Shown here piece after piece: positions 1-64,000 of a DNA stretch of 64,000 nt (position 1 is its first letter; every line of letters begins with the position of its first letter). This DNA is from Blasia pusilla. Taxonomy: Eukaryota. The notes beneath the pieces are model-generated. The model searched no databases. It had not been told where the DNA came from and saw only the letters and a list, made by a program, of their open reading frames with translations. The position numbers and the translations under genes are program-made. The DNA lies in the NCBI GenBank assembly GCA_050084515.1, contig CM114271.1:7192001-7256000 (forward strand), in the 5' to 3' direction.

Positions 1-2458
1 TATAAGCTAGCATTGGCTAGTTTATTTAGAGTAGACAAGACCACCACTTGTTTCTTTACTCATTGGATTGATATCATGTCATAGAGTTATTGAGCCGCCA
101 TAACACCTCCAATGGTCAAAATATATGGAAGATCCAATTTCCTCATTACCCGTGGGCATTAACACTAGTGGCTCACCTTGGTATTAAAGTAAAACATACT
201 ATTGATGAGAACAACTGCATATTCAACAACTTAACCCAATATCCGATTGTCTTGCAAAAGACGGAACAAACCTCACTAGTATGATCCATCATGACCATTA
301 TGGCCCTAGAGTACATTGGTCCTAACATGCGATGTGCATTGCAATGGTCACACCACTACCAATACTTTGTTATATGTTAACTAGCTCCCTTGTCACATCT
401 TTTGGGATAGATCGAAGATTTTTGGTAGAGCACCTTTAAGGATATTGGAGGATAGCCTCATGAGGTCAAGGATGACTTATTGAGGCCTTGGATAACCTAA
501 GAGAGTATGTTTCCCCTTCATTGTGGCTTATTTGGAGCTATATTGATTAACATACTATTTTGGGTAAATTTGTGTTCTGAGTAAAGTTTACTTTCCACTT
601 TAAGAATTAGCCATTGACCCCCTATATCAAGTCTAGAACCAAGGAGGTGACATACGAGCATAGGTTACCATGGAGAGACCTTGGGAGAGGGAAGGGGGCA
701 TACTCACGGAGAGAATGCTTTGGAGCTCATTCTTTCTTTGTTGAACTTCTAATATGAGGCAATGGAATTATGATTCTCCTTGTCTTGTGAGTAACCCAAG
801 CCGCTCATTAAGAAAGTGGGTTTGATTTGACATGAGACATATGTAGTTGTATGCATATTACAAGACCTTTTGAGTGCTTGTGATTTAATTGGAGATATTT
901 TGGTACCATATGATCCAGATCGTCTTGATGTTTAGATACCATGAGTTAGTATGGTATCTTGTGTGTCTTCACGATGTATAGTGGTGTGTATGTGTACAAC
1001 ACCCTCCAAAGTTAGACACCATATCAAATTTTAGCTAGGTAGCGTTGAGCTCAATCTAGTCACATGCTTCAAAATTGGCTCCTCTAGTAGGGTCATCAAC
1101 ACACAATCTCATCTACCACATACCAAAAGATATTGAAGAAAGGTCCATACTATTATTCCATTGCCTATGCCTTGGTTACTCTTCAAGTGGCCTTAAATAG
1201 GTAAATCATAAACTTAAATATCTCTCTTAGGTTTTTTTCCAATGTCCGATGAAACTCTTGCAACTCTTGAAGTTTGTTAGTCCTCATCCTCTAACGGTTC
1301 TTCCCCAACATGTGGAAGAACTAAACCTTAGGGTTGAACTAAGACCATATATGTCTTCATTAATATGATGTGTTGGTGCTCTCGACATCACTCATCTTAG
1401 CATTAGTTGTAGATGACTCTTTGTTGTTGAAGTCATACTATGTCAGGAATCCCTTGGGATTAAATATCACAAATACCAATAAGGTTTCCAAGTTTGGATC
1501 AGATGCCGTTCATTTAATTCCCCTTAATTAGCTATTAATGCATCCTCTGAGTACTTAAAAATTCCTTACCATGAAAGGAGTGAACACCAAAGGACTTTGA
1601 ATCCTTAATGGCACATGCTATACATCAACTCCCATATGAAGTCACTCAATCGTGCCAACTACTCTTAAGAAGTGGAATTGGTCATGTTTGGGCCCATACA
1701 CCTCACCATATTTATCATCCAACAACATGGTGAACTCATGACTTTGGCACTAACCAATGACATCTCTATCCCTATTATCAACTAACTAGATGTATTTTTT
1801 TGGTTGGCACCCATTTGTTTATGAAGGTTGCAAAACTAACTCTCTCAAATCTTGGATGGAAATTTAGAGTGGCGAAATTTTTTGAACCCATATTTTCTAA
1901 CATTAGTACCATAGCTAAATCACAAGACACGCATCTACTAGAAATGGATGCTCATAACAATCATGTTGAGTAGGTCATACTTGCCCATATACAAAGACAC
2001 CCTGCATAAAAAATATGATTTCAAAAAATACCTCCATACACCTTAGTGCCAATCAAATATTACTTCTATACACCTATCCTATTTACATCTATAGTTTTTA
2101 AACTTATTCCTTATTTACTTACTAACCTATTTTCGCCTTCAATTTCAATAACATTTTGCTACTCATGTTACTTTAACTATATTACCTCTCACTTCATATT
2201 TCTAACTTACATGCATGTGGGGATAACTTATCTTTTGCTTCAATTACTTCTTATACAACACTAAACTTAATCACATCACGTGAGGTTTAAATCTACACTA
2301 TAAATTTTTATTATAAGGAGTTAAATTATGTGTAGAGATTGTGTGAGTGTGTAGTTAAAACATCCTTCTTTGCCCAAATTCTCTTGCAAATCTTTTCATA
2401 CGTTTGATGTCTTTCCTTCACCTTCAAAAATCTTAGGGCATTCCATCTGTGAGTGTAT

Positions 2459-5400
2459 TATTGAAGATTAAATTATAATCAAGCTCATCGGACTCCTGGA
2501 CTGCTAAATTTGGTACTCATATGAAGTAGGAAAGCTTAATCTTGGTTAGATAGTTAAGCATGATTATCTTAATTCGGATTAGTGAATCACAGTTAGTTTA
2601 ACTCAAGACTATAGTTAGGATTAGGGTTAGGTCTGCTTGTACATATCTTATATAATTGAGAAGGAGACATTGTGGAAAATTGATAAACAAGCATAACTGG
2701 TGGAAAACGGCTCTCATACACACACACACCACCATGGAGAACGAAATTTGCAATGAGAGAATGAGTGGAGGCTTATCATCTTCTCAATTATATAGGGTAT
2801 GTACAAGCAATCTAACCCTACCCTTAACCATAGTCTCGAGTTCGAATAACTGTGATTAACTAACCCTAGTTAAGATAATCATGCTTAATTGACTAACCAA
2901 GATTAAACTTCCCTACTTGGTGTGAGTACGAAATATATCAGTTCAGGTCTCTCATGAGTTTGATTGTAACTCAATCTTCAATAATCCCCTTGAAGCTCAT
3001 ATCGATATCTCTAACGCCTAAGTCCTTTCTAAACATCTCAAACTTATCTCAAGACAGTGCCTTTGTAAAGATATCCGCAATTTGCTGATATGTACCTATA
3101 CACACAAGATCAATTTCTTCTGCAAGCACTTTCTCTTTGATAAAATGATAGTGCACCTCAACATGCTTTGTAGGAGCATGAAACATATGCTTATTAGCAA
3201 GTTTGATGGTACTAATATTGTCTGGATATATTACACTAGGTCCTAAGTTACTAACACCAATGTCAACAAGTAATTGATGAAGCCACACCGCCTCACATGC
3301 TGCATTGGTTGCTCCTCTGTACTCAACCTTCGTTCAAGATAAAGCAACTGTAGGTTGCTTCTTTGAAGCCCAACTTATAGCTGCACTTCTAAAGTACATG
3401 AATAACCAGATGAGGAGTGTCAATCAGACACGCTTCATGCCCAATCAACATCTATGAATCCCTGTAATTGAAAAATCGGAGAAGATTCAAATTGAAGCCC
3501 GAATTGAATAAAGAATTTTAGATACCGCATAATCCTCCTCATAAGATCAAGGCGAGGTTTTTGAGGTACTTCCATAAACTGGCTCACTAGGCCAACAACA
3601 TAGCTAAAATCTGGTCTGGTTATAGTTAGATAGATCAAGCTTCCAATCATGTGCATGTACATATTAGAATCTCCAAGCATCTCTCCTTCATCCATTCTTA
3701 GCTTCAGGCTCTGGTCCAACGGTGTAGAGATTGGTTTACAAGCGGTCATACCATATTTTGAAAGCATATGAAGAGCATATTGTCATTGTAGTAACCACAT
3801 GCTCTCTCCAACCTTGATGAACTCAATACCAAGGACGTACTTGAGTTCTCCCAAGTCCTTCATATCAAATTCTGCTTGTAACTTAAGCTTGACTTGTTGT
3901 ACCATTTCTTCAGTACTCCCAATAATCAAGAAATCGTCAACATACAACACAATGACAACTGTATGATCTTGTCCTCTCAAGATATATAACGAGGAGTCAG
4001 AATCACATACCCTAAAACCCAACTCTTGTAGGACGTATGTAATCTTGCCATACCAAGCTCTTGGAGCTTGTTTGAGCCCGTATAGAGCTTTCTTCAACCT
4101 GTATACGCGAAATGGAAACTTGGGATGCTCGTATCCAGGTGGTAGAGTTATATATATCTTCTCGTATAGATCTCCATTCAAGAAGGCAATATCGATGTCC
4201 ATGTGATGTAATCTCCACTTCTTACTTAATGCAACTGCAACCACTGTTCTCGTAGTCGCCATCTTTGTAACAGGGCTAAATGTTTCCTCATAATTGATAC
4301 CATATTGTTGAGCATAGCCCTTAGCCATCAATCTCACTTTGTATTTTTTAATTGTATCATCTTGATTACGCTTGATTTTTTAAAACCCATTTGCAACCAA
4401 TACCTTCCTTACCATAAGGTATATCAACCAACTCCCATGTTTGTTGATGTCTTAATGCATCAAGCTCTTCCTCCATAGCTTCAATCCATTTGGCTTTACT
4501 CGCAGCTTCTTCAAAACAACTTGGCTCTTGCTCTTGAAGGATAGTCATTATATATGCATGATGTTTCGCAAGGAAACCTTCATTTATGAATCTATGAACA
4601 TGATATGTAACTCTACTTTATCTACAAAGTTGTTGTTTAGAGGTAGATGCCTCTCACATCTGACTCGAGCTCTGACAAGTGTCAACAGAGTGAATATGTA
4701 CTCTTCTCGTCCATGGACTCACAAATTTAACTGATGAATCTAGGACCTCTCCTAATCCTGCACTAGTACTTGGGGAAGTTGAAGACATTGTTTTTTGGTT
4801 CACACTCATATTCTCCCCCTCAACAGACAAGTTTAGAGGTGGAATAGGCTCAGATGGAGCATATCATGACTTTAGCTCATCAAAGATAACATCCCGACTA
4901 ATAATAAGCTGCCTAGAGGATGAAATGTAGCACTTATATCCCTTAGTTCCATTAGCATAGCCAATGAAGATACATCTTTCAGACTTGGAGTCTAATTTAT
5001 GGCGTCTCTCAAAAGGGACATGAGCATAACAAATACAACCAAATACTTTCAAGAAGGAAAAATCAGGTTTACTTCTTGTGAAGACTTCGAATGGAGTTTT
5101 ATCATAAACTCTTATTGTTGGAGTTCGGTTGATTAAGAAGACTGCACATGCTACAACCTCTGCCCAATACACCTTAGGCATGTTCTTCTCATTCAGCATA
5201 GCTTGTGCCGCTTCAGCAATATGTCGATTTTTCCTCTTAGCCACTCCATTTTATTGTGGAGTGTAGCAGCAAGTCACTTGACGTTGGATGCCATTCTGAC
5301 GTAAATAGTCATCAACCTCTGTTGAAAGATATTCTCCTCCTCCATCACAATGCAATTTCACAAATATGTTGTCCAATCTGGTTCTCTACTAGAACTCTTA

Positions 5401-8400
5401 ATATTTGGAACAGTGAGAATACCTCTTACTTGGCTTTCAAAAAGTATACCCATATATACCTAGAGAAGTGATCAATAAATGAAATAAAGTACTGGCAACC
5501 ACTAAGGGTATGTTGTGATGTTGTCCACACATCACTACGGATCAACTCTTATATCTTGGATGCTCTTCTACCTTGCTCTGGAAAAAGAAATCTAGCTTGT
5601 TTTCCAAATTGGCAAGTAGGACATACATCTAACGTAGCAGGACTCGCTAGTTTAGGAAGTCCTATTCCTATATTAGATGATAAAAGACTTTGTAATATTT
5701 GAAGATTCATATGTCTAATTCTTTTATGCCACATATTTAGATATATGACTTGTTGGCCGGTTTGACCATACATTGATGTTTGAATCTGTGGCATAGAAAC
5801 ATATAATTTGAACATTCTGCGAGATCTAGTTCATTTGGCTATCGTAGTCTGGTCATCCATTATTTCAATGAAACAACCATATGCGTTAAACTTCATTTGA
5901 TAACCCTGTTCTACTATTTTTCCTAGAGAGATAAGATTTATTGCAATGGTAGGAACATAGAGAACATTTCCAAGAGCTCAAAGACCATATGATGCTATTG
6001 GAACTTACCGGTATGCGTGATATGATGTTGAGTGTCATCTCTTGTGAGCACAATTGCAGGATCTTTCACCGGCTCCAAACTACTAAACGATTTCGCTTGT
6101 GAGGTCATGTGATTTGATGCACCGGAGTCCATATACCAATCTGCTGTCGAGTCTTTCTTGACCATTGCTATCATATGATGAATCATGACCAAGAGATGCT
6201 CCGTATTTGAATGTTGTTGTTCTTGGTACTGCTCTTGGTGTTGTTGTTCCACATAGTTTTGTTGTTGTAAGGCTTGTGTGCTCATATCTGCATTCTTCTT
6301 GAAGCAAAACTTTGCATAATGACCCTTTATCTCACAGTAATTGCAAGATCCAGGGACCCTCAGATGTTGACCTCGACCCCAACGGTTTCCACCATCACCA
6401 CCTTGTGATTGTGTGTGGTACTGGCTCGTAGTTGATTGTGCGAGGTTATATTGAGTGTCTCTTCCTCCATATGCTTGATATCCACCACGACCATGGAAGT
6501 TTCTCCCACGATCCCTACCTCTGTTTGATCCATAACCTGCAACTAGCGCACTCTCTTGCAGACTAGACAAGCTATCGTTGCCTACTAGGCGCATCTCTTC
6601 ACTAATCAATAGAGGAACTATTTCTTGAAAGGTTGGATACTTCTCTCTCACAGAGATAGAGGTCTCAGAGGACTTTTAATCATTTGGAAGGCCTTGAAGA
6701 GTGAATAAAATTAGATCATCATCTTTTACTATCACTCCAATGCTATTCAATTGATCAACAATATGTCTCATACTCAAAATACAATCATTGATGCTCTTCG
6801 ATCCTTTCTTGACTTCGTTCAATTACTGTTTCGATTGAAGCTTTTTGGCCTTTGTAGATGTCTGGAACAACTTTTCCAATGCATCCTAGGCTTCCTTCAA
6901 AATATCAACATCTTGGATGTGACCTTTCATTGGCGAACTGATCGTTATTGAAATGTAGTGGATTACTTGCCTTGCGTGTTTGTTCCAAGCGCAAACATTC
7001 AAGTCTGTTGAGTAACCTTTGGCTTGGCCTCATCACCTATGAAAAGCTTCCATAGTTCTTGACCCATGAGAAATTGTTTCATGCGAAACTTCCAGACAAT
7101 ATAATTCTGCTTGTCTAGCTTCTCGCGTATGATTGCTGGTGAGAAATACTCCATGATAAACGATTTCACTCACAAAAACGTAATTTCAGGCTTTCTACTG
7201 CTCTAATTGAAGCATAGACCACTTCTGCATAAAATCGACTTGAAAATTTCCAAATTTGATCAACTGTTTGAAGGAACTAGTCGAAATTGGCCTGTAGAGA
7301 GCAAATTGCACAACTTTTCTTCACTAATTGCATTTTCCTACATTGAAATTGCTACTGCAAGAGCTCGGAGTGTCAGAATCAAGCGATTTTGGATGCGGTG
7401 GAAAGCTCTCAATGAGCTCTACAATATGGTTGGAATCTGTCTTTGGCATTGTTTTATCCAAAGCGGATTCTGACGGCTGAATCGATCGGGAAAGCCCTAA
7501 AAAATGCCTCCAAAGTTTTATCACCGTCAAACTTCTACCTAAAATTTGCACCCGCTGAGCTCTGAAGAAAATTTCCTTTTCCCAAACTGAAAATTTTCCC
7601 GCTCTTGCCTCTCTTCTCTCTCCAAACACCAAGAATTTCAAGTGATGTTCTCTTCTTGCTTTGATACCATGTGGAAAACTGCTAAACAAGCATAATTGGT
7701 GGAAAATGGCTCTCTCACACACACACCACCATGGAGAATGAAATTTGCAACGAGAGAATTAGTGGAGGTTGGTCCTCTTCTCAATTATATAGGATATGTA
7801 CAAGCAACCCTAACCCTATCCTTAACCATAGTCTCGAGTTATACTAATTGTGATTAACTAATTCTAGTTAAGATAATCGTGTTTAACTAACTAACCAAGA
7901 TTAAGCTTCCCTACTTCGTGTGAGTACCAAATGTAGCAAGTTTAGATGTCTCATGAGTTTGATTGTAACTCAATCTTCAATAGACACGCCTCCGCTTATT
8001 CTCTCATTGCAAAATTTCTTTCTCCATTGTGGTGTGTGAGAGTCGTATATATCCCATCAATTATGCTTCTTTAGCAATTTTCTACATGGTATCAAAGCGA
8101 TGGGAGAACATCAATTGAAAATTTTGATTTTTGAGAAGAGAAGCCATAATTTGAAATTTTCAGTTTGGGAGAAGGAAATCTCAATCAGAGTTGAGTGACA
8201 TAAGATTTCAAATGGAGTTGTGAAGATGACAAAACTTTGGAGGCATTTTTTTAGGGATTTTTTGGTCGATTCAACAATTTTGATCCACATCATATTACTC
8301 AAGGAACATGCCTAAGGTGTATTGAGCAGAGGTTGTAACGTGCGCACTCTTCTTAATCAATCGAACTCTAGCAGCAGAAGTTTATAATAAGACTCCATTT

Positions 8401-10809
8401 GTAGTCTTCATAAGAAGTAAACATGATTTTTCCTTCCTGAAAGTATTTGGTTGTACTTGTTATGCTCATGTTCCTTCAGAAAGACATAAAAATTAGATCC
8501 CAAATCTAAAAGATGTATCTTCATTAGCTATGTTTATGGAACTAAGGGATATAAGTGCTACATTCGATCCTCTAGGCATCTTATTATTAGTCATGATGTT
8601 GTCTTTGATGAGCTTAAGTCATGGTATGCTCCATCTGAGCATATTCAACCTCTAAACTTGTCTGTTAAGGAGGAGAACATTACAGTAAGTCAATAGACAT
8701 TGCCTACAAATTCCCAAAATACTAGAGCAGAATTAGGAGAGGTCCTAGATTCTTCAATTAAATTTGTCAGTCCATGGTCGGAAAGAGTACATATTCAATC
8801 TGTTGACATTAGTCAGAGCTCGAGTCATATGTCAGAGACGTCCACCTCTCATCAACAACTTCATAGATCAAGTAGAGTTACACATTCTCTTCATAGATTT
8901 ATAAATGAAAGATTTCTTGCAACACATTATGCATATATGATGACTATCCTTTAAGAACATGAGCCCAAATTGTTTTTGAAGTTGCAAGCAAGATTAATTG
9001 GATTTAAGCTTTGGAGGAAGAGCTTGTTGTATTAAGATATCAACAAACTTGGAAGCTGGTTGATATATCTTTCGATAAGGAAACTATTGGTTGTAAATGG
9101 GTTTATAAAGTCAAGCGTAATCAAGATGATACAATGAACAGATACAAAACCACATTAGTAGCCAAGGGCTTTGCACAACAATATGACATCGATTATGAGG
9201 AGATATTTAGCCCTATTGCAAAGATAGCTACAACAATAATAGTGGTTACAATTCCAATAAGTAAGAAATGGAGATTACATCACATGGACGTTAATAATAC
9301 CTTCTTGAATAGAGACCTATATGAGGAGGTTTACATGACTCAACCATTTGGAGATGAACATCTAGAGCTTCCATTTCGCATATGCAAGTGAAAGGAAGCT
9401 CTATATGGGCTTAAGCAAGCTCCTAAAGCTTGGTATGGTAAGATTACATACGTCTTACAAGAATTGGGGTTTAGGATATGTGATTATGATTCCTCGCTAT
9501 ACATCTTAAGAAGACAAAGTCATACAGTAATCAAAAGGTCATCAATACCTCTTGATAACTAGGAGTACTAGAAATATGGTATAACAAGTCAAGCTAAAGT
9601 TATAGGCAGAATTTGATATGAAGGACTTGGGAGAACTCAAGTACTTTCTTGGTGTTGAGTTTATCAGGGTTGGAGAAAGTATATGGTTATTACAACGATA
9701 ATATGCTCTTCATATGCTTTCCAAATATGGTATGAGGGTTTACAAACGAATCTCTATATCATTGAACTAGAGTGCAAAGCTAAGAGAGGATGAAGGAGAG
9801 TTACTTGCATATTCTAATATGTACATGCCAATGGTTGGAAGTTTAATCTATCTGTCTATAACTTGGCCAGACTTGAGCTATGCAGTTGGCCTACTGAGCC
9901 AATTTATGAAAGCACCTCAAAAATCTTGCCTTGATGTTGTGAAGAGGATTATGCGGTATGTTAAATTCTCTATTCAATTTGGGCTTCAATTTGAACCTTC
10001 TCCAAGTTTATAATTACGGGGATTCCCAAATGTTGATTGGGTAGCAAGCGTGTTTGATAGACACTCAATATGTGGTTATTCATTTATCTTGGGAAACCTA
10101 GCTATAAGTTGGGCTTCAAAGAAGCAACATATAATTTTTTTTATCTTCAATAGAGGCTAAGTATGGAGGAGTAACTAATGCAACATGTTAGGCAGTGTCT
10201 CTTCATCGATTATTTGTTGAGGTTGGTATTAGTAACTTAGGACCTAGTGTAATATATGCATACAATATTAGTAGCATCAAGTTTGCTAATAACCATGTAT
10301 TCCATGCTCAAACAAAGCATGTTGAAGTGCACTACCATTTTATCCGAGAGAAAGTGTTTGTAGGAGAAATTGGTATTGTGTATATAGGTATAGATAAACA
10401 AATTGTTGATATTTTTATAAAGATATTTTCTAAAGAAAAGTCTGAGATGTTTAGAAATGATTTAGGTGTTAGAGATGTTGATATGAGCTTGAGGGGGAAT
10501 ATTCAAGATTGAATTAGAGTCAAGCTCATCGGACATCTGGACTACTACATTTAGTATTGACACAAAGTACGAAAGCTTAATATTGGTTAGTTAGTTAAGC
10601 ATGATTATCTTAACTATGATTAGTTAATCACAACTAGTCTAAATCGAGTCTATGGTTAGAGCTATGAAGTTGGCCTAGTGATCACAACATCAATTGAGAA
10701 GGGGATCAACCTCGACTTATTCTCTTATTGCAAGATTTTGTTCTCCATGGTGGTGTGTGAGTATGAGAGTTATATCCCCCCCATTATGCTTATTTAGCAG
10801 TCTTCTACA
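2459..10809 (+). mobile_element. Ty1/copia LTR retrotransposon copy B; internally deleted, 5' LTR split by nested copy A
   Basis: 5' LTR 2459-2670 + 7983-8086, PBS TGGTATCAAAGC 8087-8098. Sequence jumps from the 5' UTR into integrase (NMPKVY.AEVV) near 8300, so gag/PR/N-terminal INT are lost. RT remnants (IGCKWVYKVK, HHMDVNNTFLN), RNase H (TKHVEVHYHFIREKV), PPT before 10500, 3' LTR 10500-10809. Flanks TGTAT/TATGT (degenerate TSD). Confidence 0.9.
2671..7982 (-). mobile_element. Ty1/copia LTR retrotransposon copy A; full length, pseudogenised
   Basis: 313-bp LTRs 7670-7982 and 2671-2983, PBS (tRNA-Met type) 7658-7669, PPT 2984-2997, TSD GACAT/GACAC. gag knuckle CNYCEIKGHYAKFC, protease WYMDSGASNHMT, integrase (KLDSKSERCIFIGY), RT (LYVDD), RNase H. 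Many stops and frameshifts. Confidence 0.95.
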
Positions 10810-11240
10810 TATGTGTGCACTAGAAATTTGATTGGGCATGCCCACACCTATTAGTGGGTCACACTACAACTCCCCTCACATACAAGCCAACCTTGACACC
10901 GATGGTTCACACTTGTAAACTCAAATTTTCAATCGCTTCTTAGAGGAATCACGAAGTTCACATCCAACCAATTTGAAATTCCCACGTAGTGCTCTTTGAC
11001 TTGCCTAGTAACCACAAATTTCCATACGTTTAGGCAAGGGGACCACTCCAACAACCAATTTTTCCATCCCATTCACTCAAACTATAATCATTAAACTTAG
11101 AAAACCTATGGATTCCAAGGTATTCAATTTAGGGTTCAATAATGATTTTCATACTTTTCCCTCCCATGCAATGCCCTTAACTACCATACCCATATTTTTT
11201 GACTCCCTCATTCTTCAATCTCGAGAGTTCAAGAATATTG

Positions 11241-11525
11241 GGAGCCAACCAACATAGGTCTTTAACTCCAAATTGTGATATTGTGGTCACATCCCTTTCT
11301 TGGACCTACTCTCAATCTTAAAATCTTGAAATTGTAATTTTCATTTTTGCCTTATAGTTTGGTGTAGTTTTTGATTCTTATTATTCAACATCATGATTGC
11401 AATAATTTAGGGAGCCAACCAACATTGTGTTTGAATCCCAAATCGTGATATTGTGGTCCCTTTTTTGGACCTACTCTCAATCTTAAAAGATTAAAATAGT
11501 CATTTCTGTTCTTGCAAGTTTGGCG
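11241..11525. repeat. Two-copy degenerate tandem duplication, ~170-bp period
   Basis: GGAGCCAACCAACAT...GTGATATTGTGGTC...TGGACCTACTCTCAATCTTAAAA at ~11241 and ~11411. Confidence 0.7.
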
Positions 11526-12239
11526 CACAACTTTATGGCTTCCTCAAACCTCCTACCTACGCCACTTTTCAATACCTTTGTTGCAAGTGTGGCCCCTTCC
11601 CATCATTGTGATTCCTTTGGATGCCTGTAATAGTCATGTTGGGAATGCCCTACAATTTTCACCTTGATCTGTCCAATGCTTGACACATTCTTGAGGAAGT
11701 ATCCTTCACCCTACCAATATTTGTTGTCCGTCCCCATAAAATCCAACCTATCAACTACACCTTGTGCATGATGAGCAGACTCTTTGTAGTCGGATCCCTC
11801 AATGTGTGCAACAACTTGTTTACACTTCAACTCTTGCAGTCCTTATGATATCCATATTAAATTCTATTCCCTTCTTTCACATGTCTTAAGTATGATACAT
11901 CTCACTTCTTAGGATATCAAAATCCTTGGATACACACTTTATTATATCCTATACTTGTAAGAAAACTAACCTTATTTTTTGGACCAAGTCTTGAGTTTCA
12001 CTATTTCTCCCTTTCAAATGTTGAAAATATCAAACTTCATGTATATAGCCGAGTCTTGAGGTACAAATAGAATACTTAAAATTACACATGTCACTTCATA
12101 TTCCATAAGAGTTTTCTACCAAATCAAGAAACTCCAAGAACCTCCAAGAAAGTCCCCAAATGATGACATGCGTAGGTCACTCTTGGCCTCTCCACACCCT
12201 ACCACATACATAACCTCCCTATCCAAGCCTACTATGTAC

Positions 12240-13075
12240 CAAGGTTGTATAGAATTGGACTTGTCTAAACAAGTTTGTATTTTTCATCCCACACTTGTTC
12301 TCAGGTTGTGGCCCTCGTCCCTACCACAATCCCTGCCCGCATGTGACTTGCAACTCGCCTATGTCTAGCCCGCGTTCCTCTCCTACAGGCCTCAAGTTGT
12401 TTAAGAAAACAAGTTTTAAAAGTTAGAAAAAAAACTTTCCCATGCCGGGAAGATGTGGGTTTTCCGCATGCACCCTTCTCGCATCTGGCTTGTGTCGTGC
12501 CTACACCCCTCCCACACGGGCTGGATATGAACCAGGGTCATAAGAGGGATGCGGACCAAGGGGTGTGTGGTGCAAGATGTTGGAAGTTGGGCTGGCACAA
12601 ACATAAGCATGGCTTCACAAAAACGGACTTGTCCAAACAAATTTGGACGTGCTATCTCTTACCCATTCTCGCACCATGGCTCGCGTCCCTATCTCCACCC
12701 TCGACTGCGTTCGTCCTCTACCATCCCATCCCCATCCCGCGACTGGCCCTTGCCCCTTGCACGCCCAACCCGTGCTCCTCTTGCATCTAGCTTGCACCCC
12801 TCCTACACATGCTATTTTTTTTCAATTTTAAGAAGAAAAAAATACTTTTCTATGCGAGCTATAGTCCGCCCCCCTCCCGCACAGACCCAGAGCGGGCTAG
12901 GTTGACGAGAAGGATGCAGGCCAAGATTGGGTGTGGTACGGGATTGGATGCAAGCAAGGCGTGCCTGAGTGCGGTCATGCCCGCACGAACATAGACAAGT
13001 TTGCGAACACGGACTTGTCCGCGTGCAACCTTGGATATAAGCCCCTAGACCAGACTTTGTCCATGTGGAACCTTG
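12240..13075. mobile_element. hAT-type MITE, outer copy containing a nested copy
   Basis: Termini CAAGGTTGTAT...GTGGAACCTTG, subterminal GGACTTGTC motifs. Flanks CTATGTAC/CTACACAT differ only by C/T and G/A transitions. Confidence 0.6.
12608..13033. mobile_element. hAT-type MITE nested in a same-family MITE
   Basis: Termini CATGGCTTCAC...GTGCAACCTTG; 8-bp flanks AACATAAG/GATATAAG. Confidence 0.65.
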
Positions 13076-13651
13076 CTACACATACTTGTGCTCCATTAAA
13101 AATATTGTGACAACCTATATAGATTTAGAAAAAAATAAGGGTTAGATACATATGCGATGCATGATATGTTTGCATGTATAATATCACATAATGTTTTTCC
13201 ATCCAAAGTTGTGTTGGTCCTTATTATCCCGTTCTACAATATTATTATGTGTATTTGTAGTTTTCCATCTATCTTTTGTTTCCATAAGCCTTTCCATCTT
13301 GATGAAAATATCTACTCTACCATGCTTCTTTATTGTCTACTCTAATTGATCTATGTCACATAGCTTTGGCTCATTCCGCCTGCCCCTTCATTTTTAATAC
13401 CTACTCCAAATCTCACACCTCAGTAGTTTAATTCCACTCTAGTCCAACTTAGTGCCATAAAATGGTGTATGTCCTTCCTTATTCCCATTCCTCTCTCATA
13501 TCTTATCAAAAAATTCCATCATATAGAATTTTATCAATCCAAAATTTAAAAAATGATGTCCCTCAAAATTTGAGAAAATTAGATTGATTGTAGATAATAA
13601 GTTGATATGAAGGTTAGGTTTGTGGTTTTGATTGTACCTAAACCACAAAGT

Positions 13652-14176
13652 TATGTGCAACATCATTCATCTCTTTCCTTCACGCGCTATACACTAGCTC
13701 TTCAAACACTTTTTTATTTCCCGTGCATCGCACGAGCATCTTATCTATATTATTATGGGAGAGTGCCTTCTTGATTTGAAAACGTCTCTTTTCTTGACAG
13801 GTGCCAACTAGGCAACAAGAAAATGTTTCATATGCTATGGGCAACAAAAAAGAAGAAGAAGAAGTTTATGTGCAACATCATTCATCTCTTCCCTTCACGG
13901 GTTATATACTAGCTCTTCAAACACTTTTTTTATTGTTCGTGCATCGCATGTGCACCTTATCTATATTATCATGGGAGAGTGCCTTCTTGATTTGCTAACA
14001 CCTCTCTGCTTCACACGTGGCAATTGGTCAACAAGAAAATACTTCACATGCTAGGAGCAACAAGAATTTTTTTTTGAATATATGTGCAACATCATGAATG
14101 TCTTCCCTTCATGGGTTATACACTAGCCCTTCAAACACTTTTTTATTTCCTGTGCATCGCACAAGCACCTTACTAG
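13652..14176 (+). mobile_element. Tandem array of a small non-autonomous Helitron (~216-bp unit, ~2.5 copies)
   Basis: Units start TCTATATTAT at 13744 and 13960. Each ends with a CCGTGCATCGCACG-type hairpin; the last ends CTAG|T at 14173-14177. Confidence 0.75.
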
Positions 14177-14899
14177 TACAAATAGTTGCGAGACTTTATT
14201 TCATATAAATAAATTTAGTGTGAGAATGATACACCTTTGACTTCAACTCGAACTTTGTTTCCCATTCAAGGAGACAAAGTGCAACTCCGAAGTTAGTCAA
14301 CACCGCCCATTAACATCTGAAATTCCCAAAACCTTGCGCAAAAAAACTTTCTAGAAGCGCTTGGCCCTCCAGAAGAGGAAAAAGTTGCGCAGACAAGCTT
14401 TCCTAATCGGCTTGTGAGTGGCCAACTATCATCGGAGCTCGATAGCGATGGGGATGGACGGGAGACGGTGGTGGAGGCGGACAAGGACAGAGGATGCCAT
14501 GGAGGGAAGGAGGAGGGAGGGGAGTCGTGTGATATACTAAAACGGAGATGTCGGTCTCTTCTACGTTTTGATCTACAACATCATCCTTATAGTGAAGTAT
14601 TTTATATTTTATTCTCTTTTTTAGACTCCTGATATTTTTAGCGTTTCTCATGTAGGTATTAGGGTTCCCTTTGTTATCTTGCCTCGTTGTCATGACATAA
14701 ATATTTCCAAGATCATTCATGTTGTTCTTCCACATCACCCCTTTTTCTATATGTCTTTTCCATATGGCCATGCATATTTCTCGCTCATATTTGACCCATG
14801 TTTTTCTCCATTATCCCACCCTTAAGTAGACCTCTATTCCCATCTATTTTTCTTCGGATTTGTTTATTCATTTTCCACATTATTAGTACCTCCATACTA

Positions 14900-17800
14900 C
14901 CTCTAGTTTGTTTTCGGAGGGGGTTGGGCCAGAAGTCTTAGATGAAGAAGGCAAATGAGAGTTCATACTAGGGGAAGCATTATCATGGATGGGAAGAGAA
15001 TTGATTACCATTAGTGGTAGTTTGAATGGGGGTTGTGGGGCGGATTCTAGTGGGGTTTGTCTCTTGAGTTTGATGGAGGGGGTAATGTTCTCTTCTTGGT
15101 GAGTGGTGTCCATGCCTCGACTCGCATCGGCCTCTTCGATAAGGGCCATGGGTTTTCCAGTCAGGATACAAAATGCCCTTGTTGTCCCGAATTCTTCACA
15201 CATTCAAGAATTTGGAACCACTTAGCGGCTAAACATCCTGACTTTGATAGATTTGGATGGGTGGTTCCTTCAGTCGATCATGGATGCTCATCGATGTTTC
15301 ATGCATCATCGCCCCTTCCTGAGGCATGGGAGTGGTTGAGGTCCCATCTTGGCAGCATCATAGGCCTCTTTGAGACCCATTTTCCTTGCCAGATGTTGTT
15401 TCATAGGATCCCCCATGCCATTCAGGATGAGCTCCGCCAGGCTCTCCTCCTTCCATTATATAGGATTGCACTTGATCCTTTGGATGAGCTCTCATGGTAT
15501 CTACTACTTCTCCTTCCACGATGGTATCTTCGTTATACCTAGGGGAGGGACGGTTGGCCATAGAGAGGTTGTGGCCCAATTACGGCATTTTCGAGGAGGC
15601 GATTAGGAGTCTGTGCAGAGCGAGTTTGTGGCATATGCTAGAGGTAGCATTTCACTTGGTTTCCCGATGGATGATCTTGTAGCGGCCACGTTGCAACGAT
15701 GTGGGACACTTGGACAAGCGGGATAGTACTCGCGAGCGGCTTGTGCGCTCTGCCCTATGGATATGGCTCCTCCTTCCGCTCTTACCATTGACGCCCTCCG
15801 GAGGCTACATCCTTGTCTTGCGGTTGACATTCGAGCTTTTTTACGTGACTTCCATCCTGACATGGTTTTATGCCTAGACCCATCCCTCTTTGCACGGGCA
15901 CTTGAGCGTTCCCCTAGGATAGCAGCCGGAGGGTTATCCAATATGATGTACGAACACCCTCGTTATTGCCTTACCCCCGAGGACTCTACTAGCAGCTTTT
16001 CCTAGTTGCTTTAGATTGCCTCTCACCTAGCTCAAGAGAGAGTGCCAACAGCAGTGGCCCAGGTATTGGGGACGGGGCAATTTTGGGCGCTGTCAAAGGA
16101 GGGTGGAGGGATCCGTCCCATCACCATAGGTGAGGTGCTCTTGCGGTTGGTGAGTTGCACTATCGCTTCGCAATTCAGTGAGGCTTTCCAGTCACATATG
16201 AGTTTGCACCACTTGGATTTGCCAAGCCAGCCGATTGTGAGGGTGAAGCCTTAGGTTCAAGGGCTTGTCTGGATATACATCATGAGTGGGCGGTTCTCCA
16301 AGTTGATGTGGAGAACATGTTCAACTCTATTTTTGGGGAAACTCTCTTCATGGAGTTGAGAGACGTTAGGGGTCCTATTGCGAGCCTGATTCCCTTTGTG
16401 CAGGCTCTCTATGGGCCCTCTTCCGCCCTCTATTTTCACCATGGTAGGTTCGAGGAGGAGGTCACGGTTTTGGAGTCTGCTATTGGGACTCGTCAAGGTG
16501 TTCCCTTGAGTGGTGCATTTTTTGCTTTGGCTCATTATCGAGCGGTTCTTTCTATAGTGGAGGCTTTCTTGGGTTGCATTTTCCCTTTGTTGGCCATGGA
16601 GACCCGGTCGTCCTTGCATTTTAGCACTTTTCACCACAGTTGGCCCGTGTTGGCCTCGCGTTGAAGGTGGGAAAGTGTAAGGCTTGGTCTCCATCAAGCC
16701 TGCCAGCTGATATTCATTTACCCAACGGATTCTTGACATCTGTTGGAGGGCTTTGTGTCTTGGGAGTCCTACTTGGGAGCCAAGACTTTGTATGGAGTTT
16801 TGTGGCGATGGCTCTTACCGAGGATCTTCTCCACATCGACCCTGTGGGGGTCTAGCCATATTTCTTCCTTGTATAGATCCTTTGATAGAAAGATCATGCA
16901 GACGTTTGGGGATTTATTAGGACAAGGCTCCTTAGAGTGCACCACAGAGAAGTTAGCTCAGAGATAGGCTTCTTGGCCAGTTGCCTTTGGTGGAATAGGT
17001 CTTATAGCGACTGAATTATTAGTGTCTTTGGCTTTTTTAGGGAGTTGGGCCACTGTAGCACCCCTCCTTTGCTCCCGATTTTTTGTTAGGGATAGACCAC
17101 TACTTTTAGAATATGTTTCTCAAGTTGAGGATGGTCTTTTCCCACTTCAATCTTCACTCACAGCTTGTAGAGACTCCCTTCTTGTTGAGGCTAGAGCATT
17201 TCGTCCCACTTTCTCTTCTCTAGTTACCTCTGGACTGTCTGGGCTCCAATCTTCTTTGATGGAAGCCCACTTTGAGGCAATTTTCAGAGCTATTATGTCG
17301 GATGAGAATATCCCCATGGAGGTTCGGGTCCGTATTCACTCTTGCTCCAGAAAGGGGGCAGGCTCATGGGTGGGGGCTCGCCCCCTCAACCTGGCTTTCC
17401 GCATTGCACCACTTTCCTATATTATAGCGATGTGATTTTGATTGGGCCTCCCCCAACCATCGGTGGTTGGTTCGACACTTTGTGAGTATCTTCGGAGTCT
17501 GGATCCACTTGGTGTGCATTTGGCACGTTGTCCAGTTGGGGATGAGAGGATACCCACTCACGATGCATTGCGGGATATTATGTTCTTTATTGCTCGGGAG
17601 AGTGGCTTCCATGTGCAGAGAGAGATAGGCACTACTCCATGCGGGATTCTCTTATCCGTGTTGATATGTACATGATACGGGAGTTTGAGGTGGTGTTAGC
17701 AGATGTTGTAGTGAGGGATCCTATGTGGGAGGCGGTGCGGGCCCAAGTGGTGGCACAAGGGGGATTGCTACAAATAGCAGCGGCGGTAAAGAAGATCCAC

Positions 17801-18165
17801 ATTTATATTCGACTTCATGATGCGTCCATCATCTCCAGTCAAGAAATGGGTTGTCCTTAGCCATTGCGATACTTTATTGTAGGCAACGGGTCTCCATAGC
17901 TTTGCAATGTGCCTAGGAAAATGGGCTTTTGCAACAAGCTCAGACGATTAGCGACGCCAATGCTAGAGATCCACTTAGTAGTAACCATAGTTTTATAGGT
18001 GTTTCTGATAATTTCTCTGCTGTTGGTGATTTTGGTCGTTAGGGGGGAAGCCCCATCAATCTCTTCGGGGCCGATTTCGGCCCACGGGGTTTTTTTTGCT
18101 CTCTCTGCCTAAACCCTAAACCCCCCATTCCCGATGGGTTTACCATCCAGTTTCTATTAAAGTTT
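14900..18165 (+). mobile_element. Degenerate non-LTR retrotransposon, CRE-like (RT + C-terminal restriction-like endonuclease)
   Basis: N-terminal C2H2 finger CPCCPEFFTHSRIWNHLAAKH; RT motifs GGIRPITIGEVLLRL, GTRQGVPLS, GLCVLGVLLGS (catalytic xADD region appears deleted near 16590); GAGSWVGARP; C-terminal CxxLxxLDPLGVHLARCPVGDERIPTHDALRD and RVD..VLADVVV. 5' end may extend to ~14300. Confidence 0.85.
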
Positions 18166-20444
18166 ATATTATACTCCCAAGTACCCTATTCACACATACA
18201 CTAATTTTTAATTCTTTGTTTAATAGTACAAGGAGGAGAAACAATCCTTAATGATGGCACATGCGAAATGGTCGAAAACATGTGTGAACGAAACTCACGA
18301 ACGAATGAAAATATTAATATCATTTCTTTCGAGAAAGGAAGAGCATTCTTCAGTAAACGAACAAAAAATAATTCGTTTTTAATGCGAGAAATCTAGAAAA
18401 TATAGATATCTTAATTTCTAAAATAAAATGAAATGAAAAGCGTTGGTGCTTAGCACTCGGCTTCGCACACTTGGAAAGTTGATCATGGTAGTTGCACCCC
18501 TTCTAATTTTAGGTCACGAGACTAAACTCCATTCTCAAACTCGTATCAACAAGCTAAATTGGAAAAGTTGCTCCATTCCTTAGATTTTTTTGTCGAATTT
18601 CCTGAGCGATTAAAAAGCGAAGGCCATAGATTGCCGCGGTATCACATTTAAGGGCAGGCAAGTGAGGGGAGAGTCCCAAAAGTTGGGGTTGAATTTGAAC
18701 ACGGATCTGTGCACCCGCACTCGATGACTCCGACTGCTGTTCTACCAGAAATTCACGATAACCTAAAGGCGGCTTTGTTATTTAGTTGCAAAATTAGTTT
18801 TTTACTACCTGCCCGAGGCCCCTGCCCGCTGATTGTACCGGGTCTCGAAATCAATGCAAAACCGCGGCAGTTTATGGCTTTCGATTAAAAAGTAGAAGGG
18901 AAAATTCTGACGATTAGAAAATGGATATGAAAATTTCCAATTTTGCCTTAAATTAAAGGAATGTGCACACGAAACGAGGGCCACCTTTACAAATATTCCC
19001 TTGAAACGGTAAGCTCTTCCAGAATAGCGACTCCGTTCGTGAAGCTGCGGCCCTCGGGGGTTTTCAAGGAAGGACTCGGACATTAACGTCAAAACCAAAT
19101 AAACGACCTTCCAAAACACCCTGTCATTCATCCATTCCCCGGAGATTAGCCGAGATTGTCACATGGGTCCTTACGGGCTCCCGTGCAGTTCGAAGCGGGA
19201 GGTCGCACGGGACTCGGTCGGACGACTATGGGTACTTTAAGTGGACGAGGGTACCCTATTGCAGAGACCCATGACATCCAGCGGGATGCCCAATGGAGGA
19301 AACGAATTCATATTATTATTGGTCCTTAGCCACAACAAGTATCTCTATGCCGCTGACACCTGTCCTCTTTAAGAACTCAGTCCCATACGACCAAAATGGA
19401 CGAGCGTGCCAGATGAAGGTCGGAGATATATAGGGAGGGGGAGGACCGGTATGAATTGTGCTGTGAACATTACTCGTTCATTCAATGAGGTCGTCTCATT
19501 CCGTGGCCGTGAGCCCGGGATGCTCACGGGTGACTTGTACGTACCCCTTTCAATCGCTTGGGGTCAATCTTGGCCAGCGGCGCAGCGTCATAACTTTGCC
19601 CTAAAACCCCAAGAGTGACCGCGATATATATCAGTCCCAACCAATGACGGAGGCCTCTATAAGTAGCAATATCGACAATAATCCCCGAAAATACCTGCCC
19701 CGTCCCATGGTAGGAAAACGCCGTAATTGTTTGTTTTTTCACGGAGCGGGCGAGACTCTCTGTAGCCTGCTCTGCGACGCCTTAATGTTTTGCTATTTCA
19801 CCTTCCAATAATCCGCCTCTTCGTCGTCCATGTAGGAGAACACGTGGGCCCTCCAGGTTGCAGATCGAACTCGGTCTGGTCCGGTCGTAATGAGGGGGTG
19901 CTGTCTCGAGGGAGAAAATGGAAATTAACCAATAAATGATATAATAGAATATGAAGGCGTCGCTTTATTGAAAAGTCACGAGAAAACAAACCAAAACGAG
20001 AGAGGTGGAAGTGGAATGTTTGGAATAAAAATGGCATACCAGACGCAGATCCCAACAACTCATCACTGAATTAGTCAATTAAATAATAGTTGCGTTGGAG
20101 AATGTGTTTTTCCTTCGGGGCCGGTTTTGTCTCAAAACTATTGCATTATCTTTTTCATGTTTTCCCAAATTATAAGGTAATTTTTCCTTCAACTAAACTT
20201 GATAATCAAAAACATTTCGGCATGAACCTTTGAAAAATCATTTCAAATGAGAAAGAATTTGGAAGATTTCATTAGGAACATTTTATTTTATTAAAAATAT
20301 TTATCATCAAATTTTATTTAAAAATAAATATTTCTAATTTCTAATTTTCTGCTTAGTAAAGGGAAAAATTAAAGGAGGGCTTCATTACGTGGCTTCGTGG
20401 AAAATTTCAAAGTGGAACTTCTTCATTGGCCATCAAAATGAGCT

Positions 20445-20484
20445 TAATAATATGATGATGATGAAGATCATCATCATATTATTA
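20445..20484. repeat. Perfect 18-bp inverted repeat with 4-nt loop
   Basis: TAATAATATGATGATGAT-GAAG-ATCATCATCATATTATTA. Confidence 0.85.
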
Positions 20485-20722
20485 TCATGGCCGATTACTA
20501 TAAAATGCCCTCAAGCTTTGACTTCAAGTCTTCCAAATTTTCCTTCAACTTGTGGTTTTCAAAGATAATTAAGTTTTTTAAATTTCTCTTAAAAAAATCG
20601 TGTTTTTTTTTCTAGTAAGAGAAGAGATATCACATGGTAGTACACTAATCCACAGTTCTCCTTTTATTTTGAGGGAATATTTTCGTACTAATTTGAGGTT
20701 GATGGGCACAATTGGGAATCAT

Positions 20723-21071
20723 CAGGATTGCACACTGATAAAGTTCGCCCCTAGGACGGACATGTTTGTGTGGGCTCGAGTACACGTGGCCCACACTTGA
20801 GCTCGCCAAGCCCGTAGCGGGCATTCAGGCTAGCCGAGCCGACACCGATTTTGTGGCCTGCACGGAGCCCACACATGGCATGCTATCCCCATTGGGCGGG
20901 CTCACGCCCGTAGGGCAGGCGGGCTCCGAGCCCGCGAGCCTGCCTAACGGGGGAATGGTCACGGGCCACAAAACTTGAGCAGGCTTAGCGGGCGGGCTCA
21001 GATGTGGGCCGCAGGTACCAGGGCGGCATGTTCATCCCATGGACGAACTTGTCCGTTTCCGTGCAACTTTG
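20723..21071. mobile_element. hAT-type MITE
   Basis: TIRs CAGGATTGCAC/GTGCAACTTTG; perfect 8-bp TSD GGAATCAT; GC-rich interior. Confidence 0.88.
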
Positions 21072-21627
21072 GGAATCATAGTTTGATCAACAGAAATACA
21101 TCAAATATTGATATTTAATCTTGCAAGAACAAATGATGACACTAGGGCGCAAGGTTTAGAAGAATATTCGGTATGGAAATTGGGATTTTTTTGGAAAAAA
21201 AGGAATCTTTGGATTTTTGGTATTCATGTAAATAAGAAAATAGTTGGCATGTCAATGTTGAGACGACCAATGGAAAATTTGGGATTGAATATTCCTGAAT
21301 TTTTAAAAAAAATAAAGATTTCATTTAGGAAAAATCTAACTCAAGAGTTAGATTGGTATCAACTTCAAATTAATGATAGAAAAACTGGAAGAATTATTAA
21401 TAAATTAAATTATAAAAAATCATCACTTGTAATTTTTGGGGTTTTTGCTCTATGGTGCTATGTCAAATTTGACTTTCCAACAAAAATTTTTTGTTTAGAG
21501 AGTCCTCCATTGTGACAAAATTTTCCACATATTGATATAATTGTGAAATTTTTAAGAACAATGGGGCTTTATTATTCAATATTTTCAACTCTTGTTGGAC
21601 TTACCGCTTATTTCTCATAGTTGAAAG

Positions 21628-22284
21628 CAAGGTTGCATGAAAATAGACAAGTCTGTCCATGGGACGGACATGTCCTCGGACATGCCCGGTTCGCACCCAT
21701 GCCCGCACCCGAGCCCACCTCGGAGCCCGCCACCTAGACTCGGGTTGACGCAGCCCACACCCGTTGCGTGGCCCGCATGGGGAGCACTGGGCGTGGGCTC
21801 AAGATGGGCAAGGGCGGGCAGGGGCAAGCTTGAGGCAGGCTAGGGCGGGCAAGCGCGGGCTCAAGGCAGGCAAGCACGCGCTAGGGCAAGCAAGGATGGA
21901 CTAGGGCAGGCAGACGTAGACACAGGGCGGGTCGGGCGCGGGCTAGGGCAAGTAGGGACAAACTAGGGCGCGTCATGCATGCTCAGTGCGGGCGGGCACA
22001 GGCTCTAGGTGGGAAGGTGCGGGCACACGTGGGCTTGGGGCAAGCAGGCAAGTGTGGGCTCCGGGCGTGCAGGCGGGGGCTTGAGGCCCGCCCTGAGCCC
22101 GCATGCGAGCCTCGAGTCCGCACCCAGAGCCCGTACCCAGAGCCCGCATCAAGCCCGCCCTAGCCCAAGGTACGGGCCACACAATAGATGCGGGCTCTTG
22201 GCGGGCTCGGGTGCGGGGCCCAAGTGTCTGGGCCCACACGGACATGTCTGTCCACGGGACGGACTTTGTCCGTGTGCAACCTTG
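21628..22284. mobile_element. hAT-type MITE
   Basis: TIRs CAAGGTTGCAT/GTGCAACCTTG; subterminal GGACAAGTCTGTCC/GGACGGAC motifs; flanks GTTGAAAG/GTTGAGAC (6/8). Confidence 0.82.
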
Positions 22285-23121
22285 GTTGAGACTCCAAGGC
22301 TTGTCACTATCATCTTGTTTATTATTTTCTACCCTTCCATTTCCCTTAATAAGCATTATATCCCAAACCCATATCTACTGTACTTCCAAGATTAGCCACA
22401 TACTTCACACATTTTAGTTGCTACCATTTATCCATGTCGCATAACTTGCTTTTGAAAAGTGAATTTAAAATACGTAATCAATGAATTCAAGTATTTGATG
22501 AATATTTATAAAGTAGACATTCTAATAAATTTTTTTTGCATTTTTTAGTCAAATTTCCACAAAATAAACGATACTTCCCAAAATTTATAAGAAACTCTTT
22601 GTTATTAAGTATCATTAATAATCTCCACTCTCTAGTAATAGATTTAATCTCTTAAAAAAGTATCACCATGTTGATTTGGAAATATCCTCTCCCTCCCTTG
22701 GAGTCCCTTGCCCACACTTCTTAAAGCGATGCATTTTCTCCCCTTTTCCTATTTGGAAAGAAAAACTCTTCCTCTCTCATTTGGTCACACCTATTTAAAA
22801 AAATAGTTTTTTTTTAAATTACACCTTCTGCTTACATTATTGTAAATAATATCAATAGAGTTAGTGAGCAATAAAATCCTATTTCATAAATTTGACAAGT
22901 TTATTTTGATACTACAGAAAGATTAACTACAAACATATGTAGCTATCTTATAGAAAAATTGTCCAAAACAATAAGAGGCAATCATAATGAATTATATGTC
23001 AATGTAGGAAAATTTTATGCAAGCTAAAAAACTCATGCGCCTACGCATGTCTCTTGCATCCCAAGATTCCTGCCCTGATAGTCCCCCCTCCCTAGGACAT
23101 CAAACTAAGAAGAGATGTCAT

Positions 23122-26100
23122 TATTGAAGATTGAGTTATAATCAAGCTCATGAAACACTTGAACTGTTATATTTGGTACTCACATGAAGTAGAGGAGCTT
23201 AATCTTGGTTAGTCAGTTAAAGGTGATTATCTTAACTAGGGTTAGTTAATCACAATTAGTCTAACTCGAGACTACGATTAGGGTTAGGGTTGCTTGTACA
23301 TACCCTATATAATTGAGAAGGGGACCAACCTCCACTCATTCTCTCATTATAAATTTCGTTCTCCATGGTGGTGTGTGTGTGTGTGAGAGCCGTTTTCCAC
23401 CAATTATGCTTGTTTAGCAGTTTTCCACATGGTATCAGAGCGATAAGAGAACATCACTTGAAATTCTTGGTGTTTGAGGAGAGAAGAGAGGCAAGAGAAG
23501 GAAAAATTTCAGTTTGGGAGAAGGAAATTTTATTCTGAGCTCAGTGGGTGCAAATTTTAGGTGGAGCTTTGATGGTGATAAAACTTTGGAGGCATTTTGA
23601 GGGCTCTTTCTCGATCGGTTTAGTCGTCGGAGTCCGCAAAGGCTATAAAGATGCCTAAGGCAAGTTATAGACGTATTTTATAGCTCGTCAATAGCTTTCC
23701 AACGCATCCAAAATTGCCTGATTTTGACATTTTGAGCTCCTGCAGTAGCAATTTTAGTGTAGGAAAGTGCAATTAGTGAAGAAAAGTTGTGCAGTTTGCT
23801 CTGTACATACCAATCTCGACTAGTTCTTTCATACAATTGATCAATTTTGGCAAATTTCAAGTCAATTTCTGTGTATGAGTGGTCTATGCTTCAATTGGAA
23901 CAGTAGAAAGCATAAAGTAATGTTTTTTTGTGCGTGAAATTGTTCGTCATGGAGTATTCCTCAACAGCAATCACAGGCGAGAAGCTAGATAAGAAGAATT
24001 ACAACGTCTGGAAGTTTCGCATGAAACAATTTCTCATGGGTCAAGAACTATGGGATCTTGTCACAAGTGATGAGGCCAAGCCAGAAGGTGATTTAACATA
24101 CTAGAATGTTCGCGCCTAAAACAAACGCGCAAGACAAGTAATCCACTACATTTCAATAACGATCAGTTCGCCAATGATAGGTCACATTCAAGATGTTGAT
24201 ATTCCGAAGGAGGCATGGGATGCATTGGAAAAACTGTTCCAAACATCTACAAAGGCCACAAAACTTCAATTGAAACAACAATTGAACGAAGTGAGGAAAG
24301 GATGGCAGAGTATCAATGATTATATTTTGAGTATCAGACATATTGTTGATCAGTTGAATAACATTGGGGTGAAAATAGAAGATGATGATATGATTTTATT
24401 CACTCGTCAAGGCCTTCCAAAGGATTACAATTCCTTTGAGATCTTCATCTCTGGGAGAGAGAAGTATCCAACCTTTCAAGAGTTAGTTCCTCTGTTAATC
24501 AGTGAAGAGATGCGCCTAGTAGGCAGCGGTAGATCGTCTAGCCTACAAGAGAGTGCGTTATTTACAGGTTATGGATCAAATAGAGGCAGGGGTCGTGGTA
24601 GAAACTTCCGTGGTCATGCTGGATATCACGCATATGGAGGAAGAGGCACTCAATATGACGTCGCACAATCAACTACGAACCAGTACCACACACAATCATA
24701 AGGCAGTGATGGTGGAAACCGCTAGGGTCGAGGTCAGCAGTTGAGGGTCCCTGGATCTTGCAATTACTGTGGGATAAAGGTTCACTATGCAAATTTTTGC
24801 TTCAAGAAGAAGGCAGATATGAGAACATGAGCCTTATAGCAACAAAACTATGTGGAACACCAACACCAAGAGCAATACCAAGAACAAAAAAATTCATAAA
24901 CGGAGCATCTCTTGGTCATGACTCATCATATGGGAGCAATGGTCAAGAAAGACTCGACAACAGATTGGTACATTGACTCTGGTGCATGAAATCACATAAC
25001 CTCACAAGCTAAATGGTTCAGTAGTTTGGAGCCGGTGAAAGATCCTGCAATTGTGCTCATAGGAGATGACACTCAACATCATATCACGCATATCGATAAA
25101 GTTCCAATAGCATCAGATGTCTTTGTGCTCTTGGAAATGTTCTCTATGTTCCTAGCATTACAAGAAACCTGATCTCTGTAGGACAGATAGTAGAACAGGG
25201 TTATCAAGTGAAGTTTAACGGAGATGGTTATTTCATTGAAATAATGGATGACCATACTACAATAGCCCAAGGAACTAGATCTAGCAGAATGTTCAAATTA
25301 GATGTTTCTATGCCAGAGATTCAAAGAGCAATGTATGGTCAAACCGGCCAACAAGTCATATATCTAAATGTGTGGCATAAAATAATTGGACATATGAATC
25401 TTCAAAGATTACAGAGTCTTTCATAATCCAATATAATAATATGACTCCCTAAATTAGCGAGTCTTGCTACGTTAGAGGTATGTCCCGCTTGCCAATTTGG
25501 AACACAAGCTAGATTTCCTTTTCCAAAGCAAGGTAGAAGAGCATCCAGGATATTGGAGTTGATCCACACTGATGTGTGGACAACATCACAACATAGCCTT
25601 AGTGGTTGCTACTACTTTATTTCATTTATTGATGACTTCTATAGATATATATGGATATACTTTTGGAAGCCAAATGAGAAGTATTCTCAATGTTCCAAAC
25701 ATTCAGAGTTCTAGAAGAGAAGCAGATTGGAGAACACATTATAAAATTGTGTTGTGATGGAGGAGGACAGTATCTTTCAACAAAGTTTGATGACTATTTA
25801 CGTCATAATAACATCCAACGTCAAGTGACTTGTCGTTACACTCCAAAAAAAAATGGAGTGGCTGAGAGGAAGAATCAACATATTGCTGAAGCGACACGAG
25901 CTATGCTGAATGAGAAGAACATGCCTAAAGTGTATTGGGCAGGGGCTATAGCATGTGCAGTCTTCTTAATCAAACGAACTCCAACAGCACAAGTTCATGA
26001 TAAAACTCTATTCAAAGTCTTTATAGGAAGTAAACCTGATTTTTCCTTCTTTAAAGTATTTGGCTGTATTTGTTATGCTCATGTTCCTTCTGAGAGACGT

Positions 26101-26876
26101 CAAAAATTAGACCCCAAGTCTGAAAGATGTATCTTCATTGGCTATGATGATGGAACTTAGGAATATAAGTGCTACATTTCATCCTCTAGGCAGCTTATTA
26201 TTAGTCGGGATGTTTTCTTTGATGACCTAAAGTCATGGTATGCTCCATCTGAGCCGATTCCACCTCTAAACTCGTCTGTTGAGGGGGAGAATATGAGTGT
26301 AAACCAACAGACATTGTCTTCAACTTCCCCAAGTACTAGTGCAGGATTAGGAGAGGTCCTAGATTCATCAGTTAAATCTGTAAGTCCATGGACGAGAAAA
26401 GTACATATTTAGTCTGTTGACACTAGTCAAAGCTCGAGTCAAGTGTCAGAGGCATCTACCTCTGAACAACAACTTCATATATCAAGTAGAGTTACGCATC
26501 CAGTTCATGGATTCATAAATGAAGATTTCATGTCGACACATCATGCATATATGATGACTACCCTTCAAGAGCAAGAGCCGAGTTGTTTTGAAGAAGCTGC
26601 AAGTAAAGCCGAATGGATTGAAGCTATGTGAGGCGGTTTGGCTTCATCGATTACTTGTTGAGATTTGTGTTAGTAACTTAGGATCTAGTGTAATATATAC
26701 ATACAATATAAGTAGCATCAAGCTTGCTAATAACCATGTGTTTCATGCTCGTACAAAGCATGTTGAGATGCACTATCATTTTATCAGAGAGAAAGTGCCT
26801 GGAAGAGAAATAGATCTTGTGTATATAGGTACAGATCAGCAAATTGTTGACATCTTTCCAAAGGCATTGTCGAGAT
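23122..26876 (+). mobile_element. Ty1/copia LTR retrotransposon copy C; RT deleted, 3' LTR missing
   Basis: 5' LTR 23122-23429, PBS TGGTATCAGAGC 23430-23441. gag, protease (WYIDSGA) and integrase similar to copy A. EWIEAM is fused directly to RNase H (CEAVWLHRLL) at 26626-26628; homology stops at ~26876. Confidence 0.92.
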
Positions 26877-27099
26877 CATAAAAAGCTCTAACACATGACA
26901 CCTCTTACCTCATGTTAATATAGGGTCAATTTTTGGCTCCCAAATATCCCTCGTGAGTACATCCATTGATGATGATGGCAATGATGCCACTATTGGTTAT
27001 AGCATAGCAACCTTTGAAGGAAAGCTTCCTTGCTCCCCCACCATAGATTCTAACCTAAGCTCTCAACTAGCATTTCTCATAGCCCATGTTATTTCTACT

Positions 27100-27480
27100 C
27101 AATTATTCTTCAAAGTATAATTTAAAGTCACTCTCCTTTTATATCATATTTGTAAGGAAGACATCAAACTTACTAAAGAAAAACTTTCCTCCTCCATCTA
27201 ATCTTGATTGAGAATGTACTATCTAGATTGCTTCTCAGTCATATTCTTGAGATTTTAGAACATCTTAAATATTTTGAGTTGTGTTTCAAGAAGGATGCCC
27301 ATATATTTTCTTCTAGAAAAATCACCAATAAGGATATGTAGTATCATAGCTAGCCGAAAAGCTAAGTAGAGTTCTATAATATCGACAACATAGAGAGTCA
27401 ACCGATTATTAAAACTTCTATTTGGTCTTAACTCTGTCTTGAGTGGTTGGATGAGGTTTGCCACATATCTCTTGTTTTTG
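27100..27480 (-). mobile_element. Highly decayed copia-like RT fragment
   Basis: Minus strand near 27300-27330 reads roughly LIGDF.LEENI, resembling FLNGDLEEEIYM; weak. Confidence 0.3.
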
Positions 27481-27999
27481 GATCATTATTTAGGAAAACC
27501 TTCTCTTTTGCTATTTTGGGTAAGGTGACCCGTTAATCGAGTCAATATTTATCTCATAACTTGTTTGTGCACTTTACCATTTTGGGCTATTTTGGGGAAA
27601 GAGCTCTTTTGGCTCTTCACAAGAGTGTTAAGATAAGGAAGATGGGGTTCAATAGCCATCTTTCACATATTGAGCCTTTGGAGCACTCATCTTTTTAGGG
27701 TTTGGTAGAAACTTAGATATTAGAATCTAAATGCTCTAATGGCAAAAAGAAGATGTGGCTCGATGTGCATATGTAGATTCCATAGTGGATTTGGCCATGT
27801 GAGTTATTTTTACTTTGATTTTTTTGTATGGTCTTGGTGTATGTGTATGAGTGTATTTTGGTTTAGGTGTGGATCTATCAGCATGTTAGGACTATCAATA
27901 TTTTTTTGGTGGATGTGAACGATCTGGATTGTGTAGCAATCAATTAAAAGTATGCCCCCTCTTCAAGGACTACATTCAAAAGACCCTTAACTTGTCACC

Positions 28000-28430
28000 A
28001 TGTTAGAGTTTTGTAGTGTCTTGAATCTTTGATTGTTAATGTATCATGTCCTCTTCTGCCCAATGTTCTAACTTTTGATCACTTTATCCCTATGTTGTTG
28101 CTTCTATAAATGGAATTATACCATTTGGTCTCAATATCAATATGTTAGAGTTTTGCGCACTCTATAATCTTTGATTGTTAATGTATCATGTCCCCTTATG
28201 CCGAATCTCCCAATATTCTACCTTTTCATCACTTTATCCATATATTGTTGCTTCTACAAATGGAATAATATCATTTGGTCTCAGTATCAATATGTTAGAG
28301 TTTTGCACTCTCTTCAATCTTTGATTGTTAATGTGTCATGTCCTTTTATACCCAATCTCATAATCTTCCACCTTTTGATCACTTTATCCATATATTGTTT
28401 CTTGTACAAATGGTATGATATCATTCAATC
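28000..28430. repeat. Three-copy tandem repeat, ~141-150 bp period
   Basis: ATGTTAGAGTTTTG...TCTTTGATTGTTAATGT.TCATGTCC at ~28000, 28142 and 28292. Confidence 0.8.
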
Positions 28431-28499
28431 TGAATATCCTACGAAATCTCAAACTTCCCCTCGTTACTATGAAATAGATAGTTATATTTTCAATAAAGG

Positions 28500-29270
28500 A
28501 ACTTTCTTTATTGAATTTCACCTTGTAATTATGTCCCACCATATTCCGTGCAAACATAAGGATTTCTCATAATAGTAAATATACATCTAATATTGCCCAA
28601 AATACTTATGCTAGAGCATAATCAAGTAATAGGAATTATCTTTCTATGAATAATTCAATGTTGTGTATTATCTCCTATCATGATAATTTCTAGAGTGTTC
28701 AATGCTATATTGGTGAACCATGCTTCATGAGCAATCATATAATCTGATGCTCTTGAATTGATATGACATTATTCACAATGATACTTGCATACTTGCATCT
28801 AACTTCATGTCGTGGGTTATGCTCAACATTTACTCGTTACTTTGATATTGCCTCATATAATTATGTGGTGGAAGAAATCCAAATACAAGGTCGATCTCTA
28901 CTTATTGAAACAATTCTTGGTATTATGAATTTTAATCTAATCTAGTGACAAGCTCTAGGTGATCAATAATCTTGATTTTAGGCATTTCCTCTACCTTCAA
29001 ATGATTACCTTCTTCTCTCAAACTTTGTTTGTTGAAGATCTCATTGTGATTTTCTTTTTTGACCTTGGTAGCTCTTGTTCTCTTGACCCCAACCTTGGGA
29101 AACAAAATTTCCACCATACTTATAATTTCCACCACCATAATTTCTACTTCTTCCATAGAATGTATGTTCCAAAGAACTACTTGTAAAGACACTAGCATTT
29201 TTGCATGGCGGAAAAGACAAACTTGCATGGACATGCTCACGAATGATCTATCTTGTCCCCGCATGCTAGA
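28500..29270 (-). mobile_element. Decayed copia gag/protease fragment
   Basis: Minus strand near 28710-28770 reads HINSRASDYMIAHEAWF, similar to the copia protease motif WxIDSGASxHMT...WF. Confidence 0.45.
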
Positions 29271-29357
29271 ATTTATTGATTATATTTCCTCCATATAAGG
29301 CACATTGGGTGGAAGGCAAGAGGATAAGGCAACAGATACAATGGAGCATACCGAGAG

Positions 29358-29637
29358 CAAGATTGTGTGTGGACAAAGTCCGTGTGCGTAGACTTATGTT
29401 CGTCCTATGGAAGGACTTGTCCGTATGGGCCCCACCTTTCCCTTCTTTCTCATTCCCCTTACTTGCTTTCGTGTTCCATATTCCCCCATTTCTTCTTCCC
29501 TCCAGCTCCACTCCCTCCTCCCTCATTGCTCCTCTCATCCTTGCCTTGCCTTCCATCATGGACTAAAAGTGTGGATCCCACCTCTTGGAACCCTATGTCC
29601 GTCCTAAGGAAGGACTTGTCCATTTTTGTGCACCATG
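29358..29637. mobile_element. hAT-type MITE
   Basis: Termini CAAGATTGTGT...GTGCACCATG, subterminal GGACAAAGTCCG/GGACTTGTCC motifs; perfect 8-bp TSD ACCGAGAG. Confidence 0.82.
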
Positions 29638-30808
29638 ACCGAGAGGGAAATGACTCGGGAGGGCCCGAGGGGCGGCATGCATTCCTTGAGGGAGGATGGT
29701 ACGGAGAGTTGATTGGGTGGTAGAGTGCTACAAAATAGGTTGGATGAAGAGACTGGGATTGTTTAAAATGGGAGGGGTGAAGAGGTTAGGATCATTTCAA
29801 AGGGGATGGATGAATAGGTTGGCATCCCACCACTTAGTAATGATTCAAGGAAGGGAGGAGGAAAGTAACGCCACCAAGTGAAGTGAAAAAATGACGCCAT
29901 TCCATCTAGGTTCGTAAAAGACACACAATCTTATTGTAGCAACAGATGGAGAGTTAGATAGATCAGAAAATTTACTCTTGAGCAAGCAAAATAGATCTTA
30001 GGAATTAAGACGCTTTGCAAGTTGGAACTAAATTCAGTAAAGCTCAAAAATCTTCACCCTCACTTTTGAGCGAGAAAAATAGTCTTAGGGATCATGGAAG
30101 CTTTGCAAGTAATTCGGACTAAATTCAGTAAAGCTCAAAAATCTTCACCCTCAATTTGTTGTGTGCTTGCTTTGCCTGGGTTTTGTAGCATGCGGAGAGT
30201 TGTGAGGAAACATGTGAGAAAAAAATGATTTTAAATACTTGAGATGTAAACTTGCTTAGTCAACAATTAGAGGTAATAATATTGGTTACAAACACGCTTA
30301 GTTAGCCAGAAAATGCGTTCATTACCTGCCTGCCGCCGGCCAAATAAAACCACCCCAAAACGCGTCCATTCATTAAAGTGAAATCAGTTCAATAACTTTG
30401 GTATGTACATTTGGTGGCTTGGCCCTCCTGGTTAGTGAATTCTATAGGAGAGTGGCGACACGTCTGGAAAACTCAAATAATTTTAAATAAAATTAATTAA
30501 TTACTAATGTTGGAGGAAATTTTTAATAAGGCCACATGCCATAATTTATGAGAATCAAATAAACACTTGTCTAAAGGAGAAGGTGTGCCCATTTCAAGGC
30601 GCCTCCTCAAGTAATAGTATAAATGAAACACATTATGATGTTCTGAAATGAAAATCCTAAAAGAGGGTCAATAATGAAAGTCCTTAAAATTTACAGGACC
30701 AGCATAGATTCTCATGAAAGCCTCGTCACCAATGGAGGGTTGGAAAATCAATCAAGGAGTTTTTAAATAAAGCAGTTTACTTTGCTAACGTTGACCGTCT
30801 AGAAAATA

Positions 30809-30941
30809 GGGTGGGGGAATGCCCCCTTCTTCCTTTTCTGGTCGTGTTGTGGCCTTCAGGTTTTGACTCTTTGAGTCCCCCTCTTTTGTATTTCCGATGG
30901 GTTTTCCATCACTCGTTTTTATCGAAGTGCATCTTTGTTGA
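30809..30941 (+). mobile_element. Short retroposed fragment resembling the 3' tail of the CRE-like element
   Basis: Shares GGGGGAA.(G)CCCC and CCGATGGGTTT.CCATC motifs, at similar spacing, with 18042-18147; flanked by direct repeat AGAAAATA. Confidence 0.55.
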
Positions 30942-33900
30942 AGAAAATATCTTAATAGAAATATGATCCCTCAAAATCCCCTAAATTCCCCGTTTACTTT
31001 TGGCTCTCTCGGAATCCTAATCTCGGCATCATGTTACCATCAAATTAAATGATGATGGCGATAAGAAATAAATACTCAAATTAATCACTTTGCTACCGTT
31101 GACTCGGTAATCTAATATGATTTTTAAATTTTCGATGAATACTAAATAGAAGAAACTTTGTGCAGTGCATAACTTCGATGTAATATTTGCAATTTGAAGG
31201 GAAACACACAAGATAAAGAAAAGGCCACCATTTAGTGAATCCATTTATTTGAAAATTGTTACTGATTCGAATCCTAAGTATGGAATACGCTCTTTGTGCA
31301 GTGATATTTTCGTTTCCCTTTTTCTTGTTTTTTTATGCCTAGCATTTAAGTGGGACCCAATGACCGAAATAGGTTTATGGAACTTGCGGCACTTATACTT
31401 ATTTATTGAACATGTTTTCCTCTTGTGCATAGTGGAAAATGTCAACTCATGTATTCCCCCAAAAAATATCCCTAATTATATAGATAGATATACGAGTGGA
31501 GTCATTTGAATATCCCGAAAAGGCTCGAATACCAGATTTAATTATTATGTGAAATTTTTGGTTGTTAATTACACACTATCTCTTTTTATTTTACGAGGGT
31601 GTTGTGTTTCGAGTGATCCGAATATTACCGGTGTTATTAGCTTGCGCTCGCTTTTGGTGAGCGGAGGATATATTGAATTAAAAAATGTTAAGAATTTGGC
31701 CTACGTGTAAGCAACCCACGTCCTCTGCATGCTTTGTTGAATATTTTTTTATAAAAAATCTATAGAGAATGCAACCAAGTTCCCATCATTCTAGTCAACT
31801 CCAATATAATTTTTTTTGGTGTTGAATTGCGATATTTTGGAAATTTGTGAGGCGGTGTACATATGGAACAGCTAATCGACTTAAGATATCATGTTAACCA
31901 AATGCTAATTGCAACTTACATCACCCATTTAAGATCTCGTCTTGATGAGAATGGTGAGGGTTGCGTTGTTCTTGGCCTGATAGGATAGTCATCCGTGCAA
32001 TACTCAAAAGGTCCATAATTATTAAATGAAAAAGCTTTTAGGAACCTCGAAACGATGGTTTCATGAGAATCATTAAAAGGAGAACTTCTTATGGCGGGTC
32101 ATCATGGCAAGTGCACGATTATTGATGTCCAATACCACCTCTGGAAATTTTATTTTTCCAGGGACTAGTCCAAAGTGCCCCATTATAGCATTGTCCTTAA
32201 ATGTTGTTCATTTAATGAGTTTATGCAAGATATTGATTGTGGAAATTTCATTCACAAGCCTTTTACAATTGAGTATGGTTCATGCATCCTTTGTTAGGTT
32301 TTGGCATCTTGTGGACATTTTTTTATTGTGTTCAATTCTTTATCTTACTGAAAATTTGACCTATGCACTAATACAAAGTTATGAAGCCAAGAAACATCAT
32401 ATCTCAAGAGGCCACTCTCCTTCAATTTTATAGCCTAAACATAATCCAATGTATTTCTTGCTAAATTACTTGCTCATCATCTTTTGGTGGTACTAAAATG
32501 ACATTTATGAAAAACTTGGACCCTTGCCACATGTTTAGAGCTTAATATGGGATGAGCTAACAATATTCCTGTATTTTTAATTTGTGTGATGCATTTAGGA
32601 TGCTATTTGGATGAGATATTTGTGGGGAAGGAAATTTGATATGAAAAATTTCCCAAATTTTCCTTTACGGAGTCATAAATCTAATTAAGATGTTGTTGGC
32701 TGGTTTTAAATTTGACACACCTTAATTTTAAACATACAAAGTACTCAAAGTAATCACTATAAGAAAAGTAGTTATATTTATATAGAAAAATTTCAAAATC
32801 GACCTTAAGGAATTATAATGAATATTCACTATAAGTCAAAGGGCTGCCTCCCTAAGTACCATGTTTTCCTTTATGGTCAAAAAGCATAGGGGGTGCAGTT
32901 TTGGGTATTTAGGAGATAATAAAATGATATGTTGGAAAGACAAGGTCAGGAGCATGATGGGATGTTATGTGAGGAGCAAACCAGGCACCTCCAGTGCCCC
33001 TGGAGGTCGGGAAAAAATATTCACCGAAACTCAAACCCAGACTCCATAGCCTTTCTCCAGCGGTGAGGTGATGAGGAAAAAATTGATTATGTAGGCTTCT
33101 CTTATGTACTAGACCATATGATTATATAGGTCTATCTTCTATACCACTAGTGCAATGTCTATGGGTGAAAGAAAAGGCATTTTAGGCATCCATTAAATCC
33201 TTGATCTGATAATTTAATCATTCTCTTAAATTTGACATGTGTCATATTTGAGAGGGAAGAAGGTTGGCAGCACAGCACGGGAGGAAGTTTGGAAGGAAGG
33301 TTTCTCTAACCCCATCATCATTTAATTATATAGATGTAAAGAATACTCATAAGTTTTTCAAGTGCAAAAATTTTATGTGAAATTTTATCATTAAAGTTTT
33401 TTTGTTGCATAAATATTTATGTCAATATTTCTGAACATTTTGTTTTTAATTTACAAAACATATCTAATTCAAAATTTTAAGTACAAAACCATTTGCCCAT
33501 TACACGAGTAGTACTACTTCAGTTAATTAAAAAAAAGTCTTCGGGCCTCTTTGAATCAGACGGCGATAAGGAAAATCCCCGTCTAGATGTTTACACCCTC
33601 CCGTAAGGGCGGGTGGGTGGGGACGAGGGCGGGGTAGCTTTGCTGGAAAATGCAGACGAGGATTTTGGGACGGGGAGGTTCAAATGGGAGGACAGCAAGA
33701 GCGAACGGCAGCCCACGGAAATATCCGTAAGGTCAAACTGCGGCAGCTCCCGTGAGACCCGTGAGTGGCCCTAAACCCTGATTAGTCCATACGTTTGCAT
33801 TGTTGGCGAGTGTGCACGGCTGCGTTTATGTTGTGTTGCTCGTGAAATCGAAAAGGAGAGATATGGCAAGAGTTGGTTTCAACAATTGGCTATGGCGGAA

Positions 33901-36846
33901 TCCTTGGTCTGTTACTTGCTTGCTCCATGTGACACGGATACGGTACAGGATGCTCAAGTCTTGGGAATGAGTGAGTTACTACGTCTGTCAATGGGATCGA
34001 TTAGTGGTAGTAGCTATGGCGGAAGAAATATTGCCGCGGGATCAAGATTGGTATCTGACGAATTATCGGCGAAAGTGTTTCATTATGACACGATGCTGAC
34101 GGCGGCGGCTCCCTCAGAATTCTGCCCGTGAGAAGGTTTGTCAGTCTCAATGATTCGGACTACTTACTAGCCATGTTCAAAATCGAAATGCTTTTCTTTC
34201 CCGACAGCTTTTGAAACTTCTCCACTGTGAGTCTGGCAAAGAGGGAGTGACTCCTTCTCCAAGAGCGTTCCAATGCATGTACGGCGCCTCGTTCGCTCCT
34301 GGCTTCTTCAGTGCGAAAATTTTCAGAGCTCTCACGGAAACTTTAAGAAGGAAAGAAACACAGAAAGGATTATGTCGTCGCTTCTGACGACTACTTGTGA
34401 CGGGCGACATGAAGGCCACAGGGAAGGGAAGGGAAGGGACGGGAGGATCCGATTGCAACGCGTCCTGTTCAGAATGGATAGGTATGGTCTTTGATAGGAG
34501 GGGAGGGCAGTCCTTGCCTGAAAGTTGAGCACGGAGGACGATGTGTCGTCGACAGAGACTCTAAGTAGTCTAGCTTTGAGGTCCCTCGCGCTCAGGATGA
34601 GATATGATGAGTGTGCACTGCACGAAACGTTTGATATTAGTAGAAGGGAGCATGAATTGAGACGTCCTGACGGTGATACTTCAACTTTTTCTGATGGAGA
34701 CACCGAACAAACTGGAAAGATTCTTCCGCTCCTGCCTTCACGTACAAAACTATGACGCATGCGAAGATCTATGAGCTTCCCGCATCTAGCTAGAGAAAGA
34801 AGAGTCCTCATGACCGTGAGAGCGATCGAGGGCGATGACAGCAGGTTGTAGAAATTGGATCGGGTTCGGGAATCATTTGCTTTCAACACCTTTGTGAATC
34901 GTTTGCTTTCGTGGATATCTTATGTCGTGTTGCATGTGCCACCGTCTTTTGGTTCACGAACGGGTAACAGTGTCGATATTCTTCAGTGCGCTGCTGTCCG
35001 ATCAGATTCAGAGCGGTTTGCAGCAACTGCTGTAGCATATGCAGACCAGGTTTGAAGTAATTAGTTTGTGCGTTAGGATTCAGCGCACATATTAGTGATG
35101 TAAGCTCGGGACCGTGGTTCACTTCACGGTAATTAGTGATGTCTTAGCTTTCTCCGTGCAACCGGAACCGCTGCAATTGCGAAAACCTCTGTCGCGAATG
35201 AAGAGCCTGACAGGCGACAGAGAGACGATGCTCCCTCAGCATTCGAAGGTTGTTAGTACATAAAAAACGTGGATGATCTGAACTAACGATCCAGAGATCA
35301 AGATGTATTTCGTCTTGCGCTGATGGAGCGAAAACGGCCAGGACCCGAAAATTCGACCTACTCCCGCTGGCATGAGGTGTCGATGCTTCTCGTCAATGGG
35401 AAAGCATTAGTCGGATTTCATACCGTTCAGTCAAGGTCAGAGAGGCATGTCAGAGAAATTCAACAATATTGAAACCAGAAGACGCATGGAGAGCAGCAGG
35501 ATCTGATTACGGTACACTCGCATGGATCAAAGATCTGGTCGGGCTCATCATTTAGAAGACCTTTCTCGCTCTCTCAACAATTGTCCCACGCGTTTTTCAC
35601 CCTTGCAAGACTTGACACGGACGCGCCAAGCTAATCACTCAAATATCTGGGCTCGAATGTCCGCAGTCCAGGTTCGCTTTAGTAAATTTTACGTGTTGGA
35701 GGGAAGTCCCTAAATTGTCGACCGGGAAATTTCACGAATCCAAACGGAACAGACCACACATCCGACCCAATGCCCAAGACGGGAAGACGCGGTGACGATT
35801 TGTCATGTGTGAGCCCACACAGGTGAAAGGAAACCTTTCAACATATGAGCGCTTCTTTCCCAATCATCTCGTTTGTTATGATCCTTGTCTTACGCGCCTC
35901 ATTCACTCACTCAATCATGTAGGCCCCTCCCGGAGCCCCCCACCATGCTCTGGAGGATTCTCGCGAGAGGAAGAAAGTTTTCAGTCGGTCCCTCGCAGCG
36001 GCTGCTACCATGCGTCTGGAGATCTTCCCGGGAGGTGGCAACAGGTCCGGCAGCGTCCCACTCCAGTCCAATCTATTGACGGCAAATCAGCCGGCGGGGA
36101 ACGTGCAAGTCGCTTTCTATTAACGGTGACAAATTTGGACGGGACGGGCAAGATATCTGTCATCTCCGGTCGGTCATCGGCCATCGCTGACTCGGAACGG
36201 TATGGATTCCTCCTCATAACTAGCTCACTTGTTTCTTGTCCTGGTTTCTACCGTCCATATGGGAGAGAAACCTAAACAGAACAAGCTTCTCAAGGAAGCG
36301 GCAGACGGCGATTTTCGACTACGACGAGATACAGAAACTTTGAGAATCGTTAAAATTCTACGGCATCGTGAGTCCTAGTACGGAGCGGTGCGAGGAATAG
36401 GAAGAAGATATACCAAGCACGTATCCTCTTCTAGATCTGCAAGGAAGAAGAAGAAGAAGAAGACCGGAGATCGTGGTGGCTGAGATTCAGCGGGACACTT
36501 TTGAGTGGAAGAATGTTAAGTTTGCACCAGCGACGAATTTCGGAGTTTTTTCCTAGGCTTGCGCTGGTGGTCCGTTTGACCCTGGATTTTCTACCATACC
36601 TAGATGTCAAATCCCATTAGATCTCAGTGATGCAGCCATGAAATTGGCGAAAAGGGACAGATGTGCAATAGGAACCAATAGGAAGACGGCAATAGTAAGG
36701 GTGAGGTTGACGACACTATACGAGAAAGGAGCCTTCCAGTGTTCTAATTCGAGGTCTGAAGATGACAACCAATAACATTACTGTTTTTGGAGCTGTCTAC
36801 TAGCATCGCCATTAATTAGATGGGAGAAGCGGGTTACCGTGCATTC

Positions 36847-36974
36847 CATCCTTTCGAAACCCCTGTTAGAGCGCTCTCGTGTGTCGGTAAACAAAAGGGG
36901 ACCCTTAACAAATGGCATCCTTTTGTTTACCGACACACGATAGCACTCTATCAAGGGTTTCGAACAAAAGGATG
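36847..36974 (-). ncRNA. Long fold-back hairpin; candidate miRNA/siRNA precursor (or tiny foldback element)
   Basis: ~52-56-nt arms around a ~20-nt loop. Two of four core differences are G:U wobbles only on the minus strand. No match to conserved plant miRNAs that I recognise. Confidence 0.45.
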
Positions 36975-38439
36975 CCTTTGGTTTCCTCTATGGCCTTAGG
37001 TTTCTAACCCCTGCGAGAGTGCTCTAACTCTTAAGTCGGTGAGTAAAAGCAACCTGCATACAAAGAAAGAGCTCACGCGGAAGGAATTCCCCACCCGGAA
37101 GGAAATTGAAGGAGGATTCAGAAGTTGTACCCAAACGGGAGAAACGGCGAGGGAAGGACGCGTTAGCGAGGACGGAAACATCCTGCGATAGCAAGACCAC
37201 CAGCCACCAAGGAAGGAAGTAGATACAAGCCCCGTGGGGCGGCGGGATAAGGTTCGACGTCAGGGACGGACGCCCCCGGGGAGTGAAATACCCCAGAAGA
37301 CCGAAGGAAGTCTGCCGAGCCACAACCTCAGTCCGGAAGGAAACGAGAATATAAAAAACTTAAATAGAAAAGTGGGGAAGGTGGGAGTCTTCCCCACCGT
37401 GGCTAACAAGGCTGGGATTTACGCCACCTTTTCAGACGAGTTGCATCTTTTCCAAGATGTAATTTTGTCTCATACGACTATGTCACTAACAAGGCCAGAA
37501 TTTCCAGAAGACGGCTCTCATGAACTGTCTATCCACATTCCGGACACGCGATTCCGGACAGCTCTTACTCTTGCAGAAAGATCGATACTAGTGGAGCGGC
37601 GGCCAAGATGCCAAACGATAAAGTGAACCGTCAACGCACGCCGTCCCACGCAGCAATTTGGAAAGTGACCAGCGCGGGGAAATGAGTGTGCACGTATTTC
37701 ACAATTCAGTCAGTTTTTCCATTTCACAACTTCAAGTGTGGCTGGGAGAGATGTGCACATGGTTATGGACAGGAATTTTCCCGGACGCTGATCTTCTGAG
37801 ATTGCGTCTACTGAGTGGTGATTGGAAGGCATGCCGGTAGTTATTTCGATGTGCAGTGCTCGGATAAGAAAACACAGGGCACCTCATAGGTCCTTGCTAC
37901 CGTTTGCCGGACACAGCGAGGACTCGTCGCTTTCAAGTGACGCCAGTTCTTCTCATTGGACCCTCCTCGTGACTACCTCCGTTTCCAACTGTTAAAGGTC
38001 GAGCTTTATGGAGTCAAGTGAAGCTTTAGGGAGGCATGTGAATTCTGAGGAACACAGTATGAAGGCAGATTGGCGGTCTCAAATGAATGACCAGCTTCCC
38101 CGACGCTTGATCGACGCGGCGGATTGAGCGGCAGTCCGAGATCAGATGGAACCGAAACTCTTGCGCGCAAGCAAGCGTAAAATACTCATCACAAGTACGC
38201 CTTCACTGTGCGTTCCACTTAGAGAACTTGGTGGGAGAAAAGAGCAGGCAGCGCACAACTGACGTACACGATCCTAGAGAAGTCCCAGATGATTTAGAGC
38301 GTCTTTCTTGGAGCGAATATTTTTCCTTCGAGAGCCGCTGCCGACCTATTTAGGCTGGTCACCGTCCTCGCATCGTGCAGATGTTGGAGCAGTGAAGAGC
38401 GGGGCGTACTTCTTTCTAGTAAACGCGGGAGTGACTATG

Positions 38440-40780
38440 CTCCATTAGTAATGCCTGTCGAAGAACTGCATTCATGGTTGGGGTGCTCGAGAGATTGAAT
38501 GAGAGAGACTACTCATTAAGTAATGCTTGTCGCAGCCTTGCGACGATAGACCCCACGCTCTGGTGAGACTGGGATTGGTGTAGAAGTGGAGAAGGTACCA
38601 TACGAGAGGAGACACTGTCATTTAATGACCATGCAGGGTGTTGGTGGGGAGCTTCCAAGAACACAGTCTAATTTACCAGATGTGGATCCCCCAATACATG
38701 TTACTTACCCGGACAGCAGCTTTGGGCAATAAATCTATGCTGCTGAATGTGTTGAACAGGTCTGGTGTTACCAAGGTGTAACCCGCGAGTAGTTCTTCAG
38801 TTCTGCTTGTTCAGGATATATGAGAGAGGTTAGACACTTGCACGTTTTGCTAAGAGTCTTCTCCCACTGCTTTGGTTATGGTATCTACGAAGGGTTTCTG
38901 GATGAAGAAGAGAGCGACTACTCAATAAGTGGTGCCTGTCCTAACCTTGGGACCATAGATCCCGCACCCTGGTTGGACGGTCCTAGAGACGGATGGGTGT
39001 GGCGAGAGGAAGAAGTGAAAAAGGTACTCGCAGAGGGAGACACTCATATAATGTGAGTGCTGACCATACAAAGTGTTGGTGCGGAGCTTCCTAGAATCAA
39101 CTAGGAAGCTCTTTACAAAAATACCTACTTTACCTGATTTGGCTCCCAACTGCACAAAGGTGTCACATTTTCACCTTCCGCCAGGGACTGAGAAGGGAGA
39201 CTATAGAGATTGTGGGTGAGTACTTCTATCTTAGGTTACAGCTCAAACCCAACAACCAATGGAGAACTAGTGGAAGTCGCAGCAAAATCAATGTAGGATT
39301 GAGGTGTTTGCACATGCTGCAATCCAACTGCAGAAGAATGGAACTGTGACATATCCCACAAACAATCCATATCTTCAAAGCGATTGTCATCCTCGTGACC
39401 TGGTTGGACAATGCTATAGACTGGGATGGGTGTAGAGACCATATACCCTACACTGGTTGGACAGTGCTAGAGCTGGGATGGGTTGAGAGAGGAGAGAGAG
39501 ACTCTACTCCGTAACCTTGCGACCATAGACCCCACACTCTGGTTAGAGACTGGGAAGGGTGTAGAGAGAGTAAGTGAAGAAGGTACCATATGAGAGTTGG
39601 GACAGAGTAATTCTCAGATAGTGCAAATGCTGACCATACTAAGTGTTGGTGCAGAGCTTCCAAGTGTCAACCAGGAAGCTCTTTAAAAGAGTGTCCACTT
39701 TAGCCGATTCAGAGGGAGAGTAGAGAGAGAGTGTGGAGTTATATGTGTAGTATGCCATGATGACCCTCATGCCCCCTCACACGATCACTCTCAACCTCAT
39801 GAGCAATCCCTGGACCACTTGGAACTAAACATCCACTGGAAAACCTCCACAGGAAGCCTAGAGGCCTATGTGTGAGAGGGATATGACATCCGACAGACAC
39901 CTTCACATCCACTGCCCTGGGGTTGAGACCGCACCCCATTGTCCATAGTTAAAATCAAACTGGTGACCTCTTCAAGAGGATTTAAGCCAATTCAAAGCTG
40001 GCATTACCAACTTAGCAATATCGGCATATGCTCTTGCTCTGTGTGTTGTGAATTTCGCTCAGGACACCAAGTAATGACTAGAGGTTTCATCCCCATCGTC
40101 ACACAAGGCTAGATGTGTTCCTATTCTGCTTTTCTTATGGTTCAAGGGGATTGCCCATCCTAAACTTGAACTTGAGCCGGATTCCCAAGTAAGGGGTTCC
40201 CCGCAAATAGTGCTTCAGTTCTGCCTTTTCGGGATATACTGTCAAGAGTGTAGGGTTGAGAGACTGTACTCATTAAGTAGTGCCTGTCGTAGCCTTGCGA
40301 CCATAGACCCCGCGCCCTGGTTGGACGGTGCTTGGTAGGGTTGAGAGAGAGAGAGAGAGAGACTTTATAGACCCCACGCCCTGGTGAGACTACTCATTAC
40401 GTAGTGCCTGTCGCAGCCTTGCGACCATAGACCCCGCGCCCTGGTTGGACGGTACTTGAAACTGAGAGAGACCGTACTCATTAAGTAGTGCCTGTCGTAG
40501 CCTTGCGACCATAGACCCCGCGCCCTGGTTGGACGGTGCTTGAGACTGGGATGGGTGTAGAGAGAGAAGCAAGTGAAGAAGGTACCATATGAGAGGAAGG
40601 AGAATCTCTCATATAGTGTGAGTGCTGACCAAACGTGTTTGTGCGGAGCTTCCAAGTGTCAACCAAGAAGCTCTTCACCACACCATCTACTTTACCTGAT
40701 TGGGATCCCCAATAGACATTACTTACCAGTGCAGCAGCTTTGGGCAATGAATCAAGGCTACTGAATGTGTTGAAGAGACT
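38440..40780 (-). pseudogene. Scrambled tandem array of duplicated 3' exon-intron-exon fragments of an unidentified gene
   Basis: Repeated terminal exon GAGSMVARLRQALLNE(*/Y) at ~38510, 38920, 39505 (partial), 40267, 40392 and 40476. Upstream exon LFNTFSS.D.LPKAA followed by GTAAGT donor at ~38705 and ~40722. Confidence 0.6.
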
Positions 40781-40957
40781 CAGATAGAGAGGAGAAATTT
40801 CCATTTAATATGGATTTTCGACTCCATGGCCAACCCTCCCCTTCCTTCCTTCTAGTAGTGCTTGCAGTATAAAAATGATTGTTAACTATTCTATTAAAGT
40901 GCTTGTACTTACGGCACAGTTTTGCAAAGATCTCTAAGGACGGAAACCTTCGAAATC

Positions 40958-43900
40958 CTACAGCTTGGAAGGTTTTGGGAAAATATCGGGTGTGAATTTC
41001 TGTGCAGAAGACATGCTTCCCTTGATCTTCATTTTGCCCCTGCACCCACAGTAAGCCAGAAAACGAAATGTCATGGAAATCATCCTAATGCAAGTCACAG
41101 AACCCAACGCTGCTGACCTGCACCTGTGTGTGGTGACATGACGTTATGGAAGGTGCATTTCTGTGTGGGGAAGAGTACCCAACTGCTTTCACAAAAAGAA
41201 GTGTTTCTTCTTGACAAAACATGTAGAGCTCTAAGAAGTAACCTAGCATTTACCAGTATTTGCCCCCTAATTTTCCGACAGCCATAGTTCATGTCATGTC
41301 AACATCCAGGGTAGATACTTACTATCCTGATGGATCCATACCTGATGAAAGCCATTTGAGGATTCAGTTTCCCTGTGGCAACACTCACAAAATCACTATC
41401 AACAAAAGAGAAAGTGGCATCTGGTTTCCCTTCAAAAGGTCCTGCACATTGTTCCAATGATACTCGGGTCAACTCTAGTGTATAGAAATGACTAGCCACT
41501 CACATCCATGATTGAGTTGCCAAAACCCTTGGATATGTGAAGCTATGCTAATAACTCCTCACACTGCAGACCCCACATTTACAATCAGTCAATACATTGT
41601 CATTCTGAGAAGAATTGATGCAGTGAAAATAAGACTCAGTGGGGAGGTGAATTTTGAATCCAGAGCCACATGCCGTTCTTCTATAGATGCGAGCATCACG
41701 AACTTTTATACGACAATTTAGCATCATTACTGGAGATGTCGAAGTAGTGGTAGATAGATAACCAGGAAGAGCATGAAAACTGGATTCACACCACATATAT
41801 CAAAAACAAAATATAGATTTGTGCAAGAAATAGTTATGAAGACAGGATATTGGTCAGTACGACCTTCCTCCCATGCAGTAATTCGAGCATCAAATTACCT
41901 TAAAAATACTAAAGCCAATCAAAACGCTTCATAAGCTACAGGGTTGCCTCATTCTACCCTCAATTCTAGGATTGGTTCCCAACTTTCCAGATCTACCTGT
42001 GACATAATCTTTGAGAGAGCTAGATCCCTCTAATTTATTTCCACATAGTCAACAACTATAAGAATTAGAAGTCACTCTATGTTCCAAGAAATAAATTCAG
42101 TGACTTCGGGACCGATCACCACATGTCAAACAAGAGGTGAAAGTAAGAATGATGTGGAATTCTCTGGAGATCTTAGAGCAACTTGCCTTTGTGCACCTTC
42201 AAGTTCTTCAGATCAACCACAAAGCTTTCCTCATTGAAACCGATTTTCTGCCACTCAAAAGTCCATGGGATCATCAGAGAAACACAGAATCCACTGGCTT
42301 CCTTCAAAGAAGATTTGAGGTTATCTGCTTTTATGTGACAACAATAAATTTGAGAAATAGCTACCCCCAGCTTTAACAAGTTTCTAAACAATTTCTCTGT
42401 GAGAGGAAGCCCAACCTGACTTGGTTCACTCAGAAATGACATTTATTAGGTGGTGGTTACATCTTTTCAATGTCTGGAAAAGCTAATCTTGTCATGCAGA
42501 CATAGTAAGGAGATGAATGCAACAAGGCATATTGACAATCAGGGAGAATTGTCAATAAGCTGGAACTAAGACTCACAATATACAGATCAGGGAGGATGGA
42601 ATGGAACAAGACTTTTGTGATGAAGCTGTGTAATGGAAATTGACATCATATTACTTTATCCTGATATGCATTGCAGTAATTGCCCCTCAGGGACTTGCTG
42701 AGAGAGTGGCTAGTTTGTATTTTTACAATATCTCCAACCCATATCCATTTTGAAAGCATCCTTCCACCCATGGAACTAGACCCTACAGAACTGTCTACCC
42801 AATCAAGATTTGTTCTACTGCCCTGTAGCTTACAAAAACTCAAAAACTCGAACAAACCATTCAGTTTTGACCTTCCTAACAAGAGCCCTTTAGTCGTATA
42901 GATAGTTCTGGGTTATCTCTACTCAAAAAATTTCCAGAAGTCAATCTTTGATTCAAAATTTCTAAAGATCTTGAAAGAACTCTGAAACTGTTAAAAATAT
43001 AAAAGCCCTGACGATTCTCTCTTTGAGAGTGATCAGGCTACGATAGGCACTACTTAATGAATGGTCTCTGAGTGTGATCAGTACAATGTAACATGTATCT
43101 GAGTGTGAGCAATACACTGTATGCATCACCCGCCAAAAGTCTTTTTGGGAGAATAATATGCTTTTAAATCTTTGTCTTGTGAATGATCTGAAGGAAACAG
43201 GAGAACACACTATGAGCTTCATCCTATCCCACATAAATAAAGAAAATTAGGTCTGAGGCTTAAGGACATCTTTCATGATTGCTTTTTCCTCATCAGAAAA
43301 ACTTTCTTTGCTTCTTTGAAGCAGACTTCAATGAAATGTACAAGTAAGTGACCTCATATGTTGGCATAGCAGTACAACAATAGTATAACACATATAGTAA
43401 GATTCTAACAGGGATACTGCATGATGGTTCAATAGTTGATCCACCCTCAAAAGACCTTTCACTGGTTGTGCAGCAGTAGGAGAATCCACTTGTAAACTTC
43501 AAGGGAATGTTTTCGAACCATTTTCCAGGAGAATTCTATTCAAAACATTGCAGCCACCTCACTGATAGACTCGGAATGCACAGGTTTGCAGAGCTTTGAA
43601 AGGACTACACAATGAGTTGGCTCAACTCAAGATCGTACTCTGAGAAGGTATCCACCTGGCATTCCCTGGTCCTCAAGAGTTTCAGAACTCACCAAGACCG
43701 GCAGAGAAGAGAGCATTTCTTTTCAAATTCCAGCAATTAAACAAATCAAAGCCCTTCGCATCAACTTGTAGAATTTTCAAAGACCCACTCAATTCAATAG
43801 GATACTAGTCAACCTGTTTTTGGATGTCTAGTGTACAATTGAGAATTTGAACTTAACCCCTTCTTTGAAATCATCTTCTGCACGGACCAGTCAAATTTAA

Positions 43901-46179
43901 TGTTTGTAAACTTAACTGTTGCTCCTAATCCTACTGTTCCCATCCTAAGCCTACACCAGCAACACAGTGTTGGCTACCCTTATGGTGAGGGACTTTGATC
44001 TTCAACAATTCAATCCCACTGTCTTGAACGTGTGGAAGAACCAAGGTTTACAGAAATTTTGGAATGAAAAACTTTGAAAAAAGTTCAGGATTCTTTTTTT
44101 TGCAATGGCCACATGGGGAACAAAAGATTGTCGTGTCAATAACAAATCACCGAATAAAATTTTTTGAAATAGAAAGTGCAACCTTCAACCAAACAAAAAG
44201 TTTGAAAGGGGAAGTTCAAACTTTCAGCCATAGAATATCTGAAAGCCTCTCTCTCACCATTGAACAACGGAAGTCACAAAGGCATATCCTCAAACTGAAA
44301 TTTGTTTTGGGCCATATCCTCAAGTAACATGTGTTTCTAGCAATTAGGAGCAAAACTATAGACAGGAAAAGTTCTGACCTCAAGTTGACTTTGGGTGACT
44401 CTCAAAGATCACCAGCCATTTTTTTCAATCTCTAACAGGCCAGCTAAAATCTATTTGCTGCGCATTAACATATAAAGATGTCCACCTCAGCTATCCTGGC
44501 TTTCTTTCTTCTAACCAGTGTGCAGTGGATTATATTTGCTACAGAGAAAGCAAATATAGATTATTTACCCTCAACACAGAAGGCTGCTGGTTCCAAGATG
44601 ACCTACTAGATTAAAACACACTTATGGCTCTGCTATGTTCACAGATAGAAAGCTCATTTAGAAGCCAAGGAATATACTCAGACCTAAAGGGTTGATTACA
44701 CCCAAACCATTGCTCCTTGTTGTGAGACCTTAGTCAATCACATTGACCTTGGCTGAAGTAGCCAAATCTGATCAGGAGGTTCATGAGCTTGATGTGAAGA
44801 AAAAACTCCGTAATGGTGATCTAGCTGACGAGAAAAGTCAGCAGCCTAGAAAATACTTGAAGATTTGTATGCGGCATAAATGTAGCTCTTACAGCTTGAA
44901 GGCATGTGACCGGCACTTGTCCATGGATCCAAGCCTGAGGAACAGGACAAACCGTCATGTTGTTGTGCTAATGTCCCAACCGACAAGGTTGTGAGTCACA
45001 ACACTCATCTGTTCACACTAATCCCTAACCGTAATTGGTTGAATAAGAACCCAGTTACCGGAGGCATACTACCCAATGACCAGAAACACCCATATTCTCT
45101 GAACAGTCCTAACTTCTCCACTTAGCTAGGAGTAATTTTAACAGGGGGGATCCGGGAGTATCTCCGTGAATGTATAGCAGAGATCATGATCGTACAACAT
45201 AAATCTGTAATTGAGGATCTATGTCCATTCTACGCCTAATGAATTTACATCTGCTCTTGATCTGTAGAGTCTACACCTAGCAGAACTAAAAAATAGGAAG
45301 TAACAACTTGGTCTAAGGGGTAGCTGTGAACATGAGGAGCACTGATCACACTCAATTTACTGGAAGCTACCATGAGAAGTAGATCGAAGTGTCAGTTAAG
45401 TAAGGTCTTTGGCATGCACTAGACCTCTGAGACTGGAGGAGTATGGTGCGGTTGAAGTGGACACAGAGGATAGAGCAGGAGCCAGGTCAAGAGTTCACAC
45501 TGAGCAAGAAAGGGGGTTATGCAATGATGTTCATATCTAAGCTGATCCAATCCGATGTCATCGTTTCCCTAAAGATAGCAAAGAGTGAGTGAACGGGAAT
45601 CTGGTAAATGCAATGAATACATATACTAGCTTTTCTAGAGCGTATTCCCCATCATTCCAGATGATCTGTATAGAACCAATTGGGATAAACAACCAGTACT
45701 TGAGCTCGAAAACGTTCACCACACACCCCATAACTCCTGTAAACAATTCAATGTAGCTGGAACAATCTTTTAAAAGCCTCCATAGTTTCTCCCATACGAT
45801 GACTAAAAACGAATACCACCAGGGTCGGGAGCCCCTTCGTCACTTTCTGCACTTCCAAACTTGTTGATTCTACAAAAGAGGAAATCATTGTCCGAATTGT
45901 TCATGTAGACCTGGACAATTGTGGGAATTAAGCCCGACACGGCGTAAGAAATGGCTGAAAATTCTCCAAGGTCGCTCCTTGGCCAAATTGCAGGACATAA
46001 ACAACGCTAGTACGAGGAAGATAACTCACCTTGGGAGCAACGTTGATGACGTACACGAGGCCAATTTTCTCCTTCAGCTTTTTTCCTTCCTCAGTTGTTA
46101 AGTGACCCCGCATCAGATCCAGCAGCGCTGCCGACTTCAGAGTGGAACTCTTGCTGAAAGCTTCCTCCTTGTCCGCCAT
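40958..46179 (-). CDS. SCP2: Sterol carrier protein 2 (peroxisomal), 130 aa, 4 coding exons
   Basis: Exons 46179-46030, 42247-42187, 41441-41342 and 41039-40958 splice in frame: MADKEEAFSKSSTLKSAALLDLMRGHLTTEEGKKLKEKIGLVYVINVAPK/KIGFNEESFVVDLKNLKVHKG/PFEGKPDATFSFVDSDFVSVATGKLNPQMAFIR/GKMKIKGSMSSAQKFTPDIFPKPSKL. Matches the plant SCP2 sequence pattern; PTS1 SKL; intron 2 donor is GC. Confidence 0.95.
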
Positions 46180-47717
46180 GATTTCCTTTCCTATATGCCC
46201 TCCTCCTCCCTCCTCTAACCGATGACGCGAATTCCGACCAGTCCAAATTACAACAAACGTCGGTCCCGCAAAACAACCGCAATTGCAAACGGCAAGGTAT
46301 CTCAGTCCCACAGCTGCAACGAACGGCGTCTCTCTTTCACTGTAGGAAGACGAGCACCGACGAGAAATAAGAAGTCGAATGTCTAAGCTTGTGCGCGTGC
46401 ACGTGCGAGCCGTGATAACTCCTTGAACGTGTCGAGCCCAGTGCGCCAGATATTAATGGGCACGAAATTGGCTCAGGAATCTGTGGTGAGCACCGAATGA
46501 TCACAAACCGGAGGAATTTTCTTCGGCAGTGGATCCAAAAAAAAAAAAATAGACGGGAAGAGAGGAATCGCGCGACTGTCTTACTCTCTCAATCACGATT
46601 TCTCGTGTGACCTCTCTCTCTCCAGTATATCATGTATCACCTGCGCCTTGTCTTTTTGTGAAGCCGGGAACCGGAGTTTTTAATCCGCTCTCCTTTCGAT
46701 ACAAGAGCAATTGATGCTATCTCTTTAAGCCTAAGAATGCCCGTATTAGTCGGCATACCCTCTCACTTTGAGAAAGCCTCGATCCAACCCATAGTTGTCT
46801 TAAGTAATTCTTTTTTCATTTCCTTTTCTTTTCGTTCTATGATTAGAGTTAAATGAAAAAGGCATATCCATTTTATCATAAAGTAAACTTCAAAAGAGGA
46901 CAAAGAAAGGTAATAACATCTAAAAAGAGGAGTCAATTAATGGAATATAAAAAGAAAATGACAAACATCGACTCAATGAGCTACACGATTGATAGTTTGA
47001 AACAAATCTGACAAGAGCACGAGTGGTTGGACAAACGTCTAATTTTTTTCTCCACATAAGAGTTTGCCTTCCTTACACCATTGGATCGAGCGTCCCTTCT
47101 CTCCTCTACCAAGAGCTTCTTTTACCATGCACCAATGGATATGGATCCCTTGAGATCGATGTCCCTTCTCCCGTCCGTCGGAGAGTCATAAACTATAGCT
47201 CTCTACACCCTCTTCCATAGCGGACAACCTTTATGAAAACTTACTTTGCTTAAGAGTATCATATAGTGGTGTTACATGTAGTGGCCCTTGGTCTAGCTTA
47301 GGGCATACCTTTTCAACATGTCCATGAGACCACCTTGTTCAAGGACATATGTGCGTATGTTACCTTCCTAGAGCATGGGGGGATTGAAGAGGGGTGTGAC
47401 CAAGGTGAGGTTTGGAGAGACTTTCAAGGGCAAGATGCTATCAATGGTGGATTAGATTTGGATCCTTTGAAGTTGAAGGTGGTTTGGCTCCAATTTTTAT
47501 TAGATGTTTCTCACTTATGTCCACAAACACAAGTGTACCACAACTCGCCCCCCTAACTGGCGGTTAGGTCCCTCTAACTCCCAGGTAGCCCTATACATCT
47601 ACTACATGCTATACACCTTCTTGGGTGCACGAATCAGAAGGCCGGGTGCTAGGTTGCCCCATCATTAGTCGCCTATCTGTAATCCATATCATGAAAAGAT
47701 CAAGTCATCTACCTCTC

Positions 47718-47860
47718 CTAAGTATATCGAGGACAAACCCACCTTCCAATAGGAACAACATCCATACGTGGAGTCAAACACATCATGTGCCAACCCCTAG
47801 AACACCGATCACACACCAACATACGGGTTGCGTTACCAGCAGACCCACACAACATGCAGC
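47718..47860 (-). pseudogene. PHD finger at the integrase C-terminus
   Basis: CMLCGSAGNATRMLVCDRCSRGWHMMCLTPRMDVVPIGRWVCPRY: C4HC3 pattern with last Cys as Tyr; same ORF as the integrase C-terminal region. Confidence 0.85.
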
Positions 47861-50844
47861 TCAAGCTAGCACGTATCATGGCTAAGCTTGGGTCAATAGC
47901 ACCATCTACATTTGGAAGATGACATGACGCACAATTACGCACATGGTCCTTCCAAACAACTCCATCACGACCCTCCAACATGAGAACTCCAGAAGCTAAC
48001 ATCTCGCGCACTCGTAAAATAGTGCGGCCTGCCGTCACATCTAACGTTGTTGGTGCAATCTGCTGCAAATAGACATAGTCCCCCACATGGAACCTATGAA
48101 TCGATGGTCGATAACCTCCACCCCGAATGGTTGCATACCGCAACGTATCCCTGTGTTGAGCAATGGCAAGGTTCTCAAAGGTTGTTAGCATAACTCTCCG
48201 AAAGAGCTCTGCCCGCTGAGAACACACTCTCATCCACATCTCTGGGTTATCAAGGTTCACCACCTCACTAGACTCCCGACGAATTACTGCTGGCAAGTCT
48301 GGATCTTGGCCGTATAACAGAAAATAAGGTGAGAAGGAAGCCAAGGATGCTTGGCGATCGAACCTATACCCCATGGCTAACCATGGCAATCGAATATCCG
48401 GTCTCCAAGATGCCCTTCAGAGGGCCACACTTGCCCAATGCCCTCTTCACCGTCTGAACCACATGCTCAGCCAAACCATCCGCCTCTGGATGATCTCGAG
48501 ACATGGTCTGATGATCAATCAACGCCTTGTCACACAAGACCTAAAACTCACCCTGAAACTCTGTACCTTGGTCGGTCAGCACTTCAGCTGGTGCACCAAA
48601 ATGACTAAACACTCTATTAAGAAACGCATACGCCCTTCCCTCACTTGCCTTATCAGGTAATGCCACCAACTCAATCCACTTGGAGAAGTGCTCCACCATC
48701 GCCAACACATATCGATGATGTCGTACACTCAACGGTAACGGTCCCGCAAAGTCCACACTCCAAAGGTAACCCAACCCCATAATAGGCAAGGGGTGTAACT
48801 GTGGTGCAGTTTAGGGTTGAATGATGCCCTCACCCGGTCACAAACCATACAACGTGACACCAACTGCTGCACCTGAGTATGCATGCCACGCCACGAATAC
48901 TGACCAAGGAGTAAGCTATATGTACGCTTTACCCCAAAATGTCCCAACTCCTCATGGGCATGTCGCACAATGCCCTCTCTCTGAGCCAAATGCCGCACTA
49001 CTCGTACTCTACCATCCTCCCACACACGTAGAATATGTGTTCCCTCCAATCGATACCTCTTAGCACGTTGAAGAACACGGTCTCGCTCCTTGGCACTCAC
49101 TATGCTTGGCACCCTACTGGTCCGTAGGAACTCCAACACCAACGCATCATCATGAATATCACGTTGATCCGTACCACCATCTCCAACCTTAGTATCTGAA
49201 GGCTCGCCATCTACCCTCTGACTAGAGTAAGATGTCATGTGGTCCTCCATACTAGAGTCCACCCCTAACCAACATAAAAAGGCGGATGCATGCCAACCTG
49301 TCACCATCTCTTCATCAACCTCGCCATGCCATCTAGCCCCAGTTGCATCCTCTTCGCTAGTATATGGGTTCCTACTCAACCCATCAGCATCAAGGTTGGC
49401 AACTCCAGGTCTATGTACCATCCGGAAGTCATACTCCTGTAAGATAAGAGCCCACCGTGCAAGCTTCCCTGGAAGCTTGTCAGACTCCATCAACCACTTG
49501 AGCGGCTGGTGATCAGTAACAAGGGTAAATTGTATGCCAAACAAGTAACACCTAAAGTGTGCCACAGCCCACACTATTGCCAAGCACTCTCCCTCATATG
49601 AGTGCTTGGCAATAGTGCGACTCCGCTGCATTATTCGAACGACTTGCATAGGCCACCACAAACTCCATGTGCTCATCATCATGTTGTGTCAACACCGCTC
49701 CAAGTCCTAACCTACTCCAATCAGTGTGTAATTGAAATGGGCGCCCTCTGATAGGTCTCCTCAAGATAGGCGCCGCCACCAACTGGGCCTTGAGCTCCAC
49801 AAAAGCTCTCTCTTGATCATCTCCCCAGTGCCACTCTTGATCTGATTTCAGCAATTGGTTCAAAGGCTTTGCCATAGCACTAAATCCCTTCACATACCTC
49901 CGATAGTAGTTCGTCAATCCCATGAATGCCCGGACTCTACTCACATCTACCAGATGCGGAATAAGTGCAATAGCCTCCACCTTTGCTTGCTGAACTCCCA
50001 AACCAACTGGATAGATCACATGATCCAAGTACTCAACATCCTCATGGAAGAACTTACACTTTCTTGGATGCAAACGTAGACCATGAGCTTTCAACTGCTC
50101 AAACACAATCTGCAAATGTATCTGATGCTCCTCCACCGTGTTACTGAACACCAAGATATCATCAATGTAACACCGAACAAAATCCAACCCTGCTAGGATC
50201 CTGTCCATCACTCTCTAACACTCGGTAGGTACATTCTTCAACCCAAAGGGTAAGAATTTCCACTGGTACAAACAATCCTTGCCATGAGAGTTGACACCCC
50301 AAAATATTGTCTTGGCCTTGTCACTCTCCCGAATCGGCAATTGATGGTATCCTGCCTGAAGATCCAAAGTACTGAAAATCTTTGCCTGTCCCACCACATC
50401 AAAGATCTCCTCAAGTGTAGGCATGGCATACCTATCGGCCTTGGTTTGCCGATTGATAGGACGGTAATCTCCACACATCCGCCTATCCGTGTAGTTGCCA
50501 TGCATATCCTTTTTAGCAGGCATGACAGTGGCTGATGCATACTCTCTATGCGACAACTCCACTAATCCATCCTCCAAAAGGTCCAACGTCCTACTCCGAA
50601 TCAGGTCCCTCTCCATATCACTATATTGGTAGGGATGATGGAAGATTGGGGTATCACTAGCCAAATCAATCCGTATACCGGGTCCAACCAGAGCACCCAA
50701 CTCCTTCATGCTAAAGGCAAAACAACTCCTATAAGCACGTAGGAACTGTGTGAAGCGTCGTTTCTCACCTCCCGTAAGCTTGGGCCCAAGTAATGGCTCC
50801 CAAGTCTCCTTCACTGGCACACTAGAGGGAGAGGGCGATGCCAT
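47861..50844 (-). pseudogene. Gypsy pol: RT, RNase H, integrase (frameshifted/stopped)
   Basis: ORFs 50215-50844, 49594-50211, 48729-49682, 48541-48789 and 47718-48389 carry RT, RNase H, HHCC and DDE motifs. Confidence 0.92.
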
Positions 50845-51069
50845 TGGTCGCTCATAACCCCCTCACAAGATGGTACACCCTTAGCTACACCATCATCTCG
50901 AGCAAATAACTCCTCCACCAAAGATGAGCAACCAACTCCACATGCCCAGCCATTACATCCCATCTACTCCAAGGATGCAAAATACTACTCTTCTCGCCCC
51001 CAGCCGATGCCTCTACCGTCCCGGTAGCCATCGAGCTCATTACAAGGGGTGGAAGACCCACAGACATAG

Positions 51070-52050
51070 TCCGAAGTCGGCGCTGCTCGGCCATACCAAG
51101 ACTCAAAATCCAAGTCAAATAATTCAGGTCCATGGACTGACCCAACACATGACGTCGTGAAGCCTCGAAATAGAAGCAACATTTGTCACACCAAGAGCAA
51201 ATCCCATCGCAGCTCTCTCTTATCAGCGTTAGGCTCCACCAACTGTCGCACATGAGAATCCCATACAAGCCCCTGACCACCTTCCCTGTAGGCATGTGAC
51301 GAGGGAAAACTCACAAATGTGGGTAGTGCCATCCTAGGCTGGCCCACACGGTTCACCACTGCCATGGGTGACCGATCAATAACCCTCACCACTTGGGAAA
51401 GTCGCCCAAAGATTCAAGATACTATCCACTTTGTCAAAGCGAGGATCCCGCAGACCGCATCATATGCTCGACGAGAACCTCCCTAGGCAACAAGTTTATC
51501 CACCACAAGCATGGACGATGTGCACGCGAGCCAACTCGCGCTGCATCCAACAACACCGCTGGTCCAATCCAAGAGCGCACCTCATGAACATTCGCCATCA
51601 TCTGGGTTCGAGTGTCACCCAACAATAGAATATTCTCCAAAATGTAAGCTGGAGCACGTGCCTGATGAACATGAAGATATCGTAACACCCGTAACATCTC
51701 CCAAAACAATCGAGACCTAGGGTCGTGTTATCCCTCACCACGACCAACACGTGTATGACCCTGACATAGCCATCCAGCAATCACCAAATCCACAGGACCA
51801 ACCCTCTCAAGGTCGTGCGCCGCCAACAATGCAATGTGTGACGGCAAAGCACGCTGGCACCCACGAATAGCTGATGGTGGCAAAAACTCAGGATATCTCC
51901 GCATCAACTGACCAATATATCGAGATGAGACTCTCTGGGCTGTCTCATCTTGCTCCACATACACGTATCTCTGCACAGGAATACCGGCCTGCAACACTGC
52001 AGCCAAACCAGTCCTAATCCCACCAAAGAGATCTAATACACACATGCCCT
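51070..52050 (-). pseudogene. Cytosine-5 DNA methyltransferase catalytic domain (DNMT3/DRM-like) inside the retrotransposon
   Basis: Motif I VLDLFGG (~52017-52045); II YVYVE; IV DLVIAGWLCQG (CTA one transition from Pro CCA); V *HDPRSRLFWE; VI YILENI; VIII SRAHRPCLWWINL; IX EPNADKRE/AMGF; X RRHVLGQSMDLN. Canonical, non-permuted order. Confidence 0.88.
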
Positions 52051-54612
52051 CCGGTGAATACTGCCATACAATGGGTGTAGTATCCAAAGGGGATAACCCA
52101 ACTGGACCAGAAGTAGGAGTCCGCTGTGGGGCCTCCCCTTCCTCGTGAGGTATAACAGCCTCACACCAAGCCTCCTGCACTAGGCGATCAGCCTCCTGCC
52201 GTAGTGCACCGCCTGAACTCCAAAGTGGCACATCCAACGATGAGGATGCCACTGCTGCAAAACTAGGGACCTCCTCTTCCTCCTCATGCACAAGAGAATC
52301 CATAGCAGAAACATTACCCTCCAAAAAGTCTCTTGGCCAAGTGACTACTCCACTAAAACCAGCCACAGATGCTAACACCGTTGGGGAAGACCCTCCTGGT
52401 CGAGCCCCATAGATAAATCTCACAGGAACTTGGCTCATACGTCCATCCTATAAGACGCTGTCTCTGTCCAGTAATCCATCTGAAAACCCATTGGGTACAA
52501 TATTGCTCCTCCAACTAGTACATCATACGACTCGGCTGATGTGACCACTGCAGGTACTCCCAAGCGGGAGCTATCAGTCGCATGATCTGGTCTCAACTGT
52601 GCAGAGAACTTCTCCCGTGTCATGAATTAAGACCTATCATTGGCTCCTCCAAGTGATGTTTGAATCTGGAATGGGCAAGGCTCAAGCTTTGACCTCCGAA
52701 TACCCAAACCAATACATGCCGCCTTTTCCAACATCAAAGGTTGGGCACCAGAGTTTAACAAGATTCTATCTGGTCTATACACCTGTCTTGTAGGACTCAC
52801 CAATCGGAATATCCCACTCCGGTTGTCCAACATAAATACACCAGGTGTAAGCCTCTCACGATCAATGGCTGGCCAGGCTGGTAATGCATCCATCTTCGCC
52901 GCTACTGCCTGCCAAGTAGCATTGGTACTCAATGCTACACCTGATATAGAGGGTCGTTCCACCGCAACACCCTCATCCACCTCAGCACGTGTAGCAATAA
53001 CACTCCCACGTTCACACAACGTGGCTGCTAGCTGAAATACAGGAGCTAAGTCAACTCCTAAAGCCATCAGCTCCGTGGCCGAAAAAAATGGGGATCCCAA
53101 CACTGAAGTTGCCATCCGCAATACTGCACTGGATGTTGCATCCGTGTCTACTACACGCGATATAGATGCCTTAGTCCCCACTGTCGGCTCAATAGGCTGT
53201 GTAGGAATCATGGATGGAGTCCTAAGCACCTCAAACAACAAGAATGACTGGGGAAGCCTAGCTTGCCTCCCAGCCTCACCCCTCTATGGGTCCAACTCCA
53301 CAGTAGCACCACGTGGCTCTGACGCTCGAGTGGCTCCTCTCGTAACTATAGCTGATGCCTCAACCTGTGCTGCACTCGCCATATAAGAGAGATCATCCCC
53401 TCCATAAGAGGTGGAAGCCCCTGCTCCCGAACCTGATCTATGTTGGATACCAGCCATAGTAGCCAACTCTCGCCTCCAATCTGCTCAATCCCGGCGACCA
53501 TAGTCGACTGTCGAGTGGTAGGGGTAGCCAACATAGGCTCTCCAACCACGGGTCCACCTCTACCACCTCTACCATCTCGGCCTCTTGGAGCTACTCCACC
53601 ACGGCCGCGGCCTGATCTCAACTCTGGATGAAGATCAAAGCAACGCTCTCGAGGATGACCTAGTCTCCCGCAATGATCACACTGAGTTGGGGCTGACTGA
53701 GGCCCATCCTCCAAAGTCCGTCTCCCATCCTCTTGGGGAAAAAACTTCCTAACATGATCACCTCCACATGTCCAACATGACTGTCCTTGCTGCGGGGCAG
53801 CAAATTAAGGCAATGGTCTCTACGCAAGTGTCCCTCTAGGACCTGACTGAAGTTGTGTGTACCCCCACGACTCCCACTACTACTACCACCACCACTACTA
53901 CGAGACGGTGAGGTGGGTTGTTGAACACGAGAAGTAGTAGTTATATCCCTAGTGAATGCAGATGTCACCACTCTCTACTTCACCATGTTAAGCTCAATCT
54001 TCTCAGATAGAGCAAACACATGGGTCAATGTGGGTGAATCATCACTCATAAGAGTAGCATCACGTACCCTGCGGCGCAACTCTCTGTCCAAGATCCCATA
54101 CCAAAACTGGATTGCCTGAGCCTCAGTCACACCCTGGGTAATTGAAATCAAGTGTTGCATATGAGTGTTTGCCCTCACAAAGACTCTCACCAGTCTTTCG
54201 CTCAAATTCCTGAAGACTCCTGAACTTCTCTGTCTTCACTCCCTGATAGTTCTTCTTCAACCTCTTGAAGAACTCTACAACCGGGTTGAACGATGGTGGG
54301 GCACTTGTACCTCCACTAGTACCCCCACTGGTACCTCCATGGGTACCCTCCACTGGTACCCCCACTCCGGCTCATACTTATACCACTCAACGTCGGGCTA
54401 GCTGGCATAGTAGGAGCACTACTACCAATACCACCATGGGTGATAGACACATAGCCTGGAGACCAATATTGTCTCCACGCCTCAATCTCAGCAACATGGT
54501 CCTTCCTAAACTCATGGTAATAATCCATGGGTGGTCCCTCTAAGTGCTGAAACAACCCCTTCCAAGCCAAGAAGGGTGTAAACAACGTGGCGTTCCGCAA
54601 CATCTGCATATC

Positions 54613-55630
54613 TCTCGTGCGCCTACTCTCCTTGAATGTTAATCTTGTTTGTTGCGGAAGCGTGCGTTCAGTAGGTCACGCTCTCAACACTGATCTGCAT
54701 CCAAACACGCACTTTGGTTAGTCGGGTCTTGGATCAATCAGCGGGATTACTTTCCGAGTTCTCGTCTCGGACTCTCATCAAACTCAACCTTCCTAGTTTC
54801 GCGGTTTACAACACGGGCAAATCTCGAAAGACTTGGGACAGACTTTCTGGTCGGTTCAGGAACCTGATACGGCGTTTCGCGCCTAGCGGTTCCAACTGTC
54901 CAATGGACATCCAATGAGTTCCTCATCAAGACTCGCACGAAGTGAATCTCGAGTTGGAATCCAAGTGTGGCGTACAAAGTCCACTCCCTTGGATCAAGTT
55001 TGGGTTTCGAATTCCCACGCCAAACTCCCGTTCCATTCCGTGCCTCTGAAACGCCGTTTGGCGCCCAAAGTGGGGATTCGTTTCCCGAGACATCTCGGAG
55101 AGAGTCCTCCCTTACTAGTACTTCTGGGGATCTCCGGGGGCCCCCTACATTTAGGGAAAGACATCCGGGCCTCTCTAATTGGCCCTCAACCCGATTGCTC
55201 TCTCAATTGTTTTTGGCCAATATCTCAGCCTGTACTTATGCGTTTGCTGAGATCTTTGATGCGTCGGAAGCGTCTCAAAATCAGCTTTCCAACGCGCCCT
55301 TACTTGTTCCAAATGCATCTTGGAGCTCAACGTTATGGTCCTAAACACAGTCAGATTCTCCCAAACGCTAGTCGTGTTCCAAATTGGTTCTCACCTCTTT
55401 GGCAACCAACCTCCCAAAACTCAACTCATCTCAAGTCTTGGCTCGCGTTTGGTCTAGGTTTCCTGATGGCGACCACTGATGCATGAAACACACAACTCTG
55501 TTCCGCGTTTCTTCTCTTAGACTTTTCCAAACGCCTCTCCAAAGCGCAAACCTCGCAGCGTGAGTTCCTTTGAGTGCTGATGTTTCGCTTGACGCCTATT
55601 TGGTTTTGTTTGGCTATGAGGGTCGCGAAA
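54613..55630. mobile_element. 1018-bp insertion in gag, probably a solo LTR
   Basis: Exact 5-bp TSD ATATC (54608-54612, 55631-55635). Removal restores gag ...DTWCD-MQMLRN.... Short terminal inverted repeat TCTCGTG...CGCGAAA; no recognisable coding domain. Confidence 0.8.
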
Positions 55631-58600
55631 ATATCACACCATGTATCAAACTCCTGCATGAAGTCCTCCAACTCAATGGTGCCCATTGCACCCGAGTATC
55701 GTCATGGGCCCTTCATGGCCCCATATATCCCGTCCATGTCCCAAATCAATGGAGTTGCAACACTCGATAACAACGTAGAAGACTCGGTGTTTGAAACACC
55801 CTTGTCCTCCTCTTCATCAACCTTCGGAAGTGGAAAAGGTAGCCGATACCTCAATCCACTCCGTGTGAAACCACCACTGTACGCACCTCGGTCCCCAACC
55901 AGACCACCAAAGAACTCCGTGATGACCAACGCCGATGCCGCACCATCACCAAATTACCATCACTAAGTAACCAAGTGACATCGATGTCGCTGTACTATTC
56001 TAGCTCTACAAGCTATGGGTGTAGGCAACCTAACCCGTCAGCACCACAAGAAGCCTCCCATGGTCTACTCATCATCACTCCAGCCTCACTACCGGTAGCA
56101 CATAGGAGTAACACTACTCTGGAAATCAGCGTCAACCCTAACGATGGGCGCGCAAGCAAGAAGCAACGATGGAGGGGATCCAAACAGAGGAAGTCCAAAG
56201 AAAACCCTCCAATCTCAAATGGAAATCAAGGTAACACAATCCACCAAACGTGGCGCCCTGAATCCACAAAACCCACCACACAATTCTAACGCAATAGCTA
56301 CTCCGCCGCGGGTCGATGACGTGCTAGTCGGACTCGCCACACCTAAAAATATCACCTGCATGGAGAGGCTACATCGTACTATGCGCTAGAGGTCCATCAA
56401 CCAAAAAACTTGAGATGCATAAAGTGCCTAACACATCTCCGAACATCACCAAATGAGCTACACCAGTGTGTACACTGGCATAGTTAAGAACTCAGCAGTT
56501 AAGTGTCTTCCAGGCATAATAGCCCAAAGATGGATGACCAATTATGCAACATTCAAATCACAAATCCTGTAAAATTGCCTCACGCCCAAGCAAGCAAGCT
56601 TGCTTGCTTGCTCCTTGCTCCTTACTCCGCCTCTCACGCCCACTCGCCCCGAGCTACCACGAGTTGCCTCGAAGCCTCGAAATGCTTGAGACATGAACCC
56701 TATCACCCCGTTCGCCATGCTTTGCTATGGAGAGAGGCCCAACCAGGGCGCCACCAACGGGATAGGCGTCTCCAACAACGAACGAGTCACCAACCAACCA
56801 GCCCCTCCGATCCGCTATCCACCATAGCGGACCTTGAGCTAGTTTGCGAAAATTTTGATCAGCAATTACTCCACAAATCCTTGACCAAAATTGAATCTAT
56901 TTAAACCAGAATTCATTTGACCACCATAGCTATCTCTCCACAAAAAATCAGCTAACATCAAGCTCTGTACTCCGAGCTAAAAATCAGACAAACTTGTTGT
57001 CCATACACCTCAAGAATCGCAAATCCGACAGCGCTTCCGCCCAGATTCATGCACGCAGAAATCCGCAACGCTCCACACACTCAAGAAGATAGCTTCACTT
57101 GAGATCACAATACAAGTAGCAACAGGAACCTCTCACCCGATCTGGATGAACTTCAACAGAGCTTCCGCATTCCAAGCTCTCCACATTAGAAAACTGTCGA
57201 ACACGAACCAGAATCTTCAATCTTTGATAACTTCCAACTCCCTTGACGAAATCCGGAAATCTAAAGCGCGTTGGAAAGCTCTGAGCAAGACGCTTCTTTT
57301 TCAACCAACCACGCACCAGATTCCTACCTCCAATATAGGCCACAAGCCACAAACATCCATGGCTGAGTACACAATCAGCCCTAACTAGATCCTACTAATC
57401 CACAATCCAAGCTACCATCGATCTACTCGATGTATGAAACTGCATCTCTACCTAGACACTACGGTCCTACATAAGGTATGGCCTCTACTAGCACACTATA
57501 CTCTACGACATAATCCGTATGGTCATGACACTTGACTTTCATTCTATGCCCTCTAATGCCATGATGTATACATTGATATAATATTTAATGTGACGTAGCT
57601 ATCGTAGTTGAATGGATGTATGTTGTATGATGATGTGTATACGCATGACATATTGATTTTTTTTACAAGATTATAGCATTTGAGCAATGAGAATAATTAT
57701 TTTAAAGCATAACTCAAAATAAAACTATAACATCCTGTACCAAATCCCGAGGTGTCAAAGGAATACCATACCAAGTGACATAAAATCCAAAGGTAGTGAC
57801 CCGGAAAAAGCGCCCACTCGGCGCTCCAACAAATGAAATTTGGTTGGAGTGACACCGATTCTTGGGATATCTAAAATACATCGGATCCATAGGAACTTAG
57901 GAAGCAAAACAGATCCATCCTGGTGTAATCCTTGACTATGCAAATAAGGTTCTTACAAGAGTTATTTTTTCATAGTTGGAAACTAAGACAACAACTAGAG
58001 AAGTCCAACTCATAAATGGATTACTAAATAGGTGTTTGTATGAAAGAGTAAGGGGGATCACACTCAAAGGAGTAGCGCTTCAACAACTAGCAAAGCCACT
58101 ACCACCACAAGAGACACAAGAAGATAAGAAGAAAGAGGATATATAGGTACAAAAAGATAGACAAGAAAATAATTTACTACTCTTCGAAGTCCATGTGAGA
58201 GAGCATCTAAGTGTAACCAAAGAGATTTGAAGTAAATTAGGAATACCCTCGTGAGACATGAGAGGAAAAAATTAGTGGTGGCCAAAATTATATCAATGGG
58301 TTCGGATACTCCAGATGATCTCTATGGAGGAAAATGGATGTGGTGAGGAGCAAGGCTACCATATTTTTCAATGGTTATTTGATAACATACTAATATATTG
58401 TGTGAATAATTTGTTATAAGTGAAGTGATTGGGTATGTACAATCACTTCACTAATAACGGTTTTTTTTAACAAAATTTCCACATAGGATGGTATGATTTC
58501 CAAATATTTCCACTCTTCTTTGCTCGCTTTCAGAGAATGCTACCCTCAACATTCTTTGAAAAAAAAGACGATAGAAGAAGATGTCGTGGCCTAGGCAAGT

Positions 58601-58915
58601 ATGAGTTCTAGAGGGAAGAGATCGGAATCAGAAGAAGATAGGAACAACTTTGTTGTTAGCTTGGCTTGAGATGTACAATAATTAAAAATTCTTGCGCCCG
58701 TAGAAGAGGAAACATTTTCTTGCTATCCGATAATCACATATCAAGCAAAGAGGTGTTTGCAAATCAAGAAGGTACTCTCCAATAACAAAATAGATGAGAT
58801 CATCTTGATATTACCTTTCACAAGCACTATGGCACCCCTTAGCCCACAATTGGTGAGGGGTGATTGAGTTTGGACCGAGAAAGGGGCCAATCCAGTGGAA
58901 ACTTAGTTTCTCCCA

Positions 58916-59150
58916 TCTATACTATTATTTGAGGAGGGGTGTACTCTAGGACTCTCCTATGGCAACACCTCTGGAATACAACACGTATTTCTCCTGCAGG
59001 GCATTTTAAATACGGGGCAGGTTCAACACAAAAGGTTAAGGCACATTCAAAGGGGGCCGTATACAAGAGAGGGCGTATACAAGAGGACCGTGCGCACAAG
59101 GAGGGCCGTATACTAGAGAGGACCGTGCATGGCACGGTCACGAGCACTAA
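58916..59150 (+). mobile_element. Small non-autonomous Helitron
   Basis: A|TCTATACTATTA 5' end; hairpin GACCGTGC-ATG-GCACGGTC (59121-59139); CTAA|T 3' end (CTRR); no TSD. Confidence 0.7.
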
Positions 59151-59640
59151 TTAGTATACATTCTCGTGGAAAAAGGCCTTCTTCATTTGCAAACACTTTT
59201 CTCTTTGACAAGTGGTAACTGGATAATAAAAGAATATTTTACATGTTACAAGAAATTTTTTTGGAATTTGTAATCAACATAATTAATCTATTTTCTTCAC
59301 TGAAATTAACTCTTAGACACTTTTTTATTTGCTTACCTTACTAATTATTCCAGAAAACCAGTGTATGATAATAACAAGCCCAATAGTTTCTCTTTGTCTC
59401 ACTTGCTGGGAGGGATCGCATTACAAGGGTGCGCGTTTCGTTTCGCTGCATATGCCACTTGTTTCTGCTTGTCTCTCCTGCTGGGTGAGGTCGATCGCTG
59501 CATGTGCACCTTGTTCGAGTGCTGCTGGGACTGAATTGTGGACAAGGGTGGGGAGGGGAATGCAACGCCGAGGTTTTAGTTTGTGTGTCTTCTTTCCGCT
59601 TCGAAAGAATGGACTGATACTATCTGGATCCTGAAGCAGA

Positions 59641-62600
59641 ATGGGGTGGAGATGGGGAGTGCCCATGGTGGGCAGAGCTGGGAGGGCGCAGCGATGGCGT
59701 AGGCCCTCCGACCTCAAGGCAGTTTTGCTCCGATATGTATACACCGGCAGCAGTGATGTCGACGAGGGTCCAGGAAAGGTGGAGCTGTGGACGTGGGGCA
59801 AAGGCGAAGTGGGGCAATTGGGCCTGGGTGATGAGGAAACCCGACGATCTCCTGCCCTCGTGAGATCACTTGCGTTTCCGCACTCCGCCGGCCTTGCTTC
59901 CGGGCACGGACGATTGGGCGGCGGCGCTGTTGTGGCATCGGAAGCCGAGGATCCAGAATTGCGAAGCTCGAGAGGAAGCGAGCAGCGATCGGAAGCGCAG
60001 TCCAGATTGATGCACAGTCCGTGCGGAGGACTGGAGCATACGGTGGGCATTGCGTGCGGGTTATTCCACTCCGGCTTATGGTCGGCTGGCAAGCTGTGGC
60101 TGTGGGGTAAAGGTGGGGGTGGTCGCTTGGGTTTGGGCTCAGAGGACCCTTACTATACTCCTACTCTCTTGCCGAGCTTGACGGACGTGAAGAGCTTGGC
60201 TCTCGGGGGCTTGCATTCCGCTGCAATTACGAATGGAGGATCACTCTATACCTGGTATCACCCTCCTCACCCCTTTTGCCAATCGCACTGTATTGGGCCG
60301 CCTGTGGGTTTCTCGCTGATTAGCAATGCATTTCTTGGATTTCAGACACCTTTGGAGACCCTCGGTGGAGAGCGGGTGTAGCAAATACGTCATTTGAAAT
60401 GTGCGGGTCATTAGTGTTATTATTAATGCCATTATTTACAGTAGGACATTATTTTTCGAACACCACCATTGTTTTACAAGTGCCATTCGAGCAGGCAGCA
60501 AGTTCTTTGGTCATCCGGGAGAAGGAGTATGATCGTACAATAAAGTGTAGTGGAACCAATGGATTGTAAAGAGTAGTTCTTCCAGGATTTGTTAATAATG
60601 GCATTGAATTTACGGTTGGATACTAATGGTTGTTATTAGCTTGCTTTAGGTGTAGGCCTCTTAATTGCACACTCTCCAAAGGTTTCGGATTTCTTTTATA
60701 ACTTGCAAGAAATTGGCCGAGAAGCTTGAGATAGTGAACCCTTCTGCCGTGTGTCAAACATTTGCGAATTAGGATGGTCGTTATCCCATTTGTAAATAAT
60801 AGTGTTCATTATTCTTGAATTCGAAGGGTCTGACTTACTATGTTTGGACTCACTTGTATGGTTTATGATCTTCGTCTTCCCTTTGACAAGGTTTTCAGGG
60901 GTTTCGGAAGTTTTGGTGCTCTGGGTCATGGCAGCTACTCAAAAGAACTGGTCCCAAGAAAGTTAGTTGGCGAGGAGTGGATGGACAATGTCACTTATGT
61001 GGCGGCAGGAGGATCACACACGGCAGCTATTTCCTCTTCAGGTGTTCTTCCTTTATCCAGAGGAAGTGATCCCCATGCTGTTCTATGGTTTTGAGTGCCC
61101 TGGTTTTCAGTGAGGGTTGTTGGATGCTGTTAAAGACTTTACAGAAGGAAGTCCAGAAAGACTTTCTTTGTGTTGATTAACTTTTATCACAGGATACCTT
61201 GTGGTACGAGTCATGCAGCTTCAATTTAGGAACTTGGTAGGAATGTCATGGCAAAGATTTCTGTGAAATGAAGTGATTTCTCAAGGGAAAATTGAAGATG
61301 ACGGTGTTTCTTTGGCAAGCAGGGGATTTGTACACATGGGGACGAGATGAAGGAGAGGGTAGGTTGGGACATGGAGCAGCCGTTGTCACCGATGAAGGAG
61401 CCGTCTCAAATCCAGTGAAGGTGCAAGCATTGCTTACACCAGTAGCTGCTGTTGCTTGTGGTGGCTTTTCGACCATGGCTTTGACCTCTGGGGGACAGCT
61501 GTGGAGCTGGGGAGGTAATCCAAATTTTCTCTCAATTTCGCACACAGAAATTTTTGGACCTTTGAGTAAAGCATGGCCCAAAGAGTAATTTTAAGTTGTT
61601 GAGGAATGGCAGTATCAACATTCAGAGTTGCATTTTCCACTGCAACTCTGAAAAGCATTGTGCCAAACTTTTTGTCTGCAACAGGGCGACCAGATTAATG
61701 CGAAAGGTTGTTGTATGAACTTTCAATTTCAGGGAATAGTAATTATGAGCTGGGAAGAGGCAACCGACGAGATGACTGGAGACCAAAGCCTATCCCAGAA
61801 CTTGAAAGCAGTCGTATCATTCAAGTGGCGTGTGGTGGATATCATGCTGCAGCTCTTACTGGTACCCTCTTCCACATTCTCCTCATGAGTAGGGTGAGAT
61901 TCACCAAGTCCTTGAAAATAAATCTTAGCATTATGCCCATTCGAAATTGTCATTGTGTTGCTGGGCTAACAAGGATTCAATGGCCTGAGGTTTTGTCTAA
62001 TGGAGCAATTTATGACACTGGTCATTAAATCTGACTCTTTACAGAATATTTTTGTCTGGTACTTTCTCATAACATTTGTCAAACTCCTGCTGTGTACAAA
62101 ACCTTTCCATGTCAAGATCCATGACATCCTCGATTGGGACTCATGCCTCGCAGAAGACGGAAATGTTCTGACATGGGGTCATGGAGGCCACGGGCAGCTA
62201 GGACATGGATCTCTCGATAATGGCAAAGTGCCATGTGTTGTTGAAAGTCTGATGGATGAAAGAGTTGTGTCAATAGCTTGTGGTGGTTCATGGACTGCTT
62301 GTGTCACTGGTGAGTTGAATCTCAGCTCCTGCCTAGATCCTTGTTGCTGAAGAAACCTTCATACTAAGAGCAATGAGAGAATCAGTAAACACGATTTCAA
62401 TTATTTTTGGCCCGTATGTATCTCAAATGTTTAGCTTACACGTCTTGTGGAGTTGGTGATTTCACTCATTCCTGGTTAGTTGTGGTCTGGTTGCGTTACT
62501 CCTTGAGACAACCTCGTAGTTTTTTGACAGCCTTTTCCCATCCGCCTTTTATTTATGTTTGCTGTTACTCTCTGATGTGACATGTGGAACAAGCTTGCTT

Positions 62601-63043
62601 CAAGTTACTCATCTCTTCGGCATCCAGTGTTTCTCCACACAATACTTTGCTTCTTCCAATTGTTGAGCAGAGACATGGAAAATATTCAATGTCTACTTTA
62701 AAAGCTTGTGTGGTGATCCTAAATTGTCAGCTGCTGGTTCCACATGCAATATATGAGTAAATTTCAATAGGGTTTGACAGCAAGTGCAGTCACAGGGGTG
62801 TACCTTCATTGCCATGGTTGCTGAAATCTCATTTTCGTGACGGCTCATGTTGCAGCTACGGGGAAAATGTACACTTGGGGCAAGAACCGTGACAGTCAGC
62901 TAGGTGTTCCCAGTCTCATGGATACGCAGATGACCCCTGTGTCCGTCACGTTCGGAGGAGAAGACCAGGGACATGTAATTGGTGTTGCTGCAGGGGCCAC
63001 GCATGGCATGTGTTTAGTCCGCAAATCAGAGCTAGAGAAATAA
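59641..63043 (+). CDS. RCC1-repeat family protein, ~473 aa, 6 exons; possible organellar N-terminal extension
   Basis: Exons 59641-60254, 60899-61041, 61323-61514, 61733-61861, 62154-62309 and 62856-63043, all GT-AG and in frame. Repeated motifs LWTWGKGEVGQLGLG, IACGLFHS, LYTWGRDEGEGRLG, VLTWGHGGHGQLG, MYTWGKNRDSQLG. Confidence 0.92.
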
Positions 63044-64000
63044 ACAGTGCTTGTGAACCAAATATTGGTTTTTTTTTTTTTGCATTTATCTTGGATCCTT
63101 GTCAACAAAAGCTTCCTCTCAAGCCCTAATTGGCCATGGGGGTTGTGAAGCTCCAAATGGAAAGGTAGTCCTGGGTACGACCAGGGGATCATGACGGAAC
63201 AATCGAGTTCCACCTTTCGGTGTAACCCAAAACTGCTTCACAGCTGCAACTTAGGTAGATTTGAATGGGAATTTCCTAGCCCATACTTTTGTGAGCTCTT
63301 CAAGAAAGTTCTTATAAGCTTACTTTGCAGGTTTCTAAGGACCTACATGCGTATCTTGGAATCGTGCAAATTGGAACACCAACACGAAAGCCACTACGGA
63401 CTCAAGGACAACCGCTTGGAAATTGCCAATATTGAACTCTAGTGGCACCTGGGCACTAGAGTCCATAGGGGCACTAGAGTCCATAAGTTGTTTATTTGTC
63501 AGATACTCAACTCACAATTGTGTGCTTTCAGACTCTACTTTATATAAACTTGTAGAGACAGAAGCTTAACATGAAGCATGATTCCCATCAAAAGGCCTCG
63601 AATTCCGATTGGAGGGTTCTTCTGTGGGGTCCTTGGCTTTCAAAATTTTGAAAGTGTTATTTGAAATCAATTTCAAGTAATTACATTGATTCAAAATGGT
63701 CACATTGTTAGTTGAAAGGGCCAAAAGAAGAGTCTTAAAAAAGAAGGGGTAGTCTTCAGGAATCCATCTTACCAATGGGTGGCAAAACAATTTTGTTGAG
63801 TGAAATGCTTTGGGAATTAAAAGAAAAATGATTTGATTAATGAAAATTTAAGTTTCTATTAATGTTTTTTTTAGGTGGGAAGAGTAGAAGGTGAGGAGTA
63901 GGCTTTGTTTTAAGTTTTCATGGAAGGGTGGAAGTGTTTGAAGGAGTGGGATCTATCTAATAATTGGCTACCACATATGCACAATAGGACAAGATGGCGG

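Follow-up and report, generated by a model that had tools for sequence, protein, structure and literature searches.

On the minus strand of the 64-kb stretch of DNA analysed here (the window), positions 57530 down to 47521 are occupied by a Ty3/Gypsy-type retroelement, with domains in the order gag (CCHC), protease (PR), DNA methyltransferase (DNMT), reverse transcriptase (RT), RNase H (RH), integrase (INT) and PHD finger. The preliminary description had placed here a Gypsy retrotransposon with its own C5 cytosine methyltransferase, and such an element is indeed present on this strand, based on Pfam domains and on alignment to a Marchantia relative. Its limits, however, had to be moved from 57568 to 57530, where the window matches the start of repeat A of relatives, and from 47270 to 47521, where homology ends inside repeat B. 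An RCC1/RUG3-like gene flanks the element and, judged by this gene, the host is of bryophyte type, in line with the land-plant-type genome proposed earlier.

The element opens with a 5' terminal repeat A (57190-57530), the start of which is firm, while its extent of about 340 bp is given by analogy with relatives. At 57530 the sequence begins with TGTCATGACC..., exactly as repeat A does in relatives, and from there downward the window reads TGTCATGACCATA, the same as in locus L032; the A repeats of four loci (five reference stretches) align weakly at about 57541-57324, with scores near noise and places that agree. Between repeat A and the start of gag lies a leader, or 5' untranslated region (55738-57189), where alignment with relatives is confined to 55631-55927 and 56590-56708. 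The gag region (53589-55737), recognised by tblastn with residues 1-365 of Marchantia protein P0177, by motifs and by open reading frames (ORFs), holds two CCHC knuckles (53754-53777 and 53655-53681) and is broken by frame changes, stops and a foreign insertion of 1018 bp (54613-55630). Relatives are contiguous across the insertion site, which is bounded by a 5-bp duplication, GATAT (55635-55631 and 54612-54608); RNA reads from other copies skip the insertion (joint 54607 to 55631), and within it the strand bias of reads is reversed (bin 54968-55311). The protease region (52447-53430) was delimited by ORFs, alignment and motif, with Asp_protease_2 found in relatives P0015, P0338 and P0351; the window's own ORF gave no Pfam protease match, and its active-site stretch reads LLNSGA (52744-52761) against LLDSGA in relatives. 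After the DNMT domain (51083-52075), minus-strand ORFs match RVT_1 and RT_RNaseH_2 (49612-50835; YIDD at 50158-50169) and then RT_RNaseH, Integrase_H2C2, rve and PHD (47724-49643), with the integrase zinc finger at 48939-48962, the rve core at 48541-48810 and the C-terminal PHD finger at 47724-47858. The element is cut off in repeat B: side-by-side comparison with the repeats of relatives identifies its first 23 nt (47521-47543), and the rest of B1, A2 and B2 is missing. On the plus strand, 80 bp beyond the 5' end of the element, an inverted fragment (57610-57650) matches the 3' end of repeat B (...CATGACA), and RNA reads join 47520 with 57615 and 57530 with 57650 on opposite strands.

Fuller relatives carry split direct repeats, A1-coding-B1-A2-B2, with termini of the TG..CA type. 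The layout reads A1...B1-A2-B2 in L032, B1-A2-B2 in L037 and L040, and A1...B1-A2 in L005 and L029, so that a DIRS-like repeat arrangement accompanies a Gypsy domain set in all five, and one locus, L032, shows a 4-bp target duplication (AAGG). Of these repeats the window copy keeps only the start of A and the 23 nt of B, and no pair of long terminal repeats or inverted repeat was found in it; the pair of identical long terminal repeats characteristic of Ty3/Gypsy elements is replaced in relatives by the split direct repeats. The Ty3/Gypsy order of protease, RT, RNase H and DDE integrase, together with a CCHC gag, is found in both the window copy and relatives. Instead of the tyrosine recombinase typical of DIRS elements, rve and Integrase_H2C2 are present, and no tyrosine recombinase appeared among the Pfam matches of the relatives scanned. 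With at least seven frame changes and eight stops within gag-PR-DNMT alone, in addition to LCQ for PCQ in the DNMT, NSGA for DSGA in the protease, the roughly 1-kb insert that interrupts gag and the loss of the 3' end, the window copy is old, dead and 3'-truncated, and no protein can be made from it.

The whole DNMT domain (52075-51083) is covered by alignment to a Marchantia relative whose motifs are intact, in three pieces (frames -1, -3 and -1) that contain two stops. Motifs I (DLFGGIR, 52013-52033), IV (GWLCQG, 51758-51775), VI (ILENI, 51629-51643), VIII (GSRAHRPCLWWINL, 51491-51532), IX (51213-51236) and X (51122-51142) lie, as first described, between protease and RT on the same strand. 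The lesions reported at that stage were all found as well: LCQ for PCQ, a TAA in frame (51728-51730) accompanied by a second stop, and frame changes near 51473 and at 51213-51220. The catalytic motif set can be recognised in the window copy but is not intact; given LCQ in motif IV, ENI in motif VI and a disrupted frame, and the presence of the motifs in relatives, we regard this domain as a pseudogene of a C5-methyltransferase family member. Taken separately, its pieces gave no Pfam match at E<=0.01; when the frame is read through, with X at the single in-frame TAA, the N-terminal 210 aa give a borderline match to PF00145 (E 1.4e-4), which at 21.8 bits lies just under the cut-off of 22. Chance resemblance is excluded, since a phmmer search of 1.84 billion proteins returned 1452 matches at E<=1e-3, 435 of them at E<=1e-10.

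The natural intact relatives pass PF00145 with 31-49.5 bits against a threshold of 22, so that for these relatives the profile check that had been suggested came out in favour of a C5-methyltransferase, the window copy itself being borderline. A profile built from four natural intact domains found DNMT3A as its best match among solved methyltransferases (E 4.4e-18, 68.8 bits), followed by DNMT3C (1.1e-16) and DNMT3B (2.6e-16), and, more weakly, by NtDRM (5.5e-10, via a permuted segment), M.HhaI (5.6e-7) and AtDRM2 (4e-7); no DNMT1 or CMT chain appeared at E<=0.01. When the AF2 model of the domain from locus L028 (pLDDT 92.5) was compared by Foldseek with the PDB, the rows listed down to rank 50 were all DNMT3A/B/C, with E values down to 5.9e-20 and a target TM of 0.80-0.84 for catalytic-domain chains; the match to DNA-bound DNMT3A/B spans the whole domain, at about 20-22% identity to human DNMT3A/B. 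Along the minus strand the motifs run I, IV, VI, VIII, IX, X, collinear with DNMT3A. A DRM identity was rejected, as the circular permutation of that family (VI-X before I-V) is absent. The DNMT of the element is DNMT3-like both by sequence profile and by modelled fold, and the earlier assignment of an unpermuted, DNMT3-like domain distinct from canonical DRM stands.

A relative of the element is encoded in 253 of 333 metagenome stretches, and the DNMT occupies the same place in every relative examined, among them 47 close metagenome loci, more than 20 gene models of Marchantia polymorpha, and matches from Calypogeia (Calypogeia fissa), Sphagnum and Closterium. No Klebsormidium protein was returned by our word-based searches, an absence that counts as weak evidence. 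Natural uninterrupted ORFs span PR-DNMT-RT-RH-INT-PHD in P0338 (2358 aa) and DNMT-RT-RH in L054 (847 aa), and this, with the shared position, bears out the proposal that the intronless DNMT is integral to the polyprotein. Only 3 of the 47 close loci and, among 33 distant ones, a single locus retain a DNMT domain free of stops, and none of the metagenome loci has a full uninterrupted polyprotein, so that live copies are not demonstrated by DNA. In the window and the 47 loci taken together, the P and C of motif IV are present in 44/48 and 47/48 sequences and the E and N of motif VI in 42/47 and 47/47, and the stops in the DNMT are scattered at R, Q and W codons, none being common to a majority.

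When the window copy was paired with each comparable relative, the DNMT gave a median dN/dS of 0.24 (46 pairs; dN 0.22, dS 0.94), compared with 0.17 for RT-RH (30 pairs), 0.23 for gag (26) and 0.34 for the protease (36). These ratios indicate that purifying selection acted on the DNMT with roughly the strength seen for gag, as the preliminary description had asked to be checked. Among the metagenome loci themselves the DNMT ratio is 0.53, a value that fits mostly neutral decay after insertion.

In the close family, one in-frame stop followed by CAA CCN parts gag-PR-DNMT (ORF1) from RT-RH-INT-PHD (ORF2). In the 22 loci listed this stop is TAG in 16 and TAA in 6, in each case at an equivalent position and with CAACC next to it, and ORF2 opens directly after it in the same frame in 19; TAG/TAA-CAACC is also present in four of five further loci listed, L019 having TAC, and the divergent L028 retains TAG CAA CCA despite different flanking codons. 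At the homologous site of the window (50845-50855) a 1-nt gap falls on the first base of the stop, with a change of frame. Stop-codon readthrough separates gag from pol in gammaretroviruses, and a leaky context of the UAG-CAA type is found in tobamoviruses. The family resembles these systems in having a single in-frame UAG, followed by CAA, between structural/protease and polymerase frames, and differs in that its upstream frame also holds protease and methyltransferase and that readthrough is here putative. The stop is probably leaky, in which case RT and integrase would be made in smaller amounts than Gag, protease and DNMT. Alternatively, the stop may be conserved as an inherited trait of a layout with two ORFs that relies on a different mechanism.

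Each of three RNA runs of the host contains 5605-6037 reads with at least 80% likeness to the element, and only 22-27 per run that are at least 99% alike the window copy. First-mate depth on the plus strand is 10-100 times that on the minus strand, which by the usual library convention denotes sense transcription. At the window's LCQ site all RNA reads carry a proline codon (38/38, 38/38 and 45/45), as does 97% of DNA word depth, and most RNA reads carry an indel at the window's frame breaks near 51473 and 50899. Depth is uneven, 90-180 in the 3' part and 15-40 in the 5' part, and in the host's DNA run the element reaches a very high word depth. It is the related copies in the host, and not the window copy, that are transcribed in sense orientation; this concerns RNA and does not imply translation.

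Known systems offer several points of comparison. In the available part of its description (PMC5890265), KnitGypsy-Dnmt3 of Klebsormidium nitens resembles the present element in its Gypsy domain set, in a Dnmt3-type DNMT, unpermuted and free of introns, within the coding region (a combination likewise found here), in having this DNMT under purifying selection (Ka/Ks < 0.2 as published, 0.24 here), in DIRS-type A-coding-B-A-B repeats despite a DDE integrase (given for KnitGypsy-Dnmt3 in the legend of Fig. 4c) and in a streptophyte host; unlike it, the present element resides in a bryophyte-type land plant. The apparent kinship rests on these shared traits as described and not on a tree, our tree of DNMT domains covering retroelement DNMTs only. 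The same source, as far as available, describes SymbioDIRS-Dnmt3 and SymbioLINE-Dnmt of Symbiodinium, in agreement with the earlier statement that DNMT-bearing retrotransposons occur in dinoflagellates and Klebsormidium; SymbioDIRS also shares the Dnmt3-type domain and the A-coding-B-A-B repeats, but the two elements rely on other enzymes, a tyrosine recombinase or the endonuclease of a LINE, whereas the present one has an rve DDE integrase, a CCHC gag and an aspartic protease. Cellular DNMT3 (animal DNMT3A/B/C, and moss DNMT3 in the part of PMC6453930 available) is the best match by sequence and fold, unpermuted and with a short target-recognition region; the element, in contrast, lacks a PWWP or ADD module and has its domain embedded in a retroelement polyprotein. 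Plant DRM is distant kin within the same superfamily (NtDRM 5.5e-10, AtDRM2 4e-7) but circularly permuted, and the match is limited to residues 9-140 of the query, paired with C-terminal sequence of DRM chains. EpiLTRs and DAM-LTRs, in the accessible text of bioRxiv 10.64898/2026.05.21.726589, are likewise LTR elements that combine DNA methyltransferases with a chromatin-reader domain; their DNMT is described as sister to DNMT4 and located 3'-terminally in pol, and they also carry an adenine methyltransferase and a chromodomain, as opposed to the DNMT3-type domain between protease and RT and the PHD finger seen here.

We consider it highly likely, with a probability of about 0.88, that the window copy is an old, dead member of a streptophyte Ty3/Gypsy-type family in which a DNMT3-like C5-methyltransferase is integral to the coding region. 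That a host DNMT3 fragment or processed pseudogene instead landed by chance in a single Gypsy copy has a practically negligible probability. As had been noted earlier, no terminal repeats or target duplication are seen around the DNMT in the window copy, which would suit such a capture but is equally expected of an integral domain; it is refuted by the dN/dS of 0.24, by uninterrupted ORFs and by a DNMT whose place and frame relations are shared by the 47 close loci and the models from Marchantia, Calypogeia, Sphagnum and Closterium. It is also very improbable that the gag-PR-DNMT frames of the Marchantia type are domesticated host genes and the window a decayed paralogue. Public annotation does call these frames genes, and Marchantia P0177 and P0179 end right after the DNMT; these ends, however, coincide with the conserved stop region, RT-RH-INT continues in frame after gag-PR-DNMT, and the family is multi-copy, mostly decayed, of very high word depth in the host's DNA run and bounded by terminal repeats and a target duplication.

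Two further readings accept the integral domain and concern what the family does with it. The DNMT could be a pseudo-enzyme or a nucleic-acid-binding module, for example in packaging, or could methylate RNA rather than DNA. Of 135 relatives whose domain is nearly complete, 64 have ECQ in place of PCQ at motif IV, and RNA methylation has been raised, in the available part of PMC5890265, for a DNMT carried by a LINE with which no DNA methylation was obtained in yeast. Nearly all copies of the bryophyte family, however, keep the catalytic Cys, the Glu and Asn of ENV, an RxR-type motif VIII and motifs IX and X, the modelled fold is like that of DNA-bound DNMT3A/B across the whole domain, and retrotransposon DNMTs do perform de novo CG methylation according to the same source, and we consider this reading unlikely. 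Less easily set aside, though still rather doubtful, is the view that the family is extinct in the host and its RNA a by-product of silencing or of read-through from neighbouring genes over dead copies. The DNA examined holds no intact full-length copy, the DNMT frame being kept in 3 of 47 close loci, and RNA depth is uneven; against this, the reads have a strong sense bias over the whole 10 kb, their source is copies unlike that of the window at the LCQ codon and at the frame breaks near 51473 and 50899, and the clusters of Marchantia P0177 and P0173, with 18 and 19 members at >=90% identity, look as after recent amplification.

If the family does encode an active enzyme, as we favour, the 'mobile epigenetic writer' that we infer would act in the following manner. 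By analogy with other retrotransposon Dnmt3s, for which de novo CG methylation is reported in the available part of PMC5890265, the putative enzyme of intact copies would, with fair likelihood, methylate DNA de novo. Its substrate might be the element's own newly made cDNA or a fresh insertion, so that the copy would be marked before or at integration, a suggestion that we make tentatively. More speculatively, and with lower expectation, the C-terminal PHD finger would steer integration by reading histone tails. The earlier view that this is not a standard land-plant architecture holds in so far as no report of Gypsy-DNMT3 elements in bryophytes was found in the literature searched, and does not hold if taken to mean rarity, as public bryophyte gene models carry it. 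Although elements of this kind are already known from Klebsormidium, the bryophyte host appears to be new: Gypsy-DNMT3 elements, so far described in algae, extend to land plants.

On the minus strand of the window, between 57530 and 47521, lies a Ty3/Gypsy-type retroelement whose stop-to-stop open reading frames run in the order gag (with two CCHC knuckles), an aspartic-protease (PR) region, a methyltransferase-like (DNMT) region, reverse transcriptase (RT), RNase H (RH), integrase (INT) and a C-terminal PHD finger, and with which the strong negative GC skew at about 46-58 kb coincides. Its Pfam matches are RVT_1, RT_RNaseH, Integrase_H2C2, rve and PHD. The copy itself is an ordinary dead repeat: nine separate pieces are needed to align a gag-PR-DNMT protein of Marchantia to it, across at least seven frame changes and 8 stops, the RT-integrase part is similarly decayed in protein alignment, and the protease active site reads LLNSGA, versus LLDSGA in its relatives. 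A foreign insertion of 1018 bp also sits in gag (54613-55630), with a 5-bp duplication, GATAT, and no second copy within the window; RNA reads inside it (bin 54968-55311) have a strand bias opposite to that of the element, so the insertion is a different, transcribed repeat lying in the other orientation. The nearest host gene, an RCC1-repeat gene similar to mitochondrial RUG3, is represented by an exon at 59635-60381 (plus strand), best matched in Marchantia paleacea (57%), Riccia (54%) and Calypogeia (53%), with a lycophyte and Sphagnum behind. By these matches the host is a land plant of bryophyte type, probably a liverwort. The stretches 2457-10814 and 23120-26876 hold several elements of Copia type, with RVT_2, Pol_BBD and Retrotran_gag_2, together with their repeats, one pair being in inverted orientation at 88% identity over 3.5 kb, and local repeats of 100-300 bp, either tandem or dispersed, lie in GC-richer stretches at 38495-40777, 13651-14172 and 28000-28438, the one at 13.6-14.2 kb having an inverted match at 58684-59333.

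In the window copy the DNMT domain extends from 52075 to 51083; its frames are -1/-3/-1 and it contains two stops. All of motifs I, IV, VI, VIII, IX and X, which the preliminary description had read there, are present in unpermuted order, motif IV being LCQ. Taken separately, the DNMT open reading frame pieces gave no Pfam match at E<=0.01, and the two C-terminal pieces no DNMT match even at E<=10; the first 210 residues, with X at the one in-frame TAA, reached 21.8 bits against a cut-off of 22. Natural stop-free DNMT domains of relatives score 31-49.5 bits in Pfam, above threshold. A phmmer search of the region against 1.84 billion representative proteins returned 1452 matches at E<=1e-3, with 435 reaching E<=1e-10; many lie within proteins of 1200-3400 residues, and a chance resemblance is excluded. 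The protein atlas label for the region is C5 methylase, Streptophyta.

As to the kind of methyltransferase, a profile built from four natural stop-free domains found its best matches in DNMT3A (E 4.4e-18) and in DNMT3C and DNMT3B (near 1e-16), while tobacco DRM was matched only at E 5.5e-10, solely over the segment affected by the DRM permutation, and M.HhaI at E 5.6e-7; no DNMT1 or chromomethylase chain was among its matches at E<=0.01. The alignment of the element's domain to DNMT3A is collinear. When the AlphaFold model of the DNMT domain of L028, a metagenome locus of the window's own family, was compared with the PDB by Foldseek (pLDDT of the model, 92.5), the best 50 matches listed were all DNMT3A, B or C, with a target TM of 0.80-0.84 for catalytic-domain chains. 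This likeness to DNMT3 in sequence and fold, together with the domain order in the window and in relatives, bears out the earlier anatomy and the proposal of a Gypsy element with its own C5-methyltransferase. Among 135 retroelement DNMT3 domains from our set of relative proteins, motif IV was ECQ in 64/135 and PCQ in 48/135; ECQ, with Glu for the usual Pro before the catalytic Cys, is a catalytic-loop variant that is widespread in nature.

With 57-74% identity, the named relatives are more than 20 Marchantia polymorpha gene models, Calypogeia fissa and Sphagnum; the DNMT motifs of the Marchantia proteins are intact, and a profile search added Closterium, a zygnematophyte alga. In a scan of metagenome contigs, 253 of 333 pattern-matched stretches encode a relative, and 80 loci were kept: 47 belong to the same family as the window copy, with about 78% of nucleotides identical to it across 47522-54612 and 55631-55927, and 33 to a more distant one. 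Uninterrupted reading frames were found for PR-DNMT-RT-RH-INT-PHD in the relative protein P0338 (2358 residues), for CCHC-PR-DNMT-RT-RH-INT in P0015 and P0351, and for DNMT-RT-RH in the distant locus L054 (847 residues). A one-off capture of the methyltransferase, which the preliminary description had allowed for, is refuted by the presence of the domain in the named relatives and in 253 metagenome stretches, in the same order in uninterrupted frames. In a DNMT tree of 140 rows, limited to retroelement DNMTs, the architectures PR-DNMT-RT and RH-DNMT-INT are split by one branch (SH-aLRT 99), and the window copy falls together with Marchantia and the closely related metagenome copies, Calypogeia coming next. 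The second architecture, RT-RH-DNMT-INT-PHD, occurs in 47 proteins, all environmental, and PR-DNMT-RT in 14; the domain either moved once within the polyprotein or was acquired twice from close sources. Four Closterium gene models that match the DNMT profile (P0358, P0360, P0361, P0363) also carry Copia-type RVT_2; either chimeras from nested insertion or a DNMT borne by Copia could account for them. PMC12344493 mentions DNMT3 in "LTR Copia" elements.

The possibility that the methyltransferase is under no purifying selection, also raised at the outset, is countered by the substitution rates. Codons were placed by tblastn against Marchantia proteins and Nei-Gojobori distances computed with stop codons left out, as were pairs with fewer than 60 shared codons, saturated pairs and those with dS<=0.05. 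Between the window and close loci the median dN/dS was 0.24 for DNMT (46 pairs; dN 0.22, dS 0.94), 0.17 for RT-RH (30 pairs), 0.23 for gag (26 pairs) and 0.34 for PR (36 pairs); among loci the corresponding values were 0.53, 0.41, 0.44 and 0.75, such higher ratios being what copies decaying neutrally after insertion would be expected to give. Across the window and the 47 close loci, motif IV keeps its P in 44/48 and its C in 47/48, and motif VI its E in 42/47 and its N in 47/47, while the stops in DNMT replace R, Q and W codons, with no single stop common to a majority; motifs so kept and stops so little shared indicate that the ancestors were intact and the lesions independent. The DNMT domain is still stop-free in three of the 47 close loci (L005, L008, L028) and in one of the 33 distant ones (L054), and no uninterrupted full polyprotein was found among the metagenome loci.

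All RNA evidence comes from raw reads of three runs of the host organism, mapped to the element at a likeness of at least 80%. Reading 6-12% of each run yielded 5605-6037 matching reads per run, with a first-mate depth on the plus strand 10-100 times that on the minus strand (45-71 versus 0-3.6 in the DNMT bins), which by the usual library convention indicates sense transcripts. Only 22-27 reads per run were at least 99% alike to the window copy, so the RNA derives from copies other than this one. The second base of the LCQ codon gives a proline codon in 38/38, 38/38 and 45/45 reads and in 97% of DNA word depth; indels occur in most reads close to the frame breaks of the window copy at 51473 and 50899, as well as at 51431-51435, and the 1-kb insertion is skipped by some. 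The element family is multi-copy and transcribed in its host. A joint from 48190 to 49199, with 9 other letters between, was seen in 16, 28 and 44 reads of the three runs, and marks a transcribed deletion-derivative subfamily without about 1 kb of RNase H-integrase.

A repeat search found no LTR pair or inverted repeat in the window copy, and a Smith-Waterman comparison of its two ends scored 18, versus up to 22 for shuffles. The missing LTR pair is accounted for by the fuller relatives, which end in split direct repeats of two segments, A and B, arranged as A1 - coding - B1 A2 B2 (complete in locus L032, where a 4-bp target duplication, AAGG, is found), with partial sets B1-A2-B2 in L037 and L040 and A1...B1-A2 in L005 and L029; their termini are TGTCATG...CACGACA, and L013, L042 and L026 end after a single B. 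The same arrangement is given for KnitGypsy-Dnmt3 in the legend to Fig. 4c of PMC5890265. In the window copy A starts at 57530 and B at 47543, and homology ends at 47521, 23 nt into B, so its 3' end is lost. A piece of B, from its 3' end, is found in inverted orientation at 57610-57650 (plus strand), 80 bp outside the element's 5' end, and RNA reads join 47520 with 57615 and 57530 with 57650 there. This fragment would be explained if an inversion had one of its breaks in B, but no target duplication matching that model was found.

Within the close family a single stop closes the gag-PR-DNMT frame: TAG (16) or TAA (6) followed by CAA CCN, at the same place in all 22 loci listed, 19 of which go on directly after it, without a change of frame, into the RT frame. 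The site recurs as TAG CAA CCA in the divergent L028, where neighbouring codons differ, and two Marchantia models end in this region, ahead of any RT. No stop stands at this point in more distant relatives, and in the window copy the first base of the stop is a 1-nt gap. Five further loci have a frame offset of 2, and a -1 frameshift between the two frames could be set aside for them, the TAG/TAA-CAACC site being kept in four (L019 has TAC) and the offset stemming from an upstream indel. By analogy with known readthrough contexts, the conserved UAG-CAA-CCN is a candidate leaky stop. If it is leaky, DNMT would be part of the abundant Gag-protease product, and the placement of DNMT in this frame gives a concrete hypothesis on dosage and packaging.

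Retrotransposons carrying a DNMT, the enzyme class that normally silences them, are described in PMC5890265 from dinoflagellates and one charophyte alga, and the closest known system, by its traits and its published description there, is the Gypsy-Dnmt3 element of Klebsormidium; no Klebsormidium protein was among the matches of our searches for relatives. Later texts write of "streptophytes (Gypsy-DNMT3)" with that work as their sole citation. In the literature covered, which took in few subscription journals and no supplements, we found no description of a DNMT-bearing Gypsy in bryophytes, and main texts do not mention the six Marchantia gene ids looked for; such sequences may already be included in the supplementary DNMT trees of PMC5890265, PMC12344493 and PMC11244446. 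DNMT protein identity among copies of different sources is 65-75% (loci L001-L045 versus the window; Marchantia, Calypogeia and Sphagnum proteins), and dS between the window and L001-L045 is 0.5-0.9, an unexpectedly high likeness. With synonymous divergence this low, the family may have moved between liverworts and mosses, and horizontal transfer between them would be suggested if those are the hosts of the loci.

The Gypsy-DNMT3 kind is now seen in land plants; it occurs commonly in sequence data from bryophytes, selection has kept its DNMT, and it is transcribed in the host organism. What the enzyme brings to its carrier is still open according to the Discussion of PMC5890265, and that the element methylates itself is something we infer. 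Tentatively, with a probability of about 0.3, we propose that bryophytes, Marchantia polymorpha included, carry live, transcribed Gypsy-DNMT3 elements whose DNMT would be translated together with Gag and protease ahead of the leaky UAG-CAA-CCN stop and carried in the particle, so that the element's cDNA would be methylated before or at integration, while the PHD finger on the integrase would select the chromatin. The intact-motif gene models in the genetically tractable Marchantia polymorpha make the role of the DNMT directly testable there. If this proposal is true, the element family would be an autonomous source of de novo methylation in land-plant genomes.

Follow-up and report, generated by a model that had tools for sequence, protein, structure and literature searches.

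A short segment of Blasia pusilla DNA, positions 47718–47860 of a stretch of 64,000 nucleotides (the window), raises the question of whether a PHD finger stands at the tail of a retrotransposon integrase, where chromoviruses carry a chromodomain, and whether this putative chromatin reader is paired with a DNA methyltransferase. We found that the segment encodes the C-terminal PHD of the integrase of a decayed Ty3/gypsy retrotransposon, which lies on the minus strand at about 55737–47718.

The PHD finger and the element around it

The PHD is encoded at the end of an ORF of 232 residues (47718–48416, minus strand), the translation of which ends ...CMLCGSAGNATRMLVCDRCSRGWHMMCLTPRMDVVPIGRWVCPRYT*. 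The codon of the first zinc ligand, Cys187, is at 47858–47856, that of Tyr231 is at 47726–47724, and the stop codon is at 47720–47718. ORF mapping confirmed 47718–47860 on the minus strand as the coordinates of the feature, and the translation agrees with both the coordinates and the motif quoted in the initial annotation. Pfam assigned PF00628 to residues 187–230 (E 1.4e-9, 38.2 bits against a cut-off of 24), and a phmmer search of PDB matched 81 PHD chains at E ≤ 0.01 (best, 6.6e-15). The strength of the match is far beyond chance. The features of the element are listed below, and P numbers denote related database proteins.

47718..47720, minus strand: stop codon, 1 residue past the PHD (ORF translation)
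47724..47858, minus strand: PHD finger, C4HC3 pattern (Pfam PF00628, PDB phmmer, AF2, Foldseek)
47859..48416, minus strand: integrase C-terminal region, helices followed by an SH3-like beta-barrel (tblastn with P0017 and P0006; AF2 strands)
48430..48810, minus strand: integrase catalytic core (rve), in a different frame (Pfam PF00665 at 48541–48810, E 6.2e-12; tblastn, frame -2)
48811..49688, minus strand: C-terminal part of RNase H and integrase H2C2 zinc-binding domain (Pfam at 48729–49688: PF17917, E 1.5e-19; PF17921, E 1.8e-14)
49594..50862, minus strand: reverse transcriptase (RT) and start of RNase H (Pfam PF00078, PF17919)
50924..52075, minus strand: DNMT3-like C5-cytosine methyltransferase, in at least 3 frames (BLASTP with P0017; tblastn with P0245, P0248, and P0133)
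52441..53472, minus strand: protease-region remnant (position and homology to ORF1 of relatives)
53589..54612, minus strand: gag-like region, spread over several frames, with a CCHC zinc knuckle (tblastn with P0245 and P0248, residues 35–380)
55630..55737, minus strand: ORF1-like start, the first 36 residues of Marchantia models (tblastn with P0245 and P0248, residues 1–36)

Because the integrase C-terminal region belongs to the same ORF, and rve, H2C2, RNase H, and RT precede it on the minus strand, the PHD occupies the slot where chromoviruses carry a chromodomain. The proposal of a C4HC3-type PHD at this position is thus borne out. In the PHD-bearing ORF, only PHD and PHDvar_NSD were reported by Pfam at E ≤ 0.01, with no chromodomain and no ADD family; the chromodomain at the integrase C-terminus by which chromoviruses are recognized was not detected in this ORF. 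The PHD forms the extreme C-terminus of the ORF, as it does in close relatives, and its distance to the protein end in these is 0–15 residues. The window PHD retains seven of the eight C4HC3 zinc ligands and has a Tyr at the eighth position (residue 231). In an alignment of 34 sequences, this column is Cys in at least 90% of the rows and the other seven ligands are invariant, which agrees with the earlier remark that a Tyr-to-Cys change would repair the domain. The full set of eight ligands is a property of the family (90/97 relatives) and not of the window copy.

The order of the element is gag-CCHC-protease-DNMT3-like in an ORF1-like part, followed by RT-RNaseH-integrase-PHD in an ORF2-like part. 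Integrase follows RT-RNaseH (Pfam, tblastn), which is the Gypsy domain order. The Marchantia ORF1-type proteins P0245 and P0248 map from 55737 down to 50924 by tblastn, and the ORF2-like part begins at RT, where residue 57 onward of P0006 maps from 50823. Only one colinear copy was present in the window in tblastn searches with P0017, P0006, P0002, P0245, P0248, and P0133. In the integrase C-terminal region, AF2 placed strands at residues 114–164 (pLDDT 83–93 for residues 131–170), and the NLAIAQHRDTLRYA and CH motifs are conserved in the 34-sequence alignment. The DNMT, protease, and gag pieces of the window gave no Pfam match, even at E ≤ 1, and their homology was established through relatives. 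The protease remnant is matched by residues 415–740 of P0245 at 68% identity and by residues 772–909 of P0133, overlapping the Pfam aspartyl protease of the latter (796–888). The CCHC knuckle is translated as CDHCGRLGHPRERC in ORF 53346–53804. The ORF1-like start shows 81–83% identity with P0245 and P0248, and about 1 kb of unmatched DNA (54612–55630) separates it from the remainder.

The copy in the window is a non-functional, dead relic, of value only as a marker of its family: it contains frame changes and stop codons, has no detectable LTRs, carries Leu for Pro in the Pro-Cys of the methylase, and has a Tyr at the last zinc ligand. At least five frame changes and internal stops were found, and the tblastn frames from the DNMT to the PHD run -1/-3/-2/-3/-2/-3. 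Terminal repeats or LTRs were not found by a repeat search, by self-BLAST of the whole window, or by sensitive BLAST of 43000–47720 against 54300–60000, and no direct repeats were found flanking or within 43000–60000. This absence is probably due to decay or truncation. The ends of the element are not delimited by repeats, and its span is given as approximate. The surroundings are rich in transposons, with Copia remnants at about 2.6–11 kb and 23–27 kb of the window.

Co-inheritance of the PHD and the DNMT3-like domain

The PHD is a family trait. Among 97 longer proteins that matched the integrase tail at E ≤ 1e-5, precomputed Pfam annotation places PF00628 in 91, and a regular expression found the complete ligand pattern in 90; absence from related copies, which would have spoken against the earlier proposal, was thus not observed. 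Three of the seven pattern-negative proteins stop within or at the integrase C-terminal region (P0007, P0055, and P0061), P0072 stops 36 residues past it, P0003 is a chimeric gene model, and P0064 and P0073 fail the ligand pattern, yet Pfam calls a PHD in both. The best integrase-tail relatives are Marchantia polymorpha models with 79–84% identity, P0001–P0003 among them. The methylase ORF gave 32 matches, 20 of which are named M. polymorpha proteins (54–66% identity); other named matches are from Calypogeia (a liverwort), Sphagnum (a moss), Klebsormidium nitens, Pleodorina, and Volvox. By its matches, the clade belongs to the green lineage: those with names come from liverworts, mosses, Klebsormidium, and volvocine algae, a range that rests on few such matches, and many other members are environmental sequences. 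Judged from the best matches, a liverwort is the most likely source of the window.

The claim that the element also carries a DNA methylation domain proved sound. Methylase pieces of the window matched the Pfam-positive DNMT of P0017 by BLASTP (E 7e-17 and 9e-11), and P0245 showed 66–69% identity to the window methylase by tblastn. Among PDB structures, the relative P0104 is closest to DNMT3A/3B (DNMT3A, E 1.5e-8). Motifs I (FGGxxxG), IV, VI, VIII, and X are visible in an alignment of 26 DNMT domains, together with ENV, RxR, and a DNMT3-like C-terminal motif. These similarities indicate that a DNMT3-type C5-methyltransferase domain lies inside the coding region of the element. In the window its catalytic motifs are not intact and the domain is split over at least three frames; motif IV reads GWLCQ, compared with GWPCQ in P0104, so that Leu replaces the Pro of the catalytic Pro-Cys.

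Precomputed PF00145 annotation is present in only 5 of the 97 integrase-tail relatives. An iterated HMM search seeded with the DNMT of P0017 detected the domain in 34 of the first 100 proteins; this count includes two chimeric Marchantia models, P0002 and P0003. A Pfam scan of ten further proteins gave sub-threshold to moderate PF00145 signals at the same place in seven. A word-indexed search with the DNMT region of P0017 returned only four proteins, and full HMMER was needed. Pfam misses most methylases of these elements (5/97 flagged, against at least 32 by the iterated search); therefore, surveys of transposon-borne DNMTs probably under-count them.

Two layouts were recognized. In type A, the DNMT lies upstream of RT and the PHD is at the very end; this is the layout of the window and of P0017, P0020, P0056, P0058, P0090, and P0091. 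In type B, the order is RT-RNaseH-DNMT-integrase-PHD, followed by 300–400 further residues with an amino-methyltransferase-like domain at the C-terminus. Among the first 100 proteins, 12 full-length and 14 partial ones show the contiguous DNMT-integrase-PHD arrangement of type B. In Marchantia and its relatives, the DNMT ends an ORF of about 1150–1330 residues that starts with gag, and RT-RNaseH-integrase-PHD proteins, about 1030–1170 residues long, begin some 100 residues ahead of RT. A type A element is therefore usually divided between two ORFs, the first of which encodes the methylase and the second the PHD. Whichever the layout, the PHD always comes immediately after the integrase C-terminal domain.

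The pairing was counted from both sides. The stretch between RNase H and integrase was covered by 35 of the 100 proteins and contained a DNMT in 12. Six of the other 23 reach at least 300 residues upstream of RT, and a DNMT was present there in all six; the remaining 17 of the 35 are uninformative on the DNMT. From the PHD side, a DNMT was thus found in 18 of 18 informative PHD-bearing relatives. A possible exception is P0043, a protein of the B lineage that starts within RNase H and has no DNMT between RNase H and integrase. For the DNMT side, HMMER was run with residues 1–330 of P0017 over 1.84 billion representatives and matched 1558 proteins at E ≤ 0.001, of which 373 reached E ≤ 1e-10 and 36 reached E ≤ 1e-30. 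The best 150 of the 1558 were used, of which 144 were new; 36 of the new proteins have a complete integrase C-terminal region with at least 55 residues beyond it. A PHD was present in 34 of these 36 informative proteins; it is full in 33, and P0222 has altered last ligands. The other two, P0181 and P0226, possess a DNMT without a PHD, and they group in the tree with P0097, the PHD of which is atypical. The PHD and the DNMT3-like domain are co-inherited, near-obligately, across the clade, and their co-occurrence is stronger than had been guessed.

In a tree of 115 integrases, all seven type A rows fall in one group of 34, together with 15 of the 16 rows in which no DNMT intervenes between RNase H and integrase. 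This group has an SH-aLRT of 94, under the 95 mark, and includes a long-branched type B row (P0100); the rest of the tree consists of type B or undetermined rows. The tree contains database proteins only and was rooted at the midpoint, and the window is placed in it via the 79–84% identical P0001–P0003. The pairing is not a matter of chance: it has outlasted deep divergence, with integrase-tail identity as low as 34%, as well as a relocation of the methylase within the element.

Likeness to cage-less PHD fingers

The finger had been likened to PHDs that bind unmodified H3 tails rather than to the ING type, and alignment with PDB PHDs supports this likeness. The best 60 of the 81 PDB matches include KMT2C/D, DPF2/3, CHD4/5, ATXR5, KDM5A/B/D PHD1, PHF12, and WSTF, as well as BAZ2A/B, PHF21A, PHF10, KAT6A/B, UHRF1/2, RCO1, MTF2, and ORC1b; no ING, BPTF, or TAF3 was among these 60 (phmmer). 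An AF2 model based on the 34-row alignment had a mean pLDDT of 75.2, with 83–93 over PHD residues 181–230. Foldseek superimposed its PHD on solved PHDs over 43–54 columns, in accordance with a PHD fold. The matches included DPF2 (1.1 Å, 43% identity), BAZ2A "in complex with unmodified H3K4 histone peptide" (1.3 Å, 40%), the ATXR5 PHD "in complex with histone H3" (1.5 Å, 45%), and KDM5B PHD1 (2.2 Å, 44%). Unmodified H3 is named in the titles of the BAZ2A and UHRF1 entries in PDB, and H3 in that of ATXR5. The top matches of the whole model were Tudor-plus-PHD structures (PHF1, MTF2, and UHRF1) with a TM of about 0.2 and an rmsd of 12–16 Å, and they reflect only the barrel-plus-PHD composition.

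Cage-less PHDs as a group (BAZ2A/B, ATXR5, UHRF1, DPF2/3, KAT6A, and KDM5A/B PHD1) show 40–48% identity and 1.1–2.2 Å, and they share with the window family the motif (M/L)L.CD.C..G(W/Y)H..CL.PPL..(V/I)P.G.W.CP.C. Unlike the solved examples, the PHD of the window lies in a transposon polyprotein and belongs to a sub-lineage without an acidic loop. In a column tally of 93 relatives, the Asp of LCDxC is kept in 88, the Gly before Trp-His in 79, the Pro of (V/I)P in 91, and the Trp preceding the last Cys pair in 88; these rows were chosen by the ligand pattern, so the invariance of the ligand columns is by construction. In readers of K4me3, a cage Trp is located two residues before the zinc His. 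That position is Gly in the window and in the same 79 of 93 relatives, and the tally of the 93 shows no conserved aromatic residue beside the first Cys pair. On this comparison, the PHD is predicted to lack an aromatic cage for trimethyl-lysine.

An acidic loop is present in readers of the KDM5/BAZ2 type, and in solved readers of unmodified H3 acidic residues contact R2/K4 of H3. The corresponding loop, between the second Cys and MLLCD, is acidic and PDDE-like in type B (Asp in 41 of 62 rows at loop position 13 and, in a second loop column, Glu in 32 of 62), whereas it is neutral or basic in type A and the window (for example, GSAGNATR). This leaves H3K4me0 recognition less clear in type A. 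Nor is specificity fixed by likeness to a reader class; among the closest PHDs, some recognize H3R2, K14 acylation, or other partners. As far as likeness goes, the sequence and the model suggest that the PHD resembles cage-less PHDs, several of which were solved with unmodified H3.

Possible roles of the PHD and known counterparts

The mechanisms considered here concern active family members, not the copy in the window. We consider it fairly probable that in this Ty3/gypsy lineage, represented here by an integrase-PHD relic and characterized by co-inheritance of the PHD and the DNMT, the PHD tethers integration to H3K4-unmethylated nucleosomes. The PHD would hold the integrase-DNA complex on nucleosomes with an H3 tail unmethylated at K4, that is, in chromatin away from active promoters, much as chromodomains tether chromoviruses to H3K9me chromatin. 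DNA in chromatin of this kind may then be a target of methylation by the DNMT3-like enzyme of the element, and in type B the DNMT, integrase, and PHD could be one protein. Chromoviruses (Ty3/gypsy elements with a C-terminal chromodomain) likewise have a small histone-reader fold at the integrase end, which is thought to tether integration to a chromatin state; here the reader is a PHD, and the likely mark, as inferred, is the unmodified H3 tail instead of H3K9me. Because the PHD always follows the integrase barrel, including in elements that encode the methylase in a different ORF, it most likely has the integrase as its primary partner. The constant presence of a DNMT3-like domain points to an additional role, connected with methylation of the same chromatin. 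That the PHD binds histones and steers integration is a proposal, and targeting seems the most likely role, with coupling of the reader to the methylase as a non-exclusive rival. Joint action is qualified by the layout of type A, in which the DNMT is in the gag-protease ORF and the PHD is in the RT-integrase ORF, and the two need not act as one protein.

In the non-exclusive rival reading, the main task of the PHD is to guide or license the DNMT3-like enzyme of the element itself to chromatin unmethylated at H3K4, with methylation of new copies or their surroundings as the outcome. The PHD would then be a functional analogue of the ADD domain, which reads H3K4me0 in animal DNMT3A/3B/3L. The near-obligate co-occurrence favors this reading, as do the contiguous DNMT-integrase-PHD of type B, which could form one mature protein, and the DNMT3-like nature of the enzyme (P0104 against PDB; de Mendoza 2018, PMC5890265, in the available part of that paper). 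However, type A has its DNMT upstream of RT, in many cases within a distinct ORF (about 1250 residues) that terminates shortly after the domain, and nonetheless keeps the PHD at the integrase tail; in both layouts the PHD adjoins the integrase C-terminal domain, which points to an integrase function, and Pfam found no ADD-type family in the window ORF. Both ADD and the window PHD are cage-less PHD-type zinc modules associated with a DNMT3-type methyltransferase. ADD, however, consists of a GATA-like finger, a PHD, and a helix fused to the methyltransferase, whereas the element has a plain PHD on the integrase, often in a different ORF from the methylase. The comparison with ADD made at the outset consequently holds as an analogy only, and guidance of the methylase as the main function of the PHD seems rather unlikely.

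A wider proposal is that these elements carry a self-contained toolkit, in which a PHD of the H3K4me0 type and the DNMT3-like enzyme would direct both integration and de novo methylation to chromatin unmethylated at H3K4, type B would add the amino-methyltransferase-like domain, and ADD-DNMT3 would be a convergent counterpart. We put this forward only tentatively, as a doubtful extension. If true, the toolkit clade would be ancient and widespread, surviving as relics in land plants such as Marchantia.

It is less probable still that the PHD reads no histone at all and is instead a zinc module with another task, such as binding of a host chromatin protein, nuclear import, integrase multimerization, or DNA binding. 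Non-histone partners are known for PHD folds, the acidic loop is missing from type A, and the whole-model Tudor-plus-PHD matches reach a TM of only 0.2, which leaves the domain context uninformative. Against this stand the closest solved relatives (40–48% identity), which bind the histone H3 tail, and the position of the PHD, which is analogous to that of the chromovirus chromodomain. In addition, the surface positions D22, G27, W28, L33, and P41 are conserved in the column tally, and we take them to be features of the H3-tail-binding PHD group. That the PHD and the methylase belong to host genes, such as a domesticated PHD protein, is highly improbable: M. polymorpha does annotate Mp_7g09570 as "PHD-type domain" and Mp_8g17980 as "DNA (cytosine-5-)-methyltransferase", but at least five frame changes, as well as internal stops, interrupt the colinear gag-PR-DNMT-RT-RH-IN-PHD array, P0002 and P0003 from Marchantia are chimeric models in which DNMT and integrase-tail pieces have been joined, and paralogues are many (20 named M. 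polymorpha proteins among the 32 methylase-ORF matches).

Integration targeting by a PHD, the reading we prefer, has a precedent in Chlamydomonas. The Gag-Pol of Gypsy-7a_cRei from Chlamydomonas has a PHD finger, and its intergenic insertions are 2.6 times commoner than expected; the PHD was proposed to minimize harmful insertions, and the authors note that the bias may reflect selection (10.1101/2022.06.16.496473, available part). The domains named in the part of the figure legend available for this element include no methyltransferase, and it may belong to the type B clade, in which Pfam misses the DNMT. PHD is a common accessory domain of Chlamydomonas transposable elements according to the accessible parts of two papers (10.1101/2022.06.16.496473; PMC8557442), and REM1 is a PHD-bearing LTR element of Chlamydomonas, as described in passages of citing papers. 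Volvocine relatives, from Pleodorina and Volvox, are among our matches. Among chromatin domains joined to domains of transposable elements, PHD and Chromo are the most frequent (10.1101/2021.11.30.470311, available part). The Chlamyvir clade was considered as a PHD carrier and rejected; it is a chromodomain clade, and "PHD" occurs 0 times in PMC3350952 and PMC6317226.

The DNMT also has a precedent. KnitGypsy-Dnmt3 of Klebsormidium nitens is a Gypsy element with a DNMT3 domain, regarded in the accessible part of its description as an acquisition in that lineage (PMC5890265); here the family extends also to liverworts, mosses, and volvocine algae. Elements of Symbiodinium were assayed in a methylation-free host in that study. 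Both elements are Gypsy with a DNMT3-like domain in the coding region, unrearranged in KnitGypsy-Dnmt3, and the DIRS-like repeat arrangement reported for that element in the same part of the source is absent from the window, where no repeats were found. "PHD" does not occur in the main text or three supplements of PMC5890265, and "KnitGypsy" occurs in no other paper among the full texts searched. The K. nitens integrase-PHD proteins P0015, P0021, and P0072 share the integrase lineage of the closest relatives of the window and may stem from KnitGypsy-Dnmt3 itself. EpiLTRs/DAM-LTRs of Cymbomonas and Euglena, with adenine and cytosine methylases and a chromodomain, likewise pair a DNA methyltransferase with a histone reader (10.64898/2026.05.21.726589, available part). 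Their reader, as far as that part describes it, is a chromodomain, in contrast to the PHD plus C-terminal amino-methyltransferase-like domain of type B, and in the same part "PHD" appears only in the name of a fellowship and a PHD domain is not mentioned.

A PHD in green-algal Gypsy elements and a DNMT3 in a Klebsormidium Gypsy element are therefore already known, and a PHD instead of a chromodomain is not new. The new points are the co-inheritance of the PHD and the DNMT, the reach into land plants, and the methylases hidden from Pfam. The pairing was not found in print: the search, which left out subscription journals, theses, and figures, returned no paper on PHD-DNMT pairing or on such elements in land plants. 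Transposons with their own chromatin reader and DNA methylase could choose their landing site and shape its methylation. The family occurs in Marchantia, a genetic model with methylome and histone-mark maps; therefore, tests of insertion sites and methylation would be practical.

C-terminal extension and DNMT-like domain of the type B relatives

The type B relatives, in which the order is RT-RNaseH-DNMT-integrase-PHD, have a conserved C-terminal extension of 280–480 residues past the PHD, which is common to 64 proteins (including P0069, P0046, P0100, P0033, and P0035). The window's lineage lacks such an extension, unlike these relatives. The motifs DPxGxG ... ND ... SP(P/W)(F/Y) are found in the extension, and it resembles amino (N6-adenine or N4-cytosine) methyltransferases. 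Matches to the Pfam D12 class are weak (E 0.0035 for P0046, 0.044 for P0100, and 0.16 for P0069). If the extension is indeed amino-methyltransferase-like, the type B elements would have a PHD and two methylase-like domains. A short segment of the YxVxYxDG type is located upstream of the methyltransferase-like part, and it may be a small barrel domain.

Most type B DNMT domains in an alignment of 26 sequences have GWECQD as their motif IV, with Glu substituting for the usual Pro ahead of the catalytic Cys. The Pro-Cys pair is retained in P0017, P0056, P0069, P0084, P0099, and P0100. Precomputed Pfam annotation assigned PF00145 to 5 of the 97 integrase-tail relatives. An iterated search identified a DNMT-like domain in 34 of 100 proteins, or 32 without two chimeric Marchantia models; transposon-borne DNMTs are probably under-counted by domain-based surveys.

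Three proteins, P0097, P0181, and P0226, form a small type B sub-lineage in the tree (SH-aLRT 99). The PHD is missing from P0181 and P0226 and is atypical in P0097, and the DNMT is retained in the sub-lineage, which provides a natural comparison group for PHD loss.

Integrase tail, internal gap, and Marchantia gene models

The alignment of the integrase tail and PHD (34 sequences) covers the integrase C-terminal region of the window copy at 47859–48416 (−). There, the N, AQH, D, and Y inside the stretch NLAIAQHRDTLRYA are invariant, and a near-invariant Cys-His pair (CHLP) is located approximately 20 residues upstream of the PHD. At the other end of the element, the part matching residues 1–36 of the Marchantia gag-protease-DNMT (ORF1) models is followed, after a gap of approximately 1 kb (54612–55630, −), by a second matching part that starts at residue 35. 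Either the window copy contains an insertion here, or the gene models include an intron.

The annotated Marchantia "genes" P0002 (Mp_7g09570) and P0003 (MARPO_0060s0038) are chimeras in which DNMT fragments are joined to the integrase-PHD tail of decayed elements. Their transposon origin is masked by the database label "PHD-type domain protein".

Surroundings of the element in the window

Features around the element
2457–10814 and 23120–26876: large inverted and direct repeats, 78–88% identity, up to 3.5 kb
3783–4379: RVT_2 (Ty1/copia), within the large repeats
24120–24701: copia gag, within the large repeats
25678–26160: SH3_retrovirus, within the large repeats
38495–40804: cluster of short repeats (dispersed or tandem), units of ~60–320 bp, 70–91% identity
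59635–60381 (+): ORF with RCC1 repeats (PF00415, E 1.6e-18)

The large repeats are Copia elements, nested or duplicated. The short-repeat cluster adjoins a GC-rich block at 34–40 kb, whose long ORFs gave no Pfam matches. The ORF with RCC1 repeats is located approximately 4 kb outside the 5' end of the element and is probably a host gene exon.
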